A stretch of 64,000 nucleotides of DNA from Thainema sp. GTDB lineage: Bacteria > Cyanobacteriota > Cyanobacteriia > Phormidesmidales > Phormidesmidaceae. This document shows, piece by piece, positions 1-64,000 of the stretch; position 1 is the first letter of the stretch, and the number at the start of each line of letters is the position of its first letter. The DNA is taken from positions 1-64,000 of the forward strand of contig JBQLZK010000013.1 of NCBI GenBank assembly GCA_052168235.1, given 5' to 3'. The notes under the pieces were generated by a model. It did not search any database and was not told the DNA's origin. It worked only from the letters and a program-made list of their open reading frames with translations. A program made the position numbers and the translations under genes.

Positions 1-86
1 GCTATGACGTAATTGACCTCCTTTCGACTTGACTTTTAAGATAATCGCTCTCGCCCCACCCAATACGGTGCCCAATTTACGCGTAG

Positions 87-142
87 AAACCCACACTGAT
101 TTTGGTGAACAGCTTATGCTGTCACGAAATCAGTGTGGGTTT
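87..142. terminator. Inverted-repeat hairpin downstream of the antiporter gene (likely terminator)
   Basis: AAACCCACACTGATTT (87-102) pairs with AAATCAGTGTGGGTTT (127-142), just after the stop codon of the minus-strand gene. Confidence 0.55.
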
Positions 143-165
143 TTCAGATGATTTAGATATCAGCG

Positions 166-1731
166 TTATGAGTCGGCGGATTCTTTTTCCTCACCCGCCA
201 CAGACGCAGTGGCTTGACCGGCTGTAGACGATTCGGTAGATGACTCCATTGCCAAGGTTGCGCCATCGGCAGCAGCGAGGGCCGGGTCAGAGACAGGCGA
301 GGCTGCTTCGGTTTCCTTAAATACGATGCGCAGCAGCGGTGGAGCCACAAATGTTGTCAGAATCACCATGACGATGATGGCGGCATCCAGTGACTCGGAC
401 AACACGCCGCTGGCAGAGCCGACACCGGCAAAGACCAGACCCACTTCACCCCGTGGCACCATGCCAACTCCGATCGCCAGTCGATTGATATCAGGCTGAC
501 CAAACACCGTGAAGCCTGTGGCGACTTTACCGATAATGGCCACGATGATCAGGAAAGAAGCGATGATCAAGCCTTCGCGGTTCGCCGGATCTAGAGGATT
601 GAGAACGCTGAGGTCAGTCTTAGCACCGACGGTTACGAAGAAAACAGGCACCAGCATATCGGCGATTGGGCCAACCTGCTCTTCGATATCTTTGCGCTTG
701 CTGGTTTCGGCCAGAATCAGACCAGCGGCAAATGCACCTAGAATCGCTTCCAACTGAATAGCCGCAGCTACATAGGACAAGATGAAGGCGAAAATCAAAG
801 CCGAGATAATCACCTGTCCCCGCGTTTGCAGCTTTTCCACCAGAGCGACGAAATAAGGGCTCAGCAATCGACCCAGAAAAATCGAGCCAATCAGGAAAAC
901 CGCTGCTCCAATGATTAAGTAAATGACATTGGCAATCTCAATCTCACCTGTTTTCGCCAGACTGGCGACGACAGCCAGCACGATAATCCCCAGCACGTCG
1001 TCCAAGACAGCCGCTCCGATGATGATTTGTCCTTCTTTGGTGCTCAACTGGCGAATCTCGGCTAGGACTTTGGCTGTAATGCCAATACTGGTGGCCGTGA
1101 GAGCTGCACCCGCAAAGATGGCCGGAATCGTCGGTGTGCCAAAAATGGCGATTAACCCAGCGGTGCCTGCGGCGAACGGCAGCGCCACCCCAACTACGGC
1201 CACAATCGCAGCCTGTGGCCCCACTCGCAGCAGTTCCTTCAGGTCAGATTCCAGGCCAATTTCAAACAGCAGGATAATCACGCCCAGCTCGGCTAAAACC
1301 GAGATCACCTCGCTATCAGCACTGAAGACAGCAGAGAGTGCTGCAGGTTGCAGGCCAGCCGTTTGCTCCAAAAAGTTCATAATGAGTGAACTTGATGGTT
1401 CAGCAGCGGCGGCTCCTTCTGGAAAAACAATCAGGTTGAGCGCTGAAACGCCAACTACAACACCACCCACCAGTTCGCCCAGAACGGGGGGTAAATTTAT
1501 GCGGGCACACAGTTCTCCCCCAATCTTGGCGGCCATGTAAATTGCCACCAAGCTCAACAACACCCCGGCTAGGATAATCGGGCCAAGCTCGGCTTCATTA
1601 ACGGCTTCTCCTGCCTCCGCCACTTCAGCGAGTAACCCCGGAAAGGGAACAAGCAGGGCAGGGAGGTAACCGAGTGGATTGGGGAATGCCCCGAACAGCA
1701 TTGGGTCAATCATCAATTCTGCAAAACGCAT
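166..1731 (-). CDS. Cation:proton antiporter (CPA2 family, NhaS3-like)
   Basis: 521 aa, about 12 TM segments, motifs LFEIGLE, AAVLDDVLG, GMVPRGEVGL. Confidence 0.9.
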   Translation of the reverse strand: MRFAELMIDPMLFGAFPNPLGYLPALLVPFPGLLAEVAEAGEAVNEAELGPIILAGVLLSLVAIYMAAKIGGELCARINLPPVLGELVGGVVVGVSALNLIVFPEGAAAAEPSSSLIMNFLEQTAGLQPAALSAVFSADSEVISVLAELGVIILLFEIGLESDLKELLRVGPQAAIVAVVGVALPFAAGTAGLIAIFGTPTIPAIFAGAALTATSIGITAKVLAEIRQLSTKEGQIIIGAAVLDDVLGIIVLAVVASLAKTGEIEIANVIYLIIGAAVFLIGSIFLGRLLSPYFVALVEKLQTRGQVIISALIFAFILSYVAAAIQLEAILGAFAAGLILAETSKRKDIEEQVGPIADMLVPVFFVTVGAKTDLSVLNPLDPANREGLIIASFLIIVAIIGKVATGFTVFGQPDINRLAIGVGMVPRGEVGLVFAGVGSASGVLSESLDAAIIVMVILTTFVAPPLLRIVFKETEAASPVSDPALAAADGATLAMESSTESSTAGQATASVAGEEKESADS

Positions 1732-1795
1732 CCTGTCTACTCTACCTGAATCTTGGATAGGCGTTGTATCAGGCGATAGTTCAGTTTTTTCAAAA

Positions 1796-1848
1796 ATCCC
1801 CTCATCTTTGGGAGTGCAGCACTACCGCATTTTCAAAGATGAGGGGAT
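1796..1848. repeat. Intergenic inverted repeat / hairpin
   Basis: ATCCCCTCATCTTTG (1796-1810) pairs perfectly with CAAAGATGAGGGGAT (1834-1848). Confidence 0.7.
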
Positions 1849-1876
1849 ATTCTGAATTATTTCAAGATCCGTCGCC

Positions 1877-2695
1877 CTAGGCCGATAAGAACACTCGATG
1901 CTTGAGTGATGGCATTTGCTGGCGGACTTGTTCGATGCGGCTGGGGTTGATTTCTGCGATCGCAACTCCCGGTTCATTGCCCGCATCGGCCAGCACCATG
2001 CCCCAGGGGTCAATCACCATTGCGTGACCGTGGGACTGCCGCAGGGCGTTGTGGCGACCCACCTGAGCAGGAGCAACGACGTAACAGGTGTTTTCAATTG
2101 CGCGTGCCTGGAGCAAAACTTTCCAGTGATCTTTACCTGTGTAAGCCGTAAACGCGGCTGGAATGAACATCACTTCGGCCCCCATCTGTGAGAGATGGCG
2201 ATAGAGTTCCGGGAAGCGCACGTCGTAGCAAATCGATAGCCCTAAGTTGCCAAGCTCTTTGGAGGGATAAATCGATGGCGGCTGTACTCCAGCCAGTACC
2301 GTTTTAGATTCCTGGTACATATTGCCATCCGGCAGATTGACATCAAACAGATGCACTTTGTCATAGCGAGCCAGTTCCTGCCCGTCAGACCCCACCAGCA
2401 GCGCTCGATTGTGGACTTTACCCGTTTCAATTGGCACCGGATAGCCACCGCCCAAAATGGTCACCTGGTAGCGCTGTGCCATTTGCTTAAGGAACTTTTC
2501 ACTGGCAGAGGCAATATGAGCCGCTTGAGCCAGTTTTTGGTCTTCATCGCCTAAAAACGGAAAATTCTCTGGTAGAGCAATGAGTTCGGCTCCCTGCCGA
2601 ATCGCCAAATCAATTAAATCTTCAGCCTGAGCCAAATTGGCTTCTACATTTGGCCGACTGTTCATTTGTAACGCTGCAACCAGATAAGACTTCAT
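1877..2695 (-). CDS. Carbon-nitrogen hydrolase (Nit1-like, deaminated glutathione amidase type)
   Basis: Nitrilase triad motifs LPEN, YDKVHLFD, ICYDVRFPE; ARAIEN. Confidence 0.9.
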   Translation of the reverse strand: MKSYLVAALQMNSRPNVEANLAQAEDLIDLAIRQGAELIALPENFPFLGDEDQKLAQAAHIASASEKFLKQMAQRYQVTILGGGYPVPIETGKVHNRALLVGSDGQELARYDKVHLFDVNLPDGNMYQESKTVLAGVQPPSIYPSKELGNLGLSICYDVRFPELYRHLSQMGAEVMFIPAAFTAYTGKDHWKVLLQARAIENTCYVVAPAQVGRHNALRQSHGHAMVIDPWGMVLADAGNEPGVAIAEINPSRIEQVRQQMPSLKHRVFLSA

Positions 2696-3426
2696 AGATC
2701 TGTTGTACTCTTCACAAAATAGATGGAACGAAATTCAAGTTGATGGTTAATGATTCGGCAAAAAGTATCCCGACACCTCAGCAACTCCCTTGAAAAAGGA
2801 AGTATCTGTCCGAATTGCGATCGCAAAAGTCGTGAGGCAACCATTAAGGATCTTGCATCTTACCGCTTAGCAACCGTCCTGATTTGAGTTTTTAGGATCA
2901 GTAGCAACGTCACCGCAACGTCTGTTAATCGGCCTTCGGTTATCGGTATTCGAAGCCAGCAGACCTAGCCAGTCGGGACAGGCTGAGCTAAAAGCTAACC
3001 GGCAGCATAGAGGTGGTCTATACCAAGTGTTCCCTCCACCAATCTAGCAACCATCAAGGTTGTTAGATGCGGCACTTCTCAGGTGGTTTAGACGTCATCG
3101 CCATTGGGCTGATTGTCGTTGACAGCACCGCTTGAGCAGCAGCCAAGAGGGTAAAAGTCATCCGCTTGTCCAGGAAAGCTTTCTCCAAGACGAACTGTCA
3201 AGACTGACTGTAAGGAAATAAGACAATTAATATGGATAAGTTAAAACACTGGATTTAAGACTTAAATTGCTCTCAAATGCTGATTCCATAGGGTTAGTAG
3301 ATTCAAGGCAGTTGAGAACTTTATTCTATTTTACAGCCTGTCGGGATGCGGTCTATTACCCGATCCGGCTATAAAATCCCAGAAGTTTTTTGAACGACAG
3401 ACAGCGCCAGTGTTTGTACAAAAACT

Positions 3427-5649
3427 TTGATGTTGAGAGGGCTTATGACATCACCACTACACTGGAATCGGCGTCGATTTTTGCAGGCCGCAGGCGCAAC
3501 GGCAGCGGCATTAGGCTGGAATCAGCTTGATATTTGGCGACAGGGGCAAGCCGCTCGTCGAGTTTTGGCCCAAACTGCACCGCGCAAACTGGCTCTACTG
3601 GTTGGCATTAACGACTATCCCGCCAGTAGCGGCATGGCACCGCTCGATGGCTGTGTGAATGATGTCGAAATGCAGTATCACCTGCTGGTTCATCGGTTTG
3701 GCTTTGATGCGAACAATATTGTCAAGCTAACCGATGGACAGGCAACTCGCGATCGCATTTTAAGCACCTTCGACTCCCACTTGATTCAGCAAGCCCAACC
3801 TGGCGACGTCGTCGTTTTTCACTTCTCTGGACACGGTTCCCAGGTACTTGACCCGGATCGAGACAATGTTGATGGCTTAAACAGTACGCTGGTGCCCGTC
3901 GATAGTCCCTTACCGTCCGGTTATCCCCGCGAGGGTGGCTCCGTGCGAGACATCACGGGACATACGCTGTTTTTGCTAATGTCTGCGATTCAGACCGAAA
4001 ATCTGACAGTGGTTTTGGATAGCTGCTACTCCGGTGGCGGCACGCGGGGTAATTTCAAAGTGCGATCGCGCTCCGGCGGATCGGCCCTGCAAATGAGTCA
4101 AGAAGAACTGGACTATCAGCAGCAGTTGCTGGCGCGGCTGAATATGACGCCTGATGAGTTTATTCAAAAGCGGCGGGCGGGTGTGGCCAAAGGAGTTGCG
4201 ATCGCATCTACCAAGCGTGACCAGCTTGCCGCAGATGCGGCCTTCGATGATTTCTATGCGGGGGCATTTACCTACACGTTCACTCAGTACCTCTGGCAGC
4301 AGCCTGGAAACGAGCCGTTTAGCCAAGCGATTCCTAACGTAGCTCGCAGCACCCACGCAATTTCATTTACCGCCCAGGAACCACTGCTAGAGGTGGCTCC
4401 CAACAGCCAAGGCTCGCAAAAATCAGTATTTTTCGTGCAAAAGCAGGCTCCGCCAGCCGAAGCGGTAATCACTCAGGTCAACGGTAATCAGGCAGAAGTC
4501 TGGTTCGGCGGACTCAATCCAGATAGTTTAGTCGCATTTCGCCAGGGAGCCTTGCTATCTGCGGTCGATCAATATGGTAATGAGCAGGGGCTCTTACAGC
4601 TTGAGTCACGCAACGGACTCGTGGGGCAGGGGCAACTGCTGGATGCTGTTCAGCCAGGAGCGCTGTTGCAGGAACGGGCTAGAGGGATTCCGTCCGATAT
4701 TTCGCTCCAGATTGGCCTGCACGACTCGCTCGGAGCCGACTACAGCACGGCTCAGCAGGCACTAGCAGCACTGCCTCGAATTGAGCCTAAAGCACTCCAG
4801 GCTGGTGAGGTACAGTACATCTTCGGCAAGATGACGGCTGATTTGGCCGCTTTTACGGGAACGTATCGTCCAGAAATGAACAGCTTTGGCCTCTTTTCAG
4901 CGGGACTGGAACCCATGCCAGATTCCTTCGGTGCGGCGGGTGAATCCGTCACTGGAGCTGTACAGCGGCTGCAAGCAAAACTGCGATCGCTATTAGCCGC
5001 GCGATTGGTGAAACTCACGCTGAATACCAACTCATCCCGACTAAATGTCTCAGTAGACATGCAATCAGAGTCCGGTAGCCAACTTTGGGCATCGCTGGTT
5101 ACAACGCGGAGTTCCAAAACCGCACCACCCGCCATCCCTGGTATCACGCAAATTCCAGTAGGGACATCGCTACAGTTTGAAGTTCAAAATCGAGAAGCCC
5201 GTGATCTATATCTCAGCGTATTAACCATTGATGCCGCAGGTGAGCTAACCGTCATTTATCCAGTGCAGTGGACGACAGGCGATGCGGCCATGCTCTTGCC
5301 TGCCGGACAGACACTCCGGATTCCCGATTTAACTCGCGATCGCTTTCAGATTGTGACGCAGCCACCAATTGGCTTGACTGAAGTGCTGGTGCTGGCCAGT
5401 AATACCCCTCTGACCAATACACTGCTGGCATTGCGTAATTTAGCCAATCAGCTTAATCAGGTGAGTGGGCCGATTGCCCTCGCGCGGGGAGCAGGCACAG
5501 AAGCTGATGCTGTTGGTGTAATTGAAGGATTGTTGAGCGATGTAAATCAAGTGGCTCAACCCTTTGGCGGCGTGAGTCGGCAGACTAATGCGCAAACGAT
5601 TGATACGACTCAGTTAGCGGCAATGTCACTTACGTTTGATGTTGTTTGA
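3427..5649 (+). CDS. Caspase-family (metacaspase/orthocaspase) peptidase with twin-arginine signal and C-terminal DUF4384-like domain
   Basis: RRRFLQ Tat motif; ALLVGINDY, HFSGHG (His), DSCYSG (Cys); beta-rich C-terminal domain. Confidence 0.85.
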   Translation: MMLRGLMTSPLHWNRRRFLQAAGATAAALGWNQLDIWRQGQAARRVLAQTAPRKLALLVGINDYPASSGMAPLDGCVNDVEMQYHLLVHRFGFDANNIVKLTDGQATRDRILSTFDSHLIQQAQPGDVVVFHFSGHGSQVLDPDRDNVDGLNSTLVPVDSPLPSGYPREGGSVRDITGHTLFLLMSAIQTENLTVVLDSCYSGGGTRGNFKVRSRSGGSALQMSQEELDYQQQLLARLNMTPDEFIQKRRAGVAKGVAIASTKRDQLAADAAFDDFYAGAFTYTFTQYLWQQPGNEPFSQAIPNVARSTHAISFTAQEPLLEVAPNSQGSQKSVFFVQKQAPPAEAVITQVNGNQAEVWFGGLNPDSLVAFRQGALLSAVDQYGNEQGLLQLESRNGLVGQGQLLDAVQPGALLQERARGIPSDISLQIGLHDSLGADYSTAQQALAALPRIEPKALQAGEVQYIFGKMTADLAAFTGTYRPEMNSFGLFSAGLEPMPDSFGAAGESVTGAVQRLQAKLRSLLAARLVKLTLNTNSSRLNVSVDMQSESGSQLWASLVTTRSSKTAPPAIPGITQIPVGTSLQFEVQNREARDLYLSVLTIDAAGELTVIYPVQWTTGDAAMLLPAGQTLRIPDLTRDRFQIVTQPPIGLTEVLVLASNTPLTNTLLALRNLANQLNQVSGPIALARGAGTEADAVGVIEGLLSDVNQVAQPFGGVSRQTNAQTIDTTQLAAMSLTFDVV

Positions 5650-5844
5650 CAACGTTGCTGAATAGCATATATATCCGGCCCAATGTTGCGAATGACTGGC
5701 CCAGAGAACGGCCCAAAAATTGGCCCAAATAATTGGTTAGTGAGATCGCACTATCCAACCTACAGCGAATTTATAAGCAGGCATTTCGCAAAAAATTAAT
5801 TTGAGGATTCGATAACCGGATTTCGTGTGAGTAGACTAATACAT

Positions 5845-6242
5845 GAGGAAGAGTCGGCGAGGCAGTTGCGAATCAAGATCGAGGTCTTGATTTGAGGAAA
5901 GTCCGGGCTCCCAAAGAACCAAACTTGCTGGGTAACGCCCAGTGCGGGTGACCGTGAGGAGAGTGCCACAGAAACATACCGCCGATGGCGGCAACCGTTC
6001 CCGGTTGTCTGCACAGGTAAGGGTGCAAGGGTGCGGTAAGAGCGCACCAGCAGCATCGAGAGGTGCTGGCTCGGTAAACCCCGGTTGGGAGCAAGGTCAG
6101 AGGAACAATGGTTGGTTCTTTTCCAGTTCCGCTTTTAGAGGTACCGCATGAGGCATCTGGTAACAGGTGTCCCAGATAGATAACTGCCCTGCTGAGCAAC
6201 CATTCAGCAGAACAGAACCCGGCTTATGTCTGGCTTTTCCTC
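5845..6242 (+). ncRNA. rnpB: RNase P RNA (type A)
   Basis: Universal GAGGAAAGTCCGGGC and AACAGAACCCGGCTTA motifs; 5' GAGGAAGAG pairs with 3' CTTTTCCTC; candidate -10 TAGACT at 5832-5837. Confidence 0.97.
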
Positions 6243-6693
6243 ATCTTTAAAGATGAATTATGTTGCAAATTCGTGATGGAGTAGGTCAGAACAGCTCAAA
6301 AAGATGGTCTTGAGGAAACGCATTGCATATAAACCAGTACAAATTTCTGAATAGACAGCACAGCGGCACGTTCGGAAATTTAGAATTGGTTATAAGTCGG
6401 TTGGCATACATAAACTCAACTTAAAACAAACTCAACTTTAAAACCGGGAGGGCATCCTGAGGGCTACTCTTTCGTTTTTCGGTTCTTAAGTTCAGTTATA
6501 TGCCGTGAGTGAGCCATAACTGCGATCGCACTGGTCGAATTGCTTGTAATACCAAGTATCGTTAAACTGCTGATTTACAGGCAACCTGGCCTGCCATTCT
6601 CGCAGGCTCTGTGCAATGGCTATCACTTAATCGGCGATTAATCTGCGTTGCCAAACCGCAGATTTAGACTTCATTTTTCAACAGAGTAGCATT

Positions 6694-7398
6694 GTGAAGC
6701 ACCCTCAGCGTCAGCAACAACTTCAGCAATTTATCCGCAAGTTAGGACTCCCCGAAACAGCTGCGGTCAATTGGCAGCAGCTTGACCTAGCGCTGACCCA
6801 CTCATCGGTCTCAACGGTCAACTATGAGCAGCTTGAATTCTTGGGCGATGCCGTTTTGCGGTTAGTCGCGGCTGAGTTTTTGCTGGAACACTATGCAGCC
6901 AGTCCGGTGGGGGAACTCGCTGCGATTCGGTCGTCCCTGGTTAGCGATCGCACCTTATCCGAGATCAGCGCCAGCTACGGTCTCGATCGATATCTGGCCG
7001 TTTCCGGCAGTGCGGCCCGCGATCGAGCTGGGCGGCAATCGCGCCTAGCTGAAGCCTTTGAAGCGGTTGTGGGGGCGCTGTACCTCAGTACAATGGACTC
7101 TAGCTTAATCCGGCCCTGGCTAGATGCTCACTTTGCCCAGCGCGCCACCGAAATTCGCGCCGATCCAGCCTTACAAAACTACAAAGCTGCTTTACAGGAA
7201 TGGACACAGGCCCATCATAAGCAGCTACCAGAATATCGCGTCAAAGAAGTCTGCGCTAGCCACGGCAGCGCAGAGCGATTTGAAGCTGAGGTTTGGTTTA
7301 AGGATGAATGCTTGGGTATCGGTAAAGGTCGATCCATTAAGCTAGCGGAGCAGGCCGCTGCCCGTGCCGCATTCCTCCATTTGACAATGCCAATTTAG
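6694..7398 (+). CDS. rnc: Ribonuclease III
   Basis: Signature NYEQLEFLGDAVL, EAVVGALY; C-terminal dsRBD (NYKAALQEWTQ...AEQAAA). Confidence 0.93.
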   Translation: MKHPQRQQQLQQFIRKLGLPETAAVNWQQLDLALTHSSVSTVNYEQLEFLGDAVLRLVAAEFLLEHYAASPVGELAAIRSSLVSDRTLSEISASYGLDRYLAVSGSAARDRAGRQSRLAEAFEAVVGALYLSTMDSSLIRPWLDAHFAQRATEIRADPALQNYKAALQEWTQAHHKQLPEYRVKEVCASHGSAERFEAEVWFKDECLGIGKGRSIKLAEQAAARAAFLHLTMPI

Positions 7399-7407
7399 GA
7401 CGCTGGC

Positions 7408-7803
7408 TCAGCCAGCGATATCGCGAGGCACCCCTTCTAGAGCTTCTTCCTCGGTTTCAAAAATTTCAAATACCGAATCCATCATCGTCACTTCAAACAC
7501 CAGTTTGGCTTCTGGATGAACGTTACAGATGCGGAAGCTACCTTTGACCTTGTCGGCATCGCGCATGCCTGCAACCAAGGAGGTTAGGCCAGAGCTATCG
7601 ATAAAATTCACTTGCCCCAAATTAACGACGACATGGGGACTGACTCGCGAAATGCACTCCTGTAGCTTTAGCCGAAACTGCCATGCCGTTGTGATATCCA
7701 AACGACCAGTGGGAGTCAGGATGATGACGGTTTTGCCGTCTTCCGTTGTATGAGTACGTTGCTCCATATTTGCGCTGTTGACCTCTCCCATGCTAACAAC
7801 CAA
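7408..7803 (-). CDS. Anti-sigma factor antagonist (STAS domain)
   Basis: GRLD...VNFIDSSGL motif of SpoIIAA/RsbV-type proteins. Confidence 0.88.
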   Translation of the reverse strand: MVVSMGEVNSANMEQRTHTTEDGKTVIILTPTGRLDITTAWQFRLKLQECISRVSPHVVVNLGQVNFIDSSGLTSLVAGMRDADKVKGSFRICNVHPEAKLVFEVTMMDSVFEIFETEEEALEGVPRDIAG

Positions 7804-8089
7804 TGTGAGGAACTTTGCGGTTTGGCTGTGACCAAGCTGTACCTATATACTGCCCAGACTGACTACGAATCCATCATGATGAACCGGATTGATTCCCGGA
7901 TTGACATCATAGTACGGATGAAAGGTCGATCTCTGTCCATAATCGCTGATTGGGTTGAATGCGATCGCAAACTGCCCCTGTATGATACCGAAGGAACTCC
8001 CAAACAAACAGTCTCAAACTCAATCTATCGGAACGACAGCATAGTTTTTATCAGTAAACTGCGCTTCAAACTACCTAGACATGAGAACT

Positions 8090-8158
8090 GTGGGGGCGGG
8101 TTTAGTCATCCAAGTGATGGCCTTTAGCCAAAATTGGTCAATACAACCCGCCCCCTAC
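8090..8158. repeat. REP-like inverted repeat pair
   Basis: GTGGGGGCGGGTT ... AACCCGCCCCCTAC, resembling cyanobacterial GTAG-type REP sequences. Confidence 0.6.
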
Positions 8159-8182
8159 TAAACGTTTGTGTCCTAAATCGCT

Positions 8183-9208
8183 CTACGCTTGCCAGTGAAT
8201 CCAATCTTGCGGCTTGAGGAACGTCTCGTATAGCTGAGCTTCGGGCGAATTTGGCTCCGGATCGTAGCTATATTCCCAACGCACCAGCGGCGGCAGCGAC
8301 ATAAGGATTGATTCCGTGCGGCCATTGGTTTGCAGCCCAAAGATGGTGCCTCGGTCATACACCAGGTTGAATTCGACATAGCGTCCCCGGCGATAAAGCT
8401 GAAACTGCCGTTCGCGATCGCTATATTCAGTATTGTGCCGCTGCTCAACGATGGGCACATAGGCAGGCAAAAAGGCGTGACCGCAGCTTTGGGCAAAGCT
8501 GAACAAATCTTCCCAACTCCGCTGCGGTAGCTCACCAATTTCTCGGCTGAGCTGAGCAGCAGGCCCATTCTGATCCGGCCCCCGATACAGTTCGCCGCGT
8601 CCGTCTTGGTAGTCGAAGAAGATGCCGCCAACACCGCGCGTTTCCTGGCGATGCTTCAGGTAGAAATACTCGTCACACCAGAGCTTAAACACGGGATAGT
8701 AGTCGGTATGGTGGCGATCGCAAGCATCCTTAATCGTTTGGTGGAAGCGCACCACATCGTCTGCAAACGGGTAGTAGGGCGTCAGGTCAATGCCGCCGCC
8801 AAACCACCAGACCGGCCCAGCCTCAAAGTAGCGGTAGTTGAGATGAACCGTTGGTACATAGGGATTGCGGGGATGCAGCACCATCGAAGTGCCCGTGGCG
8901 AAAAAGCCATGTCCAGCCGCTTCCGGACGCTGCGCTAAGATCGATGGTGGGAGCTGGTCGCCCCACACTTCGGAAAAATTTACGCCGCCCTGCTCAAAAA
9001 TATTGCCCTGCTTGAGCACGCGGGAACGACCACCGCCGCCTTCCTCCCGCTGCCAAGCATCTTCTTGGAAGGCTTTGCCATCTAGCTCAGAGAGCTTTTG
9101 ACAGATTTGATCCTGCAAATCCATCATGAATTGCTTAACGCGATCGCGAGAATCGGCAGGTGGAACAGAAGCAGAAACTTTGGAAGGAGTAGGAGTCGTC
9201 TGGGTCAT
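8183..9208 (-). CDS. hemF: Oxygen-dependent coproporphyrinogen III oxidase
   Basis: [44 protein letters not shown] motifs. Confidence 0.97.
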
Positions 9209-9618
9209 ACCGTTTACTGTGGCATTTTAAACGTCAGCGGAGCCAAAAGCTGTAGAAGGCAGAATTATTAAAAACTACGAGTCACTAGACCAATAGTTAG
9301 ACAACCTATACAAACGGCTCCAAAGAAGGATTTCAAGTTATTCTTTATTGCTTGATGCTTACCTAGCCTAGCCTGAAATCAAGCCAAAAAACGGCAGTCA
9401 AAGTGTTTCTCGCATTGAGAAATGTAAACTACGGACAATAACAACGATGACATTGGAATCCCAATCGGATGTGTAGGATACTACACTCAAGAATGATGCT
9501 AAACGAAGTGGATCAATAGTAGTAAACGGATTGATGTAATAATTTTGCGCTGCTAGTTTATCCACTTTTAGCGATGAGTTAGCTCATCTTTCCGTATTTA
9601 AATCGAAGGTTTAGCCAC

Positions 9619-10206
9619 ATGCCGAACTGGAAACTTTTTAAGCGTTATCATCGCCCGGATGACTTGAAGCATTGGCTGGTCAGCACATACCAAGCCATCA
9701 GTTCAGCATCAGTAGATGATCTGTGGCAAACCGTAATTAATTTAGCCGATTTATCCTGGCATCCGCTGATTACGCAAACCAATGTGCCCAATGGCTTAAC
9801 CGCCAAGCCGGGACTGATTTTTCGGGCCGTCACCTGCATTTTTCCGATTCCGATTCGCCTATTTGTTGAGCGCGTTTCACCCCATGAACTGTTGAGCATT
9901 CGCTTAGTTGCCTTTCCGGGCATTGAGGAACGTGTGACTTACCGAATTGAATCAACCGTTTGCGGCACCCGAATTTCCTATTCCGTGGCGCTACGCGGCT
10001 GGTTGTCCCCTCTGGCTTGGTCGTTGATTCGGCCCTACGCGGCTCAAGTTGCGGCTAATTTGGCTCAAGCGGCTGAACAGTCGGCACGCGGTGTCTTGCC
10101 GCCACCCAAACCCTCACAGCGCTGGTGCCAAGACCTGTTCGGCTTGATCGTTCTCTTGCCCAGTGTGGGATTGCTGTGGTGCGTGGTTGGTCAGTGCAGC
10201 ACTTAA
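9619..10206 (+). CDS. SRPBCC / polyketide cyclase-like protein
   Basis: Resembles conserved cyanobacterial START-fold proteins (LWQ.V.NLADLSWHP). Confidence 0.7.
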   Translation: MPNWKLFKRYHRPDDLKHWLVSTYQAISSASVDDLWQTVINLADLSWHPLITQTNVPNGLTAKPGLIFRAVTCIFPIPIRLFVERVSPHELLSIRLVAFPGIEERVTYRIESTVCGTRISYSVALRGWLSPLAWSLIRPYAAQVAANLAQAAEQSARGVLPPPKPSQRWCQDLFGLIVLLPSVGLLWCVVGQCST

Positions 10207-10309
10207 GAACGCGAATTTAATACAGTGAGCTCTTTGGGGTGGGACACGGGGCATTGCCGTATCCCTACGAGTGGAACGGTTTATAGGCTATTTGATCTAC
10301 AGTCCTTAG
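10202..10309. mobile_element. MITE-like element with central REP palindrome (copy 1)
   Basis: Aligns end-to-end with 54411-54517; central GGGACACGG..GC-ATT-GCCGTATCCCTAC. Confidence 0.65.
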
Positions 10310-10483
10310 CTCAACGTCAAAATCTACCCAATGGTCGCCCCACTTGCCTCTGGCGATGGAGACTTATTCAGCGAATTAGATCTACAACTGAAATTAGATT
10401 GAATACAAAAACTCTGGGCTGCATGACTCAAGCTATCTTGCGGTGCAGTTTCGTTGCTATTTCAAAAAATAAAGGATTTAGAT

Positions 10484-10855
10484 ATGGTTGGAATATTACT
10501 TGCCGGTCTAGCCACTGCATTGAGTTTGCTGGTGGTTGACCTTGTTGTCCCTGGCGTTGACATCGCTACCTTCACCGCTGCTCTCCTCGCAGCCGCTTCG
10601 GTTGGTGTTGTGAATGCTTTCATCAAACCCGTGATCACGACTCTGTCGATGCCGATCACATTTGTCACCTTTGGCCTCTTCTCATTAATTGTAAACGGCC
10701 TATGCTTCTGGTTGGCATCTGTTTTGGTGCCTGGATTTATTGTCCGTGGCCCACTCGGATTTATTCTTGGCCCCATCGTGCTGTCTTTTGTTAGCACGTT
10801 CTTGGTTAACTACTTTGCCAAGAAATATCCCGATACGGAACTCGGAGCTGAATAA
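10484..10855 (+). CDS. 4-TM phage-holin-family (YvlD-like) membrane protein
   Basis: VNAFIKPV...P.TFVTFGLF.L.VNG motif; ATG at 10484 preceded by AAGGA. Confidence 0.8.
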   Translation: MVGILLAGLATALSLLVVDLVVPGVDIATFTAALLAAASVGVVNAFIKPVITTLSMPITFVTFGLFSLIVNGLCFWLASVLVPGFIVRGPLGFILGPIVLSFVSTFLVNYFAKKYPDTELGAE

Positions 10856-11094
10856 TCGATACGGTGTTTCATTCGCGATATTCCCATTCCTCTAGACATC
10901 AAAATGCCCCCATCAGTTTGCGTTACAAGCTGGTGGGGGTTTTTGTAGTGAGCGGATTGGGCAGGGAGCAAAGGAGCAGGGGAAGCAAGAAGTGGGGTAC
11001 GAGTTAGAGATTTGTGATTGAGACGCAAGGGAGCCAGAAATTCCGTTGCTCCCCTGCTCCGAGTTCTGCATTAGTGCTTCGATTTGGCGAGAAG

Positions 11095-11856
11095 TTACAC
11101 GCAACCGTAGTTCAGCAGGTCTTGAATTTCCTGATGGCAGTAATCGGTCAGGTCGGTTACGGCTGAGCGGACTTGTTTACCTTGGTACTGTTCACGGTGC
11201 TTATCAGTCACCCAGAATGGACGGCCAACCAGGATATTTACTCGTCTGTAGTTCACCATTGGGTGCCAGCCAGAGCGGCGGAACAGGGGTTCACTGGGGT
11301 CGAACCAACTGAAGACCCGCAGCGGCATGAGGGAGTGAATATGCTCCTTATTGGATGCGATCGCAACTGGTAAAACAGCGAGTTCATCGACGGGTGCTTT
11401 CAGCGCCAAATGGGCAAAGCCGCGATGGAATTCTCCGACTTCATCGGCGGGATTGGGCTGCACCATCGGTTCTGCACCTTCGGGAAAGATGCCAATGGCT
11501 TCCTGCTGCTTCAGGAGCTGTACCGCTTGCCGAAAGAATTCGTGCTGGTTTTGTCCCGGTTCATTTAGCGGCAGCGCTCCCATCTGATCTACGATGTCGC
11601 GCAGGATGGGCACCTGGCTCATGTAGTGATGGCAAGCGAATCGAATGGGCCGATTGGTGATATCCATTAGCAGCGGCACGTCCAAGATGCTGCGGTGATT
11701 GCTCACTAGCAAGAGCGGCGTAGACGGAGGGATGCGGTGTTGATAATAGTGAAAGGTCCGGATACCAAGCGCAGTTAGCAAACCACGCGATAGCATCACT
11801 GGATTCTCGTTTGGCATAGAACTGGAGAATAGGAATAGCGACCAAGGCATTGCCAT
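11095..11856 (-). CDS. Lysophospholipid acyltransferase (PlsC-like)
   Basis: NHRSILD (HX4D) and IFPEG motifs. Confidence 0.88.
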   Translation of the reverse strand: MAMPWSLFLFSSSMPNENPVMLSRGLLTALGIRTFHYYQHRIPPSTPLLLVSNHRSILDVPLLMDITNRPIRFACHHYMSQVPILRDIVDQMGALPLNEPGQNQHEFFRQAVQLLKQQEAIGIFPEGAEPMVQPNPADEVGEFHRGFAHLALKAPVDELAVLPVAIASNKEHIHSLMPLRVFSWFDPSEPLFRRSGWHPMVNYRRVNILVGRPFWVTDKHREQYQGKQVRSAVTDLTDYCHQEIQDLLNYGCV

Positions 11857-12155
11857 CTAGCGCTGAACTGCGATCGCAGCTTGATCGTGATCGTTTTCAC
11901 GAGCGACCCGCAGCTAGGGGACAAGTTAAGGTAGCAGCGCTAAAATGAGCCTTGTTTACATTACTTTACTTCTATCTTGAGATCCTTGGGATTGAGATCC
12001 ATCAAAAGGTGGTAGATCGGAATCATTAGGATGAGTTATGTCCTGTTCGCCGTACCACCCTGCTGCAACGTTGACGACTTAACAAGCTAGACTGCTTGCC
12101 AAATAAGCGATTCAGCGTTCTCTATGCACCAGGCAGTCGGACTAGCACTGTCAAT

Positions 12156-13586
12156 TTATGTTAAGTCAATTTCTGCGTACGGTAGAGCTTGCGATCGCAG
12201 GTCACAACTGAGCACGATCGGTTCATCTTCAAAGGTAATCAGCTCTAAATAGTGCGGATTTTCCAGCAGGGAGTGAGCGGCCAAGAATCCTGCAATTGTC
12301 CACATCTGAAACTTCCGGGCTTCCCGACCAATCAGTCGTCCCTGCTTGCCGTCGTAATATTCCGGCCATTCATCTTCAAAAAGGTGCTGCTGTGCGATCG
12401 CGAGTGCCTTTTCCGCCAGTTCCGGCTTGCCCATTTTTTGCGCCGCTGCCGTCAAATTCCACAGCAGCACGGGCCAGCTGCCGCCATTGTGGTACGACCA
12501 GGGCGCATTTTTCCGATCCCAGCCCGTTGCCGTCTGCCAGTCGCGCCCTTCCATCGCCGGATAGCACAGCTTCATCGGCATTTGCGCTACTAAGGTAGAC
12601 CAGCATTCTTCAATCAACGTCATAATTCCCTGACACTGCCGCTCATCGGCCAACGAAGTTAGAATTGCCAGCAGATTGCCCTGAGCAAAGAAGCGAAAAT
12701 CCATCCGGGCTGGCCCCAAATTGCCCACCAGATACCCTCCATCCATCGGCAACCACTCGGTCAACCAGTCGGGAATGGAATCTGGATAAATATTCAGCCA
12801 ATTCGCCACCGACTGACCAAATTCCTCTACCCGATAGCGATAAATTTCATTCAGCCGTGCCATATCCAGCCAGTAGTACTGCCGGATGTGGTAGGCCAGT
12901 TGACTAGAGCGCTCCGTTGCGGCATCGATGTAGCCCTGCCCGTCACCATCGGGCAGCAACAGCTCTCGCACCGTGCGCAAAGCAGCATAAAACAGCACCT
13001 GAATCTCTAGCGGATAGCCATACACCCCCATCCGGCGGTCAATCATGAATGCGCCATCGGGCACCAGTAGAGTGGGAAACATGTCAAACCGCGTCAGCAA
13101 GCACAGATCCAGCATCTGATGAATTCCGGCCTGAAAGTCGGGACGGTGGGCCAGCTCAATATCTCCAGAAACCTTGACATAGGCTCGCAGCAACAGCAGC
13201 CACCAGAAACAGGAGTCTACAGGCGTCACCCGCGCGATCGCATGTTCCCCAAAGTCCGGCACAATCACCTCGCGCTCGTCCCAGACTTCGACTTTGAAGC
13301 TGGCAGGCATCAGGCCCGTACCCGGTTTGTAACAGTCCAACTGCCGCTCATGGTTCTGTAACGACAGGGTTAACTTCAAAAAATTACGCACAATATCCGT
13401 GCGCCCCTGCATCAAAAACACCCAGGCCGAAACCGCAAAGTCGCGGGTAAAGCACTGGTCATAGTTCAGGTCGGGAGATGTGCGATCGCAGGCGGCCACT
13501 GTTCCTACGGGCTGCCCCTTGTAATACACAATGGATGCTTCTAGCGCCTCATAGGCGGACGTGATGATTGAAGATGGATTGGGCAT
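12156..13586 (-). CDS. Alkaline/neutral invertase (GH100)
   Basis: [53 protein letters not shown]. Confidence 0.95.
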
Positions 13587-13686
13587 GGTTATTTTGAATT
13601 GACAAACTGGCTTCTATCCAAATCTGGCACTAAAAACCAAAGAGGACATCTGGCTATATGCAGCAAAATGTCCTCTTCTCGTTTGT

Positions 13687-13785
13687 TCACATCTTGCACC
13701 TTGCACTTCGAGAACCCGAAGAGGTTGTTTTGCCGCCGCGATGTGGCGGCAAAACAACCCTGCTGGGTTTTGGTGCAAGATGTGA
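13687..13785. mobile_element. Palindromic MITE-like element, family TCACATCTTGCAC (copy 1)
   Basis: TIR TCACATCTTGCACC / GGTGCAAGATGTGA, central GC-rich hairpin, flanked by GTTTGT direct repeats. Confidence 0.75.
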
Positions 13786-13852
13786 GTTTGTGGATAGTGA
13801 GTTGTCTGATGCTAATGCTCCAGTGCTGTTAAGGCTGGCTGCTGCGCCACTA

Positions 13853-14356
13853 TTACCGACAGGCTGCCCGCAGATCCGCAAAGCGTGTGCAACCCGATCG
13901 GGAGGTACTGCGGGAACGATTATTGCGATAGATGGTGCGGGAGCCGCTACCGGGAATGAAAATTACATCATTCGAGCCGTACCGATGGCGCGAGTCGATA
14001 ATCACCGGATTGACAATCGTGGAATCTTCAATGTCTGAGTCAATAATCACCGGATTCACCAGCGTGGAATCTTCAATATCGCGATCGCGGTAGACCCGCC
14101 GCCCGTAGCGGTCATAGTAATGCCCATTACGGTAGTAATAACCATCGCGACTGTAGTAGTGGTCATCGCGGTCGTAGTAATAATCGTCGTCGTAATCTGA
14201 GCCAATCCGCACCGTAATGCTGCCGCCACGTACTGAAATAGAATCCGCCCGACTGGGTAGCGCAGTGCTAATCAGTGCCGTTCCAGCCAACAGTGAAAGT
14301 GCGATCGCACGTGCCGATTTTGGAATCCCTAAACCTCGCCCCATACCTGCCTCCAA
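13853..14356 (-). CDS. Hypothetical secreted protein, Tyr/Asp/Arg-rich with duplicated DIEDST(L/I)VNPVIIDS
   Basis: Signal-peptide-like N-terminus and internal repeats. Confidence 0.65.
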   Translation of the reverse strand: MEAGMGRGLGIPKSARAIALSLLAGTALISTALPSRADSISVRGGSITVRIGSDYDDDYYYDRDDHYYSRDGYYYRNGHYYDRYGRRVYRDRDIEDSTLVNPVIIDSDIEDSTIVNPVIIDSRHRYGSNDVIFIPGSGSRTIYRNNRSRSTSRSGCTRFADLRAACR

Positions 14357-14586
14357 CGCTCTAGCTTGATTGGTGTAAGTATAAAATCAAACATGCCATC
14401 CCTGATTCCTGCGACGCAGATTCAAACAGAAAGTTCCGTGCTTAATAGCTATCCTCACAATCAACCACGAACCATCAACCCCAAATCACGCTCAATACCC
14501 ATCCCCAGTTATCACCAATCCCGACCCAATTCCACCTCATTCCTTAAAATAGAAAAAGCAGAATTTTGATTGATTGTTGACGAATC

Positions 14587-15153
14587 GTGAGCACAACGTC
14601 ATCTGAACCGAACCGCACACCTGACCAAAAAGAGTTGGCCCGCCGTGAATATGGCCGAGGCCGAGAAGCCTTTGAACGGGGCTACTATCGCCAAGCCATT
14701 CAACAGTTTGAAAAAGCTGCCGCTTTAGTCAATCGTAACTCCGTCTTTGGGGGAGAAGTCCAAATTTGGCTGGTCAATGCCTATGCCGCAATGGAGCAAT
14801 TTGGCGATGCCATCAGCCTCTGTCGCCAGTTAACCCGCCACCCTCATCTCGATACGCGCAAGCAGAGTAAGCGGTTGCTGTACATCCTAGAAGCGCCCCG
14901 ACTGAGATCGCGCCCGGAATGGTTGACGCAAATTCCCGATTTAGGGGCCATTTCAGACGGCGAAAACCAGGATCAGCTCTCCAGCCAACGCTATGCTGCG
15001 ACTGATGCGCCGAAGAAACCGCGCCGCAAGCGTCCCGAACCGGAGCCAGAACCGATCGATCTGAGCCAGGTCAACACAAAAGACAATAAATTTCTTTGGG
15101 TAGCGCTAATAGCCGTTGCGCTCACCATTGGCGGACTGCTGTGGTTGAGTTAA
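14587..15153 (+). CDS. TPR-repeat protein with C-terminal membrane anchor
   Basis: TPR-like helices (AFERGYYRQAIQQFEKA), C-terminal hydrophobic helix. Confidence 0.8.
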   Translation: MSTTSSEPNRTPDQKELARREYGRGREAFERGYYRQAIQQFEKAAALVNRNSVFGGEVQIWLVNAYAAMEQFGDAISLCRQLTRHPHLDTRKQSKRLLYILEAPRLRSRPEWLTQIPDLGAISDGENQDQLSSQRYAATDAPKKPRRKRPEPEPEPIDLSQVNTKDNKFLWVALIAVALTIGGLLWLS

Positions 15154-15413
15154 TTGGATAATGAGTGCGATCTCAACACTATCTCACGAACAAAATGACT
15201 AGACTTCTTGCAACCGTTTAGTACAAAGGACTTATCCCAGTATTACTCCATCTCTTTGTCTATGCCCAGCTTCAAACTCGGCCTTGATTGTGAGTTTGGT
15301 CGCTTAATTCGCGCCTGCAATGAGTCCTAAAACCACTAACCTGCTCTAGAATCAGGTATTGCAGACCACAATCCTTGAGGGATAGCATTTTGACGGCGAA
15401 GCAGATACGGAGT

Positions 15414-15540
15414 GTACCTTCAGATACCAACGAACCAATCCTGTAGAACCGTCAGGCAAAATTCGCTGCTATGTACATCCTGATGTGCTCAGGAACGATA
15501 CTCCAGAGGAACATGTTCGCCAAAGAGTCGTTCGAAGCTT
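15414..15540 (+). pseudogene. Remnant of the N-terminus of a type I restriction HsdR_N-like / N6-methylase fusion gene
   Basis: Translates with a frameshift as ..PSDTNEPI/VEPSGKIRCYVHPDVLRNDTPEEHVRQRVVRSL; the TPEE.VRQ motif matches that family from recall; cut off at the IS remnant. Confidence 0.5.
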
Positions 15541-15850
15541 GGCATACGCTGTATCGTGGATGTGAAACCTGGTTGTAGCCTCACCAGTCATCGGTATAGA
15601 CCGAACTCTCGGCTCGGGTCATCGCCTGGATGTACGGACTCAGGGTCGTCTCGTCTGTGCGCTCAATGACTCGTAAGCGGACGTGCCCCGACATCCGTCC
15701 CATTGTGCCGATAATCGGCGGTCGGTCATTCTCATAGGTGCCGTGCCCCCGACGCTTGTTGGCTCGTCGTCTTGGCGGGTCATCTGGCTCCAGATGCAGC
15801 TTTCCTTTTCCCCCCCGCATTCTGAAACATCTCATCGGTTTCAGTCCATG
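15538..15850 (-). pseudogene. IS1595-family (ISXO2-like DDE) transposase fragment
   Basis: ETDEMFQNAG-(frameshift)-KG...RRRANKRRGHGT...VYTDDW*GYNQV; frameshift and in-frame stop. Confidence 0.8.
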
Positions 15851-15975
15851 TAGGGTGTGTCACGGCGAAGCCTAACGTATCATTTCACGAAATTCGAACC
15901 ACATAAGCTGCGATCGCACTTTTAATCCCTTTTGTGCTGAACTGGGCATCCTAAACTCACACCTATTTACTGGGT

Positions 15976-17241
15976 ATGGATATGAGATTATTCAGTAAGC
16001 TCATGAAGTGGTTTCAAATCGGATTGATCATTTTGTTATCAATCTTCGTTTTGAATACTGATGTGGCCTATGCTCGTGGGGGTTGTTTTAGTGGTGATAC
16101 GCAAATTCTTACTGTAAATGGCTACAAGTCCATTGAGCAGTTAAATCAGACAGATCATATTCTGGGATTTGATTTTTCAAATCATCAAATTAAGGAAGAA
16201 GAAATCGGCGAGATTCAGATTTTCAACTCTCCTGACTATTATCTTATCAATGACAGAATTAAAGTCACTGGCACACATCCCTTTTACGTTCAAAAGAACG
16301 AAAAGATAGAGCTTACTGAAGTACAAAATTTAAGCATAGGCGATCATCTGCTTGGCGAAAGCAACACGCGGATATCCATCTCTGAAATTGAACATATTCA
16401 GCAGCCTATTACGGTCTATAATCTTCTGTCTGTTAAACCCGACCATAACTTCTATGCAGATGGTGTTCTAGTTCACAACAAAGGAGGTGGCGGCGGTGGT
16501 AGTGGCGGTGGCGGACATGGACATGTAGCAGGTGGTGCAGATTATGAGCCTGTACCTCTAAATGCAAAAACAATTCCTAGCTTGATAAAGATATTTGTAG
16601 TCTTTATACCTTTAATTTTACCCTTTGGCTTTTTACAAGAAATCTACAATTTTATTCGGTTTCGAGACAGCCATTTTACAGAAGATGAAGACCTAATTGA
16701 GTTTGCGAGGCAAGTCAATATCCTATTTAGGAACCGTTACTCAGTTCGTTATTTTCAGGATGATCAGTATTGGATCATGATTCCGATTGCATCAGAGCTA
16801 GATGAAGAAGAATATCAGGACTGTATTAGCAAATCTGAATTGATTGAGAAAGTTCATAATTTGTTTATCCAATATCAAAATGATTGGACAAATAAAAACT
16901 TTGAGGCCATGACTAAATATATTGCTCAGCCTTTCTATCAAGAGCAATGCGATACTTTTACAAAAAGCTTTGGCAATGATTTTGATATAGTCTATAAACC
17001 AAATGTGCTTGATGTTGCTCCATTAGAATATCAGCAAGAAAATGATAAAGCGATTTTTCAGATTCAAATCAATGCTGAAATGATTAACTTCGATCTTTCT
17101 GATGAAGGTTATGTATTGAATGGCGAACCTTATTCCCGTTCTTGCACAGAATTTTGGACAGTCGGAGTAGATTCTGAGAAGAATTTAGAGTTAATCTATA
17201 TCACCCAAGTTGATGCGATCGCATTTTTCGAGAAAGTTTGA
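15976..17241 (+). CDS. Signal peptide + Hint (intein-like) domain + Gly-rich linker + TM helix + Tim44-like domain
   Basis: AYA cleavage site; Hint from CFSGDT (nt 16084) through TGTHPF to HNFYADGVLVHN (nt 16479); C-terminal Q.DW...EFW pattern resembles Tim44/NTF2-like domains. Confidence 0.8.
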   Translation: MDMRLFSKLMKWFQIGLIILLSIFVLNTDVAYARGGCFSGDTQILTVNGYKSIEQLNQTDHILGFDFSNHQIKEEEIGEIQIFNSPDYYLINDRIKVTGTHPFYVQKNEKIELTEVQNLSIGDHLLGESNTRISISEIEHIQQPITVYNLLSVKPDHNFYADGVLVHNKGGGGGGSGGGGHGHVAGGADYEPVPLNAKTIPSLIKIFVVFIPLILPFGFLQEIYNFIRFRDSHFTEDEDLIEFARQVNILFRNRYSVRYFQDDQYWIMIPIASELDEEEYQDCISKSELIEKVHNLFIQYQNDWTNKNFEAMTKYIAQPFYQEQCDTFTKSFGNDFDIVYKPNVLDVAPLEYQQENDKAIFQIQINAEMINFDLSDEGYVLNGEPYSRSCTEFWTVGVDSEKNLELIYITQVDAIAFFEKV

Positions 17242-17282
17242 GACAAGACAAAATAGGCTATTATTTGTCTAGCCTGTGAAAT

Positions 17283-17939
17283 TTGCGATCGCAACTTATG
17301 AATGGTGTTGCTTGGAACGAAATAGCAATATATGAAGTTGTTGAAACCTCAGTTTGCATTGATAATATCGTAATCGTCCCATGCTTTTATGAGCTATTTC
17401 CTTGCCCAGCAAAATATCAAGCTATCTTAGATTTTTCTTTAGAGCGCTACATGCTCCAAGAGCATTTATCCTTTGCGGATTTTTGCCCAGCATTTTATAA
17501 GTTTATTCAGCCCAGCCTAAGATTTGAATCTGAGAATTGGCAAGATGCAATTTGGGTTCGATCTAAGATTATATCTGTATATAATTTTTATCCACCACAG
17601 GCATACAGCATACGTCACAGCCTTTTGAATATTCCTTTCGTGGCGGTTTTTCTTGATGAATCATCAAGCATCGCGGCTCTACATCCATTTGCCTGTGTTG
17701 AGGACGAACTCAAAGCAGGACTTGGATTCTATCAAGTTACTACACCAGAAGAATGCTCGATTATTTCAGCTATTTTCTGGAAGTCATTATTGGCAGAACC
17801 AAAGCTAGCTGATTTTATTGATCGTGTTGTAGGGTGGGCTTACGATTATGAATCTCCAGTTATGGGTAGCGATTTTGTGACTGGCTATTGGAAAGATGAA
17901 TTCCATTTAGTTTTATTAGATTCAGCAATGTACTACTAG
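17283..17939 (+). CDS. Hypothetical protein (AT-rich)
   Basis: 218-aa ORF with no recognised motif; start may be the ATG at 17298. Confidence 0.6.
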   Translation: MRSQLMNGVAWNEIAIYEVVETSVCIDNIVIVPCFYELFPCPAKYQAILDFSLERYMLQEHLSFADFCPAFYKFIQPSLRFESENWQDAIWVRSKIISVYNFYPPQAYSIRHSLLNIPFVAVFLDESSSIAALHPFACVEDELKAGLGFYQVTTPEECSIISAIFWKSLLAEPKLADFIDRVVGWAYDYESPVMGSDFVTGYWKDEFHLVLLDSAMYY

Positions 17940-18085
17940 ATCTAAAGCTTTAATAAATGGAATAATGTATGCGAAGCATAATTCTTAGAAATGCGATCGC
18001 ACATTAATCTCTAATCGTTTTCCTACTTATGCAATCTTGACAAAACCTTCAATCCAATCCGATCTAAATTTGCAATGTCTGTTCT

Positions 18086-19165
18086 CTAAGTTTTTCTCGA
18101 ATTATTAGAAATCGCAGGTTGTAATAAACGACTTTCTAAGCGAGGTGTAATTTGGCGATCATATAGTTGCTGAATTTTTTGGCATATCACAAACATAACT
18201 GGCAAAGTGGTAACTATCATTACGCTCGAAAATATAAACAGATTGTCACCAGGTATCGCCTTCTCGATGATTTTGCTTGCCACAGATAAAACAGGTCGGT
18301 GAAACAGATAAATGCAATAAGAGGCGTAAGCGACTTTTTCAAAAAGGAAAAAACTTAATCCTTCTTCAGGAAGATAACGTAGAGCATAATAAGAGAAAGT
18401 TACAAAGCAGATCATCCAGATATTTACTCTTAAAAGGTTGAGTAAAGAAGCATCAGGGTTTCGAATGGATGCGTATCCTGTCAAATTCATCAATAAGGTG
18501 ATGAACAAGAGAATCAGAAAAAAGATAATTGAGAATGACTTAGGTGATTTATCTAAGATTTTGCTGGCACCACAATACATGCCATACCAGAAAACTCCAT
18601 AGTAGAGCAGTAGACGAAAATCAGTTGCCTGCCAAATTGCATTTAAGGTAAAAATTAGAATAGGAAAGCCAGTAATGATGCAAAGTTTTACATTTTGGCT
18701 CAGAGCTGATTTCCAAACCATAAAAATTGAATAGTAGGCTACAATCAATCCGATAAACCAAAGCGTTCGTATCGGTCGAAAATTCGGTGATTCAACTAGC
18801 AACTGCAATCCAAATAAATGCACAAGAATCGAAGTTGGATTGAAGATTTCATACAAAATAATGAATGCGGCAAAAGCAACTAAGTAAAGAGGAAAAATCC
18901 GAATCCAGCGCTTAAGAATAAACTTTTTAGCCTCGGCTAAGTCAAAAGAGTGATTCTTTCTTGAGTTAAGCAAGTACCCTGAAGTAAACACAAAAAGGCT
19001 TAAGCCAATATAACGATTAAATACATTGAGAAGAGACAGATCGAGAGGTACTCCGAAATTATTTAGGTCGTAGTAGTTAAACGTATAGCCTGGTAGATGA
19101 TGAAACAGTATCACCAAGATCGCTAATGCTCTCATCCAATCAAGTACCACTAATCTTTTTTTCAT
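18086..19165 (-). CDS. Acyltransferase 3 (OafA-like) membrane O-acyltransferase
   Basis: LDWMRALAILVILFHH, LFVFTSGY, KRWIRIFP, LWFI, SYCIYLFH motifs. Confidence 0.88.
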   Translation of the reverse strand: MKKRLVVLDWMRALAILVILFHHLPGYTFNYYDLNNFGVPLDLSLLNVFNRYIGLSLFVFTSGYLLNSRKNHSFDLAEAKKFILKRWIRIFPLYLVAFAAFIILYEIFNPTSILVHLFGLQLLVESPNFRPIRTLWFIGLIVAYYSIFMVWKSALSQNVKLCIITGFPILIFTLNAIWQATDFRLLLYYGVFWYGMYCGASKILDKSPKSFSIIFFLILLFITLLMNLTGYASIRNPDASLLNLLRVNIWMICFVTFSYYALRYLPEEGLSFFLFEKVAYASYCIYLFHRPVLSVASKIIEKAIPGDNLFIFSSVMIVTTLPVMFVICQKIQQLYDRQITPRLESRLLQPAISNNSRKT

Positions 19166-19636
19166 CTCTCTAATCCAATCTGATTACAAAAACTAAATTC
19201 ATAGTCGATAGACTTGCTTCTAAAATACAATCATTAAATACAACTATTTTATTCTGGTCAGATTATATTAAAAAGCACATAGAGAAACGTTTTACCTCTT
19301 TGGATCTGGCTCTTGATCTGAGCCTAGATTGCATGAAATTTGTTGCCATCAGCCCATCGTAATTTTAATGATTGCTTAATTTAGAAAAGAAGATACGGCT
19401 TAGTTGGCTAATAGATATAGATGGATTGGCTAATTTCAAGTAAAATGACAAGCCCATCGGCTTTACAGTCGCTTTTATTCATACCTTCTAGAGAAAAATT
19501 GGTTTTTGGAACACTCGCAAAATATTAAATAGGCAAGTCTTCTGACAAATGTCCGGTCAGATAATCAGGTGTTTGCCATAATTTTTGCAGAGATGCGATC
19601 GCACAACCGCACCACACTTTTCACAGGAGTCGGCCA

Positions 19637-21421
19637 TTGGTTCAGTCACCCCAGCCCCCAGCCAGTGCTTCACGCCCCATGCAGCGGGTACTTGGTAGCC
19701 TCCGCGTTTATCCCTGGTTGACCGTGGGCGCAATCGGCAGCGCCTTGCTCCTGGTGGCGGCCTATGCAGCGACGCCGCAGCTCTATCGCTGGGCCATCGA
19801 TCAGGGCATTACCGAGCGGAATCTGACAATCGTGCTCCAGAGTGGGATGGGATTAGTCATTGCTGCGATCGCACGGGGACTGTTTAACTTTGGTCAGAGC
19901 TTTTGCGCCGAAGCCATGTCTCAGGGCGTGGTGTATGACCTGCGCAATCGGATTTTCAGCAAAATCCAGAACCTCAGCTTCAGCTACCACGATCAGTCGC
20001 AGACCTCACAGCTCCTCACCCGCGTCACCAGCGACATTGAGCAAATTCGCACCTTTCTGAGTACGAATCTGATCCAGGTGATTAGCGGCGTCGTGACGCT
20101 AGTGACGATTGCCGTGATTTTGCTGCTGATGAACTGGCGGCTAGCCCTGATTAGCCTGCTGGTCGTACCCCTGGCGGGTTGGCTGATGGCTCGCTTTTTT
20201 AGTCAAAACAGCCAGCTTTTCTACCAGGTGCAGGAGCAGCTCAGCGACCTCAACGCCGTTCTGCAAGAAAATCTGGTGGGGGTGCGGGTGGTCAAAGCCT
20301 TCGTACGGGAACGGGTGGAAACAGAGCGCTACACCCACCAGAATCAGAGCCTAGTTGCCGCCAATATGAAGACGATTGTGGCGATTCGCAACACGTTTCC
20401 GTTTATCTTCCTGGCCAGCAATCTGGTGATTGTGGCGGTGATTGGCTACGGCGGCGCGGCGGTGATTGGCGATCGCCTGTCGGTGGGGGAGCTAGTGGCG
20501 TTCAATGCTTATCTGCTGCTGATTTTGCAGCCGATTCTGCTGATTGGTTTTGCCGCGCCAGCGATTGCCCAAGCTGCCGCTTCCGCCGGACGGGTTTATG
20601 AGGTAATTGATGCCGCAATTGAAATTAAAGACCGACCGCAGGCTGTGCCCTTCACCACCTGCGGCGGCAGAATCACGTTTGAAAACGTCTCCTTCCGCTA
20701 TCCCGGTGCGTCGGTGCCAGCGCTGACCAATATCTCGTTTGAAACCAAGCCCAACGAGCTGATCGCCATCCTGGGCATGACCGGATCGGGCAAAAGTACG
20801 ATTATTAACCTGATTCCCCGCTTCTACGATGTGACGGCGGGAGCCGTGCGGATCGACGGACGCGACGTGCGGGATTTTACCCTAGAAAGTTTGCGATCGC
20901 GGATTAGCACCGTGTTTCAGGAAAGCACTTTATTCTCCGGCACCATTTTCTCCAACATCACCTACGCCAAGGCCGACGCAACGATGGCGGAAGTGATTGA
21001 AGTGGCTAAAGCCGCTCAGATTCACGATTTTATTGCCAGTTTACCCGACGGCTATGACACGATTGTGGGCGAACGCGGTGTGGGACTCTCCGGTGGTCAA
21101 AAACAGCGAATTGCGATCGCGCGTACTCTACTCACCGACTACAACATTCTGATCCTGGACGACAGCACCTCCGCCGTTGATGCTCAAACTGCTGCTCAGA
21201 TTCAAGCCGCCCTCGATGACCTGATGCGCCGCCGCACCTGCACTTCCTTTGTTGTCGCCCAGCGGATTAGCACCGTCCGCACCGCCGACCGCATTCTGCT
21301 CATGGACAAAGGCCACCTAGTCGCCCAGGGCACCCACGAACAACTGATGGCCAGCAGCCCGCTCTACGGTGCCATTTTGGAATCGCAGGTTGGTTCGGCC
21401 ACCACGCCGCTTGAGATTTGA
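19637..21421 (+). CDS. ABC exporter, fused permease/ATPase (heterodimer subunit with degenerate Walker B)
   Basis: GMTGSGKS, LSGGQKQR, ILDDSTS, AQR switch. Confidence 0.92.
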   Translation: MVQSPQPPASASRPMQRVLGSLRVYPWLTVGAIGSALLLVAAYAATPQLYRWAIDQGITERNLTIVLQSGMGLVIAAIARGLFNFGQSFCAEAMSQGVVYDLRNRIFSKIQNLSFSYHDQSQTSQLLTRVTSDIEQIRTFLSTNLIQVISGVVTLVTIAVILLLMNWRLALISLLVVPLAGWLMARFFSQNSQLFYQVQEQLSDLNAVLQENLVGVRVVKAFVRERVETERYTHQNQSLVAANMKTIVAIRNTFPFIFLASNLVIVAVIGYGGAAVIGDRLSVGELVAFNAYLLLILQPILLIGFAAPAIAQAAASAGRVYEVIDAAIEIKDRPQAVPFTTCGGRITFENVSFRYPGASVPALTNISFETKPNELIAILGMTGSGKSTIINLIPRFYDVTAGAVRIDGRDVRDFTLESLRSRISTVFQESTLFSGTIFSNITYAKADATMAEVIEVAKAAQIHDFIASLPDGYDTIVGERGVGLSGGQKQRIAIARTLLTDYNILILDDSTSAVDAQTAAQIQAALDDLMRRRTCTSFVVAQRISTVRTADRILLMDKGHLVAQGTHEQLMASSPLYGAILESQVGSATTPLEI

Positions 21422-21429
21422 GCAATTAG

Positions 21430-21485
21430 TAACCCTCAACCCATCAACCAATAACCGTTAACCAATTACTATCAACCAACAACCA
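21430..21485. repeat. Imperfect short tandem (about 7-mer) repeats
   Basis: AACCCTC/AACCCATC/AACCAAT/AACCGTT/AACCAAT/AACCAAC. Confidence 0.55.
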
Positions 21486-21896
21486 TCACCCCGGCATTTT
21501 CTCAAAAGCAGGCACATTGTCATCCATCGGCGTGGAAGGTAGCTTGCGGCACGTATAAACATTCGCCATCGGCTGAAACCAGCTCGCATCGTCAATCACG
21601 CCGACTCGAATTCCCATGCGCTCCGGATAACTGCTGTTAGCTGAAAATAACTGAGAACCACAGTTGGGACAGAACAATTTGGTCATCGTGGTGCCGCGAT
21701 CGCACAAATGCTCATAACTAGCCGTTTTGCCTTGAATCGTTAGCGCATCCGCCGGAATAAACACAAAGCTAGCATAGACACTCCCACTTGAACGGCGACA
21801 GTCATCACAATGGCAATTAGCCTGCCGAATAGGCGCACTGGATGACGCAAACTGAACCGCGCCACAAAGGCAGCGCCCCGTAAACGATGAGGTCAT
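21486..21896 (-). CDS. GFA-family (Mss4-like) zinc protein
   Basis: GRCLCGAV, CHCDDCRR, FCPNCGS; likely ATG at 21896. Confidence 0.9.
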   Translation of the reverse strand: MTSSFTGRCLCGAVQFASSSAPIRQANCHCDDCRRSSGSVYASFVFIPADALTIQGKTASYEHLCDRGTTMTKLFCPNCGSQLFSANSSYPERMGIRVGVIDDASWFQPMANVYTCRKLPSTPMDDNVPAFEKMPG

Positions 21897-22025
21897 AAAG
21901 TTCTCCTTTTCCTTTCCGCAAAATTCCCAATGATGAGCGATAGAAACATGATTGCTATCTTGCCAGATTACGGATAACAACCCGTCTCCAAATCAGCACT
22001 ACAATAATGATTTCAATGCTGAGTC

Positions 22026-22090
22026 TTTACAGCCTTTACAGCCCTCTACAGCCTTTACAACCCCTCACGCCTCACGCCTCACGCCTCACT
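22026..22090. repeat. Short tandem repeats (TTTACAGCC-type, then CCTCACG x4)
   Basis: Directly visible; the TTTACAGCC/CTACAGCC block recurs at about 46579-46612. Confidence 0.7.
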
Positions 22091-22207
22091 TTCCAAGCGC
22101 TGGAAATCTCAGAAATCGAAGTTCTCAACCCAATCAGCGCGATAGTGCTAGCCTTAACTCATTCTCACTCCAGAATTGAGTTTCAGCATTATTCAAAGAT
22201 TCCGGCT

Positions 22208-23977
22208 ATGACTTCTGCCCCCGCTGCCGCTACGCAATCCCGAAAACCTAAATCCTCAACCACTGGGCGTTTCTTTCGTTACTTTGCGCCCTATCGGCAA
22301 GAACTTCCTTTAGCGATTCTCCTAGTTGCCATTGGCGCGACCACTCAAGCAATTGGGCCGCTGCTGATCGGCTGGTCAATCGACAATTTGATTCTGACCG
22401 GGAATTTAAGAGGGCTGTTGTGGATGCTAGTCATTCTGACAGCAATTTATTTCCTGGGAGTTGGGGCGATTCGGGGACAAATCTTGCGGATGGGATCGAT
22501 TGTGCAGCGGCTGCTGGGCCAGTTGCGGCAGGACATTTTTGATAAGGTTCAAAGCTTGCCCGTCAGCTTTTTTGACCGCAGTGAAGCGGGCGACCTGATG
22601 AGCCGTCTGCTCAACGATGTCAGTACGGTGAATCAAGCCTTTGGCCTGACGATTCCCCAGGTGCTGGGCCAAACCTTCAGCCTGGTGGGGATTATCATCG
22701 CCATGCTGTCGATTAATTTGCAACTGGGACTGCTGAGCAATCTGGTTGTACCGCTGATGATTTTTACTACGGGATTTTTCTCCCGCTGGGCTAGGAGTCG
22801 ATTTCGCGTCACTCGTCAGACAATTGGCGATCTCTCGGCCAAGCTGGAGGAAGATATTGGTAGCGTGCGCGAGGCTCAGGCATTTAACCGCACTCAGCTT
22901 AATATTGAAGAGTTTGATAGCCTCAATGCTGCCAATCGGCGCGCAAATGTGCAGGCCGTGGCGGTGACAGCCGCGTTTTTGCCTTCTATTGATTTTCTCA
23001 ACACCCTGGCTACGGCTGGCGTGATGGCCTACGGTGGCTATCTGGCGGTGACGGGAGCGATGACGGTGGGTACCGTGACCGCGTTTTTGCTCTACGTGCA
23101 GCAGTTTTTCCGCCCGATTCAGATCCTCAGCCAGTTTTATACTCAAGCCCAATCGGCTCTGGCCGGACTGGATCGGATTTTTATGCTGCTGGATGAACCC
23201 GTCACGTTACAGGATGCCCCCAATGCCAATGAGATACCGTCAATTCGGGGCGAGGTGCGGTTTGAGCAGGTGGAGTTTGGCTACACGCCCAATCAGCGAG
23301 TGCTGAAGGGGATCAATCTCTGTGCTCAACCGGGGCAGATGATCGCGCTAGTGGGGCCAACCGGAGCGGGCAAAAGCACCATCATTAACTTGATTATGCG
23401 GTTCTACGATGTGACAGATGGAGCCGTGAAGATTGACGGCATTGATATTCGCACCGTCACCCAGGCTAGCCTGCGTCGCCAGATTGGCATTGTGCTTCAG
23501 GATAATCTGCTGTTTACGGGCACCGTGGCCGAAAATATTGCTTTTGGTGCTCCCCATGCCAGTCAAGCCGAGATTGAAGCAGCGGCTCAGGCGGCCAATG
23601 TGCATGAGTTTATTACCTCGCTGGCTCAGGGGTACAATACCCGCTTGGGCGAACGGGGCGCACCCCTCAGTCAAGGCCAGCGGCAGTTGGTGAGCATTGC
23701 ACGGGCCGTGCTGGTCAACCCCCGAATTCTGGTACTAGACGAGGCAACCAGCAGCATCGATACTCGTACTGAAGGGCTGGTGCAGGATGCGATCGCAACT
23801 CTTCTAAAGGGTCGCACCAGCTTCGTGATTGCCCACCGTCTCAGCACCGTCACCGCAGCCGATCAAGTGCTGGTGATTCAACAGGGACAAATTGTGGAGC
23901 AGGGCACCCATGCCGAACTAATGGAGCAACAGGGAATCTACGCCAATCTTTACAGTCTGCAACTGGGAGCCAGTTAA
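22208..23977 (+). CDS. ABC exporter, fused permease/ATPase (heterodimer partner subunit)
   Basis: GPTGAGKS, LSQGQRQ, LDEATS, AHR; likely ATG at 22208. Confidence 0.92.
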   Translation: MTSAPAAATQSRKPKSSTTGRFFRYFAPYRQELPLAILLVAIGATTQAIGPLLIGWSIDNLILTGNLRGLLWMLVILTAIYFLGVGAIRGQILRMGSIVQRLLGQLRQDIFDKVQSLPVSFFDRSEAGDLMSRLLNDVSTVNQAFGLTIPQVLGQTFSLVGIIIAMLSINLQLGLLSNLVVPLMIFTTGFFSRWARSRFRVTRQTIGDLSAKLEEDIGSVREAQAFNRTQLNIEEFDSLNAANRRANVQAVAVTAAFLPSIDFLNTLATAGVMAYGGYLAVTGAMTVGTVTAFLLYVQQFFRPIQILSQFYTQAQSALAGLDRIFMLLDEPVTLQDAPNANEIPSIRGEVRFEQVEFGYTPNQRVLKGINLCAQPGQMIALVGPTGAGKSTIINLIMRFYDVTDGAVKIDGIDIRTVTQASLRRQIGIVLQDNLLFTGTVAENIAFGAPHASQAEIEAAAQAANVHEFITSLAQGYNTRLGERGAPLSQGQRQLVSIARAVLVNPRILVLDEATSSIDTRTEGLVQDAIATLLKGRTSFVIAHRLSTVTAADQVLVIQQGQIVEQGTHAELMEQQGIYANLYSLQLGAS

Positions 23978-24070
23978 ACCATGACAATAGTCTTCAACTG
24001 GTAATGATTTTGTGCTGTGTGGGCTTCACATACGCAACGCAAAATTATTACTTATATACCACCATCAACT

Positions 24071-24559
24071 ATGACTAACGATTTCGCGTTCATCCTCAAA
24101 CTGCTTTCGCTGCTGGGCTGTGGGCTGATGGCAGGCGTCTTTTTTGCCTTTTCCACCTTTGTGATGCAGGCGCTGGCGCAACTGAAGCCACCTCAAGGTA
24201 TTGCCGCTATGCAGGCAATCAATATCACCGTGATTAACCCCTGGTTCATAACGGTGTTTATGGGTACAGCGGCGGTTTGTCTGTTGCTTGCGATCGCAAC
24301 CCTGCTCAACTGGCAGCAACCCACTGCGATCTATGTGCTCTTGGGCAGTCTGCTCTATCTGATGGGCACCTTTGGCGTCACAATTGTGGGCAATGTCCCC
24401 CTGAATAATGCACTGGCAGACGTAGAACCCACTAGCGCAGAAGGGGCAGCTTTGTGGGCACAGTATCTAACCCGCTGGACAATCTGGAACCACGTCCGGA
24501 CAGTCGCAGCAGTACTGGCCACTACCGCTTTTGCCTTTGCCATCCAATCGCCGAGCTGA
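24071..24559 (+). CDS. DUF1772 / anthrone oxygenase family membrane protein
   Basis: GLMAGVFFAFS..VM, AMQAIN, NVPLNNAL, W..WNHVRT motifs. Confidence 0.85.
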   Translation: MTNDFAFILKLLSLLGCGLMAGVFFAFSTFVMQALAQLKPPQGIAAMQAINITVINPWFITVFMGTAAVCLLLAIATLLNWQQPTAIYVLLGSLLYLMGTFGVTIVGNVPLNNALADVEPTSAEGAALWAQYLTRWTIWNHVRTVAAVLATTAFAFAIQSPS

Positions 24560-24561
24560 AC

Positions 24562-24612
24562 GCGATCGCACTTTCCAACCCTCTCAGCATGAAAGGTGCG
24601 ATCGCACTTCTT
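24562..24612. repeat. HIP1-pair boundary repeat, copy 1
   Basis: GCGATCGC-ACTTTCCAACCCTCTCAGCATGAAAGGT-GCGATCGC-ACTTCTT. Confidence 0.8.
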
Positions 24613-24740
24613 GATGAGGGCTGAACTTTGAATCTGTGTGGCATGATTGGCGATATAGATGTAAACGCAGCAACATGGCTACTTATCAAGAGATCTGTAG
24701 CGATGGAATGACGACTTTACTCAAAGGAGGCGTGGTGAAA

Positions 24741-24974
24741 ATGACAACTAATTGGCAAGAGACATTAGTTGAAAAGCAGGTAACATACGCTTTAAACCTG
24801 AACGGCAAAATGATTCTGATTGAAAATGTGCCTGCTCGTGTCAATGAAGAAACGGGTGAGCAATTTTTCTCTCCCGCAACTGTAGAACGTTTGCAACAGA
24901 CAATTTTAGATAGCGAAGAGCCTGACCATTTTGTTCAGGTTCCTGTATACAACTATTCAGACAGTGCTGCATAG
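24741..24974 (+). CDS. YgiT-type (MqsA N-terminal-like) antitoxin-family protein lacking the Zn-binding cysteines
   Basis: IENVPARV...GE.FF...V.RL pattern; AAGGAGG upstream. Confidence 0.75.
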   Translation: MTTNWQETLVEKQVTYALNLNGKMILIENVPARVNEETGEQFFSPATVERLQQTILDSEEPDHFVQVPVYNYSDSAA

Positions 24975-24983
24975 CATTTAGCG

Positions 24984-25010
24984 GAAGTGCGATCGCACTT
25001 CTTAACCCTC
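24984..25010. repeat. HIP1 boundary repeat, copy 2 (single extended palindrome)
   Basis: Perfect 18-bp palindrome GAAGTGCGATCGCACTTC followed by TTAACCCTC. Confidence 0.75.
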
Positions 25011-25023
25011 ATTATTAACAAAA

Positions 25024-25335
25024 GTGAGATACAAAATTTTCTTTTCACCTGAAGCCGCAGCCGACATTGCTGTGCTGAGGGCAAGTGATCGAGCCAAGGT
25101 GTTGGATGGCATCGAGACATTCTTAAGACATGAGCTGGAAAAGGTGAGTAAGAGCCGGATTAAGCGTCTGCGAGAGATGCAAAAACCTCAATATCGATTG
25201 CGGCTTGATGATATACGCGCGTTTTATGACGTGAGTTACGCTGAAGATGGAACTGGGACTGTGGAAGTTCTCCGTATTCGGGAGAAAACTGAGGCGATGA
25301 AGTGGTTAGCTGAGTTTGGGGAAAGAGGGGAATGA
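25024..25335 (+). CDS. Type II TA toxin, RelE/ParE family
   Basis: F...A..D, YRLRLDDIRAFY, VEVLRI motifs; overlaps the downstream antitoxin. Confidence 0.8.
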   Translation: MRYKIFFSPEAAADIAVLRASDRAKVLDGIETFLRHELEKVSKSRIKRLREMQKPQYRLRLDDIRAFYDVSYAEDGTGTVEVLRIREKTEAMKWLAEFGERGE

Positions 25336-25589
25336 AGCAAGTATCATTTGATGAAGTGAAGGGCAATCTGTCGGGATATCTACAACTCGCTGAGAAAGAA
25401 AGCGTTGTGATCATGCGCGATGGACAACCTGTTGGCATTCTCATTGGGTTTGAAAATGCTGAGGACTGGTGGGAAGAACTGTTGCTGCGAGATCCACGTT
25501 TTGAGGCGGAGATTGCTCAAGCACGCCAAAGTTTGAAAGAGGGCAAAGGGATTAGTTTAGAAGATTTGAAAGCGAAGTACGCAGACTAA
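25332..25589 (+). CDS. Type II TA antitoxin, Phd/YefM family
   Basis: EVKGNLSGYL..A..E.VVI.RDGQPVGILI; ATGA overlap with the toxin. Confidence 0.82.
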   Translation: MKQVSFDEVKGNLSGYLQLAEKESVVIMRDGQPVGILIGFENAEDWWEELLLRDPRFEAEIAQARQSLKEGKGISLEDLKAKYAD

Positions 25590-25591
25590 TT

Positions 25592-25632
25592 GCGATCGCA
25601 CTTTCCAACTTCTCATCATGAGAGATGCGATA
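25592..25632. repeat. HIP1-pair boundary repeat, copy 3
   Basis: GCGATCGC-ACTTTCCAACTTCTCATCATGAGAGAT-GCGATA (second HIP1 degenerate). Confidence 0.75.
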
Positions 25633-25728
25633 TATCCACGGTGCGTTAGTATCAAATAGCACTTTCAACTTGTTCTTGCGTGGACTTTGAGATTATCGGC
25701 GACATCTCAGATATTGTTTAGATTGACT

Positions 25729-25965
25729 ATGAAAACAGAGCAGTCCCAACCTAATCAGTTTGCTGTTTGCCTAAATAATGAAGGCTATCAAGCATCATTG
25801 GAAGTCGGTAAGATCTATCGAGTCATTCATGATGAGGAATCCAAGGCGAATGGATTAATCCGGGTCATTGATGAGAGCGGCGAGGATTATGCTTTTTCTG
25901 CCAATCGGTTCTATCCCATCGAAGTACCAAAGCCTGTAGAAGAGGTATTGATGTCAGCATTTTAG
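25729..25965 (+). CDS. Small conserved hypothetical protein (putative TA-associated)
   Basis: FAVCLNNEGY.ASLE.GKIY...RVIDESGEDY pattern; ATG at 25729. Confidence 0.7.
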   Translation: MKTEQSQPNQFAVCLNNEGYQASLEVGKIYRVIHDEESKANGLIRVIDESGEDYAFSANRFYPIEVPKPVEEVLMSAF

Positions 25966-25967
25966 GC

Positions 25968-26014
25968 GCGATCTCAATTTCCAACCCCTTCATCAAAAGT
26001 GCGATCGCACTTTT
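25968..26014. repeat. HIP1-pair boundary repeat, copy 4
   Basis: GCGATCTC-AATTTCCAACCCCTTCATCAAAAGT-GCGATCGC-ACTTTT; 20-bp palindrome at 25995-26014. Confidence 0.78.
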
Positions 26015-26021
26015 ACTCAAA

Positions 26022-26321
26022 ATGCTGAATTTTATCCAAAAAATAGTCCACTGGCTTGATGGCACCTACATAACTGATGAAACCATCTTCCTACGACAAT
26101 CATCAGGATGGATTCAGCTATCTCGTTCAGAAGTCTATTCAGTGAAGTTTAAGTCTGTGAGCCGCGTTGTTGTCCGTTTGAGCAATGGTCAACGGCTTGT
26201 ATTAAACCTCTTTGGCCTTAATAATCCGGCTTATGATCGAGTTGTAGAAGCTTTTCGAAAAGATCTGCAGTTGGTGAAGAGCGGACGTATCAGTACTTAT
26301 GAGCGAGATTCTAGCAAGTAG
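26022..26321 (+). CDS. Hypothetical protein
   Basis: 99-aa ORF starting 8 nt after the repeat. Confidence 0.55.
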   Translation: MLNFIQKIVHWLDGTYITDETIFLRQSSGWIQLSRSEVYSVKFKSVSRVVVRLSNGQRLVLNLFGLNNPAYDRVVEAFRKDLQLVKSGRISTYERDSSK

Positions 26322-26392
26322 TTGTTATTATTGACTCCATAGCTCAGAAAATTATTAGATACAAACTAAGGCAAATTCAATCTTCAGGCGCT

Positions 26393-26878
26393 ATGAAAGA
26401 GGACTTTCAACGGATTACTCAACACGGGAATTGGGGATTATTTGCAACACAGCTATTACAAGATTCCAAGCCTTCGGAAGAGATAAGCCAAGAATTTAGT
26501 ACTCATTGGATAGTGGCGGGGCATAAGATTCGAGAACAACTTGGAGATGATCGCTACTTAGTCCGTTTGTTACGACATATGCTTATGCCCTATAAGGGGG
26601 GTGCAGTAACGCTCTATCGAGGCGAAAATCTGGCAAGATGGCAAGAACGTTCTATAGGATTTGCTTGGACTACTGACATAAAAGTTGCACGTATGTTCGG
26701 AAGCGGTCTTAACGCAATTGATTCAGGAGGCGTTTTACTTGAGGGAACTTTTTCATCAGAGGCAATTATTAGTGAACCTAATGCTCACAGTAAGTGGCTA
26801 GGAGAAGAGCAGTTTACTGTCGATCCTTTTTACGAAACTATCATTCGAGAAATTGAATTTTTTCCGCCTGCTTTTTAA
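26393..26878 (+). CDS. Hypothetical protein with ADP-ribosyltransferase-like motifs
   Basis: LYRG ... FAWTT...VA..F ... GEEQF spacing resembles the R-S-E ART fold. Confidence 0.6.
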   Translation: MKEDFQRITQHGNWGLFATQLLQDSKPSEEISQEFSTHWIVAGHKIREQLGDDRYLVRLLRHMLMPYKGGAVTLYRGENLARWQERSIGFAWTTDIKVARMFGSGLNAIDSGGVLLEGTFSSEAIISEPNAHSKWLGEEQFTVDPFYETIIREIEFFPPAF

Positions 26879-27133
26879 GCATAACTATTCGCGCTTGTAT
26901 TATTGATGGTATGAGATTTGGCCTTTGATTTTAAGATCTCTTATGACAGCGTTGCACTAATGATTAACCTGCTTCACATGCTGCATATCAAATTCCATCA
27001 AGTTTTTGCAGTGTTATTTACCGATATCTATTAACAATTGATGGGAAAATCGCCGCAGTCGCGCTACTCTGGATAGAACTCTTGTTCTCTGAGTCAACCC
27101 ATACGTTAAAGCGCTGAACCGAGCAGAGACCCT

Positions 27134-28831
27134 ATGACAGCTTCAGATTCTTCTCGGCCTAAACAGATTGTTGGCACCGTCAAAGGGCCAGGTGAAAACG
27201 GCAACCAGTATGTGTTCATCACCGCCGACAACCGCTATGTCAAGATTGGCGAGTTTGTCTACTACGAGGTTGAATCCGTTTCCCTAGAGCTGCGGACGGA
27301 GACGCTGCAAATTCTGGGCAAAATTTCTGGGCGCAAGTTGATTGATCACCTGCCCGATCGCATTTTTGCCGATGCCGAGATTAGTCCCGAAACCATTGCA
27401 GCGCTGGTGGGTTTCGCCTATCCCAATCCCGAAATTTATGAAGTCACCGTCGATGTAATTGGCTACTTCCACCCAGCGCTGGGCTTCATGAACCCGCGTA
27501 AAACCCCCGATCCAGGGTATAAAGTCTTTCTCGCGCCCGACCCGATGCTGCGGCAGATCCTCAACAAGCGGCAGCCAAATGAAGTCGGTGCAGCACACGT
27601 TGGCGCACTGCTGCTGCGGGAAGGGGCAGCGGTGCCGATTGCGCTGGATGTGAAGGAGCTGGTCAGTACCCACATGGCGATTCTGGCCGGGACGGGATCG
27701 GGAAAGTCATACACGGCGGGCGTTTTAGTAGAGGAGCTAATGCTGCCCCACAATCGGGCGGCGGTGCTGATTTTTGATCCGCACGGGGAATATGGCACGC
27801 TGACCGATATGCGCGGGCATCCGGCGTTTACGGCGGACGACGGCTATGCGCCGGAGGTGAAGGTGCTGACGCCGGACGATATTTGCATTCGGTTTTCGTC
27901 GCTGGACTACTATGACGTGCTGACGCTGCTGCCGGAGATGAGTGAGCGGCAGCAGTCGATTTTGAATAAAGCGTTTACGATTCTGAATCGGCACCGCAAG
28001 GGCAACTATCGCTGGGACGTGCAGGATCTCATTGCCGCTGTGTTTGAGGCCGATCGCACTCAGGACGACGAGGGCAACGAGAAAACCGGATCATCAGCTC
28101 CGGCGATTGAGTGGAAGCTGGAGAAATTAGCGCGATCGCAATATTTTCACTCGATGAATCACCTACCGCCCAAGGATCTGTTTGAACCGGGGCAGGTGAC
28201 GGTGCTGCAAATGAACGAAATCAGTCAGGAAGAGCAGCAGGTGATCTGTGCGGCGGTGCTGCGGCAGGCATATCAGGCGCGGATGGATACGCACAAGGAG
28301 AAAATCGAAGCGGGCGACGAGAATTATTTGCCCTATCCTGTGTTCATTCTGCTGGAAGAAGCCCATCGGTTTGCGCCAGCGCGGGAGCCGTCTCGCTGTA
28401 AGGCTGTTTTGCGGACGATCTTAAGTGAAGGGCGGAAATTTGGTTTAGGCGTTGGTTTGATTACCCAGCGACCAGGCAAACTGGATTCCGATGTGCTGTC
28501 CCAGTGTATGAGTCAGTTCCTGATGCGAATCGTTAATCCGGTGGATCAGGAAAGCCTCAAGTACGGGGTTGAAGCCGCAGGGCGGGATTTGCTGAAGGAG
28601 TTACCCGCACTCACCAAAGGCCAGGTGATTATTTCCGGAGCCTGTGTGAATACGCCTGTCCTTTGCAAGGTGCGGCAGCGGCTCACGGTTCACGGTGGTG
28701 AAACCCTGAATGCGCCGGAAATGTGGCAATCTCACTTCCAGCAGCATCGGCAGAAAACGCGCAAGTTGGAGAAAGCCGCGATCGCAAGTCGCAAACGCCC
28801 CGACACCCTCGACGGTATTAGCATTGATTAA
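27134..28831 (+). CDS. HerA-like (DUF87/FtsK-HerA) ATPase with N-terminal HAS-barrel-like region
   Basis: AGTGSGKS, IFDPHGEY, LLEEAHRF, EGRKFG, ITQRP. Confidence 0.88.
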   Translation: MTASDSSRPKQIVGTVKGPGENGNQYVFITADNRYVKIGEFVYYEVESVSLELRTETLQILGKISGRKLIDHLPDRIFADAEISPETIAALVGFAYPNPEIYEVTVDVIGYFHPALGFMNPRKTPDPGYKVFLAPDPMLRQILNKRQPNEVGAAHVGALLLREGAAVPIALDVKELVSTHMAILAGTGSGKSYTAGVLVEELMLPHNRAAVLIFDPHGEYGTLTDMRGHPAFTADDGYAPEVKVLTPDDICIRFSSLDYYDVLTLLPEMSERQQSILNKAFTILNRHRKGNYRWDVQDLIAAVFEADRTQDDEGNEKTGSSAPAIEWKLEKLARSQYFHSMNHLPPKDLFEPGQVTVLQMNEISQEEQQVICAAVLRQAYQARMDTHKEKIEAGDENYLPYPVFILLEEAHRFAPAREPSRCKAVLRTILSEGRKFGLGVGLITQRPGKLDSDVLSQCMSQFLMRIVNPVDQESLKYGVEAAGRDLLKELPALTKGQVIISGACVNTPVLCKVRQRLTVHGGETLNAPEMWQSHFQQHRQKTRKLEKAAIASRKRPDTLDGISID

Positions 28832-28834
28832 TAT

Positions 28835-29533
28835 TTAGAGATCAGCCGGATCAATACCGAGTTCGCGTAATTTTGCAAAAGCGCGATCGCGTTCTTGTTG
28901 AGCTTGGTCACGTTCCTGCTGAGCTTGAGTGCGTTCTTGTTGCGCTTTATTCAGCGCCTCAAAGATCTCATCGGGATCTTTAAACCGTTCACCATTGGGG
29001 TGAAAAATGGCTAAGCCATCGTCAAACAGCTCGAAGCGAATGCCCAGAGTAGGCGAAGTCCAAGGAAAATTGATCGGTGCGATAGATACAAAATCTTCGT
29101 CGGTTGCTGATCGTACTAACCCAAAAAAGTCATGAGATTCTGGATCATAGAAGAACATTTCTAAGACACCATACTCCCGATAGAAGGCTTGTTTCTTGAC
29201 CATTTCCCTAGCGCTGTTGCTGGGCGACAGGATCTCAAAGACAACTTGGGGCGCAATATTATTTTCTTCCCACTGTTTATAGCTGCCGCGATCGCCATCG
29301 GGGCGACCCAAAACGACCATTACATCAGGAGCCTGGGCTGGAACGGGAGGAGCTTCAACTTGAATGGGATACCACAATAAATCTCCGGCGACAAACGCCG
29401 TTTGGTCTTTCAGCAACCGCCTTAGATTGGCAACCAAACGAACAATCCAACGATATTGCAGCGTGTTGTCCGCCATCGGCTGACCGTCAGAATCAGGGTA
29501 TAAAATTTGGGATTCAATGGGTACTTGAACCAT
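28835..29533 (-). CDS. Uma2-family (DUF820) endonuclease-like protein
   Basis: YPDSDGQPMADNT, APDVMVV, VFEILSPSN, coiled-coil tail ending LRELGIDP. Confidence 0.92.
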   Translation of the reverse strand: MVQVPIESQILYPDSDGQPMADNTLQYRWIVRLVANLRRLLKDQTAFVAGDLLWYPIQVEAPPVPAQAPDVMVVLGRPDGDRGSYKQWEENNIAPQVVFEILSPSNSAREMVKKQAFYREYGVLEMFFYDPESHDFFGLVRSATDEDFVSIAPINFPWTSPTLGIRFELFDDGLAIFHPNGERFKDPDEIFEALNKAQQERTQAQQERDQAQQERDRAFAKLRELGIDPADL

Positions 29534-29631
29534 GCAAGTCTCCCTTCAATGGTGTATTGATTGGCGCATTTGGATAGATAGCACCATTGTATCCAGATGA
29601 ATGTGTACAGGCGGAATTGCGATCGCAACAA

Positions 29632-29732
29632 CTCACATCTTGCACCTTGCAAACCAAAGACCCAGAAGGGTGATTTTGCCGCCGCGACGCGGCGGCAAAA
29701 TCACCTCTTCGGGTTTGAGTGCAAGATGTGAG
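29632..29732. mobile_element. Palindromic MITE-like element, family TCACATCTTGCAC (copy 2)
   Basis: TIR CTCACATCTTGCAC / GTGCAAGATGTGAG, perfect central stem GGTGATTTTGCCGCCGC-GAC-GCGGCGGCAAAATCACC, flanked by CAACAA. Confidence 0.8.
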
Positions 29733-29746
29733 CAACAACAAAAACA

Positions 29747-29769
29747 GGGCGAATGCCATTCGCCCCTAC
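29747..29769. repeat. REP-like palindrome
   Basis: GGGCGAATG-C-CATTCGCCC-CTAC (GTAG foot on the minus strand). Confidence 0.6.
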
Positions 29770-29807
29770 AGCCTCAATGCCCTTTATGGCCTTTTACAGC
29801 TCTATTT

Positions 29808-30794
29808 CTACTGGGCCTGCTCTGCCCTCTGCAACGCCAAAGTGCTATTCGCTGCATACTCTGCTACTTTCTGCTGCGCTTCATCATAGCGTTGGTGGCT
29901 AGCTGGCACTTGTGCCATTAAGTCAGACGCTCGCTGCCAGCGAGTCGCTAAATCAAGCCAATCAGAGCGAGTTTGGGCTGCGCTGCCTTCAGCAGCAGCC
30001 TGAATCGCCAACTCTACCGCTAGGGCGAAGGGATCTTCGGTAGTGCTCACGGTCGGAGCCCCGTCACCTTCGGTAGATTCAACAACAGGCTGGGGAGCTG
30101 GGTCGCCACCAAAGCCAAGCCAGTCGCGCATAGCCCAGCCGACAAGTCCCAGTAAGACGATCACACTTACACCACCGACAAGTCCTCGAATAAGTAGCTT
30201 TTTCTTCGATTGATTGCCCGATGGTGGCGCTTGAAAGCGTGATCGCACATGTTGCTGAAACTGCCGATCTTCCCGAATGCGGCGCATCAGACCGGGGCGA
30301 CGCAGGGTAATCGGTTGCGACCACAGGAGCTGACCTTCTGGATCGCGGCGAATTTCTTCCAGCCAGAGCAACTGCTGCTCCCGCACAATGCGGCTATTAA
30401 TCACCACTTGTCGAATATTGCGCGGGCCAATTCCTTCCAAAATTTGCTGGATGCGGTTGACCAGCTTCGAGGGATCAAGCTGTTCGGGCGTTGCCGCCTC
30501 ACACAGCAGTTGCAGGACGCCATCTGCTAAAACAGCGCGCGTCCGCACACCACTCTCCGATAGCTTTTCATTCAGAATCTGAATAATCGCCGCCACGCTG
30601 CCCTGACGAGCCTGGTGATACATGTCGTCAACCAAAACTGACATGTCGGTCTCGTTTTGAGGTTTGGGCATCCCTGATCCGTTCATAGTAGAAACCTGCT
30701 GGTTTGACGCTGCCTTTTGGTTTGACACCATTCCGTATCCACCATCGTTATCGTGTTTACAGTATTGATTCAGGATTTGGCACCCTCTATCCAA
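29808..30794 (-). CDS. Conserved cyanobacterial hypothetical membrane protein
   Basis: QARQGSVAAIIQILN, SRIVREQQLLWLEEI, single TM, C-terminal WQRASDLM motif. Confidence 0.75.
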   Translation of the reverse strand: MDRGCQILNQYCKHDNDGGYGMVSNQKAASNQQVSTMNGSGMPKPQNETDMSVLVDDMYHQARQGSVAAIIQILNEKLSESGVRTRAVLADGVLQLLCEAATPEQLDPSKLVNRIQQILEGIGPRNIRQVVINSRIVREQQLLWLEEIRRDPEGQLLWSQPITLRRPGLMRRIREDRQFQQHVRSRFQAPPSGNQSKKKLLIRGLVGGVSVIVLLGLVGWAMRDWLGFGGDPAPQPVVESTEGDGAPTVSTTEDPFALAVELAIQAAAEGSAAQTRSDWLDLATRWQRASDLMAQVPASHQRYDEAQQKVAEYAANSTLALQRAEQAQ

Positions 30795-31549
30795 TCATTC
30801 AGCAGTACAGTTTGCCATCATCCGAAATACTTGGGTTGAAATTATCGTGTCTTGTTGTTAAGCACACTGAATTTTACTTCTCTTTATATTGTCTCAAATC
30901 ATCACGATTGGGATCAGTGGGTTAAAAATTGAGCCTGTGCTGAGCCGATAGATGGTAGAGCCACAAGATTCAGTAGATGTGACGTAGCGAATCCATTTAT
31001 GTTGCAGCCTCTTAACTTTGCACGGTTGCGTACAGCATTTAAGTAGTCGGGGCAATAGCCTAGTTGTAGTAGATGCTGGATAGCAATTTGGGTAAACGGT
31101 TGAATACCAATGGCGCTCAAGCTTTGGATACTCCTAATACCAGTCCATATGTCACAGTCCATGTGTCGAGGAGATTCCGGTTGAGCGAGTTGAGTTACAA
31201 ATTCAGCCGTTATCTGCTAATTGCGATCGCAGATAATCCCACAATCTGCGAAATGATACTCAAAATCGCATCTGAGTTCCAATCTGAGTTTCAAACGAAA
31301 CGTCAAACGTCACCTTATCTCAAGCAAACATTTAGCCTGTAACCAAGTTTTGTCTCACCATGTACCGCACTGTATCACCGCTATTGCAACGCTCAACCAC
31401 TGCAAAACATAAAAAGTTTCCATTGATCATTCGTTCTGATTGAAAGGCATCAGCAGCCAGCCTAAACATCCACATTCAAAGACTTATTTGTTGATTCTCC
31501 TACTTGGGACATAAATATTGCGAGAGCTAACCTAACCTGTGGAGTAAAT

Positions 31550-31975
31550 ATGTCGAATCTCCTTGTTAATAAGCAGGATGCAAATATGTCTCTAAAGGGA
31601 CGAACAGTTTTAATCGTCGATGGTGATTCCGATTCGATCAAGATACTAGAGTTTTTACTTGAGTCCTATGAGATGCAGGTTCTGACTGCGTCTTATGCAA
31701 CTGAAGCACTAGACCTAATCCAGCAACATGCTGTTGATTTAGTCATTAGTGAACTTGCATTACCTGATGTTGATGGATGTATCTTTCTAAAACAGATTCA
31801 ATCTCTGCCAATGGCAAGTGTTGGTCATCTCAAATCTGTTGCGCTCACAGTTTGTGCGCTAGATAAAGATCGACAAATGGCTTTAGAATCAGGATTTTGT
31901 CAGCATGTTGCTAAGCCCTTTGATCTGGATGAACTTATGCAAATAATCGTGCAGCTACTTGCTGAAGAGTGTTAA
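31550..31975 (+). CDS. Single-domain response regulator (atypical, Glu at the phosphoacceptor position)
   Basis: LIVDGD, DLVISELALPDVDG, ALT, KPFD. Confidence 0.8.
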   Translation: MSNLLVNKQDANMSLKGRTVLIVDGDSDSIKILEFLLESYEMQVLTASYATEALDLIQQHAVDLVISELALPDVDGCIFLKQIQSLPMASVGHLKSVALTVCALDKDRQMALESGFCQHVAKPFDLDELMQIIVQLLAEEC

Positions 31976-32216
31976 AAGTAAAAGGCGGAGAATAGCAACA
32001 ATTGCTCAATCTTTTCGATGAATTTACTGCTATTTAAAACGCTTGATGATCACGATCAGTGATGACATCATTCTTAGGTTAGGGCGTGTAAGAAATTCTG
32101 ACTAACTAAATTGGGATTTCTGATAAGGATACAGAATTAAATCAGTACATTAGGTTTTAGTTTCTGTTCGCTTCAATACACCTAGTTAAGCTAAAGCCGT
32201 TTGCCAAAGGTCTTTC

Positions 32217-32924
32217 ATGAATTCGCTGTTGAATTGGCTCATTGAAGAAACCAACGATGTGCTTGAACCACATCTGAGAGAAGTCAAACTCGAACAAAGC
32301 CAAATCCTGCAGAATTCCGGTGAGACCATCAATCAAGTTTATTTTCCGATTGACTGTTTATTGTCGGTTACAGTGACGATGCAGAACGGTGATACAGCAG
32401 AAGTAGGAACCGTTGGTAATAGAGGGATGCTGGGCGTTGATGCGCTTCTAGGCAATCAAGCAACAGCGAATACTGAACATATCGTGCAAATAGCTGGACA
32501 AGCTGTCACCTTGGGAGCAGATCTATTACGACAAGTATTTGAGCAAAGCCCAAAGGTGCGAAATATTTTGTTGGGTTATGCGCAAGTGTTTTTGAATCAA
32601 GTTTCTCAAACGGCTGCTTGCAACCGTCTACATACGTTAGAGCAGCGATTTGCACGTTGGCTACTGGTGGCCCAAAGCCAAGTTGATTCAAGTTATTTAG
32701 AGTTGACTCAGGCGTTTATTGCGCAGATGCTAGGCGTACGGCGGGCTGGTGTAACGCAGGCCGCTCAAAAACTACAGCTTAACGGTGCAATTCGATATCA
32801 TCATGGTCGAATTCAAATCCTCAATCAGGCAGAGCTACAGCAGTCTGCTTGTGAGTGCTACCAAGTGATGGTGCAGCAGTACGATCGTTCACTGGGGATC
32901 AAAATGAGTCAGCCAAAAGACTGA
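32217..32924 (+). CDS. Crp/Fnr-family transcriptional regulator
   Basis: cNMP-binding-like N-terminus; QTAACNRLH..EQRFARWLL, LTQ.FIA.MLGVRRAGVT HTH. Confidence 0.9.
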   Translation: MNSLLNWLIEETNDVLEPHLREVKLEQSQILQNSGETINQVYFPIDCLLSVTVTMQNGDTAEVGTVGNRGMLGVDALLGNQATANTEHIVQIAGQAVTLGADLLRQVFEQSPKVRNILLGYAQVFLNQVSQTAACNRLHTLEQRFARWLLVAQSQVDSSYLELTQAFIAQMLGVRRAGVTQAAQKLQLNGAIRYHHGRIQILNQAELQQSACECYQVMVQQYDRSLGIKMSQPKD

Positions 32925-33128
32925 TTTTGCAAAAAAAATAATTGATTAATTTATATATTGAAAAATCAAATTATCGCAATAATTATTTCTTCAAGCAGAT
33001 GCAAACTGGAGAAAGTTCGCTGAAGATCTATAAGGAATAAAGCAATTAATAATCAGCTTCTATTCACAAATTTTAATTGAGCGTTGTACATAGTCTGACG
33101 ACTCAATATCTACCGCTAAATTAATAAG

Positions 33129-33539
33129 ATGAACCAAGTCAATAACAAACAGTTGGCCATTTTATTGATCGAACAAGACGATGAAACGCGCCCTCTTTTA
33201 AAGCAAAATCTTCGTACTTTAGGTTATTTAGTAATCAATGAATTAGACGAAATTGGTGCCGTTGAACGTATTCGAGGGAGTCGAATTAAGCCTAATTTGA
33301 TTTTAATTAATCAAATTGAGCAGACGGTTGATGCTTCTCTGAGCATGGGGAGGCGGATTCGACGCGATGCCAATTTACCGGATCATACTCTCATCATTAT
33401 CTATGCTGATGAATTTGGACCAGACTTACAGGGGCAAGATGTTCAAGTTGGCGATTACGAATACGTCACCTATCCCGAAGACGGAGAACAACTGTTTAGC
33501 TTGATTAGCCGCGTGCTTCCTCTGGTGAATGGTGCTTAA
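33129..33539 (+). CDS. Receiver-like (pseudo-receiver) protein
   Basis: ILLIEQDDE, PNLILIN (Asn in place of Asp). Confidence 0.65.
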   Translation: MNQVNNKQLAILLIEQDDETRPLLKQNLRTLGYLVINELDEIGAVERIRGSRIKPNLILINQIEQTVDASLSMGRRIRRDANLPDHTLIIIYADEFGPDLQGQDVQVGDYEYVTYPEDGEQLFSLISRVLPLVNGA

Positions 33540-33792
33540 TTTTGTTTGGCTTAGCTAGTCGCGTGCTTCCTCCAGCGAATGGTGCTTGAGCGACACCGAT
33601 CGCATCTGGTTGCAGCTCGTTGTAGTATCGATAAGTTTATCTGATTAATCCTAGAGAATTGTCTGAACTCTGATTTCGCTGGCTTTGGGTGCTAAATCGC
33701 TAACATTGCCCCGTACAATAGAGTTTGGATTGATTGAATCCATTCATCAATACATACGATTGATTCGCCACTAAGGATTAAGGAGAAAGGTC

Positions 33793-34128
33793 ATGCCACA
33801 GGCCGTTGGATCACTTGAAACCAGGGGGTTTCCACCCGTTCTCGCTGCCGCTGATGCAATGGTCAAAGCTGGGCGCGTGACTTTAGTTGGTTATATTCGA
33901 GCTGGAAGTGCGCGATTCGTGGTCAATATTCGAGGCGATATTTCCGAGGTGAAAGCGGCAATGGCTGCGGGTGTAGAAGCCGCTGAAAAAGCGCATGGCG
34001 GTATTTTGGAGACTTGGGTAATTATTCCTCGTCCGCATGAAAACGTTGTCGCCGTGTTGCCGATTGATTATTCACCGGAAGTAGAAGAATTCCGTCAAGC
34101 GGTTGAAGGCATTACCGTCATTGGCTAG
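33793..34128 (+). CDS. ccmK: Carboxysome shell BMC-H protein, CcmK4/CcmK5-like
   Basis: AADAMVKAGRVTLVGYIRAGSARF, WVIIPRPHENVVAVLPID; AAGGAG RBS. Confidence 0.92.
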   Translation: MPQAVGSLETRGFPPVLAAADAMVKAGRVTLVGYIRAGSARFVVNIRGDISEVKAAMAAGVEAAEKAHGGILETWVIIPRPHENVVAVLPIDYSPEVEEFRQAVEGITVIG

Positions 34129-34174
34129 TTGCAGTCGTTCTCTGAAGAGTAGACCCGCTAGCTGCTGGTTTATT

Positions 34175-34279
34175 TATAGCCTTTCCTGATCTACTGAAGT
34201 ATAAGTTATTTTTTGAAAGCCGCGCTCTGCGCGACTTTCAAAAAATAACCTCCCCTTTATCAGCGCAAGAAGCGCTATA
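34175..34279. mobile_element. 105-bp MITE-like hairpin element (copy A)
   Basis: TATAGC...GCTATA ends, central 21-bp stem; homologous in inverted orientation to 35385-35489. Confidence 0.75.
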
Positions 34280-34282
34280 GAA

Positions 34283-34345
34283 CATTTTGTTACTCCACTA
34301 GAAGGGGTTGTCTTGTTGCTGTGCCGCGACAGGACGACCCCTTCC
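34283..34345. repeat. Degenerate copy of the TCACATCTTGCAC-family hairpin
   Basis: GAAGGGGTTGTCTTGTTGC...GCGACAGGACGACCCCTTC stem. Confidence 0.5.
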
Positions 34346-34468
34346 GGTTTAGGACTTGGCTTCATTGCACAACACTGATTTAGCTTTTACAATCCAGAAT
34401 CGGAGCTTATCCAGTTTTTGGTTACCCAAACCTAGTTTTCACTGCGTACAGCTTGCGCGTTTACAGTT

Positions 34469-35389
34469 TTGCCCGATCTGCCGCTGGTTTATCATCCGAA
34501 CTACGTGACGCCCTTACCGGAGGGGCATCGGTTTCCAATGGCAAAGTTCGGCCTGCTGCGCGATCGCATTTTGCAAGACCAAGTCGCCCATGCCAACCAG
34601 TTTCATCAGCCAAAGTTACCGTCTACAGACTGGCTAGAGCTGGTGCATCTACCGGAATACGTGCGCGATTACTGTGAGGGCACGCTGGATGTAAAGGCGC
34701 AGCGGCGGATTGGTCTGCCCTGGAGTCCGGGTTTGGTATCGCGTACCTGCACCGCAGTGGGCGGCACGATTCTGACGGCGCAGTTAGCGATGCAGTATGG
34801 CCTTGCCTGCAATACGGCTGGTGGAACCCATCATGCCTTTCCGGCTTTTGGGTCTGGGTTTTGTATTTTTAACGATCTTGCGATCGCAAGTCGGGTGCTG
34901 CAACAGCAGGGCTTGGCCCAGAAAATCCTGATCGTGGATTTAGACGTGCATCAAGGAGATGGCACGGCCCACATTTTTCAAGATGACGACAGCGTGTTCA
35001 CCTTTTCGATGCATTGTGAAGCTAACTTTCCGGGCCGCAAGCAGCAGAGTAATCTGGATGTGCCGCTGCCGATTGGCACTGAAGATGATGAATATCTGCG
35101 CATTCTGGCCAATTACCTACCGGACTTGCTGACCGAGGTGCAGCCGGATTTAGTTTTTTACGATGCAGGTGTTGATCCGCATTTGTGCGATCGCTTAGGT
35201 AAACTGGCGCTGACCGATACGGGGCTTTTTCGGCGCGAGATGCAGGTGCTGAGTACTTGTGTAGCCGCAGGATATCCGGTTGCTTGCGTAATCGGTGGCG
35301 GCTACGGCGACAAAATGGAAGATTTGGTTTACCGACATTCTTTACTGCACCGCGCTGCCAGCGATGTCTACCGTCACCATCGCTTATAG
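34469..35389 (+). CDS. Histone deacetylase-family protein
   Basis: HRFPM, GGTHHA, GFCIFND, DLDVHQGDGT, YDAGVD, IGGGY. Confidence 0.93.
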   Translation: MPDLPLVYHPNYVTPLPEGHRFPMAKFGLLRDRILQDQVAHANQFHQPKLPSTDWLELVHLPEYVRDYCEGTLDVKAQRRIGLPWSPGLVSRTCTAVGGTILTAQLAMQYGLACNTAGGTHHAFPAFGSGFCIFNDLAIASRVLQQQGLAQKILIVDLDVHQGDGTAHIFQDDDSVFTFSMHCEANFPGRKQQSNLDVPLPIGTEDDEYLRILANYLPDLLTEVQPDLVFYDAGVDPHLCDRLGKLALTDTGLFRREMQVLSTCVAAGYPVACVIGGGYGDKMEDLVYRHSLLHRAASDVYRHHRL

Positions 35390-35489
35390 CACTTCTTACG
35401 CTGATAAAGGGGAAGTTGTGTTTTGGCAGCCGCGCGCCGCGCGGCTGCCAAAACACAACTTGTACCTCAGTATCTCACGAAAGGCTATA
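35385..35489. mobile_element. 105-bp MITE-like hairpin element (copy B, inverted)
   Basis: Reverse complement aligns with 34175-34279; perfect stem GTTGTGTTTTGGCAGCCGCGC-GCC-GCGCGGCTGCCAAAACACAAC. Confidence 0.75.
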
Positions 35490-35496
35490 TAGTTTT

Positions 35497-35799
35497 ATGA
35501 TTTTAGAAGTTGCTGTGCTCAATATTATTCTTGAGCATTGTGAAGAATTTGAAGTGGCTTTTGAAAAAGCCCAATTGATTATTTCATCAATGAACGGATA
35601 TATTTCCCATGAACTGCATCGCTGTATTGAAAACGGAAATCGATACCTATTATTGGTTAATTGGGAAAAACTAGACGATCACACTCAGGGATTTAGGAAG
35701 TCTCCTGAATATCAAGAATGGAAAGCATTATTACATCATTTCTATGATCCATTTCCTGAGGTAGAGCATTATGAAATATGCAAGAGTAGCCAACAATAA
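35497..35799 (+). CDS. Antibiotic biosynthesis monooxygenase (ABM) family protein
   Basis: MILEVAVL...YLLLVNWE.L.DH..GFRKS.EYQEWK.LLHHFYDPFP.VEHY. Confidence 0.85.
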   Translation: MILEVAVLNIILEHCEEFEVAFEKAQLIISSMNGYISHELHRCIENGNRYLLLVNWEKLDDHTQGFRKSPEYQEWKALLHHFYDPFPEVEHYEICKSSQQ

Positions 35800-36049
35800 G
35801 CCGTTATCGAAGAAAGAGTTTATCCAGAAATTGGCACAGCGTATGGCGGTTGACGAAAAGGAAGCGGCTCGATGGCTAGAGGGAACAACCGATACCTTCT
35901 ATGACGTATTTGAGCAGAACAGAGGCGTTACCCTAACTGGATTTGGCAGTTTTTATCTAGAGCGCAGGGGTAATTCCTGTGCATTCAAGTTTAATCCCAG
36001 TCAAAAACTGAGAAAATTATTGGGATGGTCATCCAGTTACAAGGGATGA
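35771..36049 (+). CDS. HU/IHF-family DNA-binding protein (short variant)
   Basis: KKEFI..LA, VTLTGFGSF, FKFNPSQKLR; start uncertain. Confidence 0.75.
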   Translation: MKYARVANNKPLSKKEFIQKLAQRMAVDEKEAARWLEGTTDTFYDVFEQNRGVTLTGFGSFYLERRGNSCAFKFNPSQKLRKLLGWSSSYKG

Positions 36050-36093
36050 TGAGTAGAGTTTGCCAAATAATATCAAGCGATCGCCAGCAATTC

Positions 36094-36588
36094 ATGTACA
36101 TTCGTGTCTCTAAAATCTTGCTCATGCTGTCTGTGTCATTCTTGCTCACGGCGATTGTGTTCAATAACCTGACAGATTACGGGTCAAATTTTCAATATGT
36201 GGCTCATATTATGAGCATGGATACTATCTTTCCAGATAGCGCATTAGCTTGGCGAGCAATTACTTCTACGGCTCTGCATCATGCAGCTTATATTGCACTT
36301 ATACTCGTTGAAACTGTTACAGCAATTTTATGTTGGTGGGGCACAGTTCAGCTTTACCAAACGCGGCGCGATGCAAAAGCATTTAATCAGGCTAAAGGAA
36401 TTGCGGTTTTAGGACTAACCGCAGGAATTTTTCTCTGGTTCACCGGATTTATGACAATTGGTGGGGAATGGTTTGCTATGTGGCAGTCTGAGATCTGGAA
36501 CGCTCAACAGCCCGCTTTTCGCTTCATCATGCTGTTGGGATTCGTGCTCATCTTTTTGACGATGAAGGATGACGAATCGTTGTCTTAG
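36094..36588 (+). CDS. DUF2165-family membrane protein
   Basis: NNLTDY.SN..YV.H..SMDT, WRAIT, GGEWF.MWQS..WN.Q. Confidence 0.85.
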   Translation: MYIRVSKILLMLSVSFLLTAIVFNNLTDYGSNFQYVAHIMSMDTIFPDSALAWRAITSTALHHAAYIALILVETVTAILCWWGTVQLYQTRRDAKAFNQAKGIAVLGLTAGIFLWFTGFMTIGGEWFAMWQSEIWNAQQPAFRFIMLLGFVLIFLTMKDDESLS

Positions 36589-36621
36589 TCACACTTTCTA
36601 GACTACTGAAAATAACTGATT

Positions 36622-36718
36622 TTACATCCTGAATTAAATCTAGAAGGATAATTTGTCGTCGCAACGCAGTAGCAAATTATTCTTCTAGGCTCTGGATTTG
36701 TAAGGTGCAAGACATAAG
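36622..36718. mobile_element. Degenerate copy of the TCACATCTTGCAC-family element
   Basis: CTAGAAGGATAATTTG...CAAATTATTCTTCTAG stem and a GGTGCAAGACATAAG end. Confidence 0.55.
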
Positions 36719-37044
36719 TTTGGAAACCAGAGCGATAAATTTTCTATCCCTTCACACAACCATAAAAATTTCAATAAGCTTCTTTAGGGGTCTTCTCAGA
36801 GATGATCCCTAATTTTTAATACTGGACTCAGTAAAATTTCGGGTGCCCTGTTTCTAATCGCTTTTGCCCCTCAGTGATTTTTAAGCCCAGTTCAAACATT
36901 TCCTATTGATATCGTGCATTTTGCCCAGCCTAGATTCCTAAGTAGGCATTCTGTCGCTGCGTAGCAGTCGCAAAGTATCCTCTTGGATTTTGCGCAGAAT
37001 GTCCGCCATCGATAACCACTGAGAAGATCGTCATCATTAAAGTT

Positions 37045-40000
37045 ATGCATACTGCCTTTAAATCGAGTGTTTTATTACCTAGTCTGCTGCTTGGGTTAAG
37101 TCTGCCGTCACCGCTCTATGCTCAATCCATCATTGCAACTGATGGTGGTGGCACAAATGTGCAGCAGTTCGGTAGTGAATATCAAATTGACGGTGGTATT
37201 CGTAACGACGCGAATTTATTTCACAGCTTTGATCAGCTCAATTTGGATGCAGGTGAGACAGCCAACTTCCGATCGCAACCCAACATCCAAAATATTCTCG
37301 GTCGGATCAGTGGTGGCGACCCGTCGATAATTGACGGCCTGCTGCGGGTGAGTGGCGGCGAGGCCAATCTGTACTTGATGAATCCGGCGGGTATTCTGTT
37401 TGGTGAAAATGCTCGGTTAGACATCCCCGGCTCGTTTGCCGCAACGACAGCAACGGGTATTGGCTTTGGAGACGGCTGGTTCAATGCCGTTGGTGAAAAC
37501 GACTACAGCACCCTGGTGGGCTCCCCGACTGACTTTGCGTTTAGCACCGCGCAACCGGGCAGCATCGTCAATCAAGCCAACCTGAGCGTCAATCCCGGTG
37601 AGTCACTGAGCTTGATCGCGGGCAATGTGGTGAACGTGGGGCAGTTAGAGGCTCCGGCAGGACAAATTGCGATCGCATCTGTACAGGGCGGCGAGCGAGT
37701 GCGCATCAGTCAAGACGGCATGTTGCTGAGCCTAGAAGTTTCAGCCCTGGATGCTGGCTCAAGTGGAGGCTTGAACCCACTGCCGTTTCAGCCCTTGGAT
37801 TTACCGTCCCTGCTTACGGGAACTGGCACTCAGCTTGACCACGCAAATCAGATCACGGTTGATGCAGACGGCACGATTCGTTTAGGGCAGGGTGCAAGTC
37901 GCGATATTGCAGCCAATAATGCGGCAGGCATAGCGGTACTCAGCGGTACAACCAGCGTTGCCGGGACGACAGGGCAAGCGGGGGGACAAATCGCAGTTGA
38001 GGCTGACCGGGCAGCGTTTCCTGCTGGACTAATTGATATTTCGGGTGAACTAGGGGGTGGTCGCCTAGAGGTCTATGCCAATCAGTTTACGCTCGGTACA
38101 GCCATTAATGCGTTTGGTGGCAGCGGTAGCGATTCAGGTGGCTACGTACTGCTGGATCCAGACGTCGCAAACGTGGAGTTAGCTGACGTACCGTCAATTG
38201 TGACGGCTCTAGGTTCCGGTGCTGATGTTGTCATTGATGCCGCTTCCACGATTAATATCAACGCCCCCATCAACACCAGCGCTCAGGCAAGTACAGCGAC
38301 CCTGCAACTGACGGATGAAAATGCCGATAATAACCTGACCATTAACCTGAATCAGCCGATTACTCTTGGTGCTAATCAAACCCTGACGGGCGAAGGCACA
38401 ACGGTTAATGTCACCACTGGTCGAGTGCAGAACGGGATTGATGTTGCCGCTGAGGGAGCCACGGTTAATCTCGCGGCTGCGACTTATCAAGAGAGTCGTG
38501 AAATTCGGATTGCGCGATCGCTAACGCTCCAGGGTCAAGGAGCCGACCAAACGGTTCTATTTGGCAACAACACCCATCGTGTTCTGTTCGTTGATGGCTC
38601 CGGTGGTGATGTAAATGTCACTCTCAGCAATCTGGCTGTAACCCGAGGCGCAGCGGCTGAAGGAGCTGGCATTTATAACAATCAAGCCAACCTGACGATT
38701 CGCAATAGCCGAATCGAAAATAACAGAGCCACGGTCGGGACACCACTCATCCGACGCGGCGGCGGCATTTTCAATAACAACAGCACCAGCGGCAGTCTGC
38801 TGATTGAAGATAGCACGATTGCCAACAATGCAGTTCTAGGCGGCAACGGTACCGTTTCTGGTCAAGCAGGCTATGGCGGTGGATTATTCAATCAAGATGG
38901 TGATCTGACTATTCGCCGCAGTACGCTTAGCAACAACCAAGTAACTGGTGGCAACGGTGGAACGTTTGGTGGAGCTGGACATGGTGGTGCGCTCTATAAC
39001 GCCGCTAGTATGCAATCAAATGTCACCATTACAGACAGCACGTTCAGCGGCAATCAGGCGATCAGCGGCACTGGAACTAGCTCAACACTCGGTGGCTACG
39101 GTGGCGCAATTTACAATAATGACCGTCTCACTCTAGTCAACAGCACCGTCACCAACAACACAGCTAGCGACACAGGTGCCCTGGGTGGGCAGGGTGGTGG
39201 CCTTTACCTGGGGAATTTCGCTGAAACTGACATTGGCAACTCGATCATTGCTGGAAACGCTAGCAATACGTCTGGCGTTGATGTGCAGGGCGAGGTAACA
39301 GAAGACCTGGGCGCAAACCTGATCGGCAACGTAGATGGCAGTACCGGATTTACGACCAGCATATTACTTGGCAGCACGGCTAATCCGCTTGATCCGGGCC
39401 TGCAACCTTTAGGCAACTACGGTGGCCCCACCCAAACCCATCGGCCACGACCTGACAGTATTGCGCTGGATAGCGGCGCAGTTATCGCGGCTTCCAGTAC
39501 CGATCAGCGAGGCCAAGCTCGAATCGGTGGGGCAGGCATTGATATTGGAGCGGTCGAAACGAGCTACGACATTCTGGCAACGCTGGGCAATGGACAGTCA
39601 ACGGTCGTCAACACCAACTTTGGCACCAACCTACAGGTACAGCTCACTGAAGCAGGTCAGCCAGCCGCGATCGCAGGTATTCCGATTACCTTCATCCTGC
39701 CCGATGCAGAAGTCAGCGGCAACTTCAGTGGTAGCCGCACGGCCACGGTGAATACTGACGGTAGCGGAGTTGCGATCGCACCCACCTTAACCGCCAGCAT
39801 CCGCAGCGGAGAATTTATCACCACCGCCAGCTCTGGCAACTTTACCGACCAGCAGTTTACGCTGACAAACTTGGCGGATCAGCCAGCACAGATCACCATT
39901 CTGGGCGGTGATGGACAAGCCACAACCGTGAACACAGCCTTTGCCAATGCCCTCGCGATTCAGGTCACCGATCAGTTTGGCAATGCTGTACCCAATGCGG

Positions 40001-40626
40001 CAGTTGCTTTTGTGGCTCCGACAGTAGGCGCAAGCAGTCTGTTCAATGGCAACCACGCCTATCAAGTCTTCACCAATGACAATGGCGTGACTTCGACCCT
40101 ACAGCCCTTTGCCAACGGCACGGCAGGCGCGTATGTGGTCAACGTGGCTGTGGGCGAATTGAACGAGGCGCTGTTCAACCTGACCAATCTAGCTCAGTTG
40201 AGCAATAATCCTGGCAGTGAAACTCCCGGTGGTGAAACTCCCGGTGGTGAACCGCCTAGTGAAACTCCCGGTGGCGGGATTCCTGGCGAAATTCCTGGCG
40301 GTGGTACAGGTGGCAATCCAATTCCCAATAATCCGGGTGAGAATCCTGTTCCAGGTGAGAAACCTGTTTCAGGTGAGAATCCCGAACCGACCAATCCGCC
40401 AGAGGTTGACATCGTTGTCTTGGATAGAGATTTGTTCAGCGATACCAATTCTCAATTTGATACGGTTGCTGTGTCCTGCCCGGCTGCGATCGCAGTTTTA
40501 GAAGCGGAAGAGGTTGCAGAGCCAGAGGTGGATGATCAAACTATTCTGCTGCTCAGAGAGGCCGATGCACAAGCCTGCTCAACCGAGATTTTAGGACTTG
40601 AAGAAGTCCCAGAGCCGTTGGAATAG
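37045..40626 (+). CDS. Two-partner-secretion / filamentous haemagglutinin-like exoprotein with beta-helix, choice-of-anchor-Q-like and Ig-like regions
   Basis: NLFHSF, NPAGILFG TPS motifs; GGGIFN/GGAIYN repeats; DP.L.PL..YGGPTQTH...DQRG...DIGAVE; Big_1-like repeats; ETPGG linker. Confidence 0.85.
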   Translation: MHTAFKSSVLLPSLLLGLSLPSPLYAQSIIATDGGGTNVQQFGSEYQIDGGIRNDANLFHSFDQLNLDAGETANFRSQPNIQNILGRISGGDPSIIDGLLRVSGGEANLYLMNPAGILFGENARLDIPGSFAATTATGIGFGDGWFNAVGENDYSTLVGSPTDFAFSTAQPGSIVNQANLSVNPGESLSLIAGNVVNVGQLEAPAGQIAIASVQGGERVRISQDGMLLSLEVSALDAGSSGGLNPLPFQPLDLPSLLTGTGTQLDHANQITVDADGTIRLGQGASRDIAANNAAGIAVLSGTTSVAGTTGQAGGQIAVEADRAAFPAGLIDISGELGGGRLEVYANQFTLGTAINAFGGSGSDSGGYVLLDPDVANVELADVPSIVTALGSGADVVIDAASTININAPINTSAQASTATLQLTDENADNNLTINLNQPITLGANQTLTGEGTTVNVTTGRVQNGIDVAAEGATVNLAAATYQESREIRIARSLTLQGQGADQTVLFGNNTHRVLFVDGSGGDVNVTLSNLAVTRGAAAEGAGIYNNQANLTIRNSRIENNRATVGTPLIRRGGGIFNNNSTSGSLLIEDSTIANNAVLGGNGTVSGQAGYGGGLFNQDGDLTIRRSTLSNNQVTGGNGGTFGGAGHGGALYNAASMQSNVTITDSTFSGNQAISGTGTSSTLGGYGGAIYNNDRLTLVNSTVTNNTASDTGALGGQGGGLYLGNFAETDIGNSIIAGNASNTSGVDVQGEVTEDLGANLIGNVDGSTGFTTSILLGSTANPLDPGLQPLGNYGGPTQTHRPRPDSIALDSGAVIAASSTDQRGQARIGGAGIDIGAVETSYDILATLGNGQSTVVNTNFGTNLQVQLTEAGQPAAIAGIPITFILPDAEVSGNFSGSRTATVNTDGSGVAIAPTLTASIRSGEFITTASSGNFTDQQFTLTNLADQPAQITILGGDGQATTVNTAFANALAIQVTDQFGNAVPNAAVAFVAPTVGASSLFNGNHAYQVFTNDNGVTSTLQPFANGTAGAYVVNVAVGELNEALFNLTNLAQLSNNPGSETPGGETPGGEPPSETPGGGIPGEIPGGGTGGNPIPNNPGENPVPGEKPVSGENPEPTNPPEVDIVVLDRDLFSDTNSQFDTVAVSCPAAIAVLEAEEVAEPEVDDQTILLLREADAQACSTEILGLEEVPEPLE

Positions 40627-40643
40627 ACCGCAATACAAAATTA

Positions 40644-40690
40644 AACGAGTACTGGGAGAACTCCGGCGGAATTGCCCTCAGTACTCGTTT
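40644..40690. terminator. Hairpin between convergent genes
   Basis: AAACGAGTACTG ... CAGTACTCGTTT. Confidence 0.6.
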
Positions 40691-40699
40691 GATCAACCA

Positions 40700-41254
40700 C
40701 TAGCGAACTGCGATCGCAAATTGCCTTTGGATTGTCTCAAGCGATTCTGCCCAGAGGGTTTCAGGCTGCCAGCTATCGGGATCAAACTGGGCCGCTTGCC
40801 CCCGTTGATACGCCTGCCATAACCGCGATCGCACCTTGTCTGACAGCCCAGACGAGCGACGAATTGAATGCAGCAGTCCCAGCCCGATCAGGGCGTTGGG
40901 TAAGGAGAACGTTGCACCCAGCAAGAAAGCCTGCACTTCTGCCTCGCCTAGCGTGTCAGTTCCGTACCCCGTGAGCACATGCACGCCATCGTGTAGTTGC
41001 TTCCGCCGTGGCCCGGATGTTAGTGGTTGCAGTTGATTGCGGTCTAGAAACTCCGCCCAGCAGTGGCCCAGCGTTCCGGGCGAATACGTCCGTAGCCTGG
41101 ATAAATCGACAATTTGTGGCACACTGCGCCCAGTGATATCAGCGATGCGATCCGTTAGAGCTAAAAATCGCTGTGCCCGAGTTGCGATCGCACTGGCTGT
41201 AGGGTTGAGTTGATCGTTAGTTTGGGTCGTGAAAACAGCGGGAGATTGGTTCAT
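40700..41254 (-). CDS. Coq4-family protein
   Basis: PGTLG, HDGVHVLTGYGTD..GEAEVQAF metal-binding motif. Confidence 0.78.
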   Translation of the reverse strand: MNQSPAVFTTQTNDQLNPTASAIATRAQRFLALTDRIADITGRSVPQIVDLSRLRTYSPGTLGHCWAEFLDRNQLQPLTSGPRRKQLHDGVHVLTGYGTDTLGEAEVQAFLLGATFSLPNALIGLGLLHSIRRSSGLSDKVRSRLWQAYQRGQAAQFDPDSWQPETLWAESLETIQRQFAIAVR

Positions 41255-41274
41255 GGTTAGTTGTTGCGATTAAT

Positions 41275-41757
41275 CTATTGTTGATCTCGGCTTTCTGGCT
41301 GGAACAGGCCGCCCGGTCGTCCTTCTCGGAACCGCCCCCGTTCTGAACGAGCGGTTTCAATGTGCTCGCGCTGTTCGGCGGTGAATACATTTTGAGCTGC
41401 ATCATGGCTGGCTGCCCAGATCGCCCGCAGCTGTTCGCGCTGTTCATTGCTGAGATCCAAGTCCCGCATCGCGCGAGGTAAGGGTTCACCCGCTTCTAGC
41501 GCGGCTTCTAACTCAGTCCGCTGCGTTTCTGTCAGGACATTCAGCATTTGAGTTTGGGCATCATTGCGAATCACTTGTAGCTGTTCCTGCTGAACCTCGG
41601 TTAGGTCAAGCTGCTCCAGCACCCGACCTGGCCCTCCACCCCATCGTCCACCGTCTCTCATCCCGTCTCTCATTTGAGCCTGAACGGGACTGAGCGAATA
41701 TACAGCCGCTGCGATCGCAACTAATCCGGCGGCCCCTGCAAACCATTGAATTTTCAT
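41275..41757 (-). CDS. Spy/CpxP-family periplasmic protein (LTXXQ repeats)
   Basis: Signal peptide; LDLTEVQQEQL, VLTETQR, LDLSNEQREQL, VFTAEQRE. Confidence 0.82.
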   Translation of the reverse strand: MKIQWFAGAAGLVAIAAAVYSLSPVQAQMRDGMRDGGRWGGGPGRVLEQLDLTEVQQEQLQVIRNDAQTQMLNVLTETQRTELEAALEAGEPLPRAMRDLDLSNEQREQLRAIWAASHDAAQNVFTAEQREHIETARSERGRFREGRPGGLFQPESRDQQ

Positions 41758-42055
41758 CGTGATTCCTCAAAAGTGATCGTTTCGGTACACGTTGTCGCTA
41801 GATGTGTCGTCGCCAGATATATATCCGTCGCCACTTTGGTTGAGACATTTACGAAATCCAACGTTTAAAGCGTTTGAATAAAGCGTTTGAACGTTTTCAG
41901 AGTTTCCCAACGTCCTAACTACTGTGACTATGGCTACTGTGACTACGGCTATCTACAACGCGCCTGTGTCTCATTTGATTCCATCGTAGACAGCGCAAAA
42001 TTGAACCACCTGAAGCGGAAGTCACGATATTGACCATGACTTTGGTCATGGTTAT

Positions 42056-42245
42056 ATAAAGTCCGGTTGAAAACCCATAATTTATTAGACTTTATTGGAA
42101 ATAAAGTTTTTGGGGTTGGAAATTGTTTTGTAGCGCGGCTCCGCCGCGCTACAAAACAATTTCCGATAAGGTTTATTGTTTGTGAAACGCTTGCGGAGCA
42201 AGCGTTTCACAAACAATAAATTGGGTTCTTATACGTGGACTTGAT
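42056..42245. mobile_element. Double-hairpin MITE-like element
   Basis: Perfect 22-bp stem (42118-42164) and 23-bp stem (42172-42220) with 3-nt loops, inside imperfect AAGTCC/GGACTT ends. Confidence 0.6.
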
Positions 42246-42254
42246 ATTATCAGG

Positions 42255-42653
42255 TCAATCCGGATCACAGATGGCGTCCGCCTCAACTTCAATCAGCATA
42301 TCGGGATCAATCAGTGCCGCAACCTCCACCATTGAAGTGACAGGTGGATGCCCCACAAACGCCTCATGATGAGCCTTGGCGTACTCCTGCCAGCGGCTAA
42401 TATCCGTCACATACATCCGCGTCCGCACCACATCCTCCAAACTGCCGCCAAGCTGGTGTAACGCCTGCCCAATTAACTCAAAACAGCGCTGCGCCTGAGC
42501 ATAGGCATCATTTGGCGCATAGGTATTGCCTTGCTCATCCACTGGTGATGTACCTGAAACAAAAATTTGATTGTTGACCCGAATCGCTCGCGAATAAGCC
42601 ACAACGGCTTCCCAATGTGTACCGGATGAAATGCGCTGACGCGAAATACCCAT
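42255..42653 (-). CDS. RidA/YjgF-family protein
   Basis: WE..VAYSRA, VSGT, VVRTRMYVTDI, LIEVEADA. Confidence 0.9.
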   Translation of the reverse strand: MGISRQRISSGTHWEAVVAYSRAIRVNNQIFVSGTSPVDEQGNTYAPNDAYAQAQRCFELIGQALHQLGGSLEDVVRTRMYVTDISRWQEYAKAHHEAFVGHPPVTSMVEVAALIDPDMLIEVEADAICDPD

Positions 42654-42725
42654 GCTATGACTCCTCTGGCTGAAGAACGGAACGTATCGAAATAAAATCT
42701 CTACTTGGCACTCAATACTGGATCT

Positions 42726-43370
42726 TCAATCCTTCCCTTTCGTCAAAATCGTTAGCGCCACTGGCCCTAGCAGATAGTAATGTTCAGCCTGGGCAAATCC
42801 AGCCGTTGTTCCCATTCGTTCCCGCTCATCCAAGCTGTAGAGCCAAATACCATCAGGACTAAGCGTCAGCGTCAGCTTGCCTGAAAACGTTTTCCACGGT
42901 GTAAAGTCTGCCCAATAAAAGCTCGCTCCGGGTTTCAGCACTCGCTGGACTTCGGCTAAAACGGCGGCTGGATTGGGATAGTGAAGCAAGCTGATACTGC
43001 AAAAAACGGCGTCGAACTGCGGCTTGGCAAAGGGCAAAGCATCAGAGCGGCCTTCCACATAGGTCAATCGCTCCGGCGCAGCCGATTTTTGCCGTGCTTG
43101 TCGAATCATCTCTGCCGAAAAGTCCAGGCCAGTACCGATCAACGTCGGATCATGCTGCGCTAGACGGTTCAGCAGCTTACCTGTTCCACAGCCTAAATCC
43201 AGAATCTGCGCGGCTGGCGGCAGTTGAACATATTCCAGCATCCGCAGGTGAATTGCCTGATAAACCACCGACGGAAACAACAGGTCATACTGGGGTGCCC
43301 AGCGGTCAAATAGCTGGACTTTGCTGAGCAGTCGATTGCGATCGCACATCATCCCTCTTCTCCAACCCAT
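42726..43370 (-). CDS. Class I SAM-dependent methyltransferase
   Basis: ILDLGCGTG, GLDFS..M, FDAV, RVLKPG. Confidence 0.88.
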   Translation of the reverse strand: MGWRRGMMCDRNRLLSKVQLFDRWAPQYDLLFPSVVYQAIHLRMLEYVQLPPAAQILDLGCGTGKLLNRLAQHDPTLIGTGLDFSAEMIRQARQKSAAPERLTYVEGRSDALPFAKPQFDAVFCSISLLHYPNPAAVLAEVQRVLKPGASFYWADFTPWKTFSGKLTLTLSPDGIWLYSLDERERMGTTAGFAQAEHYYLLGPVALTILTKGKD

Positions 43371-43639
43371 TCCACTTCATTTCAGTGTAGGGCCGATTGC
43401 AAAATCCGAAGTTAAGGACTTTAAATCCGACGTTAATTGCGATCGCAGTCTTCGTTGTTTAAATTCAATCCCAACGGGTTTACCGCAATCTCCCGCCCCA
43501 TAAGACTTTAGCGGTGTTCGGCACAGCACCTCACTAACTTCTGCTTAAGTCCGCAAAGATCGGTGGTAGAAACCCTACGATCTTGGGAAACTAAATTCAA
43601 CAAGCAAACGAAAGCCCCCATTCAAACGGAGTTCCTGTC

Positions 43640-43822
43640 ATGTCTCTCTCTTATCGCGGTGTTACCTATAACCCCAAGCAAAACGCAGTCATCGCTTCTG
43701 AAACTGAACAAACGGGTGTCTTCCTCGGTTCCCGCTACACCATGAAGCGCTTCAACTTTGCTGAGCGTTATCCATCCGGTTCCGCTCAGCTCAGCTACCG
43801 CGGCGTATCTTACACCCGATAA
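43640..43822 (+). CDS. DUF4278-family small protein
   Basis: L.YRGV.Y motif at both termini. Confidence 0.8.
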   Translation: MSLSYRGVTYNPKQNAVIASETEQTGVFLGSRYTMKRFNFAERYPSGSAQLSYRGVSYTR

Positions 43823-44193
43823 GGAATGCGATCGCAGAAGGCATCATCCACCCCTTACCTTCTGCTGCGGGTCCTCCCAAGTTTCCTAACCCCAACAAAC
43901 CAGCCCCCAGAAATCCCTAAACTCTAAGATTGTCAGCCAGTCTCACTGTTTCTAATTACGTCTTGTCAGCCAGTCTCACCGCTCCTGAAATTGTCGATCC
44001 TAGCAGAACCACTCAGTCCTACCAGCCCATGTCTCACCACCTTGTCTCCCACCAGCTTGTTAATACACTCACAAAGTCATAGTAAAAATATTTCGATTTC
44101 CCTCCTGACCCCACCCTAATTGCAAAAGCACGATGCTACGCATGAGCGATTGAACACAACAATCGTTCATGCGTTTTTCTTTGGCATACATAC

Positions 44194-45252
44194 CTAACTG
44201 AACTCATCACTTATTTCAGCAGCCGGTTGATTCTGGGCTGAAATGGCTAAATAGATCCCTGCGAGCACCACACAGAACGCTAGACCATTGGCCAACGTGA
44301 GCGGCTGCCCAAACAAAATCATGGCCAGTACGGCAGCAATGGCCGGAATACTCAGCATTGATACCGAAACCAGGCTGGACGAGAGGGTTTTGAGGCTGTG
44401 CGTCAGCAGTCCGTGCCCCATGACCTGAGAAATCAGCGCCAGTGCCAGGACAGCGAAACCAGCATTCCAGGACGTGGGCCAGAGTGAGTCGCCGTGCCAG
44501 AGCATCACGGGCACGAGGATGGCGCAGCCGATCAAGCCCGTATTTGTCATGATCAGGGTCGTGGGCAACTGCTGCCGCAAGTGTTCAATACTCAACAGAA
44601 AGACCGCCAGTAAAACTGCCGCTAGTAGCGCCGCTGCGTCCCCAGCCATTTGAGCCGCATCTACGTGTAAATCATTCAGACCAATCGCAATCACTCCAGC
44701 AGTGGCAACCATCAATCCAATCACAAAGCGCAGCCGAAAGCATCGGCCTAGCACCAGCCAAGCACCCAAGGTAGTGAAAATGGGCATCAGGTTATTCAAC
44801 AGAGCCGAATTGGCCACGCTCGTTTGCGTCAGCGACCAGCTCGAACACACTTGCGACGCAGCCAAGCTGATGCCAGCCAGTGCAAGGATCGCAATGTTGA
44901 GTATTGATTGTGAAACTGGTGCGGCTTCAGATTCAGATGCCGTCAGAGCGCGATCGCGATCCAGCGCAGGCTGCGGCAGCAACTTTGACCAGCAGCTAAA
45001 TGCGATCGCAGCAATCAGGAGCCGATTCAAGACAATCGTACTGGGATTGAGATCTTGTTCGGCGATGACGATGAAAATTGAGGCGCAGGACAAACCCAAC
45101 AGCGCTGCTATCAGCGTTAAGATCGCTCCTCCAGCAGACCAGGACTGGAGCGTTTCCACCACGGCTCGATAGCCAACTCCAATTGGGTTTACCTGGAATG
45201 AGCGAAGCTTGATGCCGCGCGAGAACACAGAAGCAAAAGTCATCAACGACAC
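44194..45252 (-). CDS. DMT/EamA-family transporter
   Basis: About 10 TM helices, two EamA repeats, TSVANSALL. Confidence 0.85.
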   Translation of the reverse strand: MSLMTFASVFSRGIKLRSFQVNPIGVGYRAVVETLQSWSAGGAILTLIAALLGLSCASIFIVIAEQDLNPSTIVLNRLLIAAIAFSCWSKLLPQPALDRDRALTASESEAAPVSQSILNIAILALAGISLAASQVCSSWSLTQTSVANSALLNNLMPIFTTLGAWLVLGRCFRLRFVIGLMVATAGVIAIGLNDLHVDAAQMAGDAAALLAAVLLAVFLLSIEHLRQQLPTTLIMTNTGLIGCAILVPVMLWHGDSLWPTSWNAGFAVLALALISQVMGHGLLTHSLKTLSSSLVSVSMLSIPAIAAVLAMILFGQPLTLANGLAFCVVLAGIYLAISAQNQPAAEISDEFS

Positions 45253-45268
45253 TCCTTGAATTATTCAG

Positions 45269-45312
45269 TTGTACAAACAGCTTTCTCTGTATACAAAATA
45301 CTGTATACAAAA
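45269..45312. promoter_or_regulatory. Candidate operator (repeated TGTATACA palindromes, GntR-like)
   Basis: CTGTATACAAAA twice (45287, 45301) plus TTGTACAA (45269), directly upstream of the DMT gene. Confidence 0.45.
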
Positions 45313-45416
45313 CCAGCCAATTAAAGCAATGTCACGCAGCCTGCATGTCATGAATTGTTCACTATAAACAGTTTACGGGTTCAGTTTACAGATGAACAAA
45401 GCCGTTTCTGGTAAGT

Positions 45417-46475
45417 CTATACAACCTGTCGCTGGCGTAGATTCACTAACTCAGCAGGCGCGATCGCACCATGCTCGGTGATGATGGCGGTAATCAGATC
45501 CGCTGGGGTGACATCAAAGGCGGGGTTGAAGAACTCAGCTCCGGCGGGGCAGAGGATCGTGTCGCCAACCTGGTAGATCTCTGACGGATCGCGCTCTTCA
45601 ATGGGGATTTGGCTGCCGTCCGTCAGCTTGAAGTCCACCGTTGATAATGGAGCCGCGACAAAGAAGGGAATGTTGTGCGCTTGAGCTGCGATCGCAACAC
45701 TATAAGTACCGATCTTATTCGCCGCGTCGCCATTGGCGGCAATCCGGTCAGCACCGACGACGACAGCATGAATCAGGCCCAGTTTCATACAGTAAGCCGC
45801 CATGTTGTCGGTAATCACGGTGACGGGAATATTTTCTTCGACGCATTCCCAGGCCGTGAGCTTGGCTCCCTGCAAACGAGGCCGAGTTTCGTCAGCGTAC
45901 ACCCGCTCCAGACGACCTGCACTCCAGGCTGAACGGACAACACCTAGCGCCGTACCGTAACCTGCGGTGGCCAATGCGCCTGCGTTGCAGTGGGTCAAAA
46001 TCGTCAGCTTTTCAGGACTAGACGGTAACGCTGCCAAACCGTGATCACCAATGGCGCGGCAGGTTTCTAAGTCTTCCTGATTAATAGCCCGTGCCGTTTC
46101 AAACAAAACGTCCCGCATATGCGACACGGAACCTGATGTTTTCTTGACCACCTGCATCATCCGCTCAATCGCCCAGAACAGATTGACGGCAGTGGGACGA
46201 GTCGCCTTGAGCTTTTCGGCAATGGCTTCCAGACGTTCCAAAAACGCACCGCGATCGCCTGTGTTAATCTCTCTCGCTCCCAGATATAGCCCGTATGCGG
46301 CTGCGACTCCAATCGCCGGAGCACCACGCACAATCATGGTTTTGATCGCCATCGCCATGTCGTCTGAGCGGCGAATTTCGACCACCGTGAGCTGACCAGG
46401 CAGCTTCGTTTGATCGATTAAGCGAACGTGATCGTTTTGCCAAACAACGGGATACACCGGGAAATTTAATGACAT
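45417..46475 (-). CDS. mtnA: S-methyl-5-thioribose-1-phosphate isomerase
   Basis: [53 protein letters not shown]. Confidence 0.96.
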
Positions 46476-46620
46476 GGATTACAGGAAATGAAATGGCATA
46501 AGCACCCATCATTTTATAGTGCTTACTGTGCGATTAGTGCGATTAGATCGCACCCTACGTCTGACTCCCTCGATTTCCTTTACAGCCCTCTACAGCCTTT
46601 ACAGCCTCTACAACACTTTC

Positions 46621-46899
46621 CTACGTCCTCGCCTTCCGCAACTGATAGCGAATCTTCAGCACCAAAATCATAAACGCAAACAGAAACGTCATTACATTCG
46701 CGCAAATGACTGGAATATCGTGATTGTAGGAGCCATAAGCCAGCCAAAGCAGGATACCGAGGCAAAGCGTGATTAACATGCCCCAGGAGATATCGTCAGC
46801 AGACTTAGACTGCCAGGTTTTGATCAGTTGGGGAAGATAAGCAACTGTTGTTAAAGCACCTGCGGTCAGTCCCAAAACAGTCGTAAATTCCATTGGCAT
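46621..46899 (-). CDS. SemiSWEET sugar transporter
   Basis: 3 TM helices, LTT.AYLPQ..KT...KSA.DIS, LWLAYG, AN. Confidence 0.88.
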   Translation of the reverse strand: MPMEFTTVLGLTAGALTTVAYLPQLIKTWQSKSADDISWGMLITLCLGILLWLAYGSYNHDIPVICANVMTFLFAFMILVLKIRYQLRKART

Positions 46900-47272
46900 T
46901 TCACCTCAATGATTCGTTGCCAAGTCGTTTACACAAAAAAAGAGCAGTTCCGAAAATGTCGGAATCACTCATGCAGTACCGCTTTTGCGCGGAGGGGCGT
47001 GACCGCTATGGGAAAGCGAATGTCACGACAATTAAAAGTCTCAGACGCTAAATTAACATAAACTTTCTCAAAATAAGTTCACTTAATGCCGAATTTACTT
47101 TGAGATTTACAATCAATGGTAATTAAATCGTAAAGCTGCGTAAATCAGTCTGGAGTATTAGGTTATTCAAAGGCCGACAGCAGTGGCATCCGTAGGAACT
47201 GGCAAACCAAACGGTACACAATGAAAAATGTGGTGATCAGCGCCACAATTAGAGAGAACGCTATTCGAATTT

Positions 47273-47490
47273 TCATCTTGTACTAAAAGCCCGGATAATT
47301 TTGCTGCCGCAACGCGGCAGTATTTGTTTAGCGCGACACTCTGCATAGATCCCCCTAAATCCCCCTTAAAAAGGGGGAACTTTGAGCCAGAGTTGGAATA
47401 GCCCCTTTTTTAAGGGGGCGGCGACAGCGGGGGATCATGCGGCTACGCTGAATAAGTACACGCGGCAGCAAAATTATCTCTTCGGGTTCT
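47273..47490. mobile_element. TCACATCTTGCAC-family hairpin interrupted by a nested ~140-bp MITE
   Basis: GATAATTTTGCTGCCGC-AAC-GCGGCAG is split by an insert at 47320-47459 flanked by duplicated ACGCGGCA(G). Confidence 0.75.
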
Positions 47491-47521
47491 GGAAACGCTC
47501 TAGGCAGACATCAGGATCACC

Positions 47522-50500
47522 ATGAAACGGATTGTCTTAATTACTGGATTTGAATCGTTTAATTCGGGGTTATATCGGCAAGCTGCCGAGATGGCGCAGC
47601 AGCGCAGCCCAGATTTGGAGATTCAGGTCTTTAGCGATCGCAACTTGACCAGCCATGCCGACCAGATTGGGACAGCGTTGGCACAGGCGGATGTGCTGTT
47701 CGCCAGTCTGCTGTTTGATTATGACCAGGTGATGTGGCTGCGGCAGCGGGCGGAGCGTATTCCCGTGCGGCTGGTGTTTGAGTCGGCTTTGGAACTGATG
47801 AGTTTGACCCAGTTGGGCAAGTTTTCGATTGGCGATCAGCCCAAAGGGATGCCGAAACCTGTCAAGTTTATTTTGAGTAAGTTCGGCAGCGGCAAGGAAG
47901 AAGATAAGCTGGCGGGCTATCTCAGCTTTTTAAAAGTTGGCCCCAAGCTTCTGAAGTATATTCCAGCCCGTAAGGTGCAGGATCTGCGCAACTGGCTGAT
48001 TATCTACGGCTACTGGAATGCAGGCGGCGTGGATAATGTGACCACCATGTTTGGCGTGATTGCCGAGCGGTATTTGGGCATTTCGGTTGGTGAACTGCCG
48101 CCGCCGATTGAAACGCCCAATATGGGGCTGCTGCATCCCGACTATGTAGGCTACTTTGAGTCGCCGCGCGCTTATCTGGATTGGTATCGGCAAACGGTGC
48201 TGCCAACGTTAGATCATTCACAGACAGTCGCTACTCGACCTGTGGTTGGGATACTGCTCTACCGCAAACATGTGATCACCAAGCAGCCCTACATTCCCCA
48301 GCTGATTCGCTACGTTGAGCAAGCGGGCTTGACGCCGCTGCCGATTTTTATTAATGGCGTGGAAGGACACGTGGCGGTGCGCGACTGGATGACCACGACC
48401 TATGAGCAAGAGCAGCGGCAGCAGGGCCATATGGCCATTCCGTCACTCTCAAAAGATGCGGTTCAAGTAGATGCGATCGCATCTACCATTGGTTTCCCAT
48501 TGGTCGGTGGCCCAGCCGGATCGATGGAGGCGGGGCGGCAGGTGGAAGTGGCAACCCGCATTCTCAGCGCCAAGAATATTCCGTATCTAATTGCGGCACC
48601 GCTGCTGATTCAGGATATTCACTCCTGGACGCGGCAGGGAATCGGCGGCTTGCAGAGCGTGGTGCTGTATGCTCTGCCGGAGCTGGATGGCGCGATTGAT
48701 ACGATTCCGCTGGGTGGACTGGTGGGCGACCAGATTTACCTGATCCCGGAGCGGGTGAAGCGGCTGACTGGACGACTGAAAAACTGGATTCAACTGCGGC
48801 AAACGCCGCCAGCCGAACGGAAAATTGCAATTTTGCTCTATGGTTTCCCACCGGGATACGGCGCGGTCGGCACAGCAGCGTTGCTGAATGTGCCCCAGTC
48901 GTTAATCAAGCTGCTCCAGGAACTGCGATCGCAGGGTTACGATCTGGGCAATCCAGACGACTGGCCGACCGATGGGGAAACGCTGATTCAGCAGGTGCAA
49001 TCTGCCGATGAAGCCTATGCCGGACAGATGCCCGTCGAGAGCTTTGAGGAAACTGCGATCGCAAAAGTGCCCGCCCACAAGCTGGAACATTGGTTGGGTT
49101 ACGTGCTCAGAACGCGGGTGGAGCGCCAGTGGAAATCGCTGACCGAAAGCGGCATTAAGACGATTGGCGACCAGCTTTTGCTGGGCGGGGTGCAGCTAGG
49201 CAATGTGTGGATTGGCGTGCAGCCACCGCTGGGCATTCTGGGCGACCCCATGCGGCTGATGTTTGAACGAGATATGACGCCGCATCCCCAGTATGTGGCG
49301 TTTTATCAATGGCTCCAGCGAGAGTTTCAGGCCGATGCGCTGATTCACTTTGGTATGCACGGCACGGTGGAGTGGCTGCCGGGTGCGCCGCTGGGCAACA
49401 CGGGCTACTCTTGGCCGGACATTCTGCTGGGCGACCTGCCAAATCTCTATATCTATGCCGCCAATAATCCCTCGGAGTCGATTTTGGCCAAGCGGCGCGG
49501 CTACGGCGTGATGATTTCCCACAACGTGCCCCCCTATGGTCGGGCAGGACTGTATAAGGATCTGGTGGCGCTGCGGGAGCTAATTCAGGAGTATCGCGAA
49601 GATCCTGCCAAGAATACGGTGCTGAAGGAAGGCATCATCAAGAAAATTGCCGATACCGGGCTGGAAAAAGACTGTCCCTTTGCGGCGGCGCGGCAGTTTG
49701 GCATTGAGGTGATTCCCGAAAACGCCAAGCTGTTTAGCCAAGATGTGTTCAGCGGCTATCTAACCAAGCTGTATGAGTACTTGCAGGTGCTGGAAACGCG
49801 GCTGTTCTCGTCAGGGTTACACGTACTTGGAAAAGTTCCGACGGCAGACGAACTCGCCAGCTACCTCTCGGCCTACTTTGGCGATCAGCTAGACGCTGCG
49901 CTCGTGAACGAAATCAGTCAGACTTGGAGCGATCCCGACCAGACCGTCGATATCCCAGCGCTAACAATGCGATTTCCGGCTCAGGCAGAGCCAATTCAAA
50001 CGGCGGTAGAAATCTGCGATCGCATTTCGCAAACGACCGATGAGTTAACCAATCTGCTGCGGGGACTCAACGGCGAGTACGTGCCCCCCGCGCCCGGTGG
50101 CGATCTGCTGCGGGACGGTGTGGGCGCATTGCCGACCGGACGCAATATCCATGCGCTTGATCCCTATCGGATGCCATCGCCTGCGGCCTATGAGCGGGGA
50201 CGTGCGATCGCGCGTCAAATCATCCAGCAGCACTTGGATGAGCAAGGTACGTATCCGGAAACAGTGGCCGTCATGCTCTGGGGTCTGGATGCGATTAAAA
50301 CGAAAGGCGAATCGCTGGGCATTTTGCTGGAGCTAGTCGGGGCAGAACCGATCAAAGAAGGGACGGGTCGCATCGTCCGCTACGAGTTGCAGCCGCTGGA
50401 TCAACTGGGTCGGCCTCGGATTGACGTGCTGGGCAACCTGTCGGGCATCTTCCGCGATAGCTTTGTCAATATTATTGAGCTACTGGACGATCTGTTCCGT

Positions 50501-51310
50501 CGCGCTGCCGAAGCCAATGAACCCATTGAGCAAAACTTTATTCGTAAACATGCCCTGGAACTAGAGGCCAAAGGCGTCGAAAACGCCTCGGCGCGGCTGT
50601 TCTCCAATCCCAACGGTGAGTTTGGTTCCCTCGTCAACGATCAGGTAACCTCATCCGGCTGGGAATCGAGCGAAGAGTTGGGCAATACCTGGCGCGATCG
50701 CAACTCCTTCAGCTATGGTCGCCAAGACCGGGGACAGGCCCGACCAGAAATCCTGGAATCGCTGCTGCAATCCACCGACCGGATTGTGCAGGAAATCGAC
50801 TCGGTGGAGTATGGTCTGACCGATATCCAGGAATATTACGCCAACACAGGAGCACTGAAGCAGGCGGCGGAAACCCGCCAAGGTCGCAAGGTGACGGCTA
50901 GCTTTGTCGAGAGTTTTTCTAACGACACCACACCGCGCAAGCTGGAGTCGCTGTTGCGGATGGAATATCGCACCAAGTTACTCAACCCTAAATGGGCTGA
51001 GGCGATGGCGGCGCAGGGTTCCGGCGGCGCTTACGAAATCTCGCAGCGGATGACGGCGCTGCTGGGTTGGAGCGGCACGGTCAACTTCCAGGACAACTGG
51101 GTTTACGACCAGGCGGCAGACACCTACGCTCTGGATGCAGAAATGGCTGAACGACTCCGAAAAGCCAATCCAGAAGCGTTCCGCAATATTGTGGCGCGAA
51201 TGCTGGAAGCCCACGGGCGCGGTTTCTGGCAACCCAGCGACGATCGGCTGGAAAAACTGCGGGAGATGTATGAGCTGACCGATGAGGAACTAGAGGGTGT
51301 AACCGTTTAG
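47522..51310 (+). CDS. chlH: Magnesium chelatase subunit H (ChlH/BchH/CobN family)
   Basis: TIGFPLVGGPAG, LPELDG, HFGMHGTVEWLPG, LPTGRNIH, EYRTKLLNPKW. Confidence 0.88.
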   Translation: MKRIVLITGFESFNSGLYRQAAEMAQQRSPDLEIQVFSDRNLTSHADQIGTALAQADVLFASLLFDYDQVMWLRQRAERIPVRLVFESALELMSLTQLGKFSIGDQPKGMPKPVKFILSKFGSGKEEDKLAGYLSFLKVGPKLLKYIPARKVQDLRNWLIIYGYWNAGGVDNVTTMFGVIAERYLGISVGELPPPIETPNMGLLHPDYVGYFESPRAYLDWYRQTVLPTLDHSQTVATRPVVGILLYRKHVITKQPYIPQLIRYVEQAGLTPLPIFINGVEGHVAVRDWMTTTYEQEQRQQGHMAIPSLSKDAVQVDAIASTIGFPLVGGPAGSMEAGRQVEVATRILSAKNIPYLIAAPLLIQDIHSWTRQGIGGLQSVVLYALPELDGAIDTIPLGGLVGDQIYLIPERVKRLTGRLKNWIQLRQTPPAERKIAILLYGFPPGYGAVGTAALLNVPQSLIKLLQELRSQGYDLGNPDDWPTDGETLIQQVQSADEAYAGQMPVESFEETAIAKVPAHKLEHWLGYVLRTRVERQWKSLTESGIKTIGDQLLLGGVQLGNVWIGVQPPLGILGDPMRLMFERDMTPHPQYVAFYQWLQREFQADALIHFGMHGTVEWLPGAPLGNTGYSWPDILLGDLPNLYIYAANNPSESILAKRRGYGVMISHNVPPYGRAGLYKDLVALRELIQEYREDPAKNTVLKEGIIKKIADTGLEKDCPFAAARQFGIEVIPENAKLFSQDVFSGYLTKLYEYLQVLETRLFSSGLHVLGKVPTADELASYLSAYFGDQLDAALVNEISQTWSDPDQTVDIPALTMRFPAQAEPIQTAVEICDRISQTTDELTNLLRGLNGEYVPPAPGGDLLRDGVGALPTGRNIHALDPYRMPSPAAYERGRAIARQIIQQHLDEQGTYPETVAVMLWGLDAIKTKGESLGILLELVGAEPIKEGTGRIVRYELQPLDQLGRPRIDVLGNLSGIFRDSFVNIIELLDDLFRRAAEANEPIEQNFIRKHALELEAKGVENASARLFSNPNGEFGSLVNDQVTSSGWESSEELGNTWRDRNSFSYGRQDRGQARPEILESLLQSTDRIVQEIDSVEYGLTDIQEYYANTGALKQAAETRQGRKVTASFVESFSNDTTPRKLESLLRMEYRTKLLNPKWAEAMAAQGSGGAYEISQRMTALLGWSGTVNFQDNWVYDQAADTYALDAEMAERLRKANPEAFRNIVARMLEAHGRGFWQPSDDRLEKLREMYELTDEELEGVTV

Positions 51311-53973
51311 CTGGATGGAACCTGCTGATGTAACGGAATGGTAATGATAAACTCGGTGCCTTGGTTGGGTTGTGAGCGACAGGTCAACGTCCCGCCGTGC
51401 TTTTCAGTAATGATCTGAAAGCTAATGGACAGCCCCATACCCGTTCCCTTGCCGATCGGCTTGGTGGTGAAAAACGGATTAAAGATCTGCTGTTTAACCT
51501 CGTCTGGAATGCCAGCCCCATTGTCGCAAATCCGGATAGTGGCTTGGTTAGTAGCTGTCACCTCTGTATAGATATCAATAGCAGCGGCAAAATCAGGTTG
51601 CTGCTGCATGACATCATCCAGTGCGTCAATAGCGTTGCTGATCAGATTCATAAATACCTGATTGAGCTGTCCGGCATAGCATTCCACTAAGGGCAAATCA
51701 CCATAATGACGATTAACTTGGATGGCGCAGCGCTCCGGTTTAGCCTTCGTCCGGTTTTGCAAAATCATCAGCGTACTGTCGATACCCCCATGAATATCAA
51801 CCGCTTTCATTTCGGCCTCATCCATGCGGGAAAACGTGCGGAGAGAAGTGACAATCTGCTGAATTCGGTCGGCACCCACTTTCATCGAGCTCAACAGCTT
51901 CGGTAGATCAACTTTCAAAAAGTCCAGATCAATCGCACTGATTTCATCTTCGATTTCTGGCAGCGGCGATGGATAGCACTGTTGATACAGGTCAATGAGT
52001 CCAACGAGGTCTTGGATGTATTCTTTGGCGTGGGTCAGATTGCCATAGATAAAGTTAACTGGATTGTTGATTTCATGGGCCACACCTGCGACCAGCTGGC
52101 CTAAACTCGACATTTTTTCGCTCTGTACCATCTGCGCATGAGTCCGCTGAAGTTCTGCCAGAGCCTGTTGCAGGCATTCCGTTTGCTGGCGGAATCGCTG
52201 TTCGGACTGTTGCAAAGCCGCCCGTGCCCATTTGCGATCGCGACTTTCAATTGCCAGAGCCACCAAATCAGAGATCGAGCGAACAAAGGCTTCATCCTCA
52301 GGTTCCCAGTGACGAGAGGAGCCAACATGCTCAATGCACAGCACCCCAACCACTTCGCCGCCAACTCGAATTGGGCTGTCTATCATGGCAGTGATGCCCA
52401 GCGGTTTGAGGTAGCAGTCCACAAATTCACTCAGCCGGGGATCAACTAACGTATTCTGCGCGACCAGAATCCGCTCTTGCCGCAGGGCATCAAAATAGCT
52501 GGGAAAATCCGCCACGTTCAATGCATCCTCTTGGCTGTGGCAGTTACTGGATTGCTGATAGAGATCAACACACAGCAGCGTTTGGGGCTGGTGCGGCTGA
52601 TCGTAGAGCCAAAGGCTGACTCGTTCTGTTCTCAATGTACCTGCTGCTGCTGCCGTAATCGCTTGCACTGCGTTTTCCCAATCGCCTTCTGACAGCGCGC
52701 GCTGGTGGGTCAACAGGTGCAAAATCGCGTTATGCTTACGCAGCTTAGCGGCCCGTTGATGGATAATGGCTTCTACTCGTTTTCGTTCGGTAATGTCTGA
52801 CGTAGTGCCCACCAGGCGGATGATCCGTCCGTCTTCATCTCGGAGTGGGTTGAGAGTGGTAAACCACCAAGTGTCCTGACCCTGCAATCGACGGCATTCT
52901 TCATAGGTAACGACCTCCCCCGCCGCAACGCACCTAGCATAGTTGCGATGAACGTGACGGCCTTCCGCTTCTCCAAACACGTCAATCGGTGATTTGCCTG
53001 CAATCTCGCGACTGGTTAATCCCGTTACCCGCTCAGTGGCCGGATTCCAGCCCACTATCCGGAACTGCTCAGCAGCCAAAACCTCCACGACAAAAATCAG
53101 ATGCTCGGAACCATCATAGACACTGCGCAAGAATTGCTCCTGTTCCCGCAGCTTCCGTTCAGCCTCTTTTTGATTCGTGATATTGCGGGAAATGCCGACC
53201 GTCTGAATCACAGCTCCCGACTGATCAAAAATGGGCGATTTGATCGTGCTGAATGTATGTTCCTCACCGTCATGGCGAATAATTGGTTCTTCAACTAAAA
53301 GCGATTGGCCTGTGCGGAACACGTATCTATCGTCTTTGACGTACTGCTGCGTATAGTTCGACTTGGGATGCGGCGCACCAATCCGTCCCTCTAGGTCAGC
53401 GGAGGTGATGCCATAGTAATCGCAAAATGCCTTATTGCCGTACAGAACGCGCGAACCAGCTCCCTTGCAGAGAATCATATCTGGAATCGCATCGAGAATT
53501 TGTCGATAGAGCTGCACAGATTCCAGCAGATGAGCATTCTGGGTCAATAAATCCGGTGATGGTGAAACACGCGCCGTGGATGTGGCTGGGGGAGATGCGA
53601 TCGCACAGGCATATTCCATTCCTGCACCCGTTATATAGGTCAATCGCACCTCAACCGCCAAGCGCTGTTTTGTCTGGGTTTGATACTCCAGGTTTAGGAT
53701 GCAGTTTTTCTGTAGCAAGTCTTGCCAGTAAGCTGACCACTGGCCTGCCGAGACATCAGGTGCAATATCAAAGATGTGAAACTGGAGGAGTTCAGCATAG
53801 TCATAACCCAGTTGCTGACATGCGGCCTCATTGACGTAAAAAATTCTGGCATCTGGCTGAATCAACAGCACGATATCTGGCAATTGATTTAGAGCAAATG
53901 CGCTCAACTGCATCGTCTGATGCGGTGAAAATTGACTAGGTGAGAGTTGACGATTTCCGGGTTGGCACTGCAT
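51307..53973 (-). CDS. PAS-PAS-PAS-GAF sensor histidine kinase
   Basis: Three PAS domains, GAF, H-box GVAHEINNP, N/G boxes QVFMNLISNAIDA, DNGAG, GTGMGLS. Confidence 0.92.
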   Translation of the reverse strand: MQCQPGNRQLSPSQFSPHQTMQLSAFALNQLPDIVLLIQPDARIFYVNEAACQQLGYDYAELLQFHIFDIAPDVSAGQWSAYWQDLLQKNCILNLEYQTQTKQRLAVEVRLTYITGAGMEYACAIASPPATSTARVSPSPDLLTQNAHLLESVQLYRQILDAIPDMILCKGAGSRVLYGNKAFCDYYGITSADLEGRIGAPHPKSNYTQQYVKDDRYVFRTGQSLLVEEPIIRHDGEEHTFSTIKSPIFDQSGAVIQTVGISRNITNQKEAERKLREQEQFLRSVYDGSEHLIFVVEVLAAEQFRIVGWNPATERVTGLTSREIAGKSPIDVFGEAEGRHVHRNYARCVAAGEVVTYEECRRLQGQDTWWFTTLNPLRDEDGRIIRLVGTTSDITERKRVEAIIHQRAAKLRKHNAILHLLTHQRALSEGDWENAVQAITAAAAGTLRTERVSLWLYDQPHQPQTLLCVDLYQQSSNCHSQEDALNVADFPSYFDALRQERILVAQNTLVDPRLSEFVDCYLKPLGITAMIDSPIRVGGEVVGVLCIEHVGSSRHWEPEDEAFVRSISDLVALAIESRDRKWARAALQQSEQRFRQQTECLQQALAELQRTHAQMVQSEKMSSLGQLVAGVAHEINNPVNFIYGNLTHAKEYIQDLVGLIDLYQQCYPSPLPEIEDEISAIDLDFLKVDLPKLLSSMKVGADRIQQIVTSLRTFSRMDEAEMKAVDIHGGIDSTLMILQNRTKAKPERCAIQVNRHYGDLPLVECYAGQLNQVFMNLISNAIDALDDVMQQQPDFAAAIDIYTEVTATNQATIRICDNGAGIPDEVKQQIFNPFFTTKPIGKGTGMGLSISFQIITEKHGGTLTCRSQPNQGTEFIITIPLHQQVPSS

Positions 53974-54284
53974 AAAATCGGCTCCTAGGGCACGGTCTGC
54001 TGAGTGGCAGAATTAGAGAACTGATCATGTCGAATCTTTGAAAAATTGGGATTAAAACAGATAGTAAAAATTTGAGCAGCTCAATGTGCCCCATTAGGAC
54101 GTAATAGCAAGCTGCGAAAAGATGAATTGCAACGAAATATGAACAAGCTATTAAAACGTTACATTTTAATCGTGCAGTTTTGGGGGAGTAGATTTCGCTA
54201 TTTGTGACTAATAAGCCGGAAAAATCTCCGTATTTTTTCTGAAATTTGAGCTAAGTTTTGGGGGATCGGGGGTTGAGAGTGGGG

Positions 54285-54690
54285 CGTTGGGTTTTAGGTG
54301 CTAGGTGTTTGGGTTTTAGGTGATGGGTGTTGAGTATTGGGTTTTGATGGGTGTTGGGTGATGGGTGTTGGATTTTAGGTGCTAGGTATTTGGATATCAG
54401 GTTTTAGGTGCTAAGGAGCGTGGATTCAATAAGGTGCAATCTTTGGGGTAGGGACACGGCAATGCCGTGTCCCTACGGATGGAACGATTTACAGTCTATT
54501 TAATTCGCAGTCCTAAGTATTTGGATATTAGGTTTTAGGTGATGGGTTTTGGGTTTTAGGTGTTGGGTTAGATTGGTGCTTCATCTTTCATATTTACTGT
54601 TGCCGCTACGTTCTAATTAATAGATCCGGCATTCAGGTTCTCAAACTCAATACCTAAAACCCAATACCTATTAACCGACACCCAGTACCT
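54285..54690. repeat. Low-complexity short tandem repeat tract (GGTTTTAGGTG / GGGTGTT) with a complementary tract downstream
   Basis: Many imperfect units in 54285-54570; complementary ACCTAAAACCC-type units at 54645-54690. Confidence 0.65.
54411..54517. mobile_element. MITE-like element with central REP palindrome (copy 2)
   Basis: GTAGGGACACGGC-AAT-GCCGTGTCCCTAC core; CTAAG at both ends; homologous to 10202-10309. Confidence 0.7.
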
Positions 54691-55045
54691 ATTACTTATT
54701 CTTGAACAGACATTTTTCCGTAGAAACACGTAAGCTGTAACGCTGAACGTTATCAGGCCATCTGCCTGAGATTTGCACATTTATTCAGTAAGGTTACGAG
54801 TAGGCTCTAATAGCCCTAAATGTAAATAAATATTACAAATAAATTGCAATAATAAATTACAAGCTGATCGCATCCTTTAAATTGCAAATTTTTAGGATGC
54901 GGGTTTAGCCACTTAGGTGCTAATGCTTGGATACATACTGAAATTACTGAAATACCACGGCTAGGGAAATCTGGGAATTTTTTATCGGATTTTGAGTCGA
55001 GTTTGACTGCCTTCGATTAATTCCATCCCACATATATGGAGTATT

Positions 55046-55471
55046 ATGACTTTCTCTACCTCCACATCTACACAGCCGACGCCACAAGCTTTGCAACAGT
55101 TAAGGGCTTTACTCGCTCTGTCTGCCCCCACAACCGCTTTAACTTATATCGAGCCCAATGTTTGTCCCCGTACGCCTTTACTCAAGGAAGAACGGGCGGA
55201 CACGTTTCGCTATTGGCAAGATGGGCGACTTCACACAGGGTTAACTTTTTCAGGGGACTTGTTTTACGCAGTGGTGGAGTTTGATTTACATAGCTATTTA
55301 GAAGGCATTAGAGTTGCTGATGATCTGCGTAACAGCGGTATTCTCAGCGTCATTACGGCTTCAGACCAAACGCTAACGGTCTGGGTCAGTATGCGATCGC
55401 AAGCTGTTTTAAGCGATCGCAATGCCGATGAGCCACCTGCCGAGCAAAACCATGAGAGTTCTGTTGATTGA
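55046..55471 (+). CDS. Hypothetical protein, overlapping the downstream regulator
   Basis: 141-aa ORF with F.YW..G and VWVSMRS patterns resembling small cyanobacterial proteins (from recall). Confidence 0.6.
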   Translation: MTFSTSTSTQPTPQALQQLRALLALSAPTTALTYIEPNVCPRTPLLKEERADTFRYWQDGRLHTGLTFSGDLFYAVVEFDLHSYLEGIRVADDLRNSGILSVITASDQTLTVWVSMRSQAVLSDRNADEPPAEQNHESSVD

Positions 55472-58400
55472 AGATGATGCCACGACGCGGAATGCTATTA
55501 AGGAATTCTTACACGCCCATAACTTCATCGTGGATGTGGCCGAGGACGGATCGATAGGCCGGGAGATGGCCAAACGACTGGATTACGATTTGATTCTGCT
55601 AGATATCGTGCTCCCTGGGCTGAGTGGTATTACGCTCTGTCGCCAACTGCGGCAGCAGCAGCAAACGGTACCAATTATCTTTCTTACGTCACGCAACACG
55701 CTCTCGGACAAGCTAGAAGGATTAAACGCTGGCGCAGATGATTATGTTGTGAAGTCATCAGATCCCCAGGAATTGCTGGCTCGAATTCAAGTGTTGTTGC
55801 GACGTGGTTCTGCCGCAGAATTTGTTTTGCGCTGGGGTCAACTGTCGCTAGATCCCAAAACACGCACCGTGACCTATGATCAGCAGCCGATTTCTCTCAG
55901 CCGCAAAGAGTTCCAAATTCTAGAACTGTTGATGCGCCGCCCGAACTGGGTGCTGAGCCGACAGACCATCATTGATCAGGTTTGGGGAGTGGGCGAAGAT
56001 CCGCCGACGGAAAGTACGGTCAAGTCACACATCAAAGCGATTCGGCGCAAGTTAAAAGCGCTGACGACAGCAAACGTGATTGAAACCGTGTACGGGCAAG
56101 GCTATCGGCTTGATTCTACGGTGGCGCAATCAGCCAACTCTTTATCCGCCAATTTATCAAATGGGCAACGGGCAGAACCTGCGATCGCAGATTATTCTGC
56201 ACCATTGGGATCTAACGCAGAGGACAACGGACAACAATCCGAACAGCGATCCCGACCATCATCTCAGCAGCAGCAATCTGATGATCTATCGGATCCGTCC
56301 GAGGGTCACACTCAACAGCAGATTTCGGCTCATCATGCTCAATCAAACGCTCAATCCGTTGATTCATCATCTGATGGTCAAGTAAACCGCGACTTTGTTT
56401 CTCAATCCGGCAAACCTGCATTAAATGCAGCAAAGCGGCGGCGATTACAAGCAAATCTCCAGCAGCTTTGGCATCAGGCAAAGCAAACCGCACGGCAGCG
56501 ACTGAACACGATCGAGCAGTTGTTGTCTTTTCTACAGTCAGGTTTGCCGGATAGCGGGCTGCTTGACCAAATTATGTATATTGCTCACAAACTAGCGGGA
56601 TCGCTCGGTACGTTTGGGCAGATAGAAGCGTCCCAAGCGGCCTATCAGTTGGAGCGCCTGATGCAGTCGGCATTGAATACGGCCTGCCAAGGTGATCTGG
56701 CTCCAGAAAATTCGGCTCAAAATGGTTTGCCCTCAAGCCATTCAGCTCAAAATGGTTCTACTTTACATAGCTCAACTGCAAATGGTTCCACGCCGAATCG
56801 TTCTATTTCGAATGGTTCCACGTCGAAGGGCTCAGCGCTAAACGGTTCCAGTTTCAGTCATGCAACGCTGAATGCTTTAGCTCAGGATTCTTCAGCTCAG
56901 GATTCTTCAGCTCAGGATGCTTCAGCTCAGGATGCTTTAGCTCAGGATGATCCAGCCCAAGATACTCTTCAGATTGACGCTGACCTGATCACAACGGCAC
57001 GTCAGCTCATCCAGTCAATTCGAGACTGTTTAGAAACTCAATCGACACCATTGGATGGGGTGGTGCAATCTTCGCCACCATGGCCTTATCATCCACCGCA
57101 GATCCCCAACCTGCTGATTATTGATGCCGATCAGGAGCTGGTGCAGTCGATTCTAGCCGCTGCTCCAGCCTGGTCTATACAAGCTGCGATCGCAACGGAT
57201 TTAACTACGGCCCAAGCCGACATTGCCAAGCATGAACCCGACATTATTCTGCTCGATCTGCATTGGCAGCAAGGAAAACTGAGCGGTTTGCAGCTGTTGC
57301 GCAAGCTGTATGCTCAATCCCTGTCCATTCCTGTGGTGGTCTACTCTAGTAGCCTCAGTAAGTCCGAACGGTTGCAGGCGATCCAACTGGGGGCAGTGGG
57401 CTTTGTGCCGCGACCTGCCGTCCCCGAAAAGGTGCTGTCCATCGTGCGGCAGCATTTGCCTTGCCCAGAACCCATGTTCCACGTGTTGGCTGTGGATGAT
57501 GACGAGCACCAGCTCACAACATTGCGAACCTATATGGAAAATGAGGGACTGCAGTTTACTGGACTAGGCCAGCCGGAGCGACTGCTGGAAACGCTCCAGG
57601 CCAGCCAGCCTGATTTAGTTCTGCTCGATATTTTGATGCCTCGCATTAGTGGCATTGAACTCTGCCAGATTTTACGCAGCGATGCAGAATATCAAACGCT
57701 GCCCGTGGTTATGCTGACTCATTATGATGATTTGAGTACTCGTCAGCGTGCCTTTTGGGTGGGAGCTGATGCGGTGTTATCCAAGCATGATCCGCTCTCA
57801 GCTAATCTCGGTCAGATCCAAGCACAGCTCAATCGCGATCGCAGATGTGCCCAAACCCGCATGGTTGATCCGCTGACTGGACTGGTCAATCGGTGTGGTG
57901 CAACCCGTGCCTTGCAGCAGCTCATTGCGATCGCGCGTCAGTTCGAGCAGCCGTTGAGTTTGGGCGTGATCAATCTAGACAACTTTCAGCGGTTTAATGC
58001 TGAATATGGTCGAGCAGCCGGGGATCAACTGCTGCGCCGATTCACCACTTTTTTGCAGCAGCATTGTCCGCCTGCCGATGTGATCGCTCGCTGGCGGGCC
58101 GAAGAATTTGTCATTTCCATGATTGGATTAGAACGAGCCGACGCCGTCGAACGGCTGGCTCAACTACTTGAGCTGTGGCGGTCACAGCCGCCCATGAGCA
58201 GCTTCAGCGCTGGTGTAGCGACCTTTCCGGTTGATGGACATAATCTGGAGTTTTTGTATCGCGTGGCCGAGGCCGCGCTGTATCAGGCCAAACTGACCGG
58301 GCGCGATCGCATTTTACCGGCCAGTTGGCAAATGCCAGATGCCTCTGATCCCCAGCTTGATGTAGTCATCGTTGGTCCCGATACAACCTGGCTGCGTAGT

Positions 58401-58778
58401 CTGGCGCGTGCTCTAGAAACACGAGGTTACCGCATCCACTGGTTCCAATCGGGACAAACGGCGCTGGAATACATTGATCGAGCCAATGCGTCCGTGCAGC
58501 TACAGGCAACAGCCGATCCGGATGCAATGCTGCAAATCAAAACCATCTTGCTGACGACCGATTTACCTGATATCAGCGCAATTGAGCTAGTGAACCAGCT
58601 CAATACGGCCTGCCAGCGGCAAACACCGATTCTGGCGCTCATTCAAAACAGCGATGAAAACGATCAAGTGGAGGAATTGCGATCGCAAGGAATGGCCGAC
58701 TATATTTCGTATCCCTGTGATGTAGCTGCCGTGATTGCCCACATTCGGCGTTATCTAGCTCCTACGGCCAACTGCTAA
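55452..58778 (+). CDS. Multidomain response regulator: REC-wHTH-Hpt-REC-REC-GGDEF(degenerate)-REC
   Basis: MRVLLIEDD, OmpR-type IETVYGQGYRL, Hpt AHKLAGSLGTFG, DPLTGLVNR, RWRAEEF. Confidence 0.88.
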   Translation: MRVLLIEDDATTRNAIKEFLHAHNFIVDVAEDGSIGREMAKRLDYDLILLDIVLPGLSGITLCRQLRQQQQTVPIIFLTSRNTLSDKLEGLNAGADDYVVKSSDPQELLARIQVLLRRGSAAEFVLRWGQLSLDPKTRTVTYDQQPISLSRKEFQILELLMRRPNWVLSRQTIIDQVWGVGEDPPTESTVKSHIKAIRRKLKALTTANVIETVYGQGYRLDSTVAQSANSLSANLSNGQRAEPAIADYSAPLGSNAEDNGQQSEQRSRPSSQQQQSDDLSDPSEGHTQQQISAHHAQSNAQSVDSSSDGQVNRDFVSQSGKPALNAAKRRRLQANLQQLWHQAKQTARQRLNTIEQLLSFLQSGLPDSGLLDQIMYIAHKLAGSLGTFGQIEASQAAYQLERLMQSALNTACQGDLAPENSAQNGLPSSHSAQNGSTLHSSTANGSTPNRSISNGSTSKGSALNGSSFSHATLNALAQDSSAQDSSAQDASAQDALAQDDPAQDTLQIDADLITTARQLIQSIRDCLETQSTPLDGVVQSSPPWPYHPPQIPNLLIIDADQELVQSILAAAPAWSIQAAIATDLTTAQADIAKHEPDIILLDLHWQQGKLSGLQLLRKLYAQSLSIPVVVYSSSLSKSERLQAIQLGAVGFVPRPAVPEKVLSIVRQHLPCPEPMFHVLAVDDDEHQLTTLRTYMENEGLQFTGLGQPERLLETLQASQPDLVLLDILMPRISGIELCQILRSDAEYQTLPVVMLTHYDDLSTRQRAFWVGADAVLSKHDPLSANLGQIQAQLNRDRRCAQTRMVDPLTGLVNRCGATRALQQLIAIARQFEQPLSLGVINLDNFQRFNAEYGRAAGDQLLRRFTTFLQQHCPPADVIARWRAEEFVISMIGLERADAVERLAQLLELWRSQPPMSSFSAGVATFPVDGHNLEFLYRVAEAALYQAKLTGRDRILPASWQMPDASDPQLDVVIVGPDTTWLRSLARALETRGYRIHWFQSGQTALEYIDRANASVQLQATADPDAMLQIKTILLTTDLPDISAIELVNQLNTACQRQTPILALIQNSDENDQVEELRSQGMADYISYPCDVAAVIAHIRRYLAPTANC

Positions 58779-59045
58779 TCTGCTGTCTGCATAGAAATCC
58801 CATACAAAATCCTTATCTTATGTAGACTTTATTAACTTTCCCGTCTCTGTCAAGGCATAGCTTATACTTATAAAATTGTTTAGAAATGTATAGAAATATG
58901 TAGGACGGCAGCAGCTTGAGCCATTTCATGTTTAGGAAAAGGCGTGAGATTGGCCGATAGAGAACCTCTTATTTCATATCAAGTTTTTTCTTTTGTAGTT
59001 TCTTTCCGTAGAACGTCATAGGGCGTCAAGGTTATCCGTATCCAT

Positions 59046-61484
59046 ATGCCAACCATGCTCGGCCAAATTCTTCAACCGATTCCGCTGCAGTTTGAGCCAG
59101 ATCAACCGATCACAGATATCGTTGCAGCAATGACTGAGCAGGCTGCCAGTTTGGCCGTGGTTCTAGACCAGCAAGCATTGGTGGGTATTGTCACTCCCTC
59201 GAATGTGCTGCAGGCAATCGCTCAGGGATCTGCGATCGCACCAATCACAGTGGCTGAGATCATGACCGCTCCCGTCCCGACGATAACGCTCCAAACCTCA
59301 TTATTAGAAGCAGACCAGGTTTTGCGCCAGCATCAGCTACACCACCTTGTCGTGACGGATGCAGCGGGACGCGTGGTCGGTATGGTCACGGAAGCCGACA
59401 TTCTACGGACGTTACTCACTCAGCAGCAATTTACAAAGCGGCTCACCCGGAGCAAAATTGAACACAATCTGTTTTGCCAAATTTGCAGTCAGGTCAATAT
59501 TGGAATTGCAGTTGTCGGACTGGACTGGAAGCTGCGCCATACCAACACCTATCTACAAAATCTATTAGGCTACAGCGCCGCAGAATTGAGCCAACTCGAC
59601 TACATCGACATTATTCATCCAGCGGATCGCCCCGATCCACAGTTGTCCCCCATCGACTGCATCACGACGCTTCATCATCAGGTGAGCTTTGAAAAGCGCT
59701 ACCTACATAAAGATGGTCAGGAAATTTGGGCACAGCTGACGATAGCGCCTATTCGAGACCAGCAGGGCCAGTGCTCAGCCCTAGTCGCTGTGATTGAAGA
59801 TATCCGGCAGCGAAAGGCCGCTGAAGCCAGAGTCCAATTTCAGTCCTACTTGCTGGAAGCCGTGGATGATGCGGTGGTTGCCACCGATCCAGCTGGGCAG
59901 ATCACCTACTGGAACCAAGGTGCGCAAAAGCTCTACGGCTGGTCGTTAGAGCAAGTGAAAGGTCGCTGGATTGTGGACGTGCTCTGCCATGATGCGGAGC
60001 AAATTGAGGCTCTTAAGCTGCTCGACTGTTTAAAGCAGGGAGAATCCTGGCGTGGGGAATTTGACGTCCAACATCAAGACGGTACGATTTTGCCCGTGCT
60101 GTCTACCAATTCTCCGATTTATAACGAGCAGAAAGAGCTGATCGGTATCGTCGGTGTGGCTAAGGACTTGCGCGATCGCAAACAGATCGAACTCGATTTG
60201 CAGCAGGCCAAAATCAGTGCCGAAGAAGCGAATCAGGCCAAAAGCCAATTTCTCTCCAGCATGAGCCATGAACTGCGCACTCCGCTCAACTCGATTCTGG
60301 GATTTGCCCAAGTGCTCAGTTGGGATGCCACGCTTGCGTCCAAACAGGCGAAATACATCAACATCATCAGCCAAAGTGGGCAACACTTGCTACAGCTGAT
60401 CAACAGCGTGCTTGAGATGTCGCGGATTGAAGCCGGACGATTAACAGTTGAAAACACCAAAGTTGACCTTGGGCAAATGATCACAACGCTCCAAGATCTA
60501 TTTCAGCTCAAAGCCAAGCGCAAGCACCTAGACTTTCGTATTGAAACTATCGAGCCCGTTCCTCAATCGATTACAACCGATGAAGGAAAACTCCGCCAAA
60601 TTTTAATTAATTTGCTCGGCAACGCCTTCAAATTTACTCAGCAGGGGCAGGTCACGCTCCGTCTATTTTCGAATGCAGCCTGTAATTCAGCCGATCGAGA
60701 CTCCATTGCTCAGGCTCCAGCAGCGACTGGAAACCAGAGCCATTGGGTTTACTTTGAAGTGATGGATACTGGATTAGGGATTGCCCAAGCTGAACTTGAC
60801 CAGCTATTTCAGACGTTTTCGCAAACCACCACTGGCAAACAGGCCCATGAAGGTGCGGGTCTTGGCTTAGCGATCAGCCAGTCCTACGCCAAGTTGATGG
60901 GTGGCATCATTACCGTTAAAAGCCAGGTGAATATAGGCAGCCAGTTTACGCTCTCGCTTCCGGTTGTTCCAAACCCAACACCTGATTCTGCAACCGTTTC
61001 AGCGCCATCTTTACCCACAGTTGATCCCTCCCCTGCCCCCGCGCCAACGCCTATTTCGCCACTCTTCAACCCATCCCATCAATTATGCGATCGCATTCTG
61101 ATTGTTGAGGATCAGCTGGAAAACCGTTTGGTTCTCACCCAGCTACTAGAGCCCCTAAACTGCCAGATTGAGCAGGCTACAAATGGACAAGAAGCGATTG
61201 ACCTCGTGCAAAAATGGCAGCCAGATCTCGTGTTAATGGATATTCAACTGCCAATTATGGACGGCTATGAGGCAACACGGCGGATTAAATCGATGCCCCA
61301 AGGCCAAAATATTCCGATTATTGCTGTCACCAGCCACGCATTTAAGTTCGAGCATCAAAAAATACTAGCAGCCGGATGTGATGGCTGCATCACAAAGCCA
61401 GTTGAGGCTAATGTTTTGTTTGAAACGATTGCCAAATATCTCAAGCCACGCCAGCAAACTGATCAATCTGCGTCATGGCTTTAA
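59046..61484 (+). CDS. CBS-CBS-PAS-PAS hybrid histidine kinase with receiver domain
   Basis: CBS pair, PAS/PAC, MSHELRTPLN, NLLGNAFKFT, DTGLG, GAGLGL, LMDIQLP. Confidence 0.92.
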   Translation: MPTMLGQILQPIPLQFEPDQPITDIVAAMTEQAASLAVVLDQQALVGIVTPSNVLQAIAQGSAIAPITVAEIMTAPVPTITLQTSLLEADQVLRQHQLHHLVVTDAAGRVVGMVTEADILRTLLTQQQFTKRLTRSKIEHNLFCQICSQVNIGIAVVGLDWKLRHTNTYLQNLLGYSAAELSQLDYIDIIHPADRPDPQLSPIDCITTLHHQVSFEKRYLHKDGQEIWAQLTIAPIRDQQGQCSALVAVIEDIRQRKAAEARVQFQSYLLEAVDDAVVATDPAGQITYWNQGAQKLYGWSLEQVKGRWIVDVLCHDAEQIEALKLLDCLKQGESWRGEFDVQHQDGTILPVLSTNSPIYNEQKELIGIVGVAKDLRDRKQIELDLQQAKISAEEANQAKSQFLSSMSHELRTPLNSILGFAQVLSWDATLASKQAKYINIISQSGQHLLQLINSVLEMSRIEAGRLTVENTKVDLGQMITTLQDLFQLKAKRKHLDFRIETIEPVPQSITTDEGKLRQILINLLGNAFKFTQQGQVTLRLFSNAACNSADRDSIAQAPAATGNQSHWVYFEVMDTGLGIAQAELDQLFQTFSQTTTGKQAHEGAGLGLAISQSYAKLMGGIITVKSQVNIGSQFTLSLPVVPNPTPDSATVSAPSLPTVDPSPAPAPTPISPLFNPSHQLCDRILIVEDQLENRLVLTQLLEPLNCQIEQATNGQEAIDLVQKWQPDLVLMDIQLPIMDGYEATRRIKSMPQGQNIPIIAVTSHAFKFEHQKILAAGCDGCITKPVEANVLFETIAKYLKPRQQTDQSASWL

Positions 61485-61594
61485 ACTCCGCCAGAGCGGC
61501 TTAAATTAAACCCAGAAATCCGCCATATTTCGGTTCTTTTCTTGACAGTCTATGGTGAGCTAATTGCTAATTAATCTAGCGATTATTTTCTGAT

Positions 61595-62800
61595 CTAGGT
61601 TTCAATTGAAGTTTCAACTTTGGCCGTATCAAATGTAGTAGCGTCTATGTCCAGCACCTGAAAAATTTGAATTGGCTGTTGCTTACCGCGCGGCACGATT
61701 TGATCCAGGTAGAGCAGTTGAAATGGATGGTGAGCAGGAAGAGCCGCCACCGTTTTTTCGCTAACAATGATGGGAACGCCGTAGGTTTTTGTTAATTCCT
61801 CCAGACGGGACGCCGTATTGACGACATCGCCAATCACTGTCGTATCCATGCGCTGACTGGCTCCCAGCGTACCAATCACCCCTTCACCTGTATGCAATCC
61901 AATGCCGATCCGAATCGGTTGTTCTAACCCAAACTGGTGACGGCTTTGGTTGAACTGAGCCAGAGCATTTTGAGTTGCGATCGCAGCCTGCAATCCATCC
62001 ATTGGGTGCGTCTCTGACTGATCAAAGACCGCCATCACCGCATCGCCCAAATACTTATCGATAAAGCCGTTGTGCTGCGTAATCGACTCATTAATAGCCG
62101 TAAACAGCGCATTCAGCCAATTGAATGTGGTTTGCGCCTGCTGAGATTCGACAATCGATGTAAAGCCGCGAATATCACAGAATAGAACAGTTAATTCAGC
62201 TGCGATCGCATTGCCTAGCTGAATGGATTCAACCCCCTTGGGCGCAATCCGGCGCAGAAACTGGTCGGGGACAAACAGCCGAAATTTTTCAGACAGAGTC
62301 TCATGAATCTGCCAGGCCGCCATCATCTGCTGTTTAGCCTGTTCGCGTGCTTCTTGCTTCAGGCGAATTTCTTGCTGCATTAACTGACTCTGCTGAGATG
62401 CCTGACGTAATTTGGTGAGTCGCAGAACGCTGTTAATTTTGGTCAGGACTAGATCCATCTGAACCGGTTTGGTCAGATAGTCATCGCCCATGACCTCCAG
62501 CCCCTTAAGGCGAGACTGATCGTCATCTAATGCAGTTAGGAAAATAATCGGAATCGTCTGCGTGATGGCACCTCGACGCAACTGCTCACAAACCTCGAAT
62601 CCGTCCATCTCTGGCATCATCACATCGAGCAGAATCAGTTCCGGTAGAGACTGCTGCACTCGATGCAGTGCTTCTGCCCCCGACTGAACCGAGCAGGTCG
62701 TATACCCTTCCATCGCTAATAGATCTTCTAAAAGCAAAAGATTTTGTGGTTCATCGTCTACTAGCAAAATATAAGAATCGGTCGTCATAGCTAAGACCAC
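61595..62800 (-). CDS. Response-regulator-fused class III adenylate cyclase
   Basis: REC (LLDVMMP); FCDIRGFT, DKYLGDAVM (Lys) and DTTVIGDVVN.ASRLE indicate ATP specificity. Confidence 0.9.
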   Translation of the reverse strand: MVLAMTTDSYILLVDDEPQNLLLLEDLLAMEGYTTCSVQSGAEALHRVQQSLPELILLDVMMPEMDGFEVCEQLRRGAITQTIPIIFLTALDDDQSRLKGLEVMGDDYLTKPVQMDLVLTKINSVLRLTKLRQASQQSQLMQQEIRLKQEAREQAKQQMMAAWQIHETLSEKFRLFVPDQFLRRIAPKGVESIQLGNAIAAELTVLFCDIRGFTSIVESQQAQTTFNWLNALFTAINESITQHNGFIDKYLGDAVMAVFDQSETHPMDGLQAAIATQNALAQFNQSRHQFGLEQPIRIGIGLHTGEGVIGTLGASQRMDTTVIGDVVNTASRLEELTKTYGVPIIVSEKTVAALPAHHPFQLLYLDQIVPRGKQQPIQIFQVLDIDATTFDTAKVETSIET

Positions 62801-63160
62801 GCTTAAAGGTTATGGTCGGGAATAAACCACAAGTAAACTGTTAACTAAATTGAATATTTTATTTGTCAACACAAACAATATTAGTTTCAGAAAAAAGCAC
62901 ATCGTACGCTTTGGTCTAAAACAATCTTGTTCCGACAAAGCTGAATGCTTTACAAAAGCGTTCAATCAAATCAGGCATCACAAAAACTAAAGTATTGAAA
63001 GACTTCAAGCTCTTGCAGCTTAGTATTCCCAAATGCTGACACAGTAGACGCAACCACTGAATGTAAAACTAGACAGTTCGTGAAAACAGTCAGGATTGAA
63101 GGCAATCAAGGTTGAAAACCATCAGGACACTAAGTAGGTTTGGCATAAATAAACGCATAT

Positions 63161-63205
63161 AAAAAACTGGGAGAGCTCCTCGGAGGGATGCTCCCCCGAT
63201 TTTTT
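63161..63205. terminator. Hairpin downstream of the hybrid kinase gene
   Basis: AAAAAACTGGGAGAGC...GCTCCCCCGATTTTTT imperfect stem with A/T runs. Confidence 0.45.
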
Positions 63206-63267
63206 AGTTATGCATTTATTCATATGCAGCTACTTATCTATGTCTTCACTCTTATCCTCAATTACTA

Positions 63268-64000
63268 TCATCCAACATCATCCGATGCAGCCCCCTCTGA
63301 TTCAGGTTGACTTGATAGCTCATCTCCAGGATTTGCAGGAGCTGAAATATCATCGGTTTGAATCAAAGCTCGTACTTTGTTTAGCAAGCCCTTTAGGTCA
63401 AGCGGCTTGCTCACGTAATCATTCGCCCCTGCTTCTAAACAGCGATCGCGATCTCCCGCCATTGCCATCGCCGTTACTGCAATTACAGGAACAGAATGCC
63501 AAATTTGACTATGCCGCAGTCGGCGAATTAAATCAAAGCCATCCACGCCCGGTAGTTGAATATCCATCAGCACCAAATCGGGCAAACTACGTGGCGTCAC
63601 CAACTTAGACTGTAGGGTTTGCAGCATAATCTGCCCATCATCAATCAGTTCGACCAGATAGCCTTCCATCTCTAAAAACTCGGAAATCAGCGTTTGATTG
63701 AACGGCTGGTCTTCCACAATCAAAATGCGCTGCTGAGACGTTTCTTGGTAGTCCTGGGTTAGAAAGCTAGCTGAGAGATCTAGAGCATTAGCAGGATCAG
63801 GCTCGGAACTATGATTGAGTGGTCGCAGCTGCGCCCGAATTTCGTGCAGTGGAATCCAAATACAAAAACGGCTGCCTTTCCCCTCCGTAGAACTAAAGGA
63901 TACGGTGCCGCCGTGCAGCTCAGCTAATCGTTTAGTCAGCGCAAGTCCCAAACCTGTTCCATCATGGCGACGGGTTAATGAAGCATCAATCTGTTGAAAG
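63268..64000 (-). CDS. Hybrid histidine kinase, C-terminal part (HATPase + REC); 5' end lies beyond the window
   Basis: [30 protein letters not shown], then a receiver with LMDIQLP; the reading frame is open to the window edge. Confidence 0.88.

Follow-up and report, generated by a model that had tools for sequence, protein, structure and literature searches.

Repeats bounded by the HIP1 palindrome at four consecutive gene boundaries hint at joints where genes are added in a cyanobacterial genome

The palindrome HIP1 is one of the most over-represented octamers in cyanobacterial genomes, and its function has been debated for about thirty years; in the sections of the literature available to us, the proposals include recombination, methylation-linked roles and DNA uptake (PMC5861425, PMC13756078). 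HIP1 has been linked to site-specific recombination and to the precise insertion of SDR5 (PMC4390886), plasmids of Synechococcus PCC 7002 recombine at HIP1 (cited in PMC9239245), and HIP1 is found at the joints of rearranged DNA, including inversion ends in S. elongatus (PMC9239245, PMC4390886). The presence of HIP1 in donor DNA has been reported to raise transformation efficiency (PMC13756078), and in PCC 7002 the motif is among the top ones flanking stable transcripts (PMC7406221). SDR5 (Elhai et al., 2008, as described in citing papers) is a 21-nt repeat that lies between bases 3 and 4 of HIP1 and is confined to the Nostocaceae (PMC4390886, PMC13756078, PMC5861425). In the available text of the HIP1 literature on integrons, toxin-antitoxin systems, site-specific recombination and small dispersed repeats, no arrays such as the one presented here were found described.

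Integron attC sites are 55-141 nt long and carry the inverse core sites RYYYAAC ... GTTRRRY. The pdif (Xer) modules of Acinetobacter plasmids are small, often encode toxin-antitoxin systems and lie between 28-bp XerC/XerD sites of alternating orientation; these palindrome-like sites are substrates of a host recombinase provided in trans. In Escherichia coli, REP sequences located near stop codons affect translation.

In the 64-kb stretch of DNA analysed here (the window), HIP1, GCGATCGC, bounds each of four related short repeats (units c1 to c4), which occupy four consecutive gene boundaries of the + strand within 1.5 kb. The units and the surrounding features are as follows.

5742-5765, + strand: decayed half unit; the stop codon of a caspase-domain gene lies 93 nt before it, and the RNase P RNA gene (rnpB, a core gene) lies 85 nt after it
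15910-15933, + strand: half unit, made up of HIP1 and some 16 nt of the interior, at the left border of a second low-GC island
24071-24559, + strand: DUF1772/anthrone-oxygenase-family membrane protein (Pfam PF08592, E 6.7e-19; GC 0.525, one internal HIP1), preceding the array
24562-24609, + strand: unit c1, perfect HIP1, 28 nt, perfect HIP1, ACTT; 14-bp stem with one bulged G
24741-24974, + strand: module 1, 77-aa protein (TIGR03831, YgiT-type finger, E 0.0011, 19.2 bits, cut-off 20.2; GC 0.42, no HIP1)
24985-25033, + strand: unit c2, HIP1 within a perfect 16-bp palindrome (24985-25000), followed by an interior of 29 nt
25024-25335, + strand: module 2a, ParE/RelE-family toxin, 103 aa (PF05016, 25.7 bits, cut-off 23)
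25332-25589, + strand: module 2b, Phd/YefM-type antitoxin, 85 aa (PF02604, marginal at 29.2 bits for a cut-off of 29.8; weak NCBIfam matches)
25592-25634, + strand: unit c3, 27 nt between a perfect first HIP1 and a decayed second one
25729-25965, + strand: module 3, 78-aa conserved cyanobacterial protein (GC 0.42, no HIP1)
25968-26012, + strand: unit c4, first HIP1 off by one base, 25-nt interior, second HIP1 within a perfect palindrome of 16 bp
26022-26878, + strand: two low-GC genes, 99 aa and 161 aa (GC 0.42; unnamed look-alike clusters only)
27134-28831, + strand: HerA/DUF87 ATPase (PF01935, E 4.9e-51; PADLOC HerA models to E 1.6e-46; GC 0.55, two HIP1), right flank of native composition

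A sequence-only reading of this DNA had reported the same short element at four consecutive gene boundaries, which was confirmed by a 20-mer match, a profile search and an alignment. The 20-mer of the unit start, with up to three mismatches, matched six sites (24562, 24989, 25592, 25968, 5742 and 15910), compared with none in 100 shuffled sequences. An nhmmer search with a profile built from these four gave full-length matches in the window with E values of 3e-17, 8e-15, 3e-13 and 7e-6; outside the array it found no full copy in the 64 kb, the other matches being single HIP1 sites. The window therefore holds four full copies in a single tract, and two half copies elsewhere. That the decayed half unit adjoins the core gene rnpB is an observation that speaks against reading such sequences as joints.

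Each unit is composed of a HIP1, an interior of 25-29 nt and a second HIP1 that is intact or decayed, for a total of 41-49 nt (n = 4) and a HIP1-to-HIP1 period of 33-37 nt; no insertion interrupts HIP1, and 3 of the 8 HIP1 positions are degenerate. Copy c2 had been described as a single palindrome; this did not hold, as c2 aligns across the whole unit. Its second HIP1 position overlaps the GTG start and first codons of the ParE gene, and the bases at this position are coding, because the ParE N-terminus MRY(E/K)I is kept in relatives. Similarity between the four aligned units starts at the first HIP1 and stops no more than about 4 nt beyond the second, and the flanks are unrelated. Identical 16-mer palindromes are present at 24985 (c2) and 25997 (c4), and module 1 is bracketed by a 15-nt direct repeat, HIP1 followed by ACTTCTT (24598-24612 and 24989-25003). 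Where this repeat has ACTTCTT, c1 and c3 carry ACTTTCC after their first HIP1 and c4 carries AATTTCC, the ACTTCTT variant extending just 3 bases beyond the family consensus. HIP1 is abundant in the window as a whole (88 sites for 1.43 expected); 13 sites lie outside accepted open reading frames (ORFs), 5 of them inside the 1.5-kb array. A CRISPR-like array was rejected as a description of the locus, the 'spacers' being genes of 330-560 nt.

Three units start 2 nt after a stop codon (stop at 24559, unit at 24562; 25589 and 25592; 25965 and 25968). For c2, the stop codon at 24974 is followed after 10 nt by the palindrome at 24985, and after 14 nt by HIP1 itself. These gaps (2, 10-14, 2 and 2 nt) agree with the initial claim that the units begin 2-10 nt past stop codons, and the genes are co-oriented as claimed, all modules being on the + strand with a unit at the 3' end of each. 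The two low-GC genes at 26022-26878 are the exception: a profile search of 26020-27133 found no unit behind either of them, so that, if these genes are a module, its right-hand joint is missing. On the left side, c1 stands as far behind a native gene (2 nt) as c3 and c4 stand behind cargo genes, and a gene with a 3' hairpin therefore fits as well as a joint. The stop codon of this native DUF1772 gene, the longest ORF of which starts at 24017, is ancestral, because the C-terminus has the same length as that of an 85%-identical relative. The units do not reflect a general preference of HIP1 for post-stop positions, an explanation that was rejected: in 58 other HIP1-rich loci, a HIP1-like site (at most one mismatch) starts 0-20 nt past the stop codon of 38 of 871 ORFs of at least 60 aa, and counts in 10-nt bins are flat (7, 8, 6, 11, ...).

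The cargo differs in composition from the flanking genes (GC of cargo ORFs 0.42-0.48 versus 0.53-0.55) and, as had been noticed from the sequence, contains no HIP1 (0 sites in the 2.2 kb between 24636 and 26878); low-GC ORFs are HIP1-poor throughout the window, which makes this absence weak evidence alone. The 77-aa protein of module 1 had been labelled YgiT-type: the TIGR03831 match exists and falls below the cut-off, and no Pfam or PADLOC match was found. The predicted RelE-Phd pair is in keeping with a type II toxin-antitoxin system, with PF05016 above its cut-off, a marginal PF02604 match, and a toxin gene that precedes the antitoxin gene and overlaps it by 4 nt. The ParE protein has 2431 relatives, the best 96% identical and the others at most 81%, many of them in filamentous cyanobacteria and named RelE/ParE by their sources. 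The 78-aa protein had been taken for a hypothetical or orphan protein; it belongs instead to a widespread family of 877 relatives that are 75-95% identical and highly conserved across distant cyanobacterial orders, and it matches no Pfam, NCBIfam or PADLOC family significantly. No match in these three collections was obtained for the 99-aa and 161-aa proteins. The closest database relatives of the cargo (ParE, 96%; 78-aa protein, 95%) are nearer than that of the native DUF1772 protein (85%), the nearest relatives of which are not specific to the Nostocaceae. The 16-bp palindromes upstream of the ParE and 99-aa genes were also considered as antitoxin operators; this is not our main reading, since the same palindrome serves unrelated genes.

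The exact 18-mer of the unit start was searched in a genome collection from which the source genome and its close relatives are absent. It is a strict probe, which 2 of the 4 window copies would fail, and it matched 78 loci, one match each in 78 different genomes. The match lay inside a long open frame at 67 of the 78 loci, and the other 11 were inspected. A unit-like paired-HIP1 setting was seen at two of the 78 loci, L019 and L041, and in a TRF search of the window and the 78 loci these two were also the only ones with HIP1-bearing tandem repeats. Locus L019, from Scytonema hofmanni UTEX 2349, contains four co-oriented modules: two unknown genes; a DUF1016/YhcG nuclease; an unknown gene with a PIN toxin; and a DUF4365 gene with a HicA-like gene. 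Between them lie tandem arrays whose 27/28-nt unit bears a HIP1. One of the arrays ends exactly on HIP1, 7 nt past the stop codon of the PIN gene, and in the array that follows the repeat picks up again at the unit interior. L019 is not an unbiased replicate, because it was found via the search word, and its unit resembles that of the window mostly in the two HIP1 sites and the ACTT flank. Unlike in the window, the L019 unit is on the strand opposite to the genes, and the L019 arrays contain 21-26-nt insertions between HIP1 bases 3 and 4 that are absent from the window units. A tblastn search with 11 window proteins against the 78 loci detected no relatives of the cargo or of the DUF1772 protein, and a plasmid collection gave no match for the region (distant mode), for 24 kb (near mode) or for the ParE protein, the sole match of the 78-aa protein being 52% identical, on a Thiodictyon plasmid.

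These observations hint that the HIP1 palindrome marks joints where genes are added. We tentatively prefer the reading in which the DUF1772 gene was followed by a HIP1-phased repeat tract into which modules were spliced, or through which they were exchanged, the joints lying at HIP1; we give it somewhat less than an even chance. The four elements are copies of one repeat, which would be this lineage's version of a broader group of HIP1-phased intergenic sequences found in filamentous cyanobacteria. A short repeat tract would have come first, behind the native DUF1772 gene, and three small foreign modules (77-aa; ParE-Phd; 78-aa) would have entered it at the HIP1 palindromes or no more than a few bases away. 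Recombination between a unit beside the incoming DNA and a resident unit would leave every module flanked by a unit on either side. Since no dedicated integrase was seen, the exchange would probably depend on homologous recombination by the host, or on a HIP1-directed activity supplied in trans. The analysis shows the repeat, its abrupt limits at HIP1, its place behind stop codons, the foreign composition of the cargo and a comparable layout in one other genome; we infer that the joints arose by recombination at HIP1 and that the tract was there first.

The drop in GC spans the whole 24.6-27.1-kb block, including the two genes that have no unit. This block may have been acquired whole, or be an old operon-like cluster; local duplication, or gene conversion among adjacent HIP1 sites, would then have produced the repeats, and the units would have neither a recombination nor an RNA role. 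The degenerate HIP1 positions, which give the copies the look of decaying relics, would agree with such a history, as would other low-GC stretches of the window (31-34 kb), in which there are no such units. We consider it distinctly improbable: gene conversion accounts neither for the exact 2-nt distance of three units from a stop codon nor for the end of similarity at HIP1; c1, the first copy and the best preserved, follows the native gene and lies outside the low-GC block; and a similar layout is present in S. hofmanni.

The units are short, imperfect, extragenic palindromes located at 3' ends of, or between, co-oriented genes, as REP sequences are. The main alternative to splicing at HIP1 is accordingly that they are lineage-specific, REP-like HIP1-pair hairpins that act at the RNA level and spread locally after the genes were in place; this account is mute on how the genes arrived, and the proposed roles are stabilization of upstream messages, attenuation of read-through and coupling to terminating ribosomes. 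All four units are on the coding strand, at most 14 nt from a stop codon, a position at which E. coli REPs influence translation. Unit c1 is predicted to fold strongly (-24.6 kcal/mol as RNA, z -3.7; z -5.2 on the + strand and -4.7 on the - strand as DNA), and c2 gave z -3.2 as RNA. Isolated HIP1-pair hairpins are found past stop codons in other cyanobacteria (at 3 nt in locus L037 and at 5 nt in L060; L018 has a perfect 13-bp stem), and in the 58 background loci HIP1 pairs with a spacing of 12-50 nt are enriched about 2.4-fold in intergenic DNA (16 in 155 kb) relative to coding DNA (34 in 777 kb). The association of HIP1 with stable PCC 7002 transcripts in the available part of PMC7406221, and the half units elsewhere in the window, one of them beside rnpB, are also consistent with hairpins of this kind.

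The hairpin, however, does not appear to be maintained. Fold predictions were weak for c3 (z -0.8 as RNA, -2.0 as DNA) and for c4, c1 being the only strong folder. Compensatory changes were seen in 0 of 14 stem pairs, and 7 of the 14 depart through unpaired cells only, in a comparison of four sequences that has low power; in the same four sequences, 76.8% of cells across the stem are paired, which equals the shuffled mean. No intrinsic terminator (GC-rich stem followed by a T run) was found in 23500-27500, and efficient termination at c2 and c4 would be incompatible with expression of the genes that follow, whose start codons are 0 and 10 nt away. Rfam searches at permissive and gathering thresholds returned nothing at the units, the one hit in 23500-27500 being a chance match to PhrS (E 0.99). 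A profile search found no full copy in the remaining ~45 intergenic regions of the window, and free dispersal is unlikely because all four full copies in 64 kb are at consecutive boundaries within 1.5 kb. No Y1/RAYT-type transposase was detected in the window. The unit hairpin may function as an intercistronic RNA stem-loop, though this does not account for the likeness of the copies; as a full account of the locus, REP-like hairpins are a real possibility, if on the unlikely side.

The array had also been read as an integron-like cassette system. Part of this proposal stands: homologous HIP1-bounded units with sharp borders do lie at the 3' ends of co-oriented, low-GC, HIP1-free modules, and S. 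hofmanni UTEX 2349 has a similar layout. The analogy with attC is not supported: the units are 41-49 nt long, the last genes have none, the L019 unit has the opposite orientation, and a half unit lies near rnpB. The statement that the window encodes no integrase was borne out, no integrase or recombinase domain being found in the 55 ORFs scanned, and a regular expression for the attC core pair RYYYAAC...GTTRRRY had no match on either strand of 24400-27200 (13 chance matches window-wide). The array falls outside the definition of an integron. A dedicated system could still use the paired-HIP1 unit as attachment site; a specific recombinase encoded elsewhere in the genome would then cut out circular cassettes that bear a unit and insert them in a single orientation. 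The co-orientation of modules that each carry a 3' unit, the S. hofmanni layout, the short distance from c2 and c4 to the next start codon, as in promoterless cassettes, and the bulged base in the otherwise perfect stem of c1 would all suit such a system. We regard it as very unlikely, given the lack of integrase and attC cores in the regions searched, the genes without a unit, the strand of the unit in L019, an array of merely three modules, and an 18-mer of the unit start that never occurs more than once per representative genome, with a paired-HIP1 setting just at L019 and L041 among the 78 loci.

The locus is a testable lead on the role of HIP1, and not a demonstrated cassette system. It offers a small and concrete case of homologous HIP1-bounded units placed exactly between foreign-looking modules, with a similar layout in a distant cyanobacterium. 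If module exchange at HIP1 is the true explanation, this hyper-abundant motif gains a concrete role in gene gain, and breakpoints of module gain or loss that fall in the units would link HIP1 directly to the acquisition of genes. Otherwise, the locus represents a lineage-specific, REP-like family of HIP1-pair hairpins, ordinary and useful for annotation. In its widest form, the preferred reading would make HIP1-bounded repeats the crossover sites of cyanobacterial module exchange: toxin-antitoxin, defence and other modules bearing a unit would be taken up, circularized or transferred, then spliced into resident HIP1-phased tracts, yielding cassette-like arrays without an integron integrase. 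We consider this generalization quite unlikely.

Compared with known systems, the array shares with integron cassette arrays small co-oriented genes that include a toxin-antitoxin pair, a hairpin-forming repeat near stop codons and, at two joints, a short gap to the next start. It differs from them by the lack of IntI in the window and of attC cores, by units shorter than attC, by a native gene that also carries a site and by last genes that carry none. As in pdif modules, many of which encode toxin-antitoxin pairs, small modules lie between short palindrome-like sites. The REP/BIME and REPIN-RAYT elements of enterobacteria resemble the units as short, imperfect hairpin palindromes that are extragenic, at 3' ends of or between co-oriented genes, and sometimes clustered; the units differ in being made of two HIP1 octamers, in having their four full copies in one 1.5-kb tract of 64 kb, in stems without compensatory change and in the lack of a RAYT-type transposase in the window. 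SDR5 and the small dispersed repeats of the Nostocaceae are likewise very small and tied to HIP1, and the 21-26-nt insertions of L019 are reminiscent of them; the window units, in contrast, keep HIP1 whole on both sides with a 33-37-nt period, so that they are not SDR5 elements. Finally, the locus would have in common with HIP1-associated recombination, as described in the available accounts of PCC 7002 plasmids and S. elongatus inversions, the presence of HIP1 at rearrangement joints; those cases are single replicon or inversion events, whereas here serial homologous HIP1-bounded units lie between modules.

HIP1, GCGATCGC, occurs 88 times in the 64-kb window against 1.4 expected, and the DNA is cyanobacterial. 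Related units were found at four consecutive + strand gene boundaries between 24560 and 26015. In a wider re-alignment the copies (c1 to c4) were all full-length, with a mean column identity of 72%; this confirms the sequence-only reading that one element recurs at these boundaries, and corrects its description of the second copy as a single palindrome. The aligned copies share one plan: HIP1, an interior of 25–29 nt that starts 5' with ACTT or AATT and ends 3' with A(A/G)(G/A)T, and a second HIP1.

24562-24609, + strand: c1, two perfect HIP1 sites
24985-25033, + strand: c2, first HIP1 perfect, within a 16-bp palindrome; first ParE codons in the place of the second
25592-25634, + strand: c3, second HIP1 decayed
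25968-26012, + strand: c4, first HIP1 one base off, second perfect

Because relatives conserve the N-terminus of ParE, the last bases of c2 are coding. Similarity between copies extends from the first HIP1 to about 4 nt past the second, and the flanks are unrelated. The units begin 2, 10, 2 and 2 nt after the stops at 24559, 24974, 25589 and 25965, in agreement with the proposed 2–10 nt, except that the HIP1 of c2 itself lies at 14 nt. A 15-nt repeat, HIP1 plus ACTTCTT, brackets the first module, the 77-aa gene. The genes are the following.

24071-24559, + strand: DUF1772/anthrone-oxygenase family; GC 0.525, one HIP1, native composition, intact C-terminus
24741-24974, + strand: 77-aa protein; YgiT-finger match below cut-off
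25024-25335, + strand: ParE/RelE toxin; GTG start where the second HIP1 of c2 would fall
25332-25589, + strand: Phd/YefM antitoxin; 4-nt overlap with the toxin gene, which comes first
25729-25965, + strand: 78-aa protein of unknown function, conserved cyanobacterial family
26022-26321 and 26393-26878, + strand: 99-aa and 161-aa genes without family
27134-28831, + strand: HerA/DUF87 ATPase; GC 0.55

The cargo had been described as toxin–antitoxin and orphan genes. The ParE/RelE–Phd pair fits this description, but the 78-aa protein is no orphan: it has 877 relatives, 75–95% identical and of near-constant length, in distant cyanobacterial orders, and its conservation is far above that of its neighbours. 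The YgiT-type antitoxin is reduced to the sub-threshold finger match. The ORFs in 24636-26878 (GC 0.42–0.48) contain zero HIP1, as claimed; this absence carries only mild weight, since HIP1 is generally scarce in low-GC ORFs of the window. The closest database relatives of cargo proteins stand at 96% and 95%, versus 85% and then at most 75% for the native DUF1772 neighbour. In a plasmid collection neither the region nor the ParE protein had a match, and the 78-aa protein had only one of 52%, on a Thiodictyon plasmid. In the adjacent region (26393-29533), the HerA/DUF87 ATPase matches anti-phage HerA models without a recognised partner, a Uma2-family endonuclease is encoded downstream on the opposite strand, and the nearest named look-alike of the upstream 161-aa gene is a DRAT-like cluster (0.88), a lead only.

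If up to 3 mismatches are allowed, a 20-mer drawn from the start of the unit matches six places in the window, against none in 100 shuffles. With a profile of the copies, c1–c4 were the only full-length matches, full copies being absent from the other approximately 45 intergenic regions of the window. In 58 other HIP1-rich loci, a HIP1-like site started 0–20 nt past the stop of 38 of the 871 ORFs of at least 60 aa, and counts per 10-nt bin behind stops were flat; HIP1 thus has no general tendency to hug stop codons. Two half units, HIP1 with part of the interior, lie away from the array.

5742: decayed half unit, 85 nt upstream of the RNase P RNA gene; a caspase-domain gene lies on its other side
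15910: half unit at the left edge of a second low-GC island

The RNase P RNA (bacterial class A, 5850-6241, + strand) scores 252 bits, and the mechanically called ORFs there are spurious. The island (15581-19640, GC 0.35–0.39) adjoins an 84-aa IS1595-type transposase fragment and encodes a Pretoxin-HINT polymorphic-toxin fragment (15976-17241), a family-less 218-aa gene and an acyltransferase. Its five HIP1 sites (15910, 17215, 17285, 17993, 19595) are all at gene or island boundaries; one pair (17215-17292), separated by 70 nt and with flanks that are partly complementary, brackets the entire spacer between the toxin fragment and the next gene. This orphan fragment may be related to a 1193-aa protein with a two-partner-secretion domain (37045-40626).

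The main rival explanation, which we consider rather unlikely, is that the units are a lineage-specific family of REP-like intercistronic hairpins. Their position, the half unit beside rnpB and the HIP1-pair hairpins after stops elsewhere agree with it, as does the strong fold of c1: a 14-bp stem with a single bulged G, at -24.6 kcal/mol (z -3.7) as RNA and with z -5.2 and -4.7 for the two DNA strands. However, the stem is not conserved. Copies c2–c4 fold weakly (RNA z -0.8 for c3, -1.6 for c4); across c1–c4 none of the 14 stem pairs shows compensatory changes, seven vary, only by breaking, and the paired fraction (76.8%) equals the shuffled mean. The confinement of full copies to the array also argues against such a family. 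No terminator-like site or Rfam match was found at the units, and c2 and c4 lie 0 and 10 nt from the start codons of the ParE and 99-aa genes, so that these two genes must be read through the units.

A genome-collection scan with an 18-mer of the unit start returned 78 loci, with one match each and each in a different genome. In 67 loci a long open frame contained the match; of the remaining 11, L019 (Scytonema hofmanni UTEX 2349) and L041 (Brasilonema), and no others, had a unit-like setting. L019 carries four co-oriented modules, devoid of HIP1, with tandem arrays of a 27/28-nt unit between them.

Module: two genes without family
Module: split DUF1016/YhcG nuclease
Module: unknown gene and PIN toxin
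Module: DUF4365 and HicA-like gene

Each 27/28-nt unit bears HIP1 and the ACTT flank of the window's units. One array ends exactly on HIP1, 7 nt past the PIN gene stop, and the following array, judged by eye, starts again with the unit interior; a run of N lies inside one array. L041 has a 34-nt HIP1-phased array starting about 20 nt past a stop. Across the window and the whole set of 78 loci, TRF found such arrays solely in these two. Lone HIP1-pair hairpins just past stops are sporadic (L018, L037, L060); in L060 (Leptolyngbya sp. AN10, 8700-9400), pairs 22–25 nt apart, one of them 5 nt past a stop, lie between family-less small genes that, unlike the window cargo, are HIP1-rich. We place the L019 and L041 arrays in the same class as the window units, not as proven homologues: both loci were found through the search word itself, in L019 the unit and the genes lie on opposite strands, and the unit's likeness to that of the window is mainly in two HIP1 sites and their flank.

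We tentatively favour a reading in which the modules sit inside a tract of HIP1-phased repeats behind DUF1772, with their joints at HIP1. Unit-to-unit recombination, which we infer, would have host functions or an activity directed at HIP1 as its agent, and would leave a unit on either side of each module. This reading is favoured because full units are exclusively local, borders are sharp at HIP1, the 15-nt repeat brackets the first module, the cargo composition is foreign, the L019 layout is similar, and HIP1 has been linked to site-specific recombination, SDR5 insertion and transformation efficiency (PMC4390886, PMC9239245, PMC13756078). Acquisition en bloc with local conversion is improbable. 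As a lead on what HIP1 does, the locus is good and cheap to test.

The comparison with integrons concerns the proposal that the units are attachment sites for cassette capture. A dedicated integron-like system is very improbable: as the sequence-only reading stated, no integrase was found in the window; attC core sites were not found between 24400 and 27200, and in the profile search of the window no unit follows the last two genes (26022-26878). The array therefore lacks the tested defining features of an integron and is not a canonical one; the proposed unit architecture is partly supported, but as a mechanism it is unproven. The L019 arrays contain, in 7660-8060, 9950-10075 and 11990-12130, 21–26-nt insertions between HIP1 bases 3 and 4; this is the signature given for SDR5 in PMC4390886 and matches the published description of SDR5-type insertion.
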